NCBI RefSeq assembly: GCF_963921235.1
Contig: NC_086097.1
Span: 155,932,001-155,996,000 of the forward strand
Length of the DNA: 64,000 nt
Reading direction: 5' to 3'
DNA from: Mobula hypostoma
Lineage: Eukaryota
Part shown: piece after piece, positions 1-64,000 of the stretch
Position numbering within the stretch: the first letter of the stretch is position 1
Layout: the number at the start of each line of letters is the position of its first letter
The notes under the pieces: generated by a model
What the model was told of the DNA's origin: nothing
The model's input: only the letters and a program-made list of their open reading frames with translations
The model's database searches: none
Translations under genes and position numbers: made by a program

Positions 1-599
1 TTTAAGATGATTGCTGGTACCTTCAAATTCTTTATAGTTTCTAACTTGCCGAAGTAGTGAAATTATTTCATTTTTGCTCCTGGCCATTTCTGGCATCTCA
101 ACGAATGAATGCTCAAAAACACAGTGAGCAAAACAGTTCTGAATTGTCTTATTGCTTATATCTCACTAACTAACTGTGACAAAAATCATTGCTTTTTGAA
201 CACAAACACAAACAAATGACAAACGAGAAAATGTGCAGATACTAGAAATCCAAGCAACACACACAAAATGCTGGAGGAACTCAACAGGCCAGGCAGCAGC
301 TATGGAAGAGTACAGTCGACATTTCAGGCCGAGACCCATCATCGAGACACTGACGTTATTTAAAAACTGTTGATTCTGACAGCAGTGTAGTGTCTAACAG
401 CCACACAAGTGCATGTAACTAACACTAGTTAGAGGCTGTTCGGCAACAGTCTCCCATCCCAGTTAAGCAGCCTGTAGTGTCCCAAATAAACCAAGGGAAT
501 TCTGACTATTTTCTCAATTAGTTTGTGTCCTTTAAGAGTTGTTCCAAAGAAGTGGCTGCCCCAACTAACCAATGGCCCAATTAATCGGAATCTACTGTA
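1..599. mobile_element. Right end of a non-autonomous TcMar (Tigger-like) DNA element; left end outside the window
   Basis: Ends ...GGCCCAATTAATCGGAATCTACTG followed by TA (598-599), i.e. a CAGTA-type terminus with a TA target. No ORF. Interrupted by a PLE fragment at ~219-348. Only one end is visible. Confidence 0.45.
219..348 (-). mobile_element. Penelope-like element 3'/pLTR fragment with decayed hammerhead motif
   Basis: CACACAAAATGCTGGAGGAACTC...GGCCAGGCAGCA..., shared with the GIY-YIG-linked termini elsewhere in the window. Minus strand reads ..CGATGA-TGGGTCTCGGCCT-GAAA-TGTC-GACTG (313-348). Confidence 0.75.
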
Positions 600-2319
600 T
601 TGAGAAGATAGAAATGAGAAGGGCCTGCAAGAGGGATATACAATACATTTTAAATCAGAAGTATTCCTTCAGAGTCAATCAGACTATCTCAGTAATACAG
701 GGAGAAATTGTAAGTTCCTCACTCTCCCTGCTAGTTTTGAACTCATACCTGCTCAACAGACTGCTTCTGAAGACATTCCTGCTGTTTAGATAATTAAAGA
801 TAAAGACAGGAAGGTTACCATTCAGAACTATTAATAGAAGTAACTCAATTATTTCCAAATTGTCTTGGCCATTTTCAGAAATGGTTGCCATAGTGATGGT
901 CCAAAGTAATGCTGAAAGACTTGAAGATATCTCCTTTGGGGATTTTAATGAGCAGATGCAACAGAGGGAAATGTATTCTGACTCCCTGCTGAGCTATTTG
1001 GGAGAAAACAAAGCAAATTTTTATTTTCTCCAATATCTCATTCATGAGTCACAGTTCCAAAGATCTCTTGAGTGAGTCTCAGCCTGAAGTACATGAATAG
1101 ATATGAGTAAGTAGCATATCCATGCACTTTCAGCAATACGTAAAGTGAATAATTAAGAATTCTTCCCTGATTATGGGAAATAGTTGATATCACATGTGCA
1201 GTTAATAAGGTCTCTACTTATGGTTCCATGTGTTACGGTAGTGAAGGTTAAACCCATTATAATGGAAGTCAAATTAGAAATACGTATGCATATTAAGTTA
1301 TTGCCATGTGTAATCTAACATAAAATATAATGGATTCAAATAAGGTTTGTACAGTGATTAGCTTCCTGCTGAAAATTTAATCAGCCAAGATCACCTTCAA
1401 TCAATGTTGGAAACCAAACAAGAACCTGTCAAAACAAAATGTAAAGCAAGTTTATTTAAGGTTTACCCAACAGTGATGTGTGAAAATGGCCGACTGAAAA
1501 ATAACTGACTAGCCACTTAAATGCACTGATTTTGTTTAGACTGCAGATGGGGTGTAAATTCCATCTCTGACATCCTGACCTTTTCAATGTGGCCCAGCAC
1601 TTAAGTTGTCTAAACCTTGCTCTCAGCCCCAGGCCCTGCTGCCTCGACATGCTCTCAGGCTGGTGCTGTACTGCCTCAATTTGGCCCATACCTGACCTTT
1701 CCTGTTTGGCCCGGCGCTTAAACTGACTAAACCTCGGGCATTTCCTTGACTCTGCTTGGCTTGCCTCGGGTCTGTCACATTGAATCGCACAAAGTCCACT
1801 CCAGCAATGGTCAAACGTTGGCTCATTCCCATCTCTTGGGCCAAGGCCCGATTCGGCCCGCCATGCCTTACCCATACCACATCTTCGCAACTTCAGTTCA
1901 CACCGGGTCATACAAGCGGTTCAAAAGCTCAACTGCGCAACAGAAGTTACAGGCTATTGTTTGCAGTGATTGTTTACCAGAAAATGAGGTGTTATTAATA
2001 AAGTATTTTGTTGTTTTCTTTGTTTTGTTTGCCACCTATGAGCAGTCACTGAGCTTCACCAGCGGAACCTTCAACTGGAAAAAGACCTGATGCAACATTT
2101 CAACCTAAGTGTCAACAAATCCTTTCCCCCCTCCCCCAGTGCTGGTACTGCTCGAGCTGCGGATTTCCTCCAGTGGGTTGCTTGTTGCCCAGATTCTAAC
2201 ATCAGCAATCACTTGTGACGATCATGCATACCTTTAGATTTCGTTGGCAGTACTCACTAACAAAGTGGGAGCATTAAGTCAACATAGTGTAAAGGATTAT
2301 GGTAAGTACCGAAGTTCTA

Positions 2320-2410
2320 AGTTCAAAAGTTCAAAGTAAAATTTATTATCAGAGTACATACATGTCACCACATACAATGCAGAGATTCTTTTTCCTGAAG
2401 GCATACACAG
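2320..2410 (-). mobile_element. Short 3' tail of a Rex1-type LINE
   Basis: GTTCAAAGTAAAATTTATTATCAGAGTACATACATGTCACCACATACAA matches the 3' ends of the RT-bearing elements at ~8420 and ~16590. Confidence 0.55.
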
Positions 2411-3284
2411 CAACTAGAGGACACAGACTTTCATTCTATTGGCTTGAGCTTCATTGAAACCTAGATTAGCTGAGAAGTTTTAATTTCCATTTGATACTGT
2501 CTTTTAATCCATCACTGAATACATTGACTATCCAAATCTACAATTAAATTAATTTATTACTCTTGCTTTATCCATTTCCCGTCCTTTTCATCTCAAAACC
2601 TAGACGAAACAATGAAAGATATGGGTTAAGTTGTGATAAAATATTGACACATTTCAAAAGGCCAGCATTACTTGTCTCTTCTCCTGGAGGAGTGAATTAA
2701 AACTGAACTAACTATGCACAATTGGAAATCTATAAATCCATAAACAGTCAGGATCTAATTAAACTGGAAAATGCTGTGGTTTGAGAGTACCTCAGTTTGA
2801 GTGCTCATTGTGAAAAGAGATCCATAATTACAATGGTATATTAAAGGGTAAATAACCAACAATTAAATATTGTGCATTGCACTAGCAGGGTTAAGATGTA
2901 AACTGCAGTGGATTAAGAAAGATAACCTACCACACATACAGTGCACAGGGGAAAAATCCAAAGTTATGATTGATTAGTGGGTTTTGGCATAACTCCAGAG
3001 GACTGAGACTTTCTGGCCAGCTTTGGCTTCTTCCCCGCTAGAATCAAATTACTTTCACATCTTCATATTGTTTTCTTGACTCCAGCAAGTTGTGATGGGA
3101 GTGAAGAATATATGTAAGGAAGGAGTTTAAATTAATTGAATATCTTTTTTCTGCTTTTCTTCTTGGTAGGCTTTTGTCATTGATATGTTGATGTGTGACA
3201 AACAATGTAGTTTGGGATTTCAGTAACAGTGGCGGCTGAATGCACAATGAAAATTGATGGATTCAACAAAATCAGAAGGATGTG

Positions 3285-3730
3285 ATAACATTGTAGAGAG
3301 GTGCAGAGGAGATTCTGGGATGGAGTGCTTTAGCGATAGAATACATTGCACTTATTTCTCTTGGAATACGAGAGGCTAACGTGGAACTGATAATGGTGTG
3401 CAAAATGATGATGGGCATAGACAGGGCAGATAATCAGAAACTTTTCCCAGAGCAAGGACGTGTGGAATCAGAGGACATAAGTTTAATATAAGAGGCAGGA
3501 GATTTATAGGGTATCTGAGGAAGAACCTTTACAGCCAGAAGCTGTGTAGAATCTTGGATGAACTTCCTGAATAATTGGTGACGACAGAAATTCTCACAAC
3601 ACTCAAGGATGAGAACCTAAATTGCTAAGGCTATGAAACAAGTGGTGTTAAATAATCAAAGGTATTCAAAGGTTAACAAACATTGAGGACAAAGGATCTG
3701 TTTCTGTGCTGTATGACTCTGTGACTTTCT
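3285..3730 (+). mobile_element. Old, degraded CR1 3' fragment
   Basis: Similar to the CR1 ORF2 C-terminus (GAGAGGTGCAGAGGAGATT..) and ends in a (TGACTCT[A/G])-type tail. Confidence 0.6.
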
Positions 3731-4429
3731 GAATCTATGCCTTTGACTCTTCCATTGTAACTTAACTCTTTCATTGCCTCATATTCCTTCTCGGCCTTCA
3801 GCATTTTCCATTATGCCTCAGTGTTCAAAGCTGAACACAAATTTTGGACCCACTGAAGAGTTACAACATTGGTATATCAGAAACAAGAGTAGGCAATTCA
3901 GTCTCTTGACAATGAAATCACAGCCGATCACTATCTCAAGTCTCCTTTCCTACCTTTACTCCACATCTGGTAATGCTCTATGCTGATAAAATGATTCATC
4001 TTAGTCTTGAAAGCTTAACTGGTCCCATTTTCCACAGCTTTTTGGGAGGAATGTTCTGGATCTGACTAACATTTCTGTGTGAAGAAATTGTTTTATTTCC
4101 ACTTTCACTCTTGAATAGCCTTACTCTGATTTTAAGATTTTATCTTGATTCTGTCACCACAGGTGCTTTGCAGTGATACATGACAGAGTTCAAACAGTGT
4201 CAATGGTCCAACCAGTGAATTTTCAGGATAAATCCATGTTAGATCAGATTCTCTGTATAATAACAAAGGAAAATAATGGATCATGTGACAAAGCAGTAAC
4301 TTTCAATGACCATCACCTACTGCTACAACTGTCACCCCTCCTGACAAGCATACATAAAGGTTTGATGTTAAGCAAAAGAAGCAAAATAAAGGACAGTCCG
4401 TAATTTGCTTACAAATGGACAGACGTGAG

Positions 4430-4950
4430 TCACAGGAAATTCTTCAGATGCTGGAAAGATTGAGCCACACACAAAATGCTGGAGAATCTCAGTAGCTCAG
4501 GCAGCATTTTGGAGGAAAATTAACAGTCACTGTTTTGAGATAAGTCCTTTCATCAGGACTGCAAAGAAAGGGGACAAAAAACACAGTAAGAAGATGGGGG
4601 TGGGGGTTGGTGGGAGGAGCAGCACAAGCCGGCAGGTGATAGGTGAGTGAGAGGGAAGGTAGGTGGGTGAGGGGAGTGGGGGATGATATGAAAAAAACTA
4701 GAGGTGATAGGTGGAAGAGGAAGAGGGCTGAAGACAAAGGAATCTGATAGCAGATGAAAGTGGAGTAAAGGGAAGAAGATGGGCAAGCAGACAAAAGGGA
4801 AGAGCAGGTCATGAGGGTGAGGTAGGAGAAGAGAAGGGGTAAGAGGGGAATCAAAATGGGGAAAAAGAATGAAAAAGGAGGGATGATAGAAGCTAGAGAA
4901 ATCAATATTCATGCCATCTGGTTGGAGATGGAGTGTGAGACAAACATGAG
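4430..4950 (-). mobile_element. PLE 3' fragment (purine-rich UTR plus pLTR with decayed hammerhead at 4524-4561)
   Basis: Same terminus as the other PLE copies. Minus strand reads CAGTC-CTGATGA-AAGGACTTATCTC-AAAA-CAGT-GACTG. Confidence 0.7.
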
Positions 4951-5324
4951 ACTCTGTTCCCTATATTTGTTTAATCTACTTAATCTTATTAATTTTATTC
5001 CATGCAGCAATAGAAATGATCATTATATAATATCAAATAAAACCATTGCTCTTTTGGCTCTGAGGGCGAAAACACGATGTTGCAGTTAGAGTGTAATGAC
5101 AAATGAGTATGATTACGTTAAAAAATAACAAGTCTCTGTTTTAATCAGATAAAAATGAATAGGCTTGAAATTAGCTTCTACAGTAATGCTGATGAACATC
5201 TTCATGCATTTATCCGAAATACCTACTGTATTTCCATTACTTTATCGAAGTTATTAAATTGTATAACATAAACTCTTCACTAAAATAGCGGAAGCAGTTT
5301 ATTAAAACATTCATTATTGATACC

Positions 5325-7762
5325 TTGGAATGTATGCGGGATGGTTTTTTGAACCAACATGTCGAGGAACCAACTAGAGAGTAGGCTATTCTGGACTGGG
5401 TTTTGAGCAATGAGGAAGGGTTAATTAGCAATCTTGTCATGAGAGGCCCCTTGGGTAAGAGTGACCATAATATGGTGGAAATCTTCATTAAGATGGAGAG
5501 TGACATAGTTAATTCAGAAACAAAGGTTCTGAACTTAAAGAGGGGTAACTTTGAAGGTATGAGACGTGAATTAGCTAAGATAGACTGGCAAATGACGCTT
5601 AAAGGATTGACGGTGGATATGCAATGGCAAGCATTTAAAGGTTGCATGGATGAACTACAACAATTGTTCATCCCAGTTTGGCAAAAGAATAAATCAAGGA
5701 AGGTAGTGCACCCGTGGCTGACAAGAGAAATTAGGGATAGTATCAATTCCAAAGAAGAAGCATACAAATTAGCCAGAGAAAGTGGCTCACCTGAGGATTG
5801 GGAGAAATTCAGAGTTCAGCGGAGGAGGACAAAGGGCTTAATTAGGAAGGGGAAAAAAGATTATGAGAGAAAACTGGCAGGGAACATAAAAACGGACTGT
5901 AAAAGCTTTTATAGATATGTAAAAAGGAAAAGACTGGTAAAGACAAATGTAGGTCCCCTGCAGACAGAAACAGGTGAATTGATTATGGGGAGCAAGGACA
6001 TGGCAGACCAATTGAATAATTACTTTGGTTCTGTCTTCACTAAGGAAGACATAAATAATCTTCCAGAAATAGTAGGGGACAGAGGGTCCAGTGAGATGGA
6101 GGAATTGAGGGAATTACATGTTAGTAGGGAAGTGGTGTTAGGTAAATTGAAGGGATTGAAGGCAGATAAATCCCCAGGGCCAGATGGTCTGCATCCTAGA
6201 GTGCTTAAGGAAGTAGCCCAAGAAATAGTGGATGCATTAGTGATAATTTTTCAAAACTCGTTAGATTCTGGACTAGTTCCTGAGGATTGGAGGGTGGCTA
6301 ATGTAACTCCACTTTTTAAAAAAGGAGGGAGAGAGAAACCGGGGAATTATAGACCGGTTAGCCTAACGTCGGTGGTGGGGAAACTGCTGGAGTCAGTTAT
6401 CAAGGATGTGATAACAGCACATTTGGAAAGCGGTGAAATGATCGGACAAAGTCAGCATGGATTTGTGAAAGGAAAATCATGTCTGACGAATCTCATAGAA
6501 TTTTTTGAGGATGTAACAAGTAGAGTGGATAGGGGAGAACCAGTGGATGTGGTATATTTGGATTTTCAAAAGGCTTTTGACAAGGTCCCACACAGGAGAT
6601 TAGTGTGCAAACTTAAAGCACACGGTATTGGGGGTAAGGTATTGGTGTGGGTGGAGAATTGGTTAGCAGACAGGAAGCAAAGAGTGGGAATAAACGGGAA
6701 CTTTTCAGAATGGCAGGCGGTGACTAGTGGGGTACCGCAAGGCTCAGTGCTGGGACCCCAGTTGTTTACAATATATATTAATGACTTGGATGAGGGAATT
6801 AAATGCAGCATCTCCAAGTTTGCGGATGACACGAAGCTGGGTGGCAGGGTTAGCTGTGAGGAGGATGCTAAGAGGATGCAGGGTGACTTGGATAGGTTGG
6901 GTGAGTGGGCAAATTCATGGCAGATGCAATTTAATGTGGATAAATGTGAAGTTATCCACTTTGGTGGCAAAAATAGGAAAACAGATTATTATCTGAATGG
7001 TGGCCAATTAGGAAAAGGGGAGGTGCAACGAGACCTGGGTGTCATTATACACCAGTCATTGAAAGTGGGCATGCAGGTACAGCAGGCGGTGAAAAAGGCG
7101 AATGGTATGCTGGCATTTATAGCAAGAGGATTCGAGTACAGGAGCAGGGAGGTACTACTGCAGTTGTACAAGGCCTTGGTGAGACCGCACCTGGAGTATT
7201 ATGTGCAGTTTTGGTCCCCTAATCTGAGGAAAGACATCCTTGCCATAGAGGGAGTACAAAGAAGGTTCACCAGATTGATTCCTGGGATGGCAGGACTTTC
7301 ATATGAAGAAAGACTGGATGAACTGGGCTTGTACTCGTTGGAATTTAGAAGATTGAGGGGGAATCTGATTGAAACGTATAATATCCTAAAGGGATTGGAC
7401 AGGCTAGATGCAGGAAGATTGTTCCCGATGTTGGGGAAGTCCAAAACGAGGGGCCACAGTTTGAGGATAGAGGGGAAGCCTTTTAGGACCGAGATTAGGA
7501 AAAACTTCTTCACACAGAGAGTGGTGAATCTGTGGAATTCTCTGCCGCAGGAAACTGTTGAGGCCAGTTCATTGGCTATATTTAAGAGGGAGTTAGATAT
7601 GGCCCTTGTGGCTACGGGGGTCAGGGGGTATGGAAGGAAGGCTGGGGCGGGGTTCTGAGTTAGATGATCAGCCATGATCATAATAAATGGCGGTGCAGGC
7701 TCGAAGGGCCGAATGGCCTACTCCTGCACCTATTTTCTATGTTTCTATGTTTCTATGTTTCT
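5325..7762 (+). mobile_element. 5'-truncated young CR1 LINE
   Basis: Uninterrupted ORF2 remainder, short 3'UTR with a hairpin (GGCC-GAAT-GGCC) and a (TTTCTATG)n octamer tail at ~7734-7762. Confidence 0.95.
5403..7658 (+). CDS. CR1 ORF2: end of APE endonuclease plus complete reverse transcriptase (751 aa open frame, 5'-truncated)
   Basis: Motifs SDHN (APE end), KSPGPDG, NYRPVSLTS, YLDFQKAFDKVPH, GVPQGSVLGP, FADD, RPHLEY, FFTQRVVNLWNSLP. The TTG start is an artefact of truncation. Confidence 0.9.
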   Translation: MSNEEGLISNLVMRGPLGKSDHNMVEIFIKMESDIVNSETKVLNLKRGNFEGMRRELAKIDWQMTLKGLTVDMQWQAFKGCMDELQQLFIPVWQKNKSRKVVHPWLTREIRDSINSKEEAYKLARESGSPEDWEKFRVQRRRTKGLIRKGKKDYERKLAGNIKTDCKSFYRYVKRKRLVKTNVGPLQTETGELIMGSKDMADQLNNYFGSVFTKEDINNLPEIVGDRGSSEMEELRELHVSREVVLGKLKGLKADKSPGPDGLHPRVLKEVAQEIVDALVIIFQNSLDSGLVPEDWRVANVTPLFKKGGREKPGNYRPVSLTSVVGKLLESVIKDVITAHLESGEMIGQSQHGFVKGKSCLTNLIEFFEDVTSRVDRGEPVDVVYLDFQKAFDKVPHRRLVCKLKAHGIGGKVLVWVENWLADRKQRVGINGNFSEWQAVTSGVPQGSVLGPQLFTIYINDLDEGIKCSISKFADDTKLGGRVSCEEDAKRMQGDLDRLGEWANSWQMQFNVDKCEVIHFGGKNRKTDYYLNGGQLGKGEVQRDLGVIIHQSLKVGMQVQQAVKKANGMLAFIARGFEYRSREVLLQLYKALVRPHLEYYVQFWSPNLRKDILAIEGVQRRFTRLIPGMAGLSYEERLDELGLYSLEFRRLRGNLIETYNILKGLDRLDAGRLFPMLGKSKTRGHSLRIEGKPFRTEIRKNFFTQRVVNLWNSLPQETVEASSLAIFKRELDMALVATGVRGYGRKAGAGF

Positions 7763-10227
7763 AATACAATTACATGTCCTGGTACCGTAAAAATGTAAAA
7801 TGACATAACCTGTTTAGCAAGATTGAAAATCCTTTTTAAGATTGTTGGTGATTTTTTAAGATTATTTGCTCATTCCTGAGATGTGACTACCATGGAAATG
7901 CCTGTCTATTGTATATTCTGAATGCCCTCAAACTGAGAGGACATTTGTAAATCAGGCCTAAACGCAGGAAGACAATCTAGGTTATTCTGGGTGAGGACAG
8001 CAGGTATCCTTTATTTAAGAAAGTGAGTGAATCTGATAGATTTGTACCAAATTCTGAAGTTCCATGCTTATTGGTAGAGAGACTATATCTCATTTCAGTT
8101 TTATTTAGTTACTTCAGTTTTAAATTTCACAGCTGCCGTAAACAGACTTTAATTCATACCTCTCAGTCAAAGGTTGATTACCAGGTGCTGTGGGTTTTTC
8201 AATGTAACTGCTTGACAGTGGTAAAATCTGCATTAGTTACAATCTTGATTAATAATTTGAATGAAGGGATTGAGTGGGCAAAAAGCTGGTAGATGGAATA
8301 TAATGTAAGAAAATGTGAGGTTACCCATTTTGAAAGAAAAGTGTAAAAATGATAAAGTTCAAGGATAATAGGGATAATCCTGCGAACTACAGATTTATTT
8401 CAGTGGTGGGCAAATTCAATGTTCAAAGTTCAAAGTAAATTTATTATCCAAGTACATATATGTCACCATATACAACACTAAGATTCATTTTCTTGTGGGC
8501 ATACTCAATAAATCCATAATAGAATAAATAAAAGACCTCACCAACTGGGAATTCAATCAGTGTGCAATGTATGCAAATACAAACTGCATATACAAAAGGA
8601 AAGAAGTAATAATAATAAATAAACAAACAATAAATATCAAGAACATGAAATAAAGAGTGCTTGCAAGTCTGTCTATAGGTTGTGGGAACATTTCAACGAT
8701 GGGGGAAGTGAAGCTGAGTAAAGTTATCCCCTTTGGTTCAAGAGCCTAATGGTTGAGAGGTAGTTAACTGTTTCTCTTGTTCCTGATGGCAGCAGCGAGA
8801 AGACTGCATGACCTGGGTTGTAGGAGTCCCTGATGATGGATGCTGCTCTCATGCGACAATGCTTTATGTAGATGTGCTCAGTGGTGGGAAGAACTTCACC
8901 AGTTATGGACTTAGCCATATCCATTATTTTTTGTAGGATTTTCCATTCAAAAGTATTGGCGTTTCCATTCCAAGTTATGATGCAGCCATTCAATATACCC
9001 TCCACCATATAACTATAGAAGTTTTAGATGTCATGTCAAATCTTTGCAAACTCCTAAGGATTTAGAGGCGTTGCAATACTTTCTTCATAAGTGCACTTAT
9101 GTGCTGGACTAAGGGCAGGTCCTATGAAATGATAACACCGAAGAATTTAAAGTTGCTGACTCTCTCCACCTCTGATCCTCCAATGAGAACTGGCTTATGG
9201 ACCTCTGGTTTCCTCCTCCTGAAGTCAACAGTCAGCTCCTTGGCCTTATTGACATTGAATGAGAAGTTGCTGTTGGAGCGTCACTCGGCCAGTTCTTCAA
9301 TTTCCCTCCTATATATTGACTCATCATCCCCTTTCATTTGGCCAATGACAATGGTGTCATCAGCAAACTTGAAAATGGCATTGGAGTTGTGTTTAGCCAC
9401 ATAGTTATAAGTGTAAAGTGAATAGAGCAGCAGTTTAAGTACACAGCCTTGTGGTGATAGAGGTTGTGGAGGAGGATTGTTGCCAATCTTTACTGACTGG
9501 GATCTGAAAGTGAGGAAATCAAGGATTCAATTGCACAAGGAGATATTGAGGCCATAGTGTTGAAGTTTATTCGTAGTTTTGACAGGATGACAGTATTGAA
9601 TGCCCATTTGTAGTTGATAAAGAGCATCCTGATATCTGCATCTTTGTAGTCCACCTGTGCCAGGGTTGAGTGAAGAGCCAATGACATGCCATCTGCTGTG
9701 GACCTGTTTCACCGGTAGGCAAATTGGAGCAAATAACAGACACTTCTAAGGCAGAAGTTGATATATTTCATCACTAAACTCTCAAAACACTTCTTCACTG
9801 TGGGTGTAAGTGCTACTGGACAACAGTCATTGAGGTAGGTTGCCACGTTCTTCTTAGGCACTGGTATAAGTGGAGCCTGCTTGAAGCAGGTGGATACCTC
9901 AGGCTGCTGAAGCCAGAGGTTAAAGATCTCAGTGAACACTCCACCCATTTGATCAGCGCAGGTTTTTAGTTATTGACCAAACACCCTGTCTGGGCCAGAT
10001 GTTTTTTGTAGCTTCACCCTCCGGAAGGATGCTCACACCTTGGCCTCTGAAAATGAAATCACAAGGTCATCGGAGCTGTAGGGGCTTGTGATGGTTCCTC
10101 CAATCAGAGTGAGCATAGAAGGCATTGAGCTCATCTGGAAGCAACACCCTGTTATTGCCTATGTTGCTTAATATTACTTGATAAGAGGTGATAGCATTCA
10201 AGCCCTGCCAGAACTGTTGAGCATCCT

Positions 10228-10460
10228 GGGCAACACACACAAAATGCTGAAAGAACTCAGCAGGCCAGGCAGCATCTATGGAGAAGAGTAAACATTCAAC
10301 ATTTCGGGCCGAGCCCCCACATGAAGACCCTGATGAAAGGTCTCTGCCTGAAAAGTTGACTGTTTACTCTTTTCCATAGAGTCTGCCTGGCCTACTGAGC
10401 TCCTCCAGTATTTTGTGTGTGATGTTTTGGATAGCCAGAATATGCAGATTTTCTAATGTT
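10228..10460. mobile_element. Fold-back (palindromic) PLE-terminus insertion with 13-bp TSD
   Basis: Inverted arms of the PLE terminus. TSD TGTTGAGCATCCT at 10215-10227 and 10461-10473. Confidence 0.85.
10325..10362 (+). ncRNA. Degenerate minimal hammerhead ribozyme
   Basis: CTGATGA (10330-10336), stem II AGG/CCT, GAAA (10350-10353), then AGTT-GACTG. Stem I and stem III are damaged. Confidence 0.6.
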
Positions 10461-10983
10461 TGTTGAGCATCCTTCATTAATTTAAGTTTAATCCAGAATT
10501 GCCTCTTCAACAATTAGATGGCTTTCCGGAGATCATACCTAGATCTCTTGTAACTTTCTTGGTCACCAGACTTGAATGCCTCTGATCTGACCCTCAGATC
10601 TGATTCATCCAGGGGTTCTGGTTGGGGAAGACTGAATGATCTTTTGGGGACACACTCATCTACAACTGTTTTTAAAATGTCCGTGATGACTATGGTGTAT
10701 TCATTCAGATCCACAGATGAGTCCTTGAACATGACCCAGTCCACGGACTTGAAACAATCTCATAGCTATTCCTCGGTTTACTACGACCACCTCTTTGTTG
10801 TCCTAATCTCTGGAGCTTTGCTCTTTAGGTTCTGCCTGTACGCAGGTAGGAGAAGGACAGCCAAGTGATCAGATTTCTGGAAACACATTCTGAGCATAGA
10901 ACAGTTGGCATTCCTTATCTTAGTTTAACAGTGGTCTTGTGTGTTGAGACCTCTGGTGGTTCAGGTTATATCTTGATGGTAAC

Positions 10984-12055
10984 CACGAGAAATCCTAAGC
11001 AACAGACACAAAATGCTGGAGTTCAGGCAGCATCCATGGAAATGTAAGAAATCGACGTTTTGGGCTGAGATCTTTCTTCAGGACTGGAAAGGTACAGGGA
11101 AGATGCCAGAATACCAAGGTAGGGGGAGGAGAAGGAAGATAGCTAGAAGGTGATAGGTGAAGCCAGGTTTGGTAGGAAAGGTAAAGGGATGGAGAGAAAG
11201 GAATCTGGTAGAAGAGGAGAGTGGCCCATAGGAGAAAGGGAAGGTGATAGGCAGGTGAGAAGAGGTAAGAGGCCAGAATGAGGAATAGAAGAAGAGGGGA
11301 GGGGAAGGGAATTTTTTATTACTGGAAGAAGAAATTGATATTCATACCATCAGGTTGGAGGCTAGTCAGACAGGATATAAGGTGTTACTTCTCCAACTTG
11401 AAGGTGGCCTCATCTTGGCACAAGAGGAGACTATGGACAACATGTTGGAATGGGAATGGGAATTGGAATTCAAACATTTGGCCTTCGGAAGTTCCGCTTT
11501 AGGCAGATGGAGCTGAGGTGCTTGACAAAGCGAACCATAATTTACCATGGGTTTCAAAAATGTAGAGGAGGCTGCATTGGGAGCATCGGCCACAATAGAC
11601 GACATCAGCAGATTTGCAGGTGATATGTTGCCTCACCTGGAAGGACTAATTGGTGCTCAAAATGCAGGTGAGGGAGGAGGTAAATGGTCGGGTGTAGAAT
11701 GGCTGCTTGCAGGGATAAATGCTGGGAGAGAGATTAATGGGGGGGGCGGAATGAATGGACAACGGAATCATGGAGGGAGTGATCCCTGTGGAATGCGGAG
11801 GTGGGGCGGGGGGGGGAGGTAAAGATTTGTTTGGTGGTAGGATTCCTTTGGAGATGGTGGAAGTTGTGTAGGATGGTGTGTTGGATGCAGAGGCTCATGG
11901 GGTGGTAGGTAAGAATAAGAAGAACTCTATCACTATTAAGGCGGCGGGAGGGTAGGGTGAATGCAGATGTTCAGGAAATGGGGGAGATTCGGCTGAGGGC
12001 AGCATCAATGGTGGAGGAAGGAAAATCCCGTTCTCTGAAGGAGGATCTCTCTGAT
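10984..12055 (-). mobile_element. PLE 3' fragment with GIY-YIG remnant
   Basis: Minus strand encodes decayed ..HSHSNM..CQDEATFKLEK..LQPDGMNI and ENGIFLPPP / GFSFLHH regions. Terminus carries CAGTC-CTGAAGA...AAAA-CGTC (11049-11086). Confidence 0.75.
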
Positions 12056-14274
12056 GGGGATGCCACCAACTCTCATCTTCACCGGTCTGCCAGCCCAGCA
12101 AATAACCATGGATGTCCTTCATTCCACTTCCAAGTCACTGGCCTTCAAACACAAAGAAGCATCCTAGACTCTGGAAGACCTCTAATTCCCTCATATCACT
12201 GTTCCTAAAACCCTGACCCCAACTCCCTGCTTTTCCTGAAAACCATTCCTACAAATCAAAAAACAACTAAGAGAAATTAAGCTTGAGCCACGATGTCAAT
12301 GGAGACTGCAGTTCGGAGCCATCTAGATTAACAATATAGTCTTATTATGGATAGCTAGTGTGGGTTTGTGTAGGACAGGTCATGCCTCATGAGTCTGATT
12401 GATCAAACATAGCCATTGTGGAGACTGACAAAGTACTGTAGATTATGGTTTCAGCCTTTCAATATAAACAAAAATTAAATTCTGGAGACCAGACTTCCAT
12501 TCTTTTATCAGAAGATAATATGTAGGTTTGCTAAATTAAGATGAAAGGAGAAAGACATCATCACCAAGATTGAAGGTAGAAAAGGATTGATGCAACATAG
12601 AATTGGTAGATATGCTGGAAGCTGAGGAAGTCTGCCATAATGTTCTGATCCACAGATTGATGTTGCCTTAACTGCTAAACATAGTCTACCCACAATCCTC
12701 TGCTAAGTGAGAGGATAATGAGATGTGTAGTCCAATCTTTCTGAAAATCCCACAACAACGTACTCTGCAAGTGAACAAACAGGGAATTAAGGCAGCACAA
12801 TCAGAAATATCACTATAATTGAAAATGCTGTTTACAGCTCAAGGATGTTGTAACTGCAAGGAATCCATGTGCCACGGAGGAATGCACAGATGATTTAAGT
12901 CCACCTAAAAGAATATTCCCCCAGTCTCTTTCTCTCTACGCCCTTCCTTATGCATTCAGAATTATATAAATTCTGTGAACAAAAGGTGGTTGAATTAATA
13001 TCAACTAACCCAGATGCTAGTGCTTGATGATGTCAAGTTCCTCTTTTTTGAGCCCGAAGGAGGTAAACAATTAGGCATTCTTAAAGAACACAGCAAAAAC
13101 AACATAAAAACTGGAGTAGTTGCTACTCCAAAACTTCTACAGGGAACGTTGGAAGAACTCCAACTGTCAGTTTCACTGCTGGAGAGAATTAAAGAGTTAA
13201 AATATCAGGTATTAGTCTTTCACTGTAACATAGGACATAGAGCAGTGCAGTGCAGTACAGGAACAAACCCTTGAGTCCACAATGTCTGTGTGACTATGCT
13301 GGCAACTGAAACTAACCATAAATGCTTGCGCATGCTCTGTCTCCCTCCATTCCCTGCCTTTATCATGCCTCTCTAAAAAGCTCTTTAACATTGCTATTTT
13401 ATCAGCTACTAATACTGTTTGTACATGGCAGGGTGTTTCAGACACCTACCACTTTTTATATTTAAAAAAACATTTTGTGTGACTGTATTTTACTGATATC
13501 CTATATGTACCTTGTGCTGTGCATGACTATTGACACTGTTCATTGCACCTTGGCCCCGGAGTAACGCTGTTTCTGTATTCTAGAGTATTCAAGTATGGTT
13601 GAGTGACACTTGAAATTGAACTCGAAATAAAATGTTTTACCCTCTAGTGTTTGACATTTCCAACCTTCTTTCACATCATCCAGTACAAAGTCCACAGAAG
13701 AGGCTATGCAAGTGGGGGGCATGCACCTATCTCAGCAGGAATGAGATTGGTGAAGACGAACAGGTCACTGCTGCTACTGTGGCTCTCCAGGACACTTCTG
13801 GGTATCATGTCCCAAGCGTCCAGTAAGAAGATAGCTGTCAGTAAGAAGGGGAGTTCTGGAGAGTTGGTTCTCTCTGCAAGCATCTTCCCCTGATTGAGAA
13901 TTGCTCCCAACTTTCCTGTTGTGGGGGTCCCAGATTCATGAGCTTCAGGCATTTATTGACTCAGGAGCAGCTGGTAACCTCATGGATATCACACAGGCTT
14001 AAACATTGGGAATTCCTTCTCAATAATTGAGAGAGAATATTGATGTCAATGCTCTGATTGATAATCCACTGAGCACCGGAAAGATCCACCTTTCAAAGGT
14101 ACCCTTCCAACTTGCGCTAGAGGACAACCATAGGGAGCAGCTCTTCTTCTATCTTGTTGATTCATCTGAACTACTACTGGTGTTGAGATAGCTTTCCCTG
14201 GCTATCTTGCACAACCCACAGATTGATTAGTCCTTAAAGGTGCTCCAAGAATATGGAGTGGCATGCCCATCTTC

Positions 14275-14592
14275 CTCATTTTCTACTCTGGCCTTTCACC
14301 TTTTCTCTCCCACCTATCACTTCTCCCTGGGCCCTTCCTCCATCTCTTTCTGCTTCAATCCACTCTCCTCTTCTATCAGTTACCTTCTTCTCCAGTCCTT
14401 TATCTTTCCCATCCACCTGGCTTCACCTATTACCTTCCAGCTAGCCTCTTTCCCCTTCCCCGAGCTTCTTATTCTGGTGCTTTCCCCCTTCCTTTTCAGT
14501 CCTGAAGAGAGGTCTCAGCCTGAAGTGTTGACTGTTTGTTCAATTCCACAGATGCTGCCTGACCTGCTGCTCCTCCAGCATTTTGTGTGTGA
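14275..14592 (+). mobile_element. PLE 3' fragment inserted in the chromovirus
   Basis: Pyrimidine-rich UTR, then CAGTC-CTGAAGA-GAGGTCTCAGCCT-GAAG-TGTT-GACTG (14497-14534) and CTCCAGCATTTTGTGTGTG. Confidence 0.75.
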
Positions 14593-16789
14593 CGCCTGTC
14601 TACCTGATTGGACCCTGTCAGCATTTTCCCTGTGGTACCATCTGCTAGTGTGGACCTGTCCAGTGTTCCAGCTGAATATGCTGACCTTCTTGAGGTCTTC
14701 AGTAAGATGAAGGCACCTCCCTGAATCCACACTAGCCACTTGACTGTGCCATTGACCACTTATCCAGTTCTAGTCCTCCCTGGGACCAGCTCTGTGCCCT
14801 CTCTCTTCCTGAAGCAGTGGCTATGGAAGAACACATCCATCAACCTCAACAGCAAGAGTGTTCTTTTTTTCTGAGTAAGAAGGATCGCAAGCTCAGTCAC
14901 TGTATTGATTATTGGGCCTTCAATGATATCACGGGGGAAGAAGCGCTACCCTCTTCCTCTATTTGCCTCTGCGTTTGAACGTCACCAGGGAGCAACCACA
15001 TTCACTAAGATAGATATCTGGGCAATGCTTGCAACCTGGTTTGCATCCAAGTAGAAGATAGCATTCAACATCTCCATTGGCCTCTGTGAGTACTTTGTGA
15101 TGACTATTGGTCTGGTCAGCTCCCTGCTGATTTTCAGGCCCTGTTCAACGATGTGCTCTGGGATGTGTTGATTCAGTCTGGTTTTGTGTTTTTGGACAAC
15201 ATTCTCATCTATTCCCATTCTCACCAGGAACATGTCCAGAATGTCCGGAGGGTGCTTAGATGGCTCCTTGAGATCAACCTTTATGCCTAGCCAGAGAACT
15301 GTGAGTTCCACACAGAGTGTCGTTCTTGTGCTACATCCTTACTTCTTCCAGTGTTCGAATGGACCTATGTAAAGTTCAGACAATCACAGAGCAGCCCAAA
15401 CCACTGACTGTCAAACAGGTGAGGCTTCACGGGGTTTACAAACGCTTATCGCTGCTTCAGGAGAAACTTAGTTCCATTGCAGCCCCCATAAATGCACTCA
15501 CCAAGAAGACCTGTGCAGGATTCCTTTGGACAAGTGAAGCAGTCCAAATGTTCTCTGAGCTAAAGTGATGCTTCACCACTGCTTCAGTGCTGCAACATCT
15601 AGACCCATCCCAACCATTCATCGTTGACGTCGATGATTTATATGTTGGCTTTGGAGCAATTTCTCTCCCAGTGCTCTTCTGTAGATAATCAGCTGCACAT
15701 ATGTGCTTTTCTTTCCCATCGCTTGACTCCTGTAGAGTGAAACTATAATGCTGGGATCCGAGAACCTCTGGCTGACAAGGAAGACCTGGAAGCATGGCGA
15801 CGCTGGCTGTCAAGCCCATTGGGCTCTCTTCTTCAGCAGTTTAATTTCACCCTCTTCTACCATCCTGGCAACCATCCATCCAAGGCCAGTTCTCTCTCCC
15901 ATCAGTTTGACATCTCTGAGGGCAATGCCACTCCAGAGATTATCATTCTTCTCTCATGCATAGCTGCTCCAGTGATGGGAATAGAAAGAGAGGTGAGGGC
16001 TGCCTAACAGTTAGATCCAGGCCCAGTGGTGGACTCCCCAACTGGCTGTTTGTTCCTGCTGCTGTGTACCTCAGAATGAAGTAGGGTCCCTCCTCCTGTC
16101 TGGTTGGCCATCTGAGGATTCAGCAGAACCTGGAGTTTATAAGGAGATGGTTTTGTTGATCATCGATGCATGTCCTAAGATGTCCACTACTTCGACTCTC
16201 CCTGTTCCATTTGTGCCCAGAACAAGGTGTCATGTCAGCACCCTGCTGCCTGTGCGCCACCATCCCTGGTCACACCTTTCCATGGATTTTATCACTGATT
16301 TTCTTCCATCAGATGGGAACAGTACCATTCTAGTAGTTGTGGACCAGTTCTCCCAAAGCAGCCCATTTCATTGTTATCCCCTAGCTCCTGTCAGCTTGTC
16401 ACACTGCCACTCTCATGGATCAGCATGTGCTCAGCCTGCATGACTTCCCTCAGGACACAGTATCCGATCAAGGACTACAGTTAATGTCCCACTCTTAGAA
16501 GGCTTTCTGTTCTCTTTCGGGAGCCACAGCCAGCCTCTCATCAGGATTCCACTCCCAATTGAATGGCCGGACAAAGACAGTGAATCACAGTCAAAGTTCA
16601 AAGTAAATTTATTAACGAAGTACCTGTATGTCACAATATACAACCTTGAGATTCATTTTCTTATGGGCATTACAGTAAATGCAAGAAACACAATAGAATC
16701 AATGAAAGACTGCACCCAACAGGATTGACAAACAACCAATGAGCAAATATAATAATTCAGAAAATTAATAATAATAATTAAAATACAAA

Positions 16790-17283
16790 CTCATAAATAA
16801 CATCTTATCTTTCTATAAATACAAGCCTGTTCCAGTTTTAGAGTCAGAGTCTTACAAATTATATTATGACTGATCCATTATTACAGATAGGACAACCATT
16901 ATAACAATCTAGAAATAATATTACTGGATTAACAGGAACAACTTACAGTACATAATAGATATAGTCATTCCAAACACACATGCCATACAAAAATCAATGA
17001 AAAAACACCAGAAATATGCTGAATTAAAAGAGGAAATTGCAAGACTATGGAACAGGAATAGGGCATACATTGTCCCAATAGTAATATCTATAAATGGTAT
17101 TACCCCAAAGTCATGACACAATACATTAAATAATTAGGCCTACACAGCAATATTTATGTATATCACCAGAAAGCCACAATAGACCGAAAGATCCTAGAAA
17201 TTGCGAAACGAATGTGATTGTCTATGCCTGTACCTCAGATTTTACCAGTTTGAGCTGAGAAAAACTTCAAAAAATAATAATAA
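16790..17283 (+). mobile_element. 5'-truncated R4/Dong-like RLE LINE, copy 1 (3' end only)
   Basis: Paralogous to 19080-19400. Encodes IDIVIPNTH..KYAELKEEIARLW (RLE endonuclease region) and ends in an A/(TAA)n tail at ~17270-17283. Confidence 0.75.
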
Positions 17284-20200
17284 CTTCATGTGTACCTATT
17301 AATAAATATAAACAGTTTTCTTAAAAAACCTGAAAAAGTGTTTGCATTTTTGACAGAAGGTAAAACATATCTTTTACCGAAAGGAGAAATCACAAATGAC
17401 CTGCACAATATTGTGCTATTGCTTCTTTACAAACTTTATATCAAATTGTAACATCATGCATCTCAAACTAATTAGCGCTCATTTAGATAACTACAATATA
17501 CTTAGAGAAGAGCAGGAAGGATGCCATAAGGGTATAAAAGGATGTAAAGAACAACTGATAATAGTTTCTGTAACTCTAAATCAGGCCTGGCAGAAAAGCA
17601 GAAAACTCTCATGTTGTTATATTGACTAACAAAAAGTGTTTGATTCTGTCCCACACTCATGGTTAGTAGAAGTTTTTAATATATGTAAACTACACTCAAT
17701 ATTTGTGGAATTCCTATAACATCAGAGGAAGCCTTGGTGTACTATAATCACGCTATCTATTAACAACCAAAAAAATACACAACCACAGTTATGAAAATAA
17801 ACTGAGACATTTCCCAGGGCAATACTCTAAGTCCCCGGTGGTTTTGTCTATCTTTAAACACACTCTCTAGTTTACTGAATTGGATAAAAATTGGGTATCA
17901 CGTCAGAAACAATCAAACAAGTTATATCTTGGCATGCCTTCTATACATGGACAATTTGAAATTATGTGCTCTTTCATTGGTAAAGCTAAATCAATTAAAT
18001 TTAAATAGTAGAATTATTTTCTAAAGATATGAACATGAACTTTGGACTAGATGAGTGCAGAACATTAAACATAAAGTAAGGTGCAATAGAGCTAGTAGAA
18101 TATAAAACAGAGCAGCAGGATACAATACAACCGATAAATGAATATGAAACATATAATTATCTGGGGTATCAACGAGCAAAGGAAATAGATCATAGTGTGA
18201 AAAAGGGAAAACTTTTGACAGAATTTATTTCAAGGTTTAAGAAAATCTGCCAAACAGAGCTCAACAATAAAAATATAACAAAGTCAGTAAACACTTCTGC
18301 TATACCCATGTTAATGTAATCTTTTGGCATAATATCTTGTTTTGAAATCGATCTGGAAAACATACAAAGAAAAATAAGAATGGAAATGACAAATTTTAGA
18401 AAACACTATGTATGCTCGAAGGCACTTGGATAAACACTACCTAGAACAGAAAGAAGAAGTGAAATAACAGATCTAAAAAGTTACACAACAGTCAGATTAA
18501 ACTTCTAAGGATACACTTTCATCAACAAAAAGAGGATCCAGAGCAGGTATGAGCAGGTGCAATTCTGATAAGAAGTACACACCACTAGACTTAAAATGAA
18601 AGAACAACCCAGAAACATGAAAAAAAATCACTATGGAAGAAAAAGTCAACCAATGGAAGAGTATGACCTTCCACGTAAGACATCCTCACAATTTGTGCAG
18701 ATTAGATGTCGACAAGGAAGTGTTGAATGCCTGGCTCAGAGGTGGAAACGTCTTCCCAGATGCAAAGGGTTTCCTTGTGGAGAAACAGGACCACGTAGTT
18801 AACACAAAAAATAAAAATGTACTTTATACTTTATTGTCGCCAAACAATTGGTACTAGAACGTACAATCATCACAGTGATATTTGATAAACTAATAGTAAA
18901 TAATAATAATAATAACAATAATAATAATAAAATACCAACAAATTCAAGATGATAAATGCAGAAAATCCAAAGAGAAATCAAAAACAATTCAACACATTAA
19001 CCAATCCTGCAGCAGCTTAACTCAATCTGGTTATTTACACAGGCACAATCAACCGGCAAACACCATTCACCAAAATCTTGCTTTAAAATAAAAATTCATA
19101 ACAGACACCATATCTTACTATAAATGCAAGGCTGATCCAGTTTTAGAGTCAGAGTCTGTCAAATTATATTATGACCAATCCATTATTATGGATAGGACAA
19201 TCCATAATAACCATCTGGATATAATATTACGGGTTAAGCAAGCAAGTTTACTTACTTAATAGGTATTGCCATCCCAAACACATATGACATACAGAAATCA
19301 ATGTGAAAAGCCCAGAAATATGCTGAATTAACAGAGGAAATTGAAAGCCTATGGAACATGAACAGGATAAGCCTAGTAATTGAGAAATGACTGTGCTTGG
19401 ATATAAGACCATAAGACCATAAGACAAAGGAGCAGAAGTAGGCCATTCAGCCCATCGAATCTGCTCCGCCATTTTATCATGAGCTGATCCATTTTATCCT
19501 ATTTAGTCCCACTCCCCTGCCTTCTCACCATAACCTTTGATGCCCTGGCTACTCAGATACCTATCAATCTCTGCTTTAAATACACCCAATGACTTGGCCT
19601 CCACTGCTGCCCATGGCAACAAATTCCATAGATTCACCACCCTCTGACTAAAAAAATTTCTTCGCATTTCTGTTCTGAAAGGGCGCCCTTCAATCCTTAA
19701 GTCATGCCCTCTCGTACTAGACTCCCCCATCATGGGAAACAACTTTGCCACATCCACTCTGTCCATGCCTTTTACCATTCGAAATGTTTCTATGAGGTCT
19801 CCCCTCATTCTTCTAAACTCCAAGGAATACAGTCCAAGAGCGGACAAACGTTCCTCATATGTTAACCCTCTAATTCCCGGAATCATTCTAGTGAATCTTC
19901 TCTGTACCCTCTCCAACGTCAGCACATCCTTTTCTTAAATAAGGAGCCCAAAACTGCCCACAGTATTCCAAGTGAGGTCTCACCAGCACCTTATAGAGCC
20001 TCAACATCACATCCCTGCTCCTATACTCTATTCCTCTAGAAATGAATGCCAACATTGCATTCGCCTTCTTCACTACTGACTCAACCTGGAGGTTAACTTT
20101 AAGGGTATCCTGTACGAGGACTCCCTGGTCCCGTTGCATTTCAGAACTTTGAATTCTTTCCCCATTTAAATAATAGTCTGCCCCTTTATTTTTTCTGCCA

Positions 20201-22025
20201 AAGTGCATAACCATACACTTTCCAACATTGTACTTCATTTGCCACTTCTCTGCCCATTCTTCCGATCTATCCAAGTCTCTCTGCAGACTCTCCGTTTCCT
20301 CAGCACTACCGGCCCCTCCACCTATCTTCGTATCGTCAGCAAACTTAGCCACAAAGCCACCTATTCCATAATCCAAATCGTTGATGTACAATGTAAAAAG
20401 AAGCGGCCCCAACACTGATCCCTGTGGAAAACCACTGGTAACCGGCAGCCAACCAGAATAGGATCCCTTTATTCCCACTCTCTGTTTCCTGCCTATCAGC
20501 CAATGCTCTATCCACGTATGTAACTTTCCTGTAATTCCATGGGTTCTTACCTTGTTAAGTAGCCTCATGTGTGGCACCTTGTCAAAGGCCTTCTGAACAT
20601 CCAAATATACAACATTCACTGCATCTCCCTTGTCTAGCCTACTGGTAATTTCCTCAAAAAATTGTAATAGGTTTGTCAGGCAGGATTTTCCTTTAAGGAA
20701 TCCATGCTGAGTTCTGCCTACCTTGTCATATGCCTCCAGGTACTCTGTAACCTCATCCTTGACAATCGACTCCAACAACTTCCCAACCACCGACGTCAAG
20801 CTAACAGGTCTATAATTTCCTTTTTGCTTCCTTGCCCCCTTTTTAAATAGCGGAGTGACATTTGCAATCTTCTAGTCTTCCGGAACCATGCCAGAATCTA
20901 TCGCTTTTGAAAGATCATCGCTAATGCCTCCGCAATCTCCACAGCCACTTCCTTCAGAACACGAGGGTGCATTCCATCTGGTTCAGGAGATTTATCTACC
21001 TTTAGCCTATTCAGCTTCCTGAGTACTTTCTCTGTCGTAATTGTGACTGCGCACACGTCTCTTCCCCGCCACCCTTGAGTGTCCGGTATACTGCTGATGC
21101 CTTCCTCAGTAAAGACTGATGCAAAATACTCGTTCAGTTCCTCTGCCATCTCCTTACCACCCATTACAATTTCTCCAGCATCATTTTCTATTGGTCCTAT
21201 ATCTACTCTCACCTGTCTTTTACTCTTTATATACTTGAAAAGCTTTTAGTATCCTCTTTGATATTATTTGCTAGTTTCCTTTCATAGTTAATCTTTTCTC
21301 TCTTAATGACCTTCTTGGTTTCCTTTTGTAAGGTTTTAAAAACTTCCCAATCCTCTGTCTTCCCACTAATCTTTGCTTCCTTGTATGCCCTCTCCTTTGC
21401 TTTAACTTTGGCTTTGACTTCTCTTGTCAACCATGGTTGCATCCTTTTTCCACTCGAAAATTTCTTCTTTTTCAGAATATATCTGTCTTGCACATTCCTC
21501 ATTTCTCAAATAAACTCCAGCCACTGCTGCTCTGCCGTCTTTCCCGCCAATGTCCCTTACTAGTCAACTTTGGCCAGTTCCTCTCTCATGCCACTGTAAT
21601 TTCCTTTACTCCACTGGAATACCGACACATCAGATTTCGGCTTCTCTTTTTCTAATTTCACAGTGATCTCAATCATGTTATGATCACTGCCTCCTAAGGG
21701 TTCCTTCACCTCAATCTCTCTAATCACCTCTGGTTCATTACACAATACCCAATCCAGTACAGCCGATCCCCTAGTGGGCTCAACAACAAGCTGTTCTAAA
21801 AAGCCATCTCGCAGACATTCTACAAATTCTCTCTCTTGAGATCCAGTGCTGACCTGATTTTCCCAATCCACTCGCATTTTAAAATCCCCCACAATTATCA
21901 TAACACTGCCCTTCTGACAAGCCTTTTCTATTTCCAGTTGTAATTTGTAGTCCACATCCCTGCAGCTGAAGTATGCCTGTACTTCAGGTTTTACCAGCTT
22001 GAGCTGAAAAAAACAACAATAATAA
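17284..22025 (+). mobile_element. Decayed R4/Dong-like RLE LINE, copy 2 (interrupted by CR1 at 19404-21968)
   Basis: RT remnants EEQEGCHKGIKGCKEQLII, YID*QKVFDSVPHSW, FQGNTLSP, LYMDNLKL. CCHC-derived DKCRKS..TIQHI..SC, then RHN, then DRTIHNNHLDII (PD-type region). 3' end resumes at ~21969 and ends in AAC/AAT repeats. Confidence 0.8.
19404..21968 (-). mobile_element. 5'-truncated, frameshifted CR1 LINE
   Basis: ORF pieces 21560-21955 (APE, GDF..SDHN), 21227-21502, 20898-21212, 19888-20799 (FADD) and 19503-19925. (TCTTATGG)n tail. Confidence 0.93.
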
Positions 22026-23484
22026 GTAAATAAGCAATAAATATTGAAAACGAGGGATGAAGAGTCCTTGAAAGTGAGTCTATAGGTTATGGGAACAGTT
22101 CAGTAATGGGGTGAGGGAAGTTATCTTCTTTGGTTCAAGAGCCCAATGGTTGAGTGGTAAAAATTGTTCCTGTACCTGGTGGTGTGGGTCCTGAGGCTCC
22201 TGTACCTTCTTCCTGATGGCAGCAGCAAGAAGAGAGTATGGTTTGGATGGTGGGAGTCCTTGATGATAGGAGCTGCTTTCCTGTAGCTGCGCTCTTCATA
22301 AATATGCTCAATGGTGGGGAAAATTTGATCTGCGTTAGACTATCTTATATACTACTTTTTGTAGGTACTGCCATTCAAGGACATGGGTGATCCATACTAA
22401 GCCATGATGAAACCTGTCAGTATACTCTCCACCACATATCTAATACAAGTTTGTTGAAGTTTTAGATGGCATTCTGAATTTTCGCAAACTTCTAAGAAAG
22501 TAGAGGCGATGCCATGCTGGGCCCAGGACAGATCCTCTGAAATGATAAAACCATGGAATTTACCATGGATGACCCTCTCCACCACTGATCCCCAGATTAG
22601 GACTGGCTCATGGGCCTCCGATTTCAATAATCATCTCTTTGGTCTTGCTGACATTGAGTGAGAGGTTGTTGTTGTGGTTACACTCAGCAAAATTTCCAAT
22701 ATTACATCTATATACTGATTCATCACCACTATTGATTTGGCCACTGATAATGGTGTCATCAACAAACTTAAATATGTCATTGGAGCTGTGCTTAGCCTCA
22801 AAGTCATAAGTATAAAGCGATATATCAGTGATAAATATAAATCAAGAGCTGGAGACAACTTTGTGCTACCTTGTCTCTTCCAACCCCACCACTTGAAGCT
22901 CCTAACTTGTTTAGCCAGAGATAGCCCACAATAATCTCCAGATGTTCACCATTGGTATGTCTCCCTTTGCATACCGAAAAGGAGTCTAGTCACTGTTCTT
23001 CCCGGGGCCAAAAGATTTACATGGGAGTTCCTGCTGCTGAACAATTAATCCAACACTTCAAGTGTATATGAAGATGGGTCAGGGCTTCTGTGCTGTGCAC
23101 ACATAAATAATATGCCCGGAAGACTGACTGGCTCCACTAACGGAAGAGAGCTCTCTCAGGCCAGGGGAAAATAGTCTGGCTGATGTCAAGGGGTTGTTGT
23201 CTGAGAGAGGAAACCTGCATAGGACCATTCATATTGGAGGTAGCTATCAACAGAGCTTCCTGTAGTCTGTACCTTCGATCATCTGTGAAGATTCATCATA
23301 TGTTTCATGTTTCTCAGCACAAACTAGTGACTTCCCCTCTCCCCTCTTACTCCAGTCACCCCTCTGCCCCTCCTCCCCATTTGGTGTATGTGTCCAGGTC
23401 AATTATGTGTGGCGCCATAACATCCAATCCAGGACCTTGTGGATTGGGAAGGTATGGCCCAGAGGAGCGTTTTGAGTTCTAGCA

Positions 23485-26400
23485 CATAGAAACATAGAAA
23501 AACTGCGGCACAATACAGGCCCTTCAGCCCACAATGCTAATGCCGAACATGTACTTACTTTAGAAATTACCTAGGGTTACCCATAGCCCTCTGTTTTTCT
23601 AAGCTCCATGTATCTATCCAGGAGTCTCTTAAAAGACACTATCGTATCCACCTCCACCAATGCTGCTGGCAGCCCATTCCATGTACTCACCACTCTGCGT
23701 AAAAAACTTACCCCTGACATCTCCTCTGTACCTGCTTCCAAGCACCTTAAAACTGTGCCCTCTCATGATAGTCATTTCAGCCCTGGGAAAAAGCCTCTGA
23801 CTACCCACACGATCAATGCTTCTCATCATCTTATACATCTCTATTAGGTCACCTCTCATCTTCTATTGCTTCAAGGAGAAAAGGCCAAGTTCACTCAACC
23901 TATTCTCGTAAACCATGCTCCCCAATCCAGGCAACATCCTTGTAAATATCCTCTGCACCCGTTCTATAATTTCCACATCCTTCCTGTAGTGAGTGGCAAG
24001 AACTGAGCACAGTACTCCAAGTGGGACCTGATCAGAGTCCTATACAGCTGTAACATTACCTCTCGGCTCTTCAACTCAATCCCACGGTTGATGAAGGCCA
24101 ATGTACCATATGCCTTCTTAACCACAGTGTCAACCTGTGTAGCAGCTTTGAGTGTCCTATGGACTCGGACCCCAAGATCCCTCTGATCCTCCACACTGCC
24201 AAGAGACTATATTCTGCTGTCATATTTGACCTACCAAAATGAACCACCTCCCACTTATCTGGGTTGAACTCCATCTACCACTTCTCAGCCCAGTTTTGCA
24301 TCCTATGACAGCCCTCCACACTATCCACAACACCCCCAACCTTCGTGTCATCAGCAAATTTACTAACCCATCCCTCCACTTCCTCACCTAGGTCATTTAT
24401 AAAAATCATGAAGAGAAGGGATCCCAGAACAGATCCCTGAGGCACACCCCTGGTCACTGACCTCCATGCAGAATATGACCCATCTACAACAACTCTTTGC
24501 CTTCTGTGGGCAAGCCAGTTCTGGATCCACAAAGCAAGATCCCCTTGGATCCCATGCCTCCTTACTTTCTCAATTAACTTTGCATGGGGTACCTTATCAA
24601 ATGCTTTGCTAAAATCCATATGCACTGCATCTACTGCTCTAACGTAATCATCAACGTGTTTAGTCACGTTCTCAAAAAATTCAATCAGGCTTGTAAGGCA
24701 CGACCTGCCTTTGACAAAGCCATGCTGACTATTCCTAATCATATTATGCCTCTCCAAATGCTCATAAATCCTGCCTCTCAGGATCTTTTCCATCAACTTA
24801 CCAACCACTGAAGTAAGACTCACTGGTCTATAATTTTCTAGGTTATCTCTACTCCCTTTCTTGAATAAGAGAACAACATCTGCAACCCTCCAATCCTCCA
24901 GAACCTCTCCTGTCCCCATTGATGATGCAAAGATCATTGCCAGAGGCTCAGCAATCTCCTCCCACTCCTCACACAGTAGCCTGGGGTCCATCTTGGCTGG
25001 TCCCAAAGACTTATCCAACTTGATGCTTTCCAACAGCTCCAGCACATCCTCTTTCTTAATGTCTATATTCCCAAGCATTTCAATCCACTGTAAGTTATCC
25101 CTGCAATCGCCAAGATCCTTTTCTGTAGTGAATTCTGAAGCAATGTATTCATTAAGTACCTCAGCTATATGCTCTGGTTCCATACACACTTTTCCACTGT
25201 CACACTTGCTTGGTCCTATTCTGTTACGTCTTATCCTCTTACTCTTCACATACTCATGAATAATAGCAGAAATGCAGAATATATAGGTTGAGTGGTAAAG
25301 ATACTCTACTTACAGTACTTACAGTATTTTCATTAGTCAGGGCTGATTGGTCCTATTCTCTCATATCTTATCCTCTTACTCTTCACATACTTGTAGACTG
25401 CCTTGGGATTTTCTTTAATCCTGTTCACCAAAGCCTTCTCATGGCCCCTTCTGGCTCTCTTAAGTTCATTCTTAAGCTCCTTCCCGCTAGCCTTATAATC
25501 TTCTAGATCTCTGTCATTACCTAGTACTTTTTTTAACCTTTTGTAGCTTTTGTTCTCTTGACTAGATTTTCAACATCCTTTGTACACCATGGTTCCTTTC
25601 CCTGTCTCATTGGAACGTACCTATGCAGAATGCCATGCAAATACCCCCTGAACATTTGCCACATTTCTGCCATCCATTTCCCTGAGAACATCTGTTCCCA
25701 ATTTATGCTTCCAAGTTCCTGCCTGATAGCATCATATTTCCCCTTGCTCCAATTAACCACTTTCCTAAGTTGTCTGTTCCTATCCCTCTCCAATGCTATG
25801 GTAAAGGAGATAGAATTGTGATCACTATCTCCAAAATGCCCTGCCACTGAAAGACCTGACACCTGACCAGGTTCATTTCCCAATACCAGATCAAGTACAG
25901 CCTCTCCTCTTGTAGGCTTATCTACATAGTGTGTCAAGAAACCTTCCTGAACACACCTAACAAACTCCACCCCATTAAACCCCTCACTCTAGGGAGATGC
26001 CAATCAATATTTGGGAAATTAAAATCTCCCACAACGACAACCCTGTTATTATTACACCTTTCCAGAATCTCTCTCCCTGTCTGCTCCTCGATGTCCCTGT
26101 TACTATTGGGTGGTCTATAAAAAGCACCCAGTGGAGTATTGACCCCTTCCTGTTTCTAACTTCCACCCACAGAGACTCAGTGGACAATCCCTCCATGATT
26201 TGCTCCTTTTCTGCAGCCGTGACACTATATCTGATCAGCAGTGCCACACCCCCACCTCTTTTGCCTCCCTCCCTGACCTTTCTGAAACATCTAAAGCCTG
26301 ACACTCGAAGTAACCATTCCTGCCCCTGAGCCATCCAAGTTTCTGTAATGGCTGCAACAACATAGCTCCAAGTACTGATCCACGCTCTAAGTTCATCCAC

Positions 26401-26520
26401 TTTGTTCATGATGCTTCTTGCATTAAAATAGACACCTCTCAAACCTTCTCCATCACCTGCCTATCTTCCCTCTCGCACTTCCAAGCTTTCTCTATATGTG
26501 AGCCAACTGCCCCAAAGATG
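23485..26520 (-). mobile_element. Frameshifted CR1 LINE with nearly all of ORF2
   Basis: APE YFNARS..ITETW (25984-26442), SDHN (25533-25970), RT with FADD (24275-25249). (TTTCTATG)n tail at ~23485. Confidence 0.92.
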
Positions 26521-27490
26521 ACATTCTGCATCAGGGGCTTCCAGTGGGCACAGATCCACATTACAGGAAAGAAGATTACAATTTACATCGACGCTGCAAA
26601 GCAGCATTAGTAATTTAGTATTAATTTCTGTTTCTGAGCCACTGTGATAGCGTTAGATTTTAGTTTGAGAGTTTTAGTTAGTGACACAGTTGGATGAGCA
26701 CTCATTATTCAGCTTTTGTTCTGTACATTTCTTTTTAAAACTCAGTGAACTGTTCGTTCTTCTATGGCGTCTCTCCCTCTGCACTTGGACTATCATTGAA
26801 CATTGTATCAATTTAGATGTGATCTGCAAACTTAAACCATACCTTGTACACACTCATCTAAATTGTTGCTGCAGATGGAAAACAACAGTGGTCTCAGCAG
26901 TGACCTCAGAGGCACACCGTTCCCACAGGCCTTCAGTCTGAGAAATACCTTTCCGCCATTACCTTCTACTTCTACCATTAGTTCAATTGTTTCCAATTGG
27001 CCTGCTCTCACAGGATTCTACAGGATCTAATGTTCCAAAGCAATCCACTGAGTTTGGAAAATTATCGAAAGCCACACTGGAGTCCATGTAGATCTTATCT
27101 ATTGCCCTTCCCTCATCTACTTGATACTCAATTAACTTTGTACGACATGATCTCCCTTACACAAAAACTTTGTCCTTGAGTGGTGCTATTGTCTCCTTAA
27201 CTAACCTCTTTTTTAATCAATGTATAAAATGCCTTGGGGTTCACGTTAATCTTACTCAAGATCATTTTTGGCTCATTTTCCTCCTGACTCCCTGTTGAAG
27301 TTTTCTATTGCTTCTTTTAAATCCCTTAAGGGGCCTGTCTAATCTAAGCTTACTAAACTTAAAATATACTTAACTTATTTTTTAGAAGTTGCATATCCTT
27401 TGTCATCCGAGGTTCCTGAACCTTGCCATCCTTGTATTTCTTCCTCACAAAAACATGTTGACCTGAATTCAGACCAGCAAGCCTTTAAAT

Positions 27491-27570
27491 CAGGGGTTCC
27501 CAACCTGGGCTCCACGATTCCCTCAGTTAATGGTAGGGTTCTGTGGCATAAGAAAGGTCTGGAACCCCTG
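27491..27570. mobile_element. 80-bp hAT (Charlie-like) MITE
   Basis: TIRs CAGGGGTTCCCAACCT / AGGTCTGGAACCCCTG. 8-bp TSD CTTTAAAT (27483-27490) / CTTTAAGT (27571-27578). Confidence 0.85.
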
Positions 27571-27644
27571 CTTTAAGTGGTTCCCCCATTTCAGAAATGG
27601 TCCTACCCTATAACAACAATTTGTTATCTATTGTTTCTAGTTTA

Positions 27645-27822
27645 ATAGATGAATTGTTTAAAAAGGCAGTATATAAGGGAATTAAATGTTATGGGGAAAA
27701 GGCAGGTAGATGGAGCTGAGTTTACGGACAGATCAGCCACGATCTTATTGAATGGTGGGACAGGCTCGATGGGCCGGATGGCCTACTCCTGCTCATATTT
27801 CTTATGCTCTTATGTTCTTATA
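27645..27822 (+). mobile_element. CR1 3' tail fragment
   Basis: GATCAGCCA..GGCTCGATGGGCCGGATGGCCTACTCCTGCT followed by (TCTTATG[C/T])n. Confidence 0.75.
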
Positions 27823-27849
27823 TTGCTTCAAATGAATTCAAGGTGACTC

Positions 27850-29150
27850 CAATTCTCAGAGCTACCTGGACTATTCCTCTTCCCATCCTGTCTCTTGCAA
27901 AAATGCCATCCCCTTCTCACAATTCTTCTGTCTCTGCCACATCTGCTCTCAGGATGAGGATTTTCATTCCAGGACAAAGGAAATGTCCTTTTTTAAAGAA
28001 AGGGGCTTCCCTTCCTCCACCATCAACTCTGCTCTCAAACGCATCTCTCCCATTTCACGCACATCTGCTCTCACTCCATCCTCCCGCCACCCCACTAGGG
28101 ATAGGGTTCCCCTTGTCCTCACCTACCACCTCACCAGCCTCTGGGTCCAACATATAATTCTCCATAACGTCTGCCACCTCCAATAGGATCCCTCCACTAA
28201 GCACATCTTTCCCTTCCCCCCCCCCCCCCGGCTTTCTGCTTTCCACAGGGATCGCTCCCTATGCGACTCCCTTGTCCATTCGTGTCCCCCCCCATCCCTT
28301 CCCACCGATCTCCCTCCCAGCTCTTATCCTTGTAAGCAGAACAAGTGCTACACATGCCCTTACACTTCCTCCCTCACCACCATTCAGGGCCCCAGACAGT
28401 CCTTCCAGGTGAGGCGACACTTCACCTGTGAGTCAGCTGGGGTGATATACTGCGTCCGGTGCTCCCGATGTGGCCTTCTATATATTGGTGAGACCCAACA
28501 CAGACTGGGAGATCATTTCGCTGAACACCTACGCTCTGTCCGCCAGAGAAAGCAGGATTTCCCAGTGGCCACACATTTTAATTCCACATCCCATTCCCAT
28601 TCTGATATGTCTATTCATGGCCCCCTCTACTGTCAAGGTTGGAGGAACAACACCTTATATTCCATCTGGCTAGCCTCCAACCTGATAGCATGAACATTGA
28701 CTTCTCCAACTTCCGTTAAAGCCCCCCTCCCCTTCTTACTCCATCTCTTATTTACTTACTTACTTATTTATTTATCTATTTATTTGTTTGTTTGTTTATT
28801 TATTTATTATTTTTTCCCTTTTTTTCTCTCTCTGTCCCTCTCACAATAACTCCTTGTCTGCTCTCCATCTTCCTCTGGTGCCCCCGTCCCCATTTCTTTC
28901 TCCCTAGGCCACCTGTCCCATGATCCTGTCATATCCCTTTTGCCAATCAACTTTCAAGCTCTTAGCTCCATCCCTCCCCCTCCTATCTACTCCTATCATT
29001 TATGATCTCCCCTCCCCTCCCACTTTCAAATCTTTTACTATCTCTTCTTTCAGTTAGTCCTGGCGAAGACTCTTGGCCAAAAATGTCGACTGTGCTTCTT
29101 CCTATGGATGCTGTCTGGCCTGCTGCATTCCACTAGCATTTTGTGTGTAT
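27850..29150 (+). mobile_element. PLE 3' half (RT thumb, GIY-YIG, UTR with TTTA repeats, terminus)
   Basis: FFKERGFPSSTINSALKR..RVPLVLTYH and a GIY-YIG ORF. Terminus with decayed hammerhead TAGTC-CTGGCGA..AAAA-TGTC-GACTG (29055-29092). Confidence 0.88.
28409..28693 (+). pseudogene. GIY-YIG endonuclease domain of a PLE (frameshifted at the 3' end)
   Basis: FTCESAGVIYCVRCSRCGLLYIGETQHRLGDHFAEH..PVATHFNSTSH: VIY...YIGET signature with CxxC and conserved His residues. Confidence 0.85.
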
Positions 29151-30865
29151 GGCTTCAATTCTTTGACATTTATGGAATGGGTTTTCAGAAGCAGATTGGG
29201 TTACATTGACATATATAGCCATGGGCACCTTTCCATATCTAATGACTTCAGTGAATATCTGGAGAGTTACATAAGGTAGGTTTGAACTAATATTGTATGC
29301 AACATTTTCAACTAAAATCAAAACAGTTGCCAATGCATTTTTACACCAGTTTAATCAGAATAAAATACTTGAAAAGAAGAAAGTAGATAGCATAAATAAT
29401 TCATTTATTATGTTGGTATGTTGTTCACAGAAAGGTAGCTAAAGCTCTTGTTTATGGAATAAATGTCTCTGTTTTTGTTTTCTACCAGAGATATTAACTT
29501 CCATCCATCTTTCTGCAGCTGAAAGCATAAGCAAATAATACTAAACTGATCAGATAGTCAAGATAAAACCATTCAATTTTCTCAACTGGACACATGCTTT
29601 ACAAAGTTCAGAAGGGGTGACAGAAATTCAACTGAACCATATTAAATATTTTCAATTTTTTAAAAATTCAGATTATCCCTGAAATAAAATATTCTAATGT
29701 GCGATTATATGCTTAAGATAAAGTGAATGGATTTAGTTTATAAAGAATATGGAATGATTTGAACTTCATTAAAATATCATGACACTACTATTTTTTTTCC
29801 AGTGACATGACACATTTCAGAACACAGGTGCCATTTCCACCTGTGACGTGAGGGCAGGCTACGACAAAGAAATGTAACACTCCGGGTAATTGCTGTACCG
29901 CTGCCTTTATCAAATCACCAGAGTCAAATGCTACTGTCACATCAGCATCTTTAAAATTTATTCATGCCTAATACTGGTGTCAGAAAGACTCCAGAAGTTG
30001 AAGGAGGTAAAGTCCCCAATGTAATGCATCAGTCATTTTTGTACCCTGCATCTTGTACCACTTCATTCTATTTAAATGACAGTATTATAAACACAGTGAC
30101 CCAAACTTTGCAGTCAGCACTGAGCTCTTCTAACTTGCCACTGATTCCCAAAAAAACCTGTTCTTACTTGCAAAGCATTGTTTCTTCAGCTGGAACATTG
30201 GAAGTGGATGGCTCCATCCATCATGGCAAGCACAGAAAGTTCCTTGTCACAATCATACAAGGGGAAGTCAGAAAAATGCCTGCCCATTAAACAGCTGGAA
30301 CACTTTGACAAAGAGCTCAGCCATGCCCTGAGGTTTGTTTGCTGTCAAAGCTGCCAAAACATTCGTATGCATTTAAGGATAATAAAAAATTTGTCAAACT
30401 AATGAAATATCTTAATGCTATCAAGATGGGTAAAAGGGAAACAAAAAAATGTGAAGACTGCTTGAAATCCTAAAAGAAAGAAAATAAAACAAGTTTAGAA
30501 CATTGCAGTTAGTAAGGTTAATTAAGATTACTACACAACTAAAAGTTATGCTCAGTGAGATAAACAGAAGAATTTTTTGCAAGATCTTACGAATTGGCGG
30601 AGGAGTTATGAGGGAACAAATGGACTAATGCTGTTTTGATTTAATGCTCTGTTTTCCTCAATAGTTCAAAACCAATTATATAGACACCTACTGGAACATT
30701 AAAAATCCATATAGCCATAATTCTGAACTGCATTAAGAACTTCTTCCGAATTCTAAGAGTTACACAAAGTGGTCTCATTAGAAATTAAGTCTTTGTGGAA
30801 ATGTATTTGTGTTAAATGCAAAGCACTAACCACATTTTGAAGAAGTAGCTAATCCCATTGACGAA

Positions 30866-32160
30866 AAGACCGCAAGACCATAAGATATAGGAGCAGAATT
30901 AGGCCATTTGGCCCATCGACTCTGCTCCACCATTTCATCATGGTTGATCCAATTTTCCTCTCAGCCCCAGTCTCCTGCCTTCCCCACGTATCCCTTCATG
31001 CAATGACCAGTCATGAATTTGTCAACCTCTGCCTTAAATATACACAAAGATTTGGCCTCCACAGCTGTCCGTGGTAAAGAATTAGCATCTGACTCCCTGA
31101 ACTCCGTATGCAGAACCTCATCACTCATCCTACCCATGTCATTGCTACCTTAATGGACCACAACTTCTGCCTGTTCTCTCTCACTTAAGAATGCTGAGAA
31201 TTTGATTTGTGATATCCTGGAACCCGGCACCCAACAGGCAACGTACCATCTGGGAATCTCGCTCCTGCCCACAGAACCTCCTGCCCGTTCCCCTAACTAA
31301 CAAATCCCCTATCAGCATAGCGTGCCTTTTCTCCCCCCTTCCTTTCTGAGACATAGAGGCAGACTCAGTGCCAGAGACATGACCACTGTAACTTTCCTCT
31401 GACAGGTAATTCCCACCCCCCCCCCCACAGTATCAAGAGTGATATACTTGTTGTTGAGGAGGATGACCATGGGGCTACTCTGCACTGGCTCCTTAACCCC
31501 TTTCCTCTTCCTGACTGTCACCCATTTTCCTGTGTCCTGCAATTTGGGTGTAACTACCTCTCTGTATGTCCTTTCTATCACCCTTTCAGCCTCCTGAATG
31601 ATCCAGAGTTCATCCAGTTCCAGCTCCAACTCCTTAACACGGTTTGTTAGAAGCTGCAGCTGGATGCACTTCTCTCAGTTGTAGTTGTCAGGGACACTGG
31701 AGGTCTCCCTGCCTTCCCACCTCCCACAAAAGGAGCATTCAGCTATCCTGCCTGGCATCTTTACTGTCCTAGTCAAGCAGATATAAAGAAGGGAAGGAAA
31801 AAAAAACACTTAACCTAGAGCTTTTCTTTTCTTTCACTTTCTCTGAATGAAGCCTCTCTTTGTGGAAGCCTCAAAGAGCTAAAGCCTCAAGATCACAACT
31901 CTGACTCTGTCCACTCAGACGATGGCCACTGTGCTTGCCCTTGCCTTCTTTTAATTTGCTAATCAATACCAAACGCCGATTGGTTGCTGGTCAAATCTCT
32001 TTTTCACTGTACCGACCTGCTGCTGCCTTTTGTACCTGGGCAGTGGACCTGAATGAAATCCACTCCTCTCAATACTTCTGAAGTCTGGATTGGCTCCTGC
32101 TCAAAGTTCTCGCTTGAAAATCTGGAAGCATATTCCTTAAAATCTCGAAGAAACACATAA
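30866..32160 (-). mobile_element. Internally deleted CR1 (5'UTR and partial ORF1 fused to the 3' tail)
   Basis: 30866-31083 is a CR1 3' tail. 31084-31760 is an ORF1 homologue of 62521-63483 (ELELDELWII..REVVTPK..WVTVRK..NNKYITLDTV). Almost all of ORF2 is absent. Confidence 0.8.
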
Positions 32161-32167
32161 ATATGAA

Positions 32168-32490
32168 ACTCAAAGTTCAAAAGTTCGGTCAATTTATTAT
32201 CAAAGTGCATATCTGTCACCATATACCACCATGAGATTCATTTTTGTACAGGAATTCACAGTAAATACAAAGAAACACAATAGAATTGATGAAAAACTGC
32301 ACACTGCAAAATCGACCAATGTGCAAAGACAATACACTAAGCAAATACAAAAAGCAAAAAATAATAATAATATTAATAAATAAATAAGTGTTATTATTGA
32401 GAACAAGAGTTGTAAATTCCTTGAATAACACCATAGGTTGTGGAATCAGCTCAGTGTGGGGCAAGTGAAATTATTGCCTCGGGTTCAGGA
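32168..32490 (-). mobile_element. Rex1-type 3' tail
   Basis: Matches the tails at 8420-8740 and 16590-16760. Confidence 0.65.
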
Positions 32491-32888
32491 CCAAATTCAG
32501 ACATATTTGGGGAATGATATCAATTTATAAATGATTTCTGTGATTGAGCCATTAACCCAGAAATGACTAATTCACATATTCCTTTCTTTCATTCTTAATG
32601 CCCGTGGAAACTTACGTGACTTATAGCAGCTGGGTTTATGGAACCATGTCTTTTAACTGTCAGCAGACAACCTAGGGGGGCCTGTGCAGTGTGGCTTGAT
32701 TATCAGTGACTCTTATCAAAATAAGTCCATGAAAATTTTAACATGTCAATAGCCATACGCTCTTGATATCATATGACTAAAAAAAAGTGGAGCTTGATTC
32801 TTCTTCCAGTCTTTTTCCAAGTTGAGTTAATCTAGCATTTTCCTTACTTAGATCAGAGGAGTTTAGCTTGTGGTGAGAATTTTATACC

Positions 32889-33495
32889 TAGAACATGGAA
32901 CAGTGCAGCACGGGAAGATGCCCTTTGCCCCATTTTGAGCCAAACTAATTAAACTATCGATTAAAAGCCTACTACAGTAATTCCTTCTGCCTGCATGTCC
33001 ATATTTCTCAATTTTCTGCATACTTATGTGCCTATTTAAAGTAAGAAAATAAGACATAGGAGGAGGAGTGGGTGATAACAGATTATTTTGGTGAAGTATT
33101 AAGTACTTTGGATAAAATGAGGTGATAACATTGCACAATCTTGGGCCAGGACAGGACAATAATCATTTTGATGACCCATCAAGCCAGCTCTGCCATTCTG
33201 TATGATTACAGATAATTTAAGAAACTCTTATAAGCCTCTATAGTATTAGCCTCCACTACTAACTCTAGCAGCACATTCCAGGCACTCACACATCTCCTTT
33301 GAACTTATTCTTTCTCACCTTAAATGCATACCCTCTAGTATTAGACATTTTTAAATCAAAATAGGGTACTGCCCGTTTAATCTACAGTATCTACCCTGTA
33401 TATCCCTCATAATCTAATAAACTTCTATCAGATCTCCCCTCAGCCTCCACTGCTCCAGAGAAAACAACCCAAGTTTGTTTAATCTCTGCTCATGA
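32889..33495 (-). mobile_element. CR1 3' fragment containing a second CR1 tail (~33040-33214)
   Basis: The outer tail starts TAGAACATGGAACAG. The inner tail AAGAAAATAAGACATAGGAG...CCCATCAAGCCAGCTCTGCCATT is flanked by ATTTAA on both sides. Confidence 0.6.
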
Positions 33496-34520
33496 TTTTA
33501 TCACTGCAAAATCAAAACAGGACAATATCTGCTATAGGTAGTTCCCTTGGCAACTAGTGAAGGGATTAAGATCAAATGTGGCTGGATGTAAATGCAACAT
33601 CAGTGAGTAAGTCAAATGATCCTCTTTATCCATCTACTTATTCAGTTTTGACCTGGCAAGTAGAGTTCAAATCAAACTGTTCACAAAATTACCATAATTT
33701 GCTGACAAAACTGCATCATTTTAATGAGATATGTTGGTGTTTTTGTGGGCAGTAACAGATTATTTTGGTGAAGTATTAAGTACTTTGGATAAAATGAGAT
33801 AATAACATTGCACAATTTGGGCCAGGACAGGACAATAATCATTTTGACGTGACTTGGAAAGGACAGATCAATGGGAAGGTGAAAACAGCCTTTCAATTGC
33901 AAAATTGATATCCTTCACCATCATAGGCCTCGTAAACTAAAAACATCAATATATCAGGTGGCTTCATTTAGAAGAACTTTTTGCTTATATTATATTCCAA
34001 TTGTTGTTTATGAATAATTGTTAGGAAGATGCAAATAAGCAGAAATAGAATTCAAGTATGTTCAAAATGCCATCAGTAGTAAGCTAATGCATAAGGCACT
34101 TTAAGCTGTTTTGTGATATTATAGAAGAATTCAGTAGATGGAGCTATACACCAAGGTAAAAGTAAGTGTTGATCATAATTTAATTTTCATCCTCATGTCA
34201 AATCATCAGTTTGTCCTAATGGCTATACACTATTTGTTAAAAATTAATGTTTTGCTTCTATTATTAAGATAAAAATAAGGGTATGCTCCAGAGTTTATAT
34301 TAACAATCTTCAAATGACATCTTTGCACAAGAATGAGCAACACACAAAATTCAACTAATATCATTAAATCTTGTGAAAATAAAAATGATAATAAGGTATT
34401 TTAGTATCTCAGCCTCAACTGGCTGTTATTTATCCAAAGGGGTTCAATGCAAATTGATTGTACTGTCATACTGAGTCATACAGCACAAAATGATCCCTTC
34501 AGAACACCATGTCTATGCTG

Positions 34521-34741
34521 TACATATAAAATGCTGGAGGAGCTCACAGGCCAGACAGCATCTATGGGAAAGAGTAAACAGTCGATGTTTCAAGCCGAGA
34601 CCCTTCATTAGGAGTCCTGATGTAGTCTTGGCCCGAAACATCGACTGTTGACTCTTTTCCATAGATGCTGCTTGGCCTGCTGAGTTCCTCCAGCATTTTG
34701 TGTGTGTTGTTTTGATTTCTACCATTGCAGGTTTTCTCTCG
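34521..34741. mobile_element. Fold-back PLE-terminus insertion with ~15-bp TSD
   Basis: Inverted arms meet at AGGAGTCCT (~34610-34618). TSD ACCATGTCTATGCTG (34506-34520) / ACCATGCCCATGCTG (34742-34756), 2 mismatches. Confidence 0.85.
34613..34647 (+). ncRNA. Degenerate minimal hammerhead ribozyme, back-to-back with a minus-strand copy at ~34579-34615
   Basis: Plus strand AGTC-CTGATGT-AGTCTTGGCCC-GAAA-CATC-GACT. Minus strand CTAATGA-AGGGTCTCGGCTT-GAAA-CATC-GACTG. Confidence 0.6.
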
Positions 34742-35287
34742 ACCATGCCCATGCTGACCTTTTTGCTCATCTACGCAAATCCCATTTAACCACAAGAGAG
34801 CAAGATTCTTCTGTGTCCAATCTATTAGTACTTTCTAAATGCCTCTAAATGTAGAGATTGCACCTGATTTCTCCAACTCCTCTAGCAAAGAGTTCCAGAT
34901 ATCAACCACTCTCTTTCCCCTTTGATCCCCTTTAAAACTCCTTCCTCTCACTTTGAAATCTTACTTCATTGTTTTTGATATCCCTGTCATGAGAAAAGAT
35001 TTTAAAATATACTGCATTAGTCCTCTCATAATTTTATAGGTCAGGTGACCTCACTGCTTCCTTCACACCAGGATAAGCAAAGTCTTGCCTATCCAGTTTC
35101 TTCTGAAAGTAAAAGTCCATGTAGCAACCTGCTGAATCTCCTATTGTACTCTTTCCAGTCAACCTCATACTATGGTGATCTAAATTACCCATAATATTGC
35201 AAGTCCTGTCTAGCCAATGTTTTATAAAGTGAAACATAACCTCTGAACTGTTGTATTCTATGCTCTGACCTATGAAGAAGAATCCCA

Positions 35288-36480
35288 GCCCCGACTAGGA
35301 GTTGAGGATTCCATCATCTACCTGCTGAACCGTGTCTACGCCATCCTGGACAAGCCAGCGAGCACTGTGAGGGTCATGTTTTTTGACTCCTCAGTGTGTT
35401 CAACACCATCTGCCCTGCTCTGCTGGGGGAGAAGCTGACAGCAATGCAGGTGGATGCTTTCCTGGTGTCATGGATTCTTGATTACCTGACTGGCAGACCA
35501 CAGTACGTGTGCTTGCAACACTGTGTCCCCGACAGAGTGATCAGCAGCACTGGGGCTCCACAGGGGACTGTCTTGTCTCCCTTTCTCTTCACCATTTACA
35601 CCTCGGACTTCAACTACTGCACAGAGTCTTGTCATCTTCAGAAGTTTTCTGATGACTCTGCCATAGTTGGATGCATCAGCAAGGGAGATGAGGCTGAGTA
35701 CAGGGCTACGGTAGGAAACTTTGTCACATGGTGTGAGCAGAATTATCTGCAGCTTAATGTGAAAAAGATCAAGGAGCTGGTGGTGGACCTGAGGAGGGCT
35801 AAGGCACCAGTGACCCCTGTTTCCATCCAGGGGTCAGTGTGGACATAGTGGAGGATTACAAATGCCTGGGGATACAAATTGACAATAAACTGGACTGGTC
35901 AAAGAACACTGAGGCTGTCTACAAAAAGGGTCAGAGCCGTCTCTATTTCCTGAGGAGACTGAGTTCCTTTAACATCTGTCGGACAATGCTGAGGATGTTC
36001 TACGAGTCTGTGGTGGCCAGTGCTATCATGTTTGCTGTTGTGTGCTGGGGCAGCAGGCTGAGGGTAGCAGACACCAACAGAATCAACAAACTCATTCCTA
36101 AGGCCAGTGATGTTGTAGGGATGGAACTGGACTCTCTCACGGTGGTGTCTGAAAAGAGGATGCTGTCCAAGTTGCATGCCATCTTGGTCAATGTCTCCCA
36201 TCCACTACATAATGTACTGGTTGGGCACAGGAGTACATTCAGTCAGAGACTCATTCCACCGAGATGCAACACTGAGCGTCATAGGAAGTCGTTCCTGCCT
36301 GTGGCTATCAAACTTTACAACTCCTCCCTTGGAGGGTCAGACACCCTGAGCCAATAGGCTGGTCCTGGACTTATTTCCTGGCATAATTTACATATTACTA
36401 TTTAATTATTTATGGTGCAACTGTAACGAAAACCAAATTCCCTCAGGATCAATAAAGTATGACTACGACTATGACTATAT
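35288..36480 (+). mobile_element. 5'-truncated Rex1 LINE, inserted in an older minus-strand CR1 relic
   Basis: ORFs 35396-35848 (WILDYLTGRPQ, GAPQGTVLSPFLF, FSDD) and 35839-36357 (DNKLDW, RLYFLRRL, FYESVVAS, SFLPVAIKLYN). Tail GATCAATAAAG-(TATGAC)n. Confidence 0.9.
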
Positions 36481-38243
36481 GCATTCTTCACTATCCTATC
36501 TACCTGTATTGCCACGTTCAGGGGCATGAGCCCCAATGCCCTTTTGTTCATCAGTACTCCTCAGTACCATATGCCATATCTGTGTCTTATTTCCCTGAAT
36601 GCATCTCCTCACATTTGCTGGGATCTGCCGTCATGCCAATCAACTTTCCATCAGATCTATATCCTGCAACAGCTTCAACCTTCCTCATTTCCATTAATTT
36701 TTAATGTCATCCACAACCATACCTCCTAAACTCACATCCAAGCCTAATAATATATATCTCAAACATCAAAAGCCCCAGCACATTTCCTTGGTGTCACAGA
36801 CCTCCAATCAGAAAAAAAATCCTTCCATCACCACTCTCTGTCTCCTCTCACCAAGCCAACTGTGGATTCAATTAGCCTTAGATCCAATCTATCTTTATGC
36901 TAATTCCCTCTAATAGGAGGCCTAAAGTATAACCCAAAAAAGTGATTGCATTTCTCTTATTTCTTGATGCAATGGGTATGGCTTCATAGCTTGATTCTTC
37001 TAATACTTTCTTCTAAGTACCATTATATTTTCCTTAATCTGTTGTACACCTGCCCTTTCTCCTTTGCAACACTCTCTATCACATCTAGAACTTTTATGCC
37101 CCAGAATATTAAACTAAAGACGTGCCTTTCCCTCGGCAATAATATTGTAATTTCAGGTGCTGATCCATGCTCTAAACTCATCTGATTTGCCTGTGAGATT
37201 CTGTGCATTAAGGTAAATGCAAATGAATATTAACAGCCCTCACATATTTCCTAATCTGTACAAACAAGAGAAAATTTGCAGATGGTGAGAAATCCAAGCA
37301 ACACACACCAAAATGCTGGAGGAACTCAGCAGGCCAGGCAGCATCTATGGAAAAGAATAAACACTTGACCACATTTCAAACTGAGACCCCGCATCAGGAC
37401 TGGAAAAAATAATGAGAAGTTAGAGCAAGAAAAGGGGAGGGGAAGAAAAAGTACAGGGTGGTAAGTGGTAGGTGAAATCAGGAGGAGGAGGGTGAAATAA
37501 AGAGCTGGGAGGTTGGTAAGTGAAAGAGGAAAAGGGGCAATCTGATAGGAGATGGTAGAATATGGAAGGCCAGGTGGAGTAGAGGGAGATTATGGGCAGG
37601 TAAGGAAATAAGGTGAGAGAAGGAAATGGGATTGGGGGAATGGTGAAGGAGGAGGGGACAATTACCAGAAGTTTGAGAAATCCATGTCCATGCCATCAGT
37701 TTGGAGGATACCCAGACGGAATATAAGGTGTTGCTCCTCCCACCTGAGTGTGGCCTCATCACAGTAGCAGGGAAGGCTGTGGAGTGACATGTCGGAATGG
37801 GAATGGGAAGCAAAATTGAAGTGGGTCCCCACTGGGAAATTCTGTTTTTTCTGGTGGATGGAGCATAGGTGCTTGGAGAAGCAGTCTCCCAATCTATGTC
37901 GGATTTACAGGAGGCCAGGCTGGGAGCACCAGATACAGAAGATGACCCGTACAGACGCAGAGGTGAATGTTGCCTCAGCTGGAAGAACTATTTGGGGCCC
38001 TGGATGGTACTGAGGGAGGATGTGTAGGGCCAGGTGTGGCAGTAGATGGGCTCACAAAGGTAAGTATCGGGAGGGCGATCAGTGGGGAGTTGCATAGGAA
38101 GTGACCCTGTGGAAAGCAGAAAAGTGGGAGAAAGGAAAAGTTGTGCTTGGTGATGGGATCTTGTTGGAGATGATGAAAGTTAAGAAGAATTATGTGCTGG
38201 ATGCGGAGGCTACTGGGCTGGAAGGTGAGGACAAGAGGAACCC

Positions 38244-38441
38244 TGTTGTGTACATAGCCTTTTTACACAACTATGTTATTAATAAAAATGCTGGAGACGG
38301 CAACTAAGTTTCAACGTTCTTTACTGGTAGAATCTGAACTTGGCACACACATACAGATCAATGCGCGCCTAATAGCACATGCAACCACATGTTACTAAAA
38401 CATAAAGTAGTCCCTTATTATAATGTAGGGTACACGGTACA
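38244..38441 (-). repeat. 3' LTR (198 bp)
   Basis: Direct repeat of 44205-44403. Adjacent polypurine tract AATAAAAGGGGAGGAG on the minus strand (38442-38457). Confidence 0.93.
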
Positions 38442-41400
38442 CTCCTCCCCTTTTATTTTAATAGTGTATCAACTTTTTTTTACTGGGGCACTATGCTAAA
38501 CTAATATTTTTACTATTAACATACAAATGCCTACCATTTGTTTACAAATTATAGCAAAGTAGCTTAATAATATCAAATTATAACAAGTCTTTTTTTCCTT
38601 TTGGTCTAAGACCCATTTAGAACTCAAGTCTCTGGGGAAGTCTTCTCTGCCTCTGCAGGTAACAACTGTCCTCAAATGTTTGCTTGGGGAATGAGTCTCC
38701 ACAGGTACGTCAGGTGGGTCATCAGCACTGATGACAGGCTTATCTGTAGGCGAGGCTGATGTGGTCACTTCAGGAGTGTTTGCTTTGCTTCAACGTCAGG
38801 GGAGTCCAGGCAAAGTGTTGTTGTGTTTTTCACCTGAGCATCCAGGATTTGGTCCACATGATGTCTCCATACGTTCTCTCCCACCCCCACTGTATACATC
38901 AGTGGCCCATCTATAGTGGAAATTGTACCCAGCTGCCACTTTTCAGTCTGGTAATCATGTGCAAGAACTGACTGTCCCACACTGAAGCTCCGTGTTGACT
39001 TAGCATTCAAGTGTTTGAACTGTCTTTTTTCCACATCACGCCGTACATCTGGTTTCAGAAGATCCATGCGGGACCTCAGATTCCTGTTTATAAACATCAT
39101 TGCTGGAGTCTGATTAGTGGTTGCATGTACTGCATTATGATAGGCAAGGAGGAAGTTGTCTATCTTTTGTTGCAGTGGTCGATTTTCACTGTCCATTGCC
39201 TTGGTGGCTTTCTTGAATGTCTGCACAAATCTTTCTGCCAAGCCATTTGCAGATGGATGGAAAGGGGCAGATGTAAAGTGCTTGATTCCATTGTTCTTCA
39301 TAAAACTTCGGAATTCTTCAGAGACAAATTGTCGTCCATTGTCTGTGCGGATTTGCTGTGGTATGCCATTCCTGGTGAACATGGCCCTCAGAACTGTAAT
39401 GGTCATTTCCGATGTGGTTGTCTTCATTTTGATGACCTCTGGCCATTTGGAATGTGCATTGACGGCGATTAAAAAGATAAGAGTCCATGAATGGTTTAAC
39501 AAAGTCGAAGTGCACTTGTTGCCATGGTGATGAGGGCTGCTCCCATAGATGGAGAGGGGCTTGTGATGGTGTGTCCTGGATCTTTTGACATCCAGAGCAG
39601 TTCTTGGTCAAGTCCTCAATCTGTTTATCAATTCCTGACCACCAGACATAGGCACAGGCAAGACTTTTCATCTTCGTGGTACCCAGGTGCCCCCTGTGCA
39701 GTTCCTCCAGCGCTCTGGTGTGTAGCTTGGGAGGAATCACAACTCGTGAACCACACATTACTGTTCCCCGACACACTGACAACTGCTCCTTCTTGGCTGA
39801 GAAGGCTGGAAACAGTGTGTTACCACATGTTGGCCATCCCTTTACCGTGATATCATACACTTTTGACAACATAGGGTCATTGCGTGTCTCTTTTTCAATG
39901 AGGCTGTTTGTTACTGGTAATTGTTCAACTATTGTGTGAAAGACCTCTGCTGAATCCATTTGTGTAGTTATCTCTGAAATCGGCAGTGGTAAATGTGACA
40001 AACCATCTGTGTTGCCATGTTGCTTGGTCACCTTGTGATCAATGTCATACATGTGACCCCCTAAGAAAAGGGACCATCACTGCAGCCTTTGTGCTGTCAT
40101 CACTGGAACACCTTTTCTTGGGTTGAAGATTGACATGAGAGGCTGATGGTCAGCCAAGAGGGTAAACTTTTGACCATACAGGTAGTGACTGAATTTCTTG
40201 ACTCCCCACATGAGGCTTGAGGCAAAGGCTATTGGTCTTTCGGAGCCATCTGGAAACTTGTGCGATAACACAGCTCCTACCCCATGGGGTGAAGCATCAC
40301 AAGCCAGTTGGATAGGTAAGGAGGGGTCAAAGTGCGCGAGCACCCCTTCCGGAGTTATGAGTTTTTTAGTTTCTTGAAACACTTTCTCACAGCTCTCAGT
40401 CCACTTCCATTGTGTCCCTGTTTGTAATAGTGCATTTAGTGGGTGTAGGACTGTGGACAGGTCAGGCAAGGCCTTATGGTAATAGTTCACTGATCCAAGA
40501 TAAGCTCTCAGCTCAGACACATTTTTGGGCGGTGGTGCCTTAAGCACTGCTTCTGTCTTGTCTTGAGACATGTGTAAGCCATCCTTGTTGATCACATGCC
40601 CACAGTATGAGATTTCCTTTTTGAAAAACTCACATTTCTGTCGATTAGCTCTGAGCCCATATTCTCGTCACCTGGTGAGCACTTGTTCAGGGCTAGAAAG
40701 ATGTTCGTCGTCGTCTTTTCCGGTGACAATGATGTCATCCAGGTAACACTGAGTCCCTGGAATCCCCTGCAGAACCTGGTCCATTGCCCTTTGTCAGATT
40801 GCAGCAGCTGATGCTATCCCAAACACCAACCTGTGGTACTGGTAAAGCACTTGGGGAGTATTTATTGTCAGGTATTTCCATTTGGAGATAAGCCTGGGCC
40901 AAATTGATTTTTGTGAAATGTTCCCCTCCTGACAGGGAAGCAAAGATGTCCTCAATACAAGGTAGCGGATGCTGTACTGTGCAGAGAATTGGGTTAACAG
41001 GGACTTTAAAGTCTCCACATATGCACACCTTGCTTGGGTTTCCTGGTTTTGTGCTGGAGGTTTTCTTCATCACTGGAAAAATAGGTGTGGTCCATTCACT
41101 CCAATCCACCTTTGACAGGACCCCAGTCTGCTCCAGATTTTTCAGCTCTGCCTCTACTGTAGGATGGATTGCATATGGCACTGGTCTGGCTTTGTGAAAT
41201 TTTGGACTTGCATTTTCCTCAATCTCAATCTTTGCCTTTACACCTGAAGTGTTCCTATTCCTTTTATGAACACTTCCTCAGAGTCAGCAAGTATTTGTGA
41301 CAGTCTCTCAGATGTAGCCTTGCTGCCCGCCTTTGCTGACACAACTAATGCCTTGATGGTGTGTCAATCCAACTGAATTTTCCTGAGCTATTCATGTCCC

Positions 41401-42372
41401 AGCAATGGTGGTCCTCCATTTTTGAGTACATAGAGATTCAGCTGCTGTGTTTTGTCTCCGTAGGTCATTGTCACTTTAATTTTGCCTTTGGGATGCACTT
41501 TCTGTCCTGTGTAAGTCTTTAGCAGTAGTTTAGTTCATTTCAGAGGTATGTGAGAAAACAGTCGTTTGTAGTTGTGTACAGAGATCACTGTTAAAGCTTA
41601 GCCTGTGTCCAACTCCATTTTCAGTCTCGCACCTGCCACTTGTGGAGTGATCCATATTACTCTTCGATCATCTGTCTTTTTCACGCTGTGAAGTTGCAGA
41701 CAAGACAATTCACTTTTGTCTGAGTCGTTTTCATCAGAACTGTTTTCTTTCATTTTGTGTACATTGTTGTATTTTCCTTTCTGGGGTTTCTTGTTTCTCT
41801 GCATTTTGTCCTTTTTCTGCTGTTTACTAGCTTTGCATACTCTGCCAGTGTGGCCCTGTTTGCCACAGTTTCTGAATTCTTTGTCTTTAAACCAACAGTC
41901 CTCAGGGTCATGTGACCTGTTCCCACAATGTTAACATTTCTTTCCTTCATTTCTGTTCAGTGACATTTTATTTGTAGCATATTCCAGAGAGTTTTGTTGT
42001 ATCTCTGAAGCACCCCGTGCTGCTATTTTCAATAATATTCCAACGTTCAGCGCCTTCTCTAATGTAAGGTCTTTTTCACACAGGAGCTTCCTCTGTGTGG
42101 TTTCACAGTACATGTCCCTCAATGTGTCTGATAGACCAGCTCCAAATTGACAATATTCTGATAATTTGCGCAATTCAGCACAATATTCAGAAATGCTTTC
42201 ATTTTTGCTCTGATTCCATTTGGGGAATTTAAATCTTTCAGCAATGACCAGTGGTTTGGGGTTTAAATGCTGTAGGAGAGTGTCTACTATTTGCTGGAAT
42301 GTTTTATCAGTTAGCTTTTCAGGGGTTAACAAGCTCCGTAGCAGCCCATATGTTTTTGCTCCCACTGGATAA

Positions 42373-43843
42373 GGCTACGTCCACACTAGACCGGATAATT
42401 TTGAAAAAGCCGGTTTCGCGTAAAAACGATAGGCATCCACACCAGGCATTTTTGAAAATACCTCCGTCCACATTAAAATGGGTATTTGGGTAAATCTCCT
42501 CCTACTGGGCATGCGCAGGACACATCTACAGAAAACAAGTGAAGAGGAAACGGTATACTTGGTGCGCGTTTGTCCGGTTACAGACTAGAAAAACTTAAAA
42601 GGACAAATGACAGACAGCTGTTGGCTCTCGCGCAGGAGGACTTAAAACTAAAAAAAACAAATACCGGAGCTTATGGAGGCAACTGACAGGGAGTTCATGG
42701 ACAGTATGACCCGGCTGGCGATGAACATTGAAAAACTGACTAACTCTGTCGCAGAGGGATTTGCAATGATGAGCAATATGATGGCTCCCCCCAAGTACTT
42801 TTCACCGCTACAATACCAGCCCCACAGTCACGACAATAGCTAAACATACGGACACACAGACCCCCGGTGGCCCCACCAGCATCTTCCCCACCCCCACAGA
42901 GGGCTCACCCTGGAAGCATTTCCTACAGCCATAGTCTCTTCACCGATGAAAGGGACGACAGCTACAACTAAATGCAATAAGGCTTGTTACTGGGCAAAAG
43001 TGAAATTTGCTGTTACCTCATTTGTTTACCTTTACTTTTGCCATGTCTTTCTGTATTATGTTGCTGTATTTAACACGTGCAATAAAACGAGTTACCGGGC
43101 AAAAGTGATTTTATTTTTACCTGAGTAAAAGTGAAACTTACAATTTTCCTTTTTTGGCCTTAACATTTTCACGTCTATGCCAAACATAAGCTACTACTTA
43201 AAAATGACATTTTGGAAGTAATGACAATTGCATCTATTGAATGTTTGCACAGGCAATACATTAAAAAATCACCTTGTTAAATGTATAAAACATGTCTGCA
43301 TCAGTATTATCTAGTATTTCCATACAATGTTACATTGGGCTGTTACTCATCTATTGTCAGATATCAAGCAACACACATCAAAGTTGCTGGTGAACACAGC
43401 AGGCCAGGCAGCATCTCTAGGAAGAGGTACAGTCGATGTTTCAGGCCGAGAACTAGAGATCTCTTCCTAGAGATGCTACCTGGCCTGCTGCGTTCACCAG
43501 CAACTTTGATGTGTGTTGCTTGAATTTCCAGCATCTGCAGAATTCCTCTTATTGTCAGATATTGATGTTGTGGTGTTGGAGGTTGTGTTGAAGAAAACAA
43601 TGAAATGCCGCGCTGCTACCACTATCGTTCCGGCGCGTCATGACAGTGTTTTTAAAAAGAGCCGGTTACCCTGTACACACTACACCGGCCATTAGGTGTT
43701 TTCAGATTTATTCACCCTGGAGAGCGTTTTTGAAAAGCTCCATTTTCGGGGGGAGGAAAACGTCATTTCAGTGTGGACAGAGGGTCAAAACGGAGAGAAA
43801 ATGCTTCGGTTGCAGATTTATCCGGTCTAGTGTGGATGTAGCC
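42373..43843. mobile_element. Non-autonomous PIF/Harbinger element (1471 bp including a nested insertion) in Gypsy gag
   Basis: 26-bp TIRs GGCTAC[G/A]TCCACACTAGACCGGATAA (1 mismatch). TAA TSD at 42370-42372 and 43844-43846. Confidence 0.92.
43365..43549. mobile_element. Fold-back PLE-terminus insertion with 13-bp TSD
   Basis: ~60-bp near-perfect inverted arms (CAAGCAACACACATCAAAGTTGCTGGTGAAC...). TSD TATTGTCAGATAT at 43352-43364 and 43550-43562. Confidence 0.9.
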
Positions 43844-44191
43844 TAAGGCGCTGGCTTTCTTTTCATCATTAACCCTATTAGCATCACAATATAACTCCAC
43901 GCTTTCAATGTAAGTTACCCAGTTTTCAATGCCACTATCAAATGATGTAATGGTTCCAATCATCGCCATCTTTGTTATGTTAGTTTAGTCCTGTTATTTC
44001 TTGTTTTCTTTTCAGCCAGCTCCTTGCAGTCACTGCACGTTCCACTTGTCTCACGTGTCCTTTTTGCTAGTGTAATGAGTGCACTCTGTCTAGATGTGTG
44101 TGTCTCTCCTTTTCATCTCCCTTCTCTCTCTTCTTCTTCGTGTCGTTATCAACTAAAACATGGCGTTCCGATAAGCTGTAGGTTCATAATT

Positions 44192-44201
44192 CTCGTCACC
44201 A
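44192..44201 (-). promoter_or_regulatory. Primer-binding site, probably for tRNA-Ser(GCT)
   Basis: TGGTGACGAG lies 3 nt inside the LTR. It is one CpG-type transition from TGGCGACGAG, the complement of the vertebrate tRNA-Ser(GCT) 3' end (..CTCGTCG-CCA). Confidence 0.7.
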
Positions 44202-44204
44202 ATT

Positions 44205-44403
44205 TGTTGTGTATGTGGCCTGTTTACACAACTATGTTATTAATAAAAATGCTGGAGACAGGAACTAAGTTCCATGGTTCTTTATTGGTAGAGTCCAAAC
44301 TTGACACACACATACGGATCAATACGCGCCTAATAGCACATGCAACGACGTGTTACTAAAACGTAAAGTAGTACCTTATTATAATGTAGGCTATATGGTA
44401 ACA
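44205..44403 (-). repeat. 5' LTR (199 bp)
   Basis: Direct repeat of 38244-38441; about 23 substitutions plus 1 indel by manual count. Confidence 0.93.
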
Positions 44404-45320
44404 AACCCTATCCCTGGTGGAGTGGCAGGAGGATGGGGTAAGGGCAGATTTGTGTGAAATGGAAGAAATGCAGGTGAGGGCAGCATTGATGGTGGAGGAA
44501 GGAAAGCCCCTTTCTTTGAGGAAGGAGGACATTTCTATGTAGTGTAGGAAAAGTTGAGGAGTGATACCAGTGAAGGATTGGAACATAGACTGTTCCATGC
44601 AACGAACAAAAAGGCAGGAATAGCTGGGGCCTATGTGAGTGCCCATGGCTACACCTTTGGTTGGAAGGAAGTGGGAGGAGCCAAAAGAGAAATTATTGAG
44701 AATGGTGACCAGTTTCACCAGACAGAGGAGAGTTGTGGTTGGGTCTGTTGTCTAAAAAGAGTGGAGAGCTTTAAGGGTCTCTTGATGGGGCATGGAGGTG
44801 TTTGGGGACTGGACGTCCACGGTGAAAATGAAATGATTGGGGCCAGGAGCTTGCGATCATTGAAAAGATCAATGTCATGTGATGTGTCACCGATGTAGAT
44901 AGGAAGGGACTGAACTGGGGAAGATGAAACAGAGTTGAGGTATGTAGATATAAGTTTGGTGGGGCAGGAACAAGCATAAACAATGAGTCTACCTGGAGAG
45001 GAAGGTTTGTGGATCTCGGGTAGGAGTTAGAAACAGGAAGTGCAGGGTAAGGAAACTATGAGGTAGGTAGCAGTGGACGGGAGATACCCAGAGTTAATAA
45101 GGTCAGTGATGGTGCATGGAACAATGGCCTGGTGTTCCTTAGTGGGGTCCTGTTCGAGGGGTGAGAAAGAGGAAGTGCCTGAGAACTGTCTCTTTCAGCT
45201 ATCAAATTCCCAGCTCTTTACTTCACCTCTCCATCTCTCCTGGTTTTACCTATTACCTACCACCTTGTACTTCTTCCTCCCCTCCCCCCATCTTCTTGCT
45301 CTGACTCCTCATCTTTTTTC

Positions 45321-45358
45321 CAGTCCTGATGAAGGGTCTTGGCCCAAAACATTACCTG
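45321..45358 (+). ncRNA. Degenerate minimal hammerhead ribozyme in a PLE pLTR
   Basis: CAGTC-CTGATGA-AGGGTCTTGGCCC-AAAA-CATT-ACCTG. The core GAAA is mutated to AAAA at a CpG. Confidence 0.65.
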
Positions 45359-45624
45359 TTTTCCCTTTTCCATATATGCTCCCTGGCCTGCTGCTTTCCT
45401 CCAGTATTTTGTATGTTCCTAATCTGCCTCTGTCTGCCCTACATACTAGGCTCGTAGACCAATCCGCAACATCGGAGTCATATTAAATAATTACTCTAAT
45501 CTTCACCTTTAGTGTGTGTCATTTGAACCTGAACAGAAACACAACATATAACTAATGAACAATTGCTTTCATAAGTCGATAGAAAGAAAGCAGAAAATAA
45601 AATAAAAAGTGAGACAGAACTGTC

Positions 45625-46030
45625 ACCCTTCACAACCTCAGTATATGAAGAAACCTCCCACAGCTAATTAGGTACTTCATATGAACTGCAGTAACTCTTC
45701 TAATGTAGGAAACATGGCAGCCAATTTGTGCATAATAAATTTTATTACCAGCAATGAGCTAACAATCAAATAATCTGCTTTGCCAATCTTGATTAAAGGA
45801 TGACTATCATCAAAGGTAATAGATTAAACTTCCGTACTATCTCTTGCACTGATACAGTAATTTATTTCAAATATACTGGAACATAAGTTTAACCGTTTAT
45901 CTGAAAGGGAACACCTTTGATGGTATAGTGCTTTGTAAACACTTCAGGCTATGTTATTTGTTAAGCCCCTAGAATACTGCTTACATCCTCTGCCATCTCA
46001 ATTTGATATGAAACCAATTCCTCTGAGCCA
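45625..46030 (-). mobile_element. Ancient DeuSINE-like SINE relic
   Basis: TAATGTAGGAAACATGGCAGCCAATTTGTGCA..CAGCAATG..ATAATCTG and GTTTAACC..TCTGAAAG..CACCT resemble the reverse complement of shark SacSINE1/DeuSINE as I recall it (not aligned). Confidence 0.55.
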
Positions 46031-46199
46031 TAGCGTATGTCATGGATGAAACGGGTACAAGACACACAGTGTAACTTACATTTCAAAGTAAGCAGCCTTA
46101 AAAAACAGTTTATTATTTCTAATCATATCATTTCTCATAGGTAATTTGATAAATAATTTCCAATATTGTTTCACTTCAATGCTTTATCTGACTTTTTTA

Positions 46200-46460
46200 G
46201 AAGGACATTCAAATGAAGTACTGAGGGTTTGCTGTACTGCAGAAGATATATTTTCCAGATTATATATTAAAACATCTGTCAGCTTTGATTTGTCACATTA
46301 TCATTAATAATTTTATGGTGTTAGGCAAAATAGAGCAAGAAGTTTTACTGTGACCTGACTGGCATACTGCATGTTTCTTTTTAAAAACTAATTCCATTTA
46401 TAGCAGATGAATCCTTTGTTCATTTCATTGCTGTTTGTAAGATCATATGAGTTAAATTGA
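46200..46460 (+). mobile_element. Second DeuSINE-like relic in the opposite orientation
   Basis: AGTACTGAGGG..TGCTGTACTG.., AGAGCAAG.AGTT, CAGATG..CATTGCTGTTTGT..GATC. Confidence 0.5.
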
Positions 46461-46879
46461 AAAGCCTCTGAAAACGGGTGTGGGGATAGCATTGTGAAAT
46501 TAACCCAGGCCTGTTGTTTGTAATATAGGCAGTAAACCAATTTCATGCTGCACGTTCATTGAAATTAGTTCTGCATCTGGCTAGTGATACTGTTCAGTGG
46601 TTTCAGCCAGGAATCAATATTGTTAGTGTGTACCCTCAGTTAAGGGAAACCTGCACCCATCACCACTTAAAAGGGAGACATACTGAGAATGCAGCAGGAG
46701 TTAGTTTAGAAGTTAATTTGACCTAGGAAGTAGTGAAGAACAGCAGAACCAGGACAGTAAACCAAGGTAGCTGAACATCACATCAAAAAGCTTGATAGAG
46801 AAAGTGGAATATTATTCTCACATATACTGCCATTGGGATAGCTGAAGTGATCATGACTGCATTGAGAGACTGGTCATGG

Positions 46880-47236
46880 CACACATCAACTGCTCTACAT
46901 TCATCTCTAAAGCAAATGGACAGAAAAGACATTATGCTATGTTTAATGACTACAGATCTGCCTTTAATACCATAATTCCAAGCCCAATCATCTCTGAACT
47001 CCTATAGAGGGGACTCAACATCTACCTAGCAAATGGATCCTTGATTTCCTGTTGAACAGACCACAAACAGTAAAACCTCTGCCAAAATTATCCTCAATAT
47101 TGGTGCCCCACAATGTTCCATCCTCCGTCCCCTACTCTTCTCCCTATACACTCACAGCAGTATGGCGAGATTCAACTCTAACTCCATCTGCAGATTTTGT
47201 AGATGACACCACCATACTGGGCTGAATCACAATTTG
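46880..47236 (+). mobile_element. Degraded Rex1-type RT fragment
   Basis: DYRSAFNTI, WILDFL..RPQ, GAPQ..PLLFSLYT and FVDD-like remnants. Confidence 0.7.
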
Positions 47237-47239
47237 TCT

Positions 47240-50200
47240 CAGCTCTTTGTCCTGCATACTCCTTCTGAGATTGGGTTTGAGGAGATCCAAGTGTGAACGC
47301 AAGACTTAACTGGTGAGCTGTTGGTTGTGGAGTGTACTGCATAGCAATATGCAAGGAGGAAATTTGAGAACTTCTGATGCAGTGTTGGGGTAGTGTGTTC
47401 TGCTGACATTGCTATGGTGTTTTCTTTAGGCTCTGGAAACAAACTTTCTGCCAAGCTACTTGTAGGTGGGTGGCACAGTGCAGATGCAATAAGTCCTATT
47501 CCATTCATTTTCAGGAATGACTTAAACTGCTCTGCAACAAACTATGGAACATTGTCATTGATAGATAGGTTCTTGATTAGCCAGGGCATCAAAGGATATG
47601 GGGAGAAGGCAGGGGAGTGGGGATGACTGGCAGAATTAGATCAGCCCATGATTGAATGGGCCAAATGGCCTACTTTTGCTTCTACACCTTATGGTCTTAA
47701 GTTCTTACTCAGTGCTCTGGAACATCACTTCTTGAGAAGAGGCTTCTTAACTGTTCAGTTGTGTGCGAGGCTGGATGCAACCATATTACCAAGAAATTTG
47801 TGCCCAAGAATGGTCTGGTAAAATCCACATGAATAGTCTGCCAGACAAAGCTTCAAGCCAATGCTTTCACTTTAACCATGCTTTGATGGCTGGAATATGG
47901 CTCCTCCAATAATTTAACTCTCAGCTTGGATGGTACAGCAACTCTCAATCTCCTTTAACCTCCATCAAAGGCAACCTCTGTCAAGCGCAAGTTCATCCTC
48001 ACACTGGTAAAAAAGGGAGAACCGGAATTTCTGCTGCACTTTCCAGCCATTTTAGGTGGCATGTACACCTGCAACAGTCTGGGGTCCTTTCTGGGTTCCC
48101 TTTGGATCACCTCTGCCATAACAGGAACACCCTTATGTGGACTGAAAATGGAAACTAGTGGTAGATGATGAGTAATAAGGATAAACTCTCTCAATTACAA
48201 ATACTGTTTGAAATGTTTTACACTCCAAACCAGACTCAAGGCCTCTGTGCATAATTTTTTACTGCAACAGTAAGAGAAAGTGTTGCAAACGCTATGGAGC
48301 ATTCATTTTCATCTCTCATAACATGTGACGTGACTACACCTAACGTGAGGAATCACAATGTGGCCGATGTGGATCATAATGTGTAAGAACAGTGTCCAAC
48401 GTCACCATTTCATTGACCTTTCAGAAAATCACATCACACTGTTTACCCATTGCCATTTCCTCCTGACCTATAAGAATTAGTTCAAGGGGTGGAGCACAGT
48501 AGACAGGTTGGCAATAACCTGTTGTAGAAATTGATAAATCCTAAAAAAACCCCACAACTGTGACTCATCCTTTGGCCTTGAGGCATTCACCACTACTTGA
48601 ATTTTCTCTGCACACTTGTGTAATCTTTGAGCATCAATGCTGAGACCAGAGTAAGTTTTGCTTGGTTTAGAGATTTCACAGTTGTTGCATCGTGCTATGA
48701 GCCCATAGTCATCTAACCTTTTTAACACTTGAGATTTTGGAGACGGATCAAGTTATAGTTGACCCAGCCAATCACAACTCCACAATGCTGGCCTTCCTGT
48801 TTTTACCACATACAAGCCCAATGTCACTGGTTGGTTGTTGTATCTCACTGTTATTCTCACATGAATGATCTTTTCTCCAGTATAAGTTCATAGTTGGATA
48901 TTTGCAGGTTTCATTTTAGTGTCTTTGAAATGCCATTCAAACTGACATTGTAGAATGACTGAAACAGCCAAGCCAGTACAATTCAATATTAATTAATTTG
49001 CCGTTCACTTTTGGTGTTAGCCATATTGGTTGGTTTGTTTTAGTTTTCACATTGTAAATCTCAAGGCTACTCAGTCCTTTGTCAATTTCATCATTATTAG
49101 ATTTTTCATCAACAGCATGCAGATTAGTGCTCTTTTTGAAACTGAAACTTACCTTTTTACTTTTTCTCTTCCCTGTGCAGTCCATTTGTTTTTCCCTGCT
49201 CGAGAAGCTCTTTGTATGGGTCCTACGTTGTTGCATTTTCTGTAAGTTTTGCCTTTAACCCTGCATTGTTCTGATGTACGTGAGCTGCTGCTATAATGAT
49301 AACACAATTTTTTCAGCCAAGCAGGCCTCTGTCTAGATGCTGCAATTTTGTTCACACTCACTTTCATTCCTGACTACAATGCAATTGTGTCTCTGTCTGC
49401 AGTTTCCATTAAAGCAGCAATTTCAACTGCTCTTTTAAACGTAAATTGTACTTCAGTAGGCCAAAACGTTTTTTGTATTCAAAAAACATCATTTTGGAAT
49501 GCTTTCTTGTAACATTCCACAAACTAAATGATCTCTCAGTTCATCATTAAGGCAATTTTGGAACTGACAATGCTCAGACAATCTCATCAATTCTGCCATG
49601 TATGCTGAAAGGTACACCCCTTCCTTTTCATTTCACTTATGAAACCAAAGGAGTTCTGCTATCAACAATAGCTTTGGTTCTAAAAGTTCCTTCATTGTTT
49701 TCATGAATTTGCAAAGCTCATTTCGACTGGTTTGGTGGGAGGTATCAAACTTCTAAAAAAACGGTATACTTTTCCAGTCAATGCACTCAGCAAAACTTGT
49801 AGTTGTTTCTCATTGGCTATTCTGTTTGTTTTAAAATACAGCTCAATCTGTTCAGTATATGAAATCCAGTTATCTGCTGTGTAATGGAACACATCAATCT
49901 TTCCAATGTAGCCAGCCATTTCTACCTTATTTCTATTTAAGATTATTATAACCTTGTACTCACTGTTTATGAACCTGTGAACTTGTCCTTTATCTGTTTT
50001 TTTTTTACACTTGACAATTTCTGTCCTTTCCTGAAGAAGCACATGCTGTGTTTTTTTTTAAAAAAAAACTCAAAAGTCTTGCAGCACTTTTTTAAAACTC
50101 AAACATCTCAAAGCCCTTCAACTGGTAGGTGGTCGTCTCAGGATCATTTTAATCTCATCTTCATCTCCACTGCTACGATTTGAAAATTAACTTAAAAGAG

Positions 50201-50390
50201 AAACACTGAGAGGCCAGAATGTGAGTCTGACTTTCAGCAAGGTGCATATATGTGATGTGCTGACATGATGACCTGTGTCATTTACTTACTTCTATAAATC
50301 ACCTGCAATGAATTATTTAAACATAGAAACATTAATCAACAACATATTTTAAATATTACTCAAAATTACTGAAATATTAAATAAACAACA
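47240..50390 (-). mobile_element. Second, more decayed Mag-like Gypsy, 3'-truncated, with 5' LTR at ~50171-50390
   Basis: Gag MAGYIGKIDVF..WISYTEQIELYF, RT/RH remnants LKRLDDYGL and integrase remnants FLLAY..HSTT. LTR TG..CA with degenerate PBS TGGAGATGAAGA (50158-50169). Confidence 0.8.
47558..47700 (+). mobile_element. CR1 3' tail inserted in the Gypsy integrase
   Basis: IDRFLISQGIKGYGEKAGEWG plus 3'UTR and a TTATGGTCTTA tail, as at 19404-19560. Confidence 0.8.
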
Positions 50391-53240
50391 CCCTCTATAT
50401 GAAACATCCTCTCCATATCCATTCTATCAATATTCGATAGGTTTCAATGAGATCACCCCTCATTCTTCTTAATTCCAGTAAGTACAGGCCCAGAGTCATC
50501 AAACACTCCTTACATGTTAACCCTTTGATTCCTGGGATCATTCTCATGAATCTACCCTGGAATCTCTCCAATGCCAGCACCTTTTCTTAGATAAGGGGCC
50601 CAAAACTGCACACAATATTCTACCTGCTGTCATATCAATGCCTTATAAATCCACAGCATAACATAATTTCTTTTGTATTGTAGTAATCTTAAATCAAATG
50701 CTAACATTGCACTTGCCTTCATTACCACCATCTCAACCTGCAAGTTAAGATTTAGGGAATCCTGCACAAAGACTGCTAAGTAGCTTTACACTTCTGATTT
50801 CTGAATGTTCTCCCTCTTCAGAAGATGATCCATACTCTAATTTCTTCCACCAAGTGACATGGCCATACTCTTTCCTACACTATATTCCATCTGCCACTTC
50901 TTTGCCCATTCACCCAATCTGCTTAAGTCCTTCTGCAGACACTCTGCTTCCTCATCACTACCTGCCCCTTCACCTATCTTCATAGTGTCCAAAAACGTGG
51001 CCACAAAGCTATAAGTTCCTTCATCATGAACATAAAACATGAAAAAAGCAGTCCCAGTACCGACCCCTACAGCACATTACAAGTCACCAACAGCCAACAA
51101 GAAGAGGTCACCTTTAGTCCTACACTTTTCCCCTTGCTAATTTTTTTATCCATGCCTGTACCTTTTCTGTCATACCATGGACTCTTATTTTGTTGACAAG
51201 CCTCATGTGTGACATCTTGTCAAAGGCCTTCTGAAAGTCCAAATAAACAACATCCACTGACTTTCCTTTGTCTATCCTGTCTGTTTTTTCCTCAAAGAAT
51301 TCCAACAGATTTGTTAGGCAAGATTTACCCTTTAGAAAACCATGCAGACTCTGGCCTATTTTGTCATGTGCCTCCAAGTAGCCTGAAACTTCAACCCTAA
51401 TAAAATACTCCAACATCTTTCCATCCACTGAAGTCAGGCTAATTGGCCTGTAATTTCCTTTCTTCTGCTTCACTCCCTTCTCAGAGTGATATTTGCAATT
51501 TTCCAGCCCTCCAAACTCATTACAGAATCAAGTGATTCTTAAAAAATCATTACTCTTCAATCTCTTCAGCTACCACTTTCAAAACCCTGGGGTGTAGTTC
51601 ATCTGGTCCAGGTGACTATCTTACTTCAGACTTTTTGGCTTCCTCAGCACCTTCTCCTTAGTAATAGAAATGACACTCTCTTTTGCCCTCGACACACTCA
51701 AATTTCCGGAAATCTACTAGTGTCTTCCTCAGTGAAGACCGGTGCAAAATACTTATTAAGTTTGTCTGCCATTTCTTTCCTACCCCCATTACTACCTCTC
51801 CAGCATCATTTTCCTATCATCTGATATTCACTCTTGTCTCTTTTGTTCTTTATATATCTGAAAGAAACTTTTTGTATCCTCTTTGATATTACCTTCATAT
51901 TTCATCTTTTCTGTCTTTATGGCTTTTTGATTGCCCTCTGTTGGTTTTTAAAATCTTCCCAATCCCTTACCTTCACACTAGTTTTTGCAATATTATATGC
52001 CCTTTTCTTTTGCTTTTATGCTGCCTTTGACTTCCCTTGTTAGCCTCATTTGCCTCACCCTCCTGTTAGAATACTTCTTCGTCTTTGGGATGTATTTTTC
52101 CTGTGCCTTCCACATTTCCCCTAGAAACACCAGTCATTACTGTTCTGCTGTCATCCCTGCTCATGTCCATTCCAATCAACTTTTTGCAGCTCCTCTCTCA
52201 TGCCTTTGAAATTCCCTTTACTCATCTGTAACACCGGTATTTGTGATTTTAGCTTCTCCTCAAACTGCAGGGTGAATTCTATTATATTATGATCAATGCT
52301 TCCTAAGGGTTCGTTTACCTTAAGTTCCCAAATTAAATTTGGTTCATTACGCAACACCCAATCAAGAATTGCTTTTTCCCTACTCAGCACAAACGTAAGC
52401 TGGTCTAAAATAAAACATCTCTGAGGCATTCTACAAGTTCCCTCTCTTGGGATCAAGTACCACCTAATTTTCCAAATCACCTCTATATTGAAGCCCTCTA
52501 TGATTGTCACAACTCTGCACTTTTTCCATGCCTTTTCTATGTCCGTTGTAATTTGTAGCCCACATCGTGGCTACTATTTGGGGGTCTGTACTTATATAAC
52601 TCAAATCAAGGTCTCTTTACCCTTGCAGTTTCTTAACCCTACCCACAAGAATTCTACATCTTTTCATCCTATGTCACCTGTTTCTATGGATTTTATTTTA
52701 TTTTTTTTTACCAATAATGCCATTGTTTTACAGTGCAGGTGACCAGGGTTTAATTCCCACTGCTGCCTGTAAGGAGATTTTATGTTCTACCCGTGGTCAC
52801 ATGCTTTTCTTCCGGGTGCTCCAATTTCCTCCCACAGTCCAAAGACATCTGGTTGGTATTTCAATTAGCAATTGTAAATTGTCCAGTGATTAGGCTAAGC
52901 TTAAAATGGGGGATTGCTGGGTGAAGCAGCAGCTTAAAAGGTTGGAAGGGACTATTGCAAGCTGAATCTCAATAAATAAATAAACCTCCGCTTGTGCTTT
53001 CCCAAGCCTATTCTTACTTAAGCCTGTTGAGCCAAAGCCTGTCCACTCTAACACTGGCCCACTCACACAATGGCTGCTCCAGTTACACCTCCTTTCTTTT
53101 CATTGGCCACACAATGTTTTCAGCCTGCTGAAGAGCCGAAAGCACTTTTTGATCTTTTAAAGACTCATAATGCATTACGAACTAGTGACCTCTCACACTG
53201 ATTACAGCCTGCTGAATAAGAAGAATTACAAGAAGCAACT
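50391..53240 (-). mobile_element. Degraded CR1 (ORF2 remnants to ~52710, probable 5'UTR remnant ~52985-53240)
   Basis: NYRPISLTS, YLDFQKAFDK, DHNIIEF. The UTR motif AAGCCTGTTGAGCCAAAGCC..CCACTCT matches 63527-63557. Confidence 0.8.
52718..52984 (+). mobile_element. tRNA-derived V-SINE (HE1-like)
   Basis: B-box-like GGTTTAATTCC, V-domain-like TCCGGGTGCTCCAATTTCCTCCCACAGTCCAAAGAC and an (AATA)n tail. Confidence 0.75.
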
Positions 53241-56200
53241 AGAAGACCATTAGAACTGCTCATGGGTGAGTTTGTTGTTGTTACTGCTTGGTATCAAGGA
53301 ACATATGCAGTATTGAGTTCATTAGGATATGTCTACAAGTTGTAAGTGCAGCTACAGCTTTCACACATGAGGCAAACATTAGGAGTTGGTTAGGTTCAGA
53401 TAATCCAGCTATTATGCCTACCTGCACATGATCCATTCCATTGTTGTGATAGCGTACTTTCCTTATGTGAATTCTGTGCACATGTGAGGAATTTGTGTTG
53501 GAACCATCAGTAATGTCAGTGGAGAGCAGGTGTTACACCAATGGTCAGGCTTTGGTTTGATGTAATATTACAAATGTTGGTAAGTGAATTGGCATGGAAT
53601 GAATTCATCATGTCTATGCCCTGAATGATCTATGTCCTATATAACTCACATCATGGGAGAACGGATTCACTTTCAGTTCCAATATAAGGAAAAGTTGAAA
53701 GAGATCTGCAGAACAATAAGCTTGCAGTCAATTCATCATGCACCACACGAAGACTGTAATCTCAAGAAGTTATGTGCCTTCTCCACCTGCTGTCTTTCTA
53801 AAGGAGGATGAAGTCTTATTTTACTCTCTCTGAAAAAATAACCTCTGTGACCTCCTTCACAATGACAGACAGCAATCTGTGTGTGCTGCATCTTCATGTC
53901 CAGCTTAGAAATTACCAGGTACATAAAAATTAATCACCACATTCACTTTGACAGCCTCTGGCAATGAGAGTCTAGTAATGCACTATTCCTTGAAGACCTT
54001 TTTAATACTTGAAAGAACTACAAAATACATCAAACACTTTTAGAATCACAGCAACAGTCAGTAACAATCACCCAGCAACTAGTTGGTAAGGAGTTATTTT
54101 TTAAAGTAGAATTGATCCTACTGTCCATAAGTACACACAGCATAACTGTATAAAGTTTAGAAAAGGGTCTAACTGAAGTAAGGACATCCAAGATCACAAT
54201 ACGGATGTCAAATGAGCATGCACACAGACTGACGTGTTTGATATTCTGGTGAGCAGTCTTAGTGAGCACATCCCCATCATTATGTTGTTTGCCATAATTT
54301 ATTTCAGAGGTGTGAATATGTCATAGGTATCATTCAAGAGCGCTTGTACAGCCTAATAAATTTGTAAGTAAGATCCCAATTTTGTTCTAAAATCACTGCT
54401 AGAATTGTATTCAAAGCAACAACTGTTGTGCTGTTAAATGATTCATTGTCAATTAAGAGCTTTGAAATAAAAGCTGGCTGATAATTATCAATTTTCTTTT
54501 AGTAGAAAGCACATCAAAACTGCAATTTAGTTTCTGATTATGTCTTACTTTACAGAGGAATTATTTTCTTATCTGGAAAATGAGCTTTCTCTAATTGCTA
54601 TACAAATAACAAAGCCTTCAAACAGCAGAAAACTACTTTGTTCATCCCATACAAACAACATTATTCTGAAAATATCTTCTTAAGACAGTGAATATTGATT
54701 GCCTTTTCCAGAAACATGACACATATCACTTGATTGTTGGCAGTGAAGTCACGCCTAATGCATTCTTATTCCAATGACCCTTCAGGAAAAGAGCACCATT
54801 CTGGGTTAGTTACACCTTTTATGCTATAATTGAAGCAGCAGCAACATCATTGAACATTGGCTCTCATTTTATGCTATATTCCCGTATGATAATTGATAAA
54901 GTGCAACATGCTTGAAGGATTCGTGACTCAGGTAAACCTAAATATTCCAAGGCACTATTCTAAAGCAAAGAATTTTTCACTATGTTGAAAAGTTGACAAT
55001 TTGCTTCACTGCTGCTGCTGTGCAAAATAATTGGTGAATTTCCTACTCAAGAATGGTGACATGTCACAAATTCTTTGTAAACTGCTGTGGAACAACCTAT
55101 AGCTATGCCACAATGTAAATACAATTTCTTTTTAACAAGATGGACCAAATCTTTTAACTCAAATCCACAATGGGGTGATTCTAAAAGTTTCCAATTCAGG
55201 GGCACCCTGGCTGCCAAGTAAATCAACAATGGTACAATGTTAAATAGATCTGACACAATGCAGAAATATATGTGGTAAATTAGCTGAATGTTGCACATCC
55301 TATAATGATTTTAAGGAGTTAAGAGGTCCTGGTGGTTACACTGTAAACCAGGGATTAAATGCTTCCTGTTGTCAAACAATCTGCTAACGTGTTGTGTCAA
55401 GGGTCACAGATGCAGAATATGCCACTGAAGAAAGTCGACAGAAAAAGAAGATTAGCCGTATCAACCTGTGTAAATCAATAAGTTTGGAAAAATAGAGCAA
55501 AAGAAAGGAAAAAAACTGAAGAAAATTAGGATGTGTGATTTCATTCAGATTTGAGTTTCTTTGTAACAGCCAATAAGATTCAGAAAGTATCTGGTTCTGA
55601 GCACTGCCTCCTATGCTCTACTTGGACACTGTGAATATAATCCGTTCATTGGCATTTCCTTGTTGCTATTATCTACCTCCTCAGTAACCAATTTGTTTTC
55701 ATATTCCTACATGTGGTGTTTGCTTTCTTTTATTGGTAATTTTGCACCAATAATCACTATTTGTGTTAAATATTCCTACACAAGCACAACCCTCTATCAT
55801 TTTCTTGTCACCTCAGGATAATCACTTCATTGAAGGATATGAAAAGGTGGGTTTTGTGATATAATGGGAGTTCATGCAACTATTAATTCTGGATATTATT
55901 TCATGGATTAACACAATTGAAGTAATTGCTTCCAAATCCTCTGAAAAAATGATGCATCTGGAATAAAAACAGTACAATTAAAAGCCACACATGGGTTTTA
56001 TTTAAATGGAATTTTCTCATTATTTTTTGTTGTGTTTCTGATGTATTCACTGGCCAATTTCAATGCCTTTTGCTGTTCAATCTCCTGCTGTTAAAGGAAT
56101 CAGCTGGAAGACTTCACTGTTCTTTCTAAATCACTACGAAGACCATGCATTCCACCAGACCATAGTTTGCAGTCACCACACACACACACAAAAAATATCT

Positions 56201-56749
56201 CCAGTGGCTTCTACTGCAAAGTGTTTTATTGACAATACCCCTCTGTGGGGAAACCCAAAGATGGCCCTCTTCTTGTCAGTCCTTAGTCATTATTCTTTGT
56301 GAGCTTGCTGCGGGTGGTAACTGCAAGAAAATAATGTTATTTTCACCACTGTGATAACCACTCAAACCTGTACATAGTTAATGAAGTCACAAGTGCTTTC
56401 TACTCCCTTCCAGCCTTTTTGCTCATTTATTTAATTGATTGTTGTAAATTGTTTCAAAATCAGAGCCAGGCAAATAGTAAAACTCAAGTGTTTAGTGACG
56501 GGAACTTTTCCTGGGATGATGTGAAAGTTATAATTTTAAATCAAGCAAGGAAAAGAACCATAAGCCATACCATTAAAGTTCTCAATAAGGAATACTTTGG
56601 GGAGCATGAAGATATATTTGACGAAAAATACTGCCCACATCTTTTACTACTTTCGCCCAAGAGGACTGAAGCTCATTATAATTCTTTAACCAGCTCCCCA
56701 ACTATAGCATCCATACTGCGGTCCCTACAAGCTTCAAGTTAGCCACCAT

Positions 56750-57832
56750 TATTCCTGTATCAAAGAAATCTACACCTTCAGAACTAAATGACAACCACGC
56801 AGTGGCATTGATGCCAAACGTCATGAAGTGATTTCAATGGCTAGTAATGGCCCATATCAAAAACTCCATTCTTGCCACATTGGACACTCACCAAGATGTT
56901 TGCCAGCAGGACTGCTCTACAACAGATGCCCTGACACACCTAGAAAACAAGGAGATTTATGTCAGAATGCTGCTTCTGGATTTCAGTTCAATATTCAACT
57001 CTACTGCTCCACAGACCTTGGTGATCAAACTCCTTAGTCTAAGTAAGCCACTGTGAAGCTATGTGTTGGACTTGCTAACAAACAGACCTCAGACAGTCAG
57101 GACGCACAACTGCTCCTCCCCATTATCCTCAAAATGGATGCCCCCCAGGGTGTGTGCTGAGCCCATTGCTGTACTCTCCACTCACACCTGACTGCAGAGT
57201 GTAACACCCAAGTAATCACATTGTCAAGTTCGCCGATGACACGACAATGGTGGGGCTCATCATCAACAACGATGAGGTGACCAATAGAAAGGAGATGGAA
57301 GAGCTCGAGGCCTGGTGCCAGGCAAATAACCTCCTCCTGTATGTAAACAAGATAAAGGGGTTTGTTATTGACTTCAGAAGCACTCCCACCACTCACCCTC
57401 CTCTTTACATTGGGAGCACAGCAGAGGAAATTATGTGCAGTTTCAAAATATTGGGAGTGCACATCTCACACAACCTCTCATGGTTCCTGAACACATCATA
57501 CACATCAGGAAAGTTTACCAATTTCTCTGCTTTCCAAGAAGGCTGAAGAGAACTGGACTATGTCATTTTACAGATGTACTGTAGAGATCAACTTATCAAG
57601 CTTTATGACTTCATTATTTTCTGTCAGTCACCTTAAATGCAGTCTAGCATCACTTTTAAGGACACACAATCAATTTATTAATATAAGCTATCTTATGTAT
57701 TTCTATCTATTGTATCTTTTTTATTATTGTTATGTTCTTTATCTTTGTGTTTTGTTGGGCTACATTGGATCCAGAGTAACAATTAATTTGTTTTCCTTAT
57801 ACGTGTACAGGAAATGACATTAAGCAATCTTG
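56750..57832 (+). mobile_element. Degraded Rex1-type LINE
   Basis: LND..AVALMP, YVRMLLLDFSS, PQGCVLSPLL, IVKFADD and WCQANNL, plus a T-rich 3' tail. Confidence 0.8.
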
Positions 57833-57889
57833 AGAGGTAACCTCTTTACATAGGGTAGTGAGTACTTGGAATGAAGTACTTGGACTTTC

Positions 57890-59170
57890 TGAGAAGGAAG
57901 CAAGGCTTAAGATGGAAAAAGAAGAAAGGCAATCAGCAGAGGCAAAATTGGAGGTTGAAATAAGTGCACATTCTCTTCACCAAGAGGCAGCTGCAGCCAT
58001 TGCACAGGCTGAGGTCGTAGAGACAGCTGAAGAACTGGAGGGAATGATGAAGTTGGTAAGGGCCAGCAAAGCAATGTTAGAAAAGGACATCGTGGAGCAT
58101 ACAGATAACCATGTGAATGTACAGCTTGAACTTCACACGGCACAGAAACCAAACAGCTTTTCCTGACTCTTCCCTAACTTCAGTATATCCCTACTGCAGC
58201 TTTATTATGTGGTGATCTCCTTCAGAAGATGGCTTGTGCTGACAACCCAACAGAACCAGTAAGCCACCTGTTGCTGATGATATATTTATCGATACTTTCA
58301 TACTGCTTCTCAAAGATTCCAATACAAAGGCCCACCACAGGGAGAATGAGCAATGGATGGATGCTAAGACAGCTCATTCCACCCACAGTGCACCACTGAA
58401 CACTACAGCCCAGTTGTATGTTCCCAGAACAAAGCAGCTTTCACCAGCCTGGCACCTGCACCAGAGCACCTTGCTCTGATATCTGGCTCGTCGCAAAATA
58501 ATGAGCACAAGGCTTTACCAGTCTAATGAGAAACCTGACAGCTACAGAGTGTGGTAGTCATCACTCAACAATGCCGCTAGGGAGCTTGGCCTCATAGTGT
58601 CAGGGCCATTCGAGAGGATGCTGGTGAACATGGGGTGACACCGTTCATTTCGTGGAATGTCACTTCTATGTTGATTGCAGTCTTGTGTCTGTACCTACTG
58701 ACACTGAAACTATCAACCTTCCGCAGAGGACCTAAGCATTTTGCAGTGATCAAACTGCACAAGTTTGCCTTGAACCGTAAAGCTGTTATGAAAGTGTTCC
58801 CACTTAAAGACCATGAATCAGTTGTTAAAGACCTGGACCTCAGTGGAGAAGCCATACCTACGCAACATAGTTTGGGACTCCTGTGGGAGATAATGAACAC
58901 TACCTTCACCTTTGCTGTATCAACCAGCAATATGCCATTCGTTTGGCATGGAATGTTGTCCACAGTGAACAGAGTGTTTGATTCTTTGGGTTAGGTGGCT
59001 TCTGTCACTACCCAGAACAGAACTCTCCTCGGGGAACTTCTTGCAGACATGTGACTGAGGCAAACCCCTCCCCCCACCCCGCCAGAGGAGAAACTCCACA
59101 AGTGGGAAGCCTGGAGGGACTCACTACATGAGTTAGAGCAGCTGCACATCTCACAAACTCACACAGCAAC
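57890..59170 (+). mobile_element. Internally deleted BEL/Pao LTR-retrotransposon relic
   Basis: LHKFALN..VVKDLDLSGE..SLGLLWE..TFTF..GMLSTVNRVFDSLG matches the Pao RT/RH boundary (SvnSvFDPLG type). Upstream FYVD remnant and an Ala/Glu-rich gag-like segment. Confidence 0.75.
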
Positions 59171-59388
59171 CTCTCCCTCCAAGACAGTACAATTACATTT
59201 ATTGCTTTCTTACTGTAGTTATACTTTAACTTTGAAAGTGGATGGAGAATTTGCATTAAAGGGACCCTTAGGGTCAAGTGATCATAATATAATAAAATTT
59301 GATGCAATTTGAGAAGTAGGAGCTAAAGTCAGATATATCAGTATTACAGTGGAGGAAAGGGAGTTACAGAGGCTTGAAAGAGGATCTG

Positions 59389-59522
59389 GGAAAAATTGAA
59401 TGGAAAAGAACACTAGCAGAAATGATTCCAGAGCAGCAATGGCTGGAATTCCTGGAAAAATTGAATGGAAAAGAACACTAGCAGAAATGATTCCAGAGCA
59501 GCAATGGCTGGAATTCCTGGAA
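59389..59522 (+). repeat. Perfect 65-bp tandem duplication within a plus-strand CR1 fragment (~59245-59523)
   Basis: GGAAAAATTGAATGGAAAAGAACACTAGCAGAAATGATTCCAGAGCAGCAATGGCTGGAATTCCT occurs twice, followed by GGAA. Confidence 0.95.
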
Positions 59523-59722
59523 GCATAGAAACCATAGAAAAACTACAGCACAGAAACAGGCCTTTTGGCCCTTTTTGGCTGTGCCGAACCATTTTCTGCC
59601 TAGTCCCACTGACCTGCACACAGACCATATCCCTCCATACACCTCCCATCCATGTATCTGTCCAATTTATTCTTAAATGTTAAAAAAGAACCCGCATTTA
59701 CCACCTCATCTGGCAGCTCATT

Positions 59723-62518
59723 TCATACTCCCACCACTCTCAGTGTGAAGAAGCCCCCCCTAATGTTCCCTTTAAACTTTTCCCCCCTCATCCTTAACCC
59801 ATGTCCTCTGGTTTTTTTCTCCCCTTGCCTCAGTGGAAAAAGCCTGCTTGCATTCACTCTATCCATACCCATCATAATTTTATATACCTGTATCAAATCT
59901 CCCCTCATTCTTCTATGGTCCAGGGAATAAAGTCCTAATCTATTCAACCTTTCTCTGTAACTGAGTTTCTCAAGTCCCGGCAACATCCTGGTAAACCTTC
60001 TCTGCACTCTTTCAACCTTATTTATATCCTTCCTGTAATTTGGTGACCAAAACTGAACACAATACTCCAGATTCGACCTCACCAATGCCTTATACAACCT
60101 CATCATAACATTCCAGCTCTTATACTCAATACTTTGATTAATAAAGGCCAAGGTACCAAAAGCTCTCTTTACGACCCTATCTACCTGAGACGCCACTTTT
60201 AGGGAATCTTGTATCTGTATTCCCAGATCCCTCTGTTCCACTGCACTCCTCAGTGCCTTACCATTAACCCTGTATGTTCTACCTTGGTTTGTCCTTCCAA
60301 CGTGCAATACCTCACACTTGTCTGTATTAAACTCCATCTGCCATTTTTCAGCCCATTTTTCCAGCTGGTCCAAGTCCCTCTGAAGGCTCTGAAAACCCTC
60401 CTCACTGTCTACCACACCTCCAATCTTTGTATCATCAGCAAATTTGCTGATCCAATTTACCACATCATCATCCAGATCATTGATATAGATGACAAATAAC
60501 AATGGACCCAGCACTGATCCCTGTGGCACACCACTAGTCACAGGCCTCCACTCGGAGAAGCAATTCTCTACTACCACTCTTTGGCTTCTTCCATTGAGCC
60601 AATGTCTGATCCAATTTACCACCTCTGCATGTATACCTAGCGACTGCATTTTCCTAACTAACCTCCCATGCGGGACCTTGTCAAAGGGCTTACTGAAGTC
60701 CATGTAGACAATATCCACTGCCTTCCCTTCATCCACTTTCCTGGTAACCTCCTCGATAAACTCCAATCAAACATGACCTACCACGCACAAAGCCATGTTG
60801 ACTCTCCCTAATAAGCCCCTGTCTATCCAAATGCTTGTAGATTCTGTCTCTTAGTACTCCCTCCAATAACTTACCTACTACTGATATTAAACTTACCGGC
60901 CTATAATTTCCGGGATTACTTTTCGATCCTTTTTTAAACAACAGAACAACATGAGCCACTCTCCAATCCTCCGGCACCTCACCTGTAGACAGCGACATTT
61001 TAAATATTTCTGCCAGGGCCCCTGCAATTTCAATACTAGTCTCCTTCAAGGTCCGAGGGAACACCCTGTCAGGTCCCGGGGATTTATCCACTTTAATTTT
61101 CCTCAAGACAGCAAGCACCTCCTCCTTTTCAATCTGTACAGTTTCCATGATCTCACTACTTGTTTCCCTTAATTCCATAGACTTCATGCCAGTTTCCTTA
61201 GTAATACAGATGCAAAAAACCTATTTAAGATCTCCCCCATTTCCTCTGGTTCCGCATATAGCCGACCTCTCTGATCTTCAAGAGGACCAATTTTATCCCT
61301 TACAATCCTTTTGCTCTTAATATCCCTGTAAAAGCTCTTTGGATTATCCTTCACTTTGACTGCCAAGGCAACCTCATGTCTTCTTTTAGCCCTCCTGATT
61401 TCTTTCTTAAGTATTTTTTTGCACTTCTTATACTCCTCAAGCACCTTATTTACTCCCTGTTTCCTATACATGTCATACAACCCCCTCTTCTTCTTTATCA
61501 GAGTTACAATATCCCTTGAGAATCAAGGTTCCTTATTCCTATTCACTTTGCCTTTAATCCTGACAGGAACATACAAACTCTGCACTCTCAAAATTTCTCC
61601 TTTGACGGCTTCCCACCTACCGATCACATCTTTGCCAGAGAACAACCTGTCCCAATCCACGCTTTTTAGATCCTTTCTCATTTCTTCAAATTTGGCCTTC
61701 TTCCAGTTCAGAACCTCAAACCTAGGACCAGATCTATCCTTGTCCATGATCAGGTTGAAACTAATGGTGTTATGATCACTGGAACCAAAGTGCTCCCCTA
61801 CACAGACTTCCGTCACTTGCCCTAACTCGTTTCCTAACAGGAGATCCAATATTGCATCCCCTCTAGTTGGTCCCTCTATATATTGATTTAGAAAACCTTC
61901 TTGAACACATTTTACAAACTCTAAACCATCTAGACCCCTAACAGTATGGAAGTCCCAATCAAAATATGGAAAATTAAAATCCCCTACCACCACAACTTTA
62001 TGTTTCCTGCAGTTGCCTGTTATCTCTCTGCAGATTTGCTCTTCCAATTCTCGTTGACTATTGGGTGGTCTGTAATACAATCCCACTAATGTGGCCATAC
62101 CTTTCCTGTTTCTCAGCTCCACCCATAAGGACTCAGTAGACAAGCCCTCTAATCTGTCCTGCCTGAGCACTGCTGTACTATTTTCTCTAACAAGCAATGC
62201 TACTCCCCCATCTTTCATTCCTCTGCCTCGATCACATCTGAAACATCGGAACCCTGGGATATTAAGCTGCCAGTCCTGCCCCTCCTGTAGCCAAGTTTCA
62301 CTAATTGCTATAACGTCATAATTCCACGTGTCAATCCACGCCCTCAACTCATCCGCCTTCCCCGCAATACTCCTAGCATTGAAATATATACACCTCAGAA
62401 GATTTTTACCACCATTCACAACCTTTCTATTAGCGGATTTGCTTGAACTTTTAACATCATTTATTTTCACCTCAGCCACACTGTCAGCTCTGGCACTCTT
62501 GTCCCCATCCTCCTGCAA
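59723..62518 (-). pseudogene. CR1 ORF2 (APE plus RT) with three frameshifts and a premature stop
   Basis: YFNARS, ISETW, YYRPP, GDFN, SDHN, KSPGPD, GVPQGSVLGP and FADD distributed across four ORFs. Confidence 0.9.
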
Positions 62519-62520
62519 AT

Positions 62521-63483
62521 CTAGTTTAAAGCCTCCTCAATAGCACTAACAAACCTCTCTGAAAGGATATTGGTCCCCCTGTAGTTCAAGTGTAACCCGT
62601 CTCTCTTGTACAGGTCCCACCTACCCCAGAAGAGGTCCCAATGATCCTGAAATCTGAAACCCTGCCCCCTACACCTGTTCCTCAGCCACTTGTTCATCCT
62701 CCAGAGCATCCTATCCCTACCCTCACTGGCACGTAGCACAGGTAGCAATCCTGAGATTACCACCCTTGAGGTCCTGCTTTTCAACTTCCTACCAAGCTCT
62801 CTATACTCACTTTCCAGGACCTCCTCACTCTTTCTTGCTATGTCATTGGTACCGATGTGCACCATGACATCTGGCTGATCACCCTCCCACTTCAGAATGT
62901 CATGCAAGTGATCAAAGACATCCTCGACCCTGGCACCCGGGAGACAACAAACCATCCTGGATTCTCTGTCACGACCACAGAACCTCCTATCTGCACCTCT
63001 AACTATCGAGTCCTCTATCACTACCGCTCTCCTCTTTCTACCCCCTCCCTTCTGCACTGCAGAGCCAGACTCAGTGCCAGAGATCCAGCTACTGCAGTTA
63101 GTCCCAGGTAAGTCATCCCCCACAACAGTATCCAATGCAGTATACTTGTTGTTGAGGGGAATGGCCACAGGGGAACCCTGCTCTGCCTGCCCTTTCCTCT
63201 TCCCTCGCCTGACAGTGACCCAATTTCCTGTCCTCTGCTCCTTTGGCGTAACTACCTCCCTGTAGCTACGACCTATAATCTCCTCATTCTCCCGAATGAT
63301 CCGCAGGTCATCCAGCTCCTGCTCCAGTTCCCTAACGCGGTTTGTCAGGAGCTGCAGCTGGATGCACTTCTTGCAGGTGTCGTTGTCAGGGACACCGGAG
63401 GGCTCCCTGACTTCCCACGTCCTGCAAGAGGAGCATTCCAACATCCTGCCTGACATTCTCTCTACTCTAAACAATCTGAACAA
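62521..63483 (-). CDS. CR1 ORF1p: Zn-finger, coiled coil and SGNH/GDSL esterase
   Basis: CSSC..CKKC, coiled coil LQLLTNRVRELEQELDDL, and blocks I(E)DSIVR, CLPGA, HIGTND, DGLHLN. Confidence 0.88.
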   Translation of the reverse strand: MFRLFRVERMSGRMLECSSCRTWEVREPSGVPDNDTCKKCIQLQLLTNRVRELEQELDDLRIIRENEEIIGRSYREVVTPKEQRTGNWVTVRRGKRKGQAEQGSPVAIPLNNKYTALDTVVGDDLPGTNCSSWISGTESGSAVQKGGGRKRRAVVIEDSIVRGADRRFCGRDRESRMVCCLPGARVEDVFDHLHDILKWEGDQPDVMVHIGTNDIARKSEEVLESEYRELGRKLKSRTSRVVISGLLPVLRASEGRDRMLWRMNKWLRNRCRGQGFRFQDHWDLFWGRWDLYKRDGLHLNYRGTNILSERFVSAIEEALN

Positions 63484-63556
63484 AAAACTTACCGGAACCT
63501 ACCCTGGCCTCTGCCTGTTCTCGCCGAAGCCTGTTGAACCAAAGCCGTCCCACTCT

Positions 63557-64000
63557 GATGAAAACAGACAGGATCTCCCAGTAGCCACCCACTTCAACTC
63601 TGCCTCCCACTCCCATTCAGATATGTCCATACATGGCCTCCTCTACTGCCATGATGAGGCTAAACTCAGATTGGAGAAGAAACACCTCATATACCATCTA
63701 GGTAGTCTCCAGCCCCTTGGTATGAACATAGAATTCTCCAACTTCCGGTAATTCCCTCCCCCTCCCTTCCCCTATCCCTATGTCACCCTGCCCCCTCCCC
63801 CAGTTGCCTATCACCTCCCTCATGGTTCCGCCTCCTTCTACTACCCATTGTGTTTTCCCCTATTCTTTCTTCACCTTTCCTTCCTATCACCTCCCTGCCT
63901 CCCCTTCCCCCACCCCTTTATCTTTCCCCTTACTGGTTTTTCACTTGGAACCTACCAGCCTTCTCCTTCCCACCCTTTCCCCACCTTCTATATAGGGCCT
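63557..64000 (+). mobile_element. PLE fragment (GIY-YIG C-terminus plus pyrimidine-rich UTR), running off the window
   Basis: QDLPVATHFNSASHSHSDMSIHGLLYCHDEAKLRLEKKHLIYHLGSLQPLGMNIEFSNFR. Confidence 0.85.

Follow-up and report, generated by a model that had tools for sequence, protein, structure and literature searches.

Short head-to-head insertions of a Penelope-like element in a ray genome, and a modestly supported breakpoint hotspot at the edge of its hammerhead motif

In the 64,000-nucleotide stretch of Mobula hypostoma DNA that we analysed (hereafter the window), a 233-bp insert at 10228-10460, here called A, consists of two ends of a Penelope-like element (PLE) paired head-to-head. We consider insert A to be probably a heavily shortened two-armed insertion of an abundant PLE, assembled anew in one integration. 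Such short inserts, for which we use the word minis, are the shortest form of a known two-armed PLE pattern whose plan is already published; only the tendency of short copies to end at the outer edge of the ribozyme is left without an explanation.

The sequence TGTTGAGCATCCT stands exactly at both 10215-10227 and 10461-10473 and forms a 13-bp target-site duplication (TSD) around insert A, with a chance probability of ~1e-5 when 30x30 offsets are allowed for. The arms are 84% complementary over 86 nt (10231-10316 against 10339-10424), and the RNA fold of the insert reaches -124.7 kcal/mol (z -14.6), a value that none of 200 shuffles equalled. When the insert and one TSD are removed, the minus-strand frame of the host LINE runs uninterrupted across the site, and since the frame closes over the empty site, the repeat is a true target duplication in the LINE. 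A first-pass annotation of this DNA had described two inverted PLE termini in a 233-bp insert with a perfect 13-bp TSD, which agrees with these results. The arms are unequal, one being tailed and the other tail-less. An assembly artefact was ruled out, as the arms are only 80-97% alike and TSDs are present, and classification of the minis as a MITE was ruled out by the unequal ends, the tail and the link to a PLE ORF. Protein searches for spurious ORFs spanning the junction gave no candidate, and pattern scans of metagenomes gave no matches.

The host had been named a Rex1 LINE. That it is a LINE stands, given the closing frame and its RT-like features, while the family name is plausible only: the element fits features of Rex1, and a paralogue at 22006-22820 (67% identical) has a match to ALKBH8_N/PF09004, a domain that we take to be a mark of Rex1, just below the curated cut-off (E 5e-4, 20 against 21 bits). 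The same host LINE is cut 500 bp from insert A by an older second PLE copy (F; 10980-12245, minus strand, tail partly deleted), and 2 kb beyond F a tail-less arm (G; about 14266-14592) faces away. No TSD shared by F and G was found; a single joint unit was rejected on that ground, and we counted the two as separate loci. Elsewhere in the window, in a LINE at 61526-63498 and 59726-61220 (both minus), ORFs for endonuclease and RT come after one for a GDSL/SGNH esterase, and related RT ORFs lie at 5385-7658, 19888-20871 and 24275-25309.

The terminus belongs to a PLE, since it follows the GIY-YIG coding sequence at 27848-28765; such a sequence also precedes it in a long copy described below. In a protein search, this piece matched Hypanus sabinus and Mobula hypostoma proteins at 81-83% identity and sea-urchin proteins at 44-47% (12 matches among 170 candidates). 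The Atlas puts it with GIY-YIG clusters (0.96; the family is on 13-40% of members), and the Pfam GIY-YIG match reaches only E 0.03. The translation of 27953-28765 contains a CX2-5CxxC linker Zn finger and a CCHH motif with two cysteines inside GIY-YIG, which are the features that define Neptune/Nematis (PMC8557442). By the definitions given there, and judged from its translation, the window element is a C-terminal-endonuclease PLE of the Neptune/Nematis type. In longer copies, coding sequence, pyrimidine-rich stretch and terminus follow each other in this order. A further PLE ORF end with a pyrimidine-rich tract occupies 63560-64000, where the window stops short of the hammerhead.

The terminus contains the parts of a hammerhead, namely the helix I 5′ strand CAGTC, the core CTGATGA, a short helix II, GAAA, a loopless ACGT replacing helix III, the cut site GTC, and GACTG. 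By inspection of the aligned copies it reads as a minimal type I hammerhead, matching the class described in PMC4209133; Rfam gave no matches to the motif. In the remnant in insert A, CTGATGA (10330-10336) and GAAA (10350-10353) can be recognized, whereas the equivalent of the cut site, after 10357, is mutated and the helix I 5′ strand is clipped by the junction. A profile search with the terminus found 13 arms at nine loci in the window (E < 1e-17; the next match had E 0.11). The features discussed here are collected in the table.

Table. Features in the window (A, B and C, minis; D, solo arm). Arm starts are numbered so that the base after CAG in CAG/TCC is +1 and the cut site lies after +30.
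Feature	Positions	Strand	Remarks
Host LINE, decayed RT-bearing non-LTR element, Rex1-like	8700..10984	-	split by A; bounds approximate
A, left TSD (13 bp)	10215..10227	.	exact repeat
A, inverted tail-less pLTR arm	10228..10328	-	5′ end -1 relative to CAG/TCC; hammerhead core decayed
A, tailed pLTR arm	10329..10460	+	5′ end +2; final 30-40 nt are the tail
A, minimal type I hammerhead remnant	10329..10362	+	from sequence, compared with PMC4209133
A, right TSD	10461..10473	.	exact repeat
B, mini two-armed insertion	34506..34756	.	TSD 34506-34520 / 34742-34756
B, tail-less arm	34521-34613	-	
B, tailed arm	34614-34741	+	
C, mini two-armed insertion, other subfamily	43352..43562	.	exact 13-bp TSD (insert 43365-43549)
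C, tail-less arm	43365-43451	-	starts at +14
C, junction insert, 9 nt	43452-43460		8 nt identical to 43467-43474, 14 nt downstream
C, tailed arm	43461-43549	+	starts near +39
D, solo tailed arm	224..348	-	starts about -1
Best-preserved PLE coding 3′ part (linker Zn finger, GIY-YIG), then the same terminus	27848..29179	+	
Long two-armed insertion	37248..45426	.	exact 11-bp TSD 37248-37258 / 45416-45426
Long copy, tailed arm and PLE RT/GIY-YIG coding sequence	37259 to about 45125-45190	-	
Long copy, tail-less inverted arm	about 45190-45415	+	starts ~130 nt upstream of the hammerhead

Two further examples that had been noted at 34521 and 43365, here B and C, follow the plan of insert A: TSD, tail-less inverted arm, junction, tailed arm, TSD. 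The TSD of B is 15 bp with two mismatches (13/15 identical) and that of C is identical at 13/13 positions. All three minis contain pLTR parts only and are 185-233 bp long. In A, B, C and the long copy alike, the outer end of the tail-less arm touches the TSD and maps to the same place to within ~10 nt; the tailed ends of these insertions lie 30-40 nt beyond the tail-less ends. In C, the 9-nt patch at the junction resembles what we take to be templated insertions of microhomology-mediated end joining. Neither a partner arm nor a TSD was found for D, and among the remaining arms no TSD was found for E and only weak candidates for H. An inverted adjacent 5′-truncated copy, a one-sided 30-40 bp tail and TSDs of variable length (13, 15, 13 and 11 bp) are all present, as in published EN+ PLEs, and together with the link of the terminus to a GIY-YIG ORF they bear out the earlier attribution of the inserts to a PLE with an inverted, truncated pLTR.

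The long copy (37259-45415) measures 8.2 kb and still carries PLE coding sequence. As it has the same plan, the minis represent the short extreme of a size range that is already published. An LTR element at 38244-44403 (TG...CA ends, 5-bp TSD, LTRs 88% alike, integrase and RNase H ORFs) splits the long copy, and mini C sits inside the LTR element. This three-level nesting at 37248-45426 gives a relative age order and indicates that the plan formed at different times; the same two-armed plan arose in different subfamilies and at different lengths as well.

Five of the 13 arms, from three of the nine loci, start at -2 to +2, ~30 nt upstream of the cleavage site. They are the arms of A (-1 and +2, with no shared base), those of B (+1 and -1, with one shared base, so that -2 is possible) and D (about -1, or alternatively -4 with a small insertion), and none of them clearly extends past -2. 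The other loci include six arms (E, F, G, H, I and J) that run far upstream of the hammerhead edge. The earlier claims that the arms end within the hammerhead and that the ribozyme is a breakpoint hotspot are therefore partly upheld: A and B keep the whole core region and end in the helix I 5′ strand, and only C breaks inside the motif. The clustering is found at the motif's 5′ edge rather than at the cleavage site. Ends set by hammerhead cleavage were rejected for the same reason, A, B and D starting ~30 nt upstream of the cut and only the right arm of C starting 7-9 nt downstream. Microhomology was likewise rejected as a driver in A and B, where zero or one base is shared.

A hotspot at the hammerhead 5′ edge is modestly supported. 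In simulations, three of nine loci fell within 6 nt of each other anywhere with a probability of 0.014 under a log-uniform null, and of 0.17, 0.026 and 0.002 when truncation lengths were exponential with means of 100, 300 and 1000 nt; this test is post hoc and null-dependent, and rests on three minis and nine loci. If truncation lengths were short (mean 100 nt), the p value of 0.17 would fit inversion with 5′ truncation at random positions, and small numbers together with the selection of short copies would then account for the clustering seen at the edge. That eight of the 13 arms start elsewhere and every junction is unique also fits this explanation, which we nevertheless consider quite improbable in view of the p values of 0.002-0.026 under the three other nulls and of the starts of solo arm D and of one contig from outside the window at the same few bases. 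The latter contig, from another organism, has a junction one base shorter than that of A (among the matches listed, 12 of 69).

What limits the copies at this edge can be considered from the longer copies. In all six long copies (near 4560, 11085, 14498, 29056, 37401 and 45322), a pyrimidine tract ends in YAG exactly at the hotspot; like the corresponding sequence of D. virilis Penelope, the tract and YAG could act as an intron acceptor that has been conserved. In five of the six, the start site also fits YYANWYY, a low-information motif that we take to be initiator-like. The AG at the hotspot also belongs to helix I, so its conservation cannot choose between a start of the RNA at this place and an intron acceptor. 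In D. virilis Penelope, transcription starts 46 nt before a 75-nt intron, ~120 nt upstream (PMC2377424), and the end of this intron maps to helix I (PMC4209133). As the D. virilis RNA does not start at helix I, this counts against the reading as an RNA start and favours the acceptor reading. The long-copy arm that starts at about -130 resembles the upstream start in D. virilis, but no upstream exon is present in A, B or D.

Our preferred explanation, de novo assembly of each mini, would run as follows. The GIY-YIG endonuclease would nick the two strands at a stagger of 11-15 bp, as suggested by the TSD lengths. The RT would then prime on both nicked strands, using two internal start sites on the RNA, the tailed site for one strand and the tail-less site for the other, and so produce tailed and tail-less ends. 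Both cDNAs would often stop at a common limit, CAG/TCC, at the hammerhead 5′ edge (near -1), and their ends would be joined with the loss of 0-3 nt in A and B, and with deeper loss or resection and a templated patch in C. The limit could be common because the template RNA begins there, to which we give a nearly even chance, or, with a lower probability, because the RT stalls at the pyrimidine tract or AG. Self-cleavage plays no visible part in the formation of the minis, and we predict that the resulting hairpin, with its ribozyme buried, gives rise to no further copies.

Several observations bear on de novo assembly. The three junctions all differ, as it predicts, and the tail-less outer ends are fixed near one place, as a second fixed start site predicts. 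The PLE protein PAc, a predicted dimer, was shown in vitro to nick both strands, to extend both and to begin synthesis at two internal sites of the RNA, which delimit the tail (PMC11167929). On the other side, the start site of PAc on the RNA is reported to be AC-rich, and its counterpart here is GU-rich when read on the hammerhead strand. Also against de novo assembly, C lies off the hotspot and six of the 13 arms pass it. A more specific version, which we regard as rather unlikely, is a paired ‘strong-stop’, in which a PLE dimer would prime both strands from two sites in the 5′ repeat, both cDNAs would run off the RNA 5′ end at the hammerhead edge, and some junctions might be re-amplified.

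The two arms might instead derive from a single cDNA that stops near the hammerhead 5′ edge and then self-primes, or whose RT switches strand, to copy the mirror arm. Self-priming is the view preferred in PMC3846280 for palindromes at PLE junctions; the breakpoint lies on a small quasi-palindrome, CAG-TC-CTG, and both arms of one copy belong to the same subfamily (those of C share 14 non-majority variants, and those of the long copy share one variant that is absent from 10 others). However, priming on the quasi-palindrome predicts one fixed junction, and the junctions of A, B and the outside contig differ, with 1-3 extra bases and 0-1 shared bases. Nor does fold-back by itself account for the constant end point of the mirror arm, 30-40 nt short of the end of the first arm. 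While we judge such a fold-back unlikely, the sequences of A, B and C fit either twin priming or cDNA fold-back, and the two cannot be told apart from them.

The first-pass annotation had proposed that the minis might be a discrete non-autonomous hairpin or ribozyme family (retrozyme- or SINE-like), whose transcripts the PLE protein would re-insert in full. A and B are of similar length with near-identical break positions, a near-identical junction occurs in the contig of another organism, and non-autonomous PLE derivatives exist (PMC8557442; bioRxiv 10.64898/2026.07.22.740005). Nonetheless, a discrete self-propagating family is not supported here and is, in our view, very improbable. None of the three pairs among A, B and C has identical junctions (a small sample), the minis belong to two subfamilies of different age, and the long, ORF-bearing copy has the same plan. 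No lineage of left arms is seen either: the left arms of A and B differ at 19/91 positions, compared with 14/90 and 15/91 for the cross pairs and 18/92 and 12/89 for their own partners, a comparison of only two comparable copies over ~90 columns. Every arm of A, B and C is defective in at least one of core, helix I and cut site, and each strand has one minimal hammerhead, which needs a tandem partner (PMC4209133). Pair probabilities for helices I and II were 0.00 in the two hairpin strands tested, which is weak evidence as the decayed arms alone give 0-0.19. In addition, retrozymes form head-to-tail arrays and the minis are head-to-head, and a hairpin copied from RNA should vary at its outer 5′ end, which is fixed here. 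With only three minis, a subset may still have been re-amplified.

The annotation had further reasoned that this density would imply very many hairpins, and the arithmetic is fair: three per 64 kb correspond to 47 per Mb, with a Poisson 95% range of 10-137 from one window. Contigs matching the terminus numbered ~101,000, 87,000 and 99,000 in three DNA runs from three organisms, which reflects abundance only and not copy number, and 10,613 contigs matched in a further run, guessed to be RNA. The reference for contig matching was the one-armed copy at 37230-37680, whose own indels broke alignments at 37309 and 37363. Among the joints listed (15 of 164), 13 are head-to-tail repeats and two are skips, with no strand change. 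Many contigs have head-to-tail partial tandems of the terminus, which are candidate dimeric hammerheads or retrozyme-like arrays.

The way in which PLEs acquire their inverted ends is a recognised problem (PMC8557442), and inverted Penelope repeats are a source of siRNA in flies (PMC3681739). If the density holds, read-through would yield many hairpins of 60-100 bp. If the ‘strong-stop’ version were true, ray genomes would preserve tens of thousands of such products, from which the PLE transcript start and the integration pathway could be read base by base, and some junction types might be a re-amplified hairpin family that supplies the host with dsRNA. Our literature search, outside which lay subscription papers, Repbase and supplements, found no report of a hotspot at the hammerhead edge or of ray PLE minis; the supplements of PMC11167929 (genomic ends) and bioRxiv 10.64898/2026.07.22.740005 (cartilaginous-fish families) may bear on novelty. 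Alone, the single decayed insert A adds little; what value remains lies in the hotspot, where traces of PLE integration can be counted. In a genome rich in minimal products with a sharp breakpoint, such counts would allow twin priming, fold-back and an RNA start to be distinguished.

In the twin priming of L1, two target strands prime on one RNA, which leaves an inverted 5′ part inside one TSD. The minis differ from this in that the inverted part of L1 is an upstream stretch of the RNA, whereas the minis copy the same stretch twice and so form a palindrome. PAc, a Poseidon element of Anolis, has in common with the proposed mechanism the two internal RT starts that explain the presence or absence of a tail, and the nicking and extension of both target strands (Frangieh et al. 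2024, PMC11167929). It belongs to a different clade from the element here, which has the linker Zn finger of Neptune/Nematis, and inverted products were not reconstituted with it. The same study reports that hammerhead mutants insert normally and that no RNA-seq reads end at the cut site; that cleavage is dispensable agrees with a hotspot that is not at the cleavage site.

Metazoan PLEs have minimal hammerheads of type I in the terminal repeat, with no real helix III and a palindromic 15.2-16.2, as here, and in Schistosoma pairs of them lie on opposite strands 100-700 bp apart (Cervera and De la Pena 2014, PMC4209133). Relative to what we could consult of that work, the present analysis adds junctions and TSDs, and all copies here are decayed. 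Non-LTR retrozymes are also non-coding and pLTR-derived, carry type I hammerheads and occur in vertebrates, including the one cartilaginous fish sampled; by definition they comprise two or more units in head-to-tail order, all with complete hammerheads (bioRxiv 10.64898/2026.07.22.740005), whereas the minis are head-to-head, single-unit and decayed, and thus lie outside this definition. The closest match is to the insertion units of EN+ PLEs, which have an adjacent inverted 5′-truncated pLTR and a one-sided tail of 30-40 bp (Arkhipova et al. 2013, PMC3846280; Craig et al. 2021, PMC8557442). The published TSDs are 8-10-bp long (PMC3846280; PMC8557442). These units share with the minis the head-to-head arms, the tail at one end, the variable TSD around the whole unit and the occurrence of long and short versions, and the minis differ from them in consisting of pLTR parts only, in their length of 185-233 bp and in having several 5′ ends at the hammerhead edge.

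Follow-up and report, generated by a model that had tools for sequence, protein, structure and literature searches.

A minimal type I hammerhead motif in the terminal repeats of an abundant, probably Neptune-clade Penelope-like element of the ray Mobula hypostoma

Why do so many Penelope-like element (PLE) termini within a short stretch of the Mobula hypostoma genome carry the same small motif, and could that motif have cut RNA? The stretch analysed here in full (the window) spans 64 kb. A reading made from its sequence alone had flagged the copy at 45321-45358 as one of about ten PLE termini with a minimal hammerhead ribozyme, and had proposed that the ancestral RNA of this high-copy family self-cleaved. 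Very probably, these termini share a minimal type I hammerhead motif that sits in the terminal repeat of a highly abundant PLE, likely of the Neptune clade. The window copies have accumulated mutations and are decaying, and cleavage by the ancestral motif would likely have been weak, in dimeric form and helped by the protein of the element.

The motif is present at all ten sites of the sequence-only reading, exactly or within a few bases. An nhmmer profile was made from eight copies, which match it by construction, and gave 14 matches in the window (13 at E<1e-7 and one weak, at 2083-2180, E 0.0026), six of them to non-seed copies; on 20 shuffles there were no matches at E<0.01. A minus-strand arm at 10231-10327, absent from the earlier list, was recovered by the profile. 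The 13 strong termini correspond to nine insertions, because there are three palindromic pairs and because 37299-37402(-) and the flagged copy at 45321(+) are the two ends of one insertion. The weak match at 2083-2180(+) is a far older relative of the terminus. The features are collected in Table 1.

Table 1. Penelope-like copies and associated features in the window (positions are those of the window; a dot marks features without a single strand)
Feature	Position	Strand	Details
Solo mini copy, hammerhead and long tail, beginning near the hammerhead 5' edge	219..348	-	
ORF end, UTR, hammerhead (4524-4561) and tail	4464..4927	-	Profile and coding remnant
Head-to-head mini insertion centred on the hammerhead 5' edge, with a one-sided long tail	10228..10460	.	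Perfect 13-bp duplication (10215, 10461)
5'-truncated PLE with coding remnant and sense hammerhead (11049-11086)	11000..12045	-	
UTR, hammerhead (14497-14534) and tail	14266..14594	+	Profile match
Best-preserved 3' PLE copy, second subfamily: RT thumb, CX4CXXC linker, GIY-YIG with two Cys, UTR, hammerhead (29055-29092)	27848..29151	+	
Head-to-head mini insertion centred on the hammerhead 5' edge	34521..34741	.	13/15 duplication (34506, 34742)
Left target-site duplication TTCCTAATCTG	37248..37258	+	
3' part of the split PLE: RT thumb, linker, GIY-YIG, 260-nt UTR, sense hammerhead (37362-37402), long tail	37259..38243	-	
Gypsy-type LTR retrotransposon inside the PLE	38244..44403	-	5-bp duplication AACCC at 38239 and 44404
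Asymmetric head-to-head mini insertion, second subfamily, within the Gypsy element	43363..43549	.	11-bp core duplication (43352, 43550)
Reverse transcriptase remnant of the same split PLE, 5'-truncated, frameshifted, internal deletion	44404..45189	-	
Inverted 5'-truncated terminal-repeat copy (pyrimidine-rich UTR, hammerhead, short tail)	45190..45415	+	226 nt
Flagged hammerhead copy, decayed minimal type I	45321..45358	+	G12>A, stem III palindrome lost, stem I 3/5 pairs
Right target-site duplication TTCCTAATCTG	45416..45426	+	
GIY-YIG end and UTR of one more copy, interrupted by the window end ahead of its hammerhead	63560..64000	+	

The flagged hammerhead lies on the plus strand beside a reverse transcriptase (RT) remnant on the minus strand because it belongs to the inverted 5' partner of a single insertion. 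This insertion, 37259-45415, is flanked by a perfect 11-bp duplication that beats all 300 random zone pairs (best null value 9), and consists of a main minus-strand copy with an inverted terminal copy at its truncated 5' end; the inverted copy abuts the main one and is 78% identical to 37309-37528. The flagged copy differs from the consensus at six of 38 positions, five of the six being CpG transitions, G12>A included, and its predicted cut would fall between 45353 and 45354. The main copy was later interrupted between RT and endonuclease by a Gypsy element (38244-44403), whose LTR parts are 88% identical over 196 nt and which has integrase and RNase H domains as well as gag-, protease- and RT-like remnants. 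A second-subfamily PLE mini insertion then landed within the Gypsy; the PLE family was therefore active both before and after the Gypsy arrived. The PLE, the Gypsy and the mini insertion make up a three-layer age order. At 44535-44540(-), the RT remnant skips from the catalytic motif region to the thumb, with roughly 90-100 codons deleted.

The window also holds other repeats. Long LINE remnants, 64-71% alike and presumably CR1/L2-like when judged by eye, lie at 5385-7749, 19400-22100, 23786-26400, 50400-52570 and 59700-63500, the first with a 757-aa open frame (5385-7655(+)). A dispersed repeat with an A-rich end (D8) has at least four copies, 8412-8712, 16591-16789 and 32166-32469 among them.

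What kind of element carries the motif? Five coding remnants were mapped in the window with tblastn, and the 64 kb hold no full-length element. The frame 27902-28645 reads through an RT thumb and a CX4CXXC linker into a GIY-YIG domain with two Cys between its motifs. The Pfam GIY-YIG match is below cutoff (E 0.013), and homologues match at E 4e-4 to 8e-4; the proteins nearest to the endonuclease frame are from Hypanus sabinus and M. hypostoma (81-83%), followed by sea urchin (47%). Pfam matched none of eight degraded frames, and a homologue search with the RT frame 44718-45026 found none. In all three copies with a coding remnant joined to a terminus, the hammerhead lies in sense after the ORF stop, behind a UTR that is about 80% pyrimidine and measures 233 nt (copy at 11000), 336 nt (27848) or 260 nt (37259). 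The RT/GIY-YIG remnants, in sense upstream of the motif in these three copies, bear out the Penelope-like identity proposed earlier.

As in Neptune and Nematis PLEs, an RT is followed by a C-terminal GIY-YIG domain with two Cys, with a Zn-finger-like linker between them, and copies show 5' truncation, an adjoining inverted 5'-truncated copy and a tail at one end (PMC8557442). The latter arrangement, a standard product of PLE insertion (PMC8557442) and a feature of endonuclease-positive PLEs, is seen at 37259-45415 and in the three palindromes. These features support an endonuclease-positive PLE as the carrier. A CX2-5CXXC linker between RT and endonuclease is described as a feature of Neptune that is common to Nematis (PMC8557442). 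The clade is likely Neptune, since CX4CXXC marks Neptune or Nematis and vertebrates yielded only Neptune and Poseidon in a recent survey (10.64898/2026.07.22.740005). The ray element differs from the Neptune and Nematis elements described before (PMC8557442) in that it has no evident (TA)n target bias, with four sites showing clear duplications (11-15 bp, unique sequence).

The consensus of the motif was taken from 12 aligned copies, leaving out the weak match at 2083 and the tail-only arm at 43459. Their majority equals the consensus proposed earlier save for one CpG column, and a CpG-aware call matches it exactly. It comprises a 5-bp stem I, CUGAUGA, a 4-bp stem II, GAAA, a self-complementary ACGU in place of stem III (still present in one of the 12 copies) and a GUC triplet. 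Stem II had been read as GGG/CCC; the three G-C pairs stand, but there is a fourth pair, U-G, and A9 is separated from G10.1 by an additional A, a place where the minimal hammerheads (min-HHRs) of other PLEs also have an extra base (PMC4209133). The stem has a 4-nt loop and is closed by G10.1-C11.1. A strict descriptor of minimal type I hammerheads accepts this consensus, which also fits the published one (PMC4209133), in keeping with the anatomy first suggested. Judged by their sequence, the copies carry a known kind of minimal type I hammerhead motif, here in a ray genome.

Might the pattern be a coincidence in the end of a repeat? An Rfam search had been proposed as a check, and a scan of the decayed copies at E<=10 returned 11 matches, none of them to a hammerhead family; its microRNA-like matches are the palindromes, with scores under gathering. 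Likewise, the covariation score of stems I and II among the 12 decayed window copies was reached in 197 of 500 shuffles, as is expected of dead copies, and folding z-scores are near 0 for three single copies. Against these points stand the absence of any descriptor match in 9.6 Mb of shuffled window and the exact fit to the published consensus, at the expected place and in the expected element (PMC4209133). Coincidence is thereby largely refuted, and we give it an almost negligible probability.

No single copy in the window is fully intact, as had been claimed: the strict descriptor found no match on either strand, and none of the 12 single copies passes it. Mismatches against the consensus are as frequent in the hammerhead core (12/115, 10.4%) as in the tail (62/583, 10.6%; Fisher p=1.0), so there is no sign of selection after insertion; CpG positions are mutated more often (38/96). 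The window copies are thus decaying without detectable selection. A second subfamily, which differs directly 3' of stem I (29093-29110(+), 43420-43440(-), 295-312(-)), is also found among loose ends of contigs, and its copy at 29055 has a C at core position 7. A convincing target-site duplication was not found for the copies at 255, 4464, 11000, 14498 and 27848, and the joining of those at 11000 and 14498 into a single insertion was rejected, the candidate duplication being not above chance.

Contigs from beyond the window were also compared. In the DNA run X1, 130,291 contig pieces, a figure that is not a copy number, fall on 37200-38300 at 80% likeness, and the loose ends behind 37363 in 2,419 contigs of that run (agreement 0.64) have an intact core, their majority reading core, stem II, GAAA, palindrome and the start of stem I. 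Three runs guessed to be RNA show the same core with one CpG variant, which is not proof of transcription. The very high copy number proposed earlier is upheld, and the wider consensus, suggested as a check, keeps the catalytic core; a very abundant PLE family with an intact motif in its majority is supported. A metagenome scan gave four related loci, three of which (L001-L003) reach past the stop while L004 ends before it. One of these three, the distant relative L001, whose protein is 44% identical, carries a similar motif some 400 nt past the stop, with stems that differ in sequence yet pair and one extra base in the core; the motif is absent in L002 and L003, which may end too early. At L001:1650-1860, three short spaced repeats lie in the 3' UTR, upstream of the hammerhead-like motif.

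How do the copies come to end at this motif? By analogy with related systems (PMC11167929), the GIY-YIG endonuclease of the element would nick the target, and reverse transcription would begin in the tail 3' of the hammerhead. Even the shortest insertions would then carry a tail and usually a hammerhead, and this start point would account for the motif at so many termini. The inserted copies were likely made from uncut RNA, because they retain sequence 5' of the cut site. Among the 15 joints listed of 343, with low depth on the diverged part, there is no strand-switch joint at the cut site.

Each of the three palindromes is one insertion, flanked by a duplication of 11-15 bp and carrying the long tail on one side. 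The perfect 13-bp duplication at 10215/10461 lies above all 300 random zone pairs (best null 9), and that of the 34.5-kb palindrome scores 9, which equals the best null value of 300 such pairs. At 43363-43549, one arm has half a hammerhead and the other none. The 5' starts of seven short arms, from four insertions, fall at the stem I 5' edge in five cases, in stem II in one and about 8 nt past the cut site in one; none begins at the cut site itself.

Could such short and palindromic copies form a self-propagating, non-autonomous family, retrozyme- or MITE-like, in which the ribozyme is used apart from full-length elements? The centres of two palindromes agree within 1 nt, a few contigs hold short head-to-tail units (the joint 37363 to 37309, tail plus degenerate hammerhead, in 16 contigs of X1), and hammerhead retrozymes are known in one chondrichthyan (10.64898/2026.07.22.740005). 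However, centre, arm end and subfamily vary among the three palindromes, their arms are no closer between two palindromes than within one (77-85%), and a one-sided tail with an inverted 5' partner is what PLE insertion ordinarily produces (PMC8557442); the window has no tandem array. Non-LTR retrozymes share with the ray copies their origin as non-coding units derived from PLE termini and their type I hammerheads, but they are head-to-tail tandems of complete ribozymes, whereas the ray copies are dispersed or head-to-head and none is complete (10.64898/2026.07.22.740005). Of the head-to-tail tandem with at least two complete hammerheads that defines a retrozyme, the window holds not one complete motif, and tandem joints are rare in the contigs. 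We regard a non-autonomous family as highly improbable and take the short copies as ordinary insertions of the PLE.

Would the ancestral RNA have cleaved? Self-cleavage, as first proposed, is predicted for a particular arrangement: in tandem transcripts, two motifs would swap strands, their ACGU palindromes would pair as a 4-bp intermolecular stem III, and the strand-swapped pair would cut after GUC. Dimer cleavage via the palindrome has been described for min-HHRs (PMC4209133; PMC6765202; PMC6155905), which cleave poorly even as dimers (PMC4209133). In a nearest-neighbour folding model, which has no Mg2+ or tertiary contacts, the 38-nt monomer would adopt an inactive fold (-12.7 kcal/mol, 73% of the ensemble) rather than a hammerhead-like one (-10.5 kcal/mol, 2%), and the double hammerhead (-19.9 kcal/mol) compares with -25.4 kcal/mol for two monomers and -33.7 kcal/mol for the best duplex. 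The model thus disfavours the naked double hammerhead. In Anolis, the PLE ribozyme cuts only with the protein of the element and is dispensable for insertion in vitro (PMC11167929); by analogy, cleavage in the ray, if any, was likely protein-assisted.

It is also conceivable that the same element with the same ancestry carries a hammerhead that is vestigial, or that serves as a landmark for folding or protein binding, and that never cuts at a meaningful rate. The folding model, the starts of the short arms (mostly the stem I edge and never the cut site), the normal insertion in vitro of Anolis ribozyme mutants together with the absence of RNA reads ending at the cut site in that study (PMC11167929), and the cleavage of one in nine Xenopus retrozyme dimers (10.64898/2026.07.22.740005) all favour it. 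On the other hand, no core position is lost from the genome-wide majority or from the consensus, which covers two subfamilies, and the same architecture persists in 40 metazoan species (PMC4209133), as would be expected if the catalytic core is under selection where lineages are active. We therefore consider a motif that never cuts distinctly unlikely, and weak, dimeric and protein-assisted cleavage remains our preferred reading.

Why do short arms start at the 5' edge of stem I? One tentative proposal, which we think unlikely, is that this edge would be a true RNA boundary, either a 3' splice site or a transcript start, that reverse transcription from the tail would run up to it, and that priming on both strands of one break would make the head-to-head hammerhead palindromes of about 200 bp. 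If so, the palindromes would map the RNA end of the element at very large scale and show the insertion of uncut RNA. All six UTR-bearing copies have a pyrimidine tract and then a YAG at this edge (e.g. 45321-45323(+)), although the tract is not specific because the whole UTR is so pyrimidine-rich; a donor-like GT overlaps the ORF stop in three of four copies (e.g. 37609-37620(-), 63745-63756(+)). A Hypanus gene model (P0006) runs beyond the last residues of the element into unrelated sequence, a hint that the donor is used, and in Drosophila virilis the stem I edge is likewise where an intron ends (PMC4209133). The 15 joints listed of 343 include none that links the donor-like site with the edge of stem I, at a low depth on the diverged part. 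About 20 nt past the cut, at 45376-45381(+) and in the equivalent tails, a second acceptor-like site (a pyrimidine run and YAG) is followed by an ATG, which could be the ORF start of the next tandem unit.

The closest counterparts are the min-HHRs in the terminal repeats (pLTRs) of metazoan PLEs (Cervera and De la Pena 2014, PMC4209133). These share with the ray motif the type I form, CUGANGA with an extra base, G10.1-C11.1, GAAA, a C15.2-G16.2 pair without loop 3, the 15.2-16.2 palindrome and an NUH triplet, as well as U-rich flanks, mostly solo truncated copies and opposite-strand pairs; the Acropora Neptune and Xenopus(2) rows of their Fig. S3 show a near-identical layout. The ray motif differs in its 4-bp stem II, which is at the short end, in an apparently very high copy number and in its host group, the 56 motifs of that figure including none from a cartilaginous fish. 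In the Poseidon element PAc of Anolis (Frangieh et al. 2024, PMC11167929), too, the hammerhead is followed by a tail that ends at either of two points, in agreement with two internal RT start sites, and inserted copies retain the uncut ribozyme. PAc belongs to another clade, Penelope/Poseidon lacking the linker, and its ORF starts in stem II.

No description of a ray PLE-hammerhead family was found in the accessible literature. The family extends a described ribozyme class to a ray genome, at extreme abundance, and it bears on the role of PLE hammerheads, which may cleave tandem precursors or may be passengers. With so many dated insertions, breakpoints could be analysed statistically and a reliable consensus drawn up for use in a cleavage assay.
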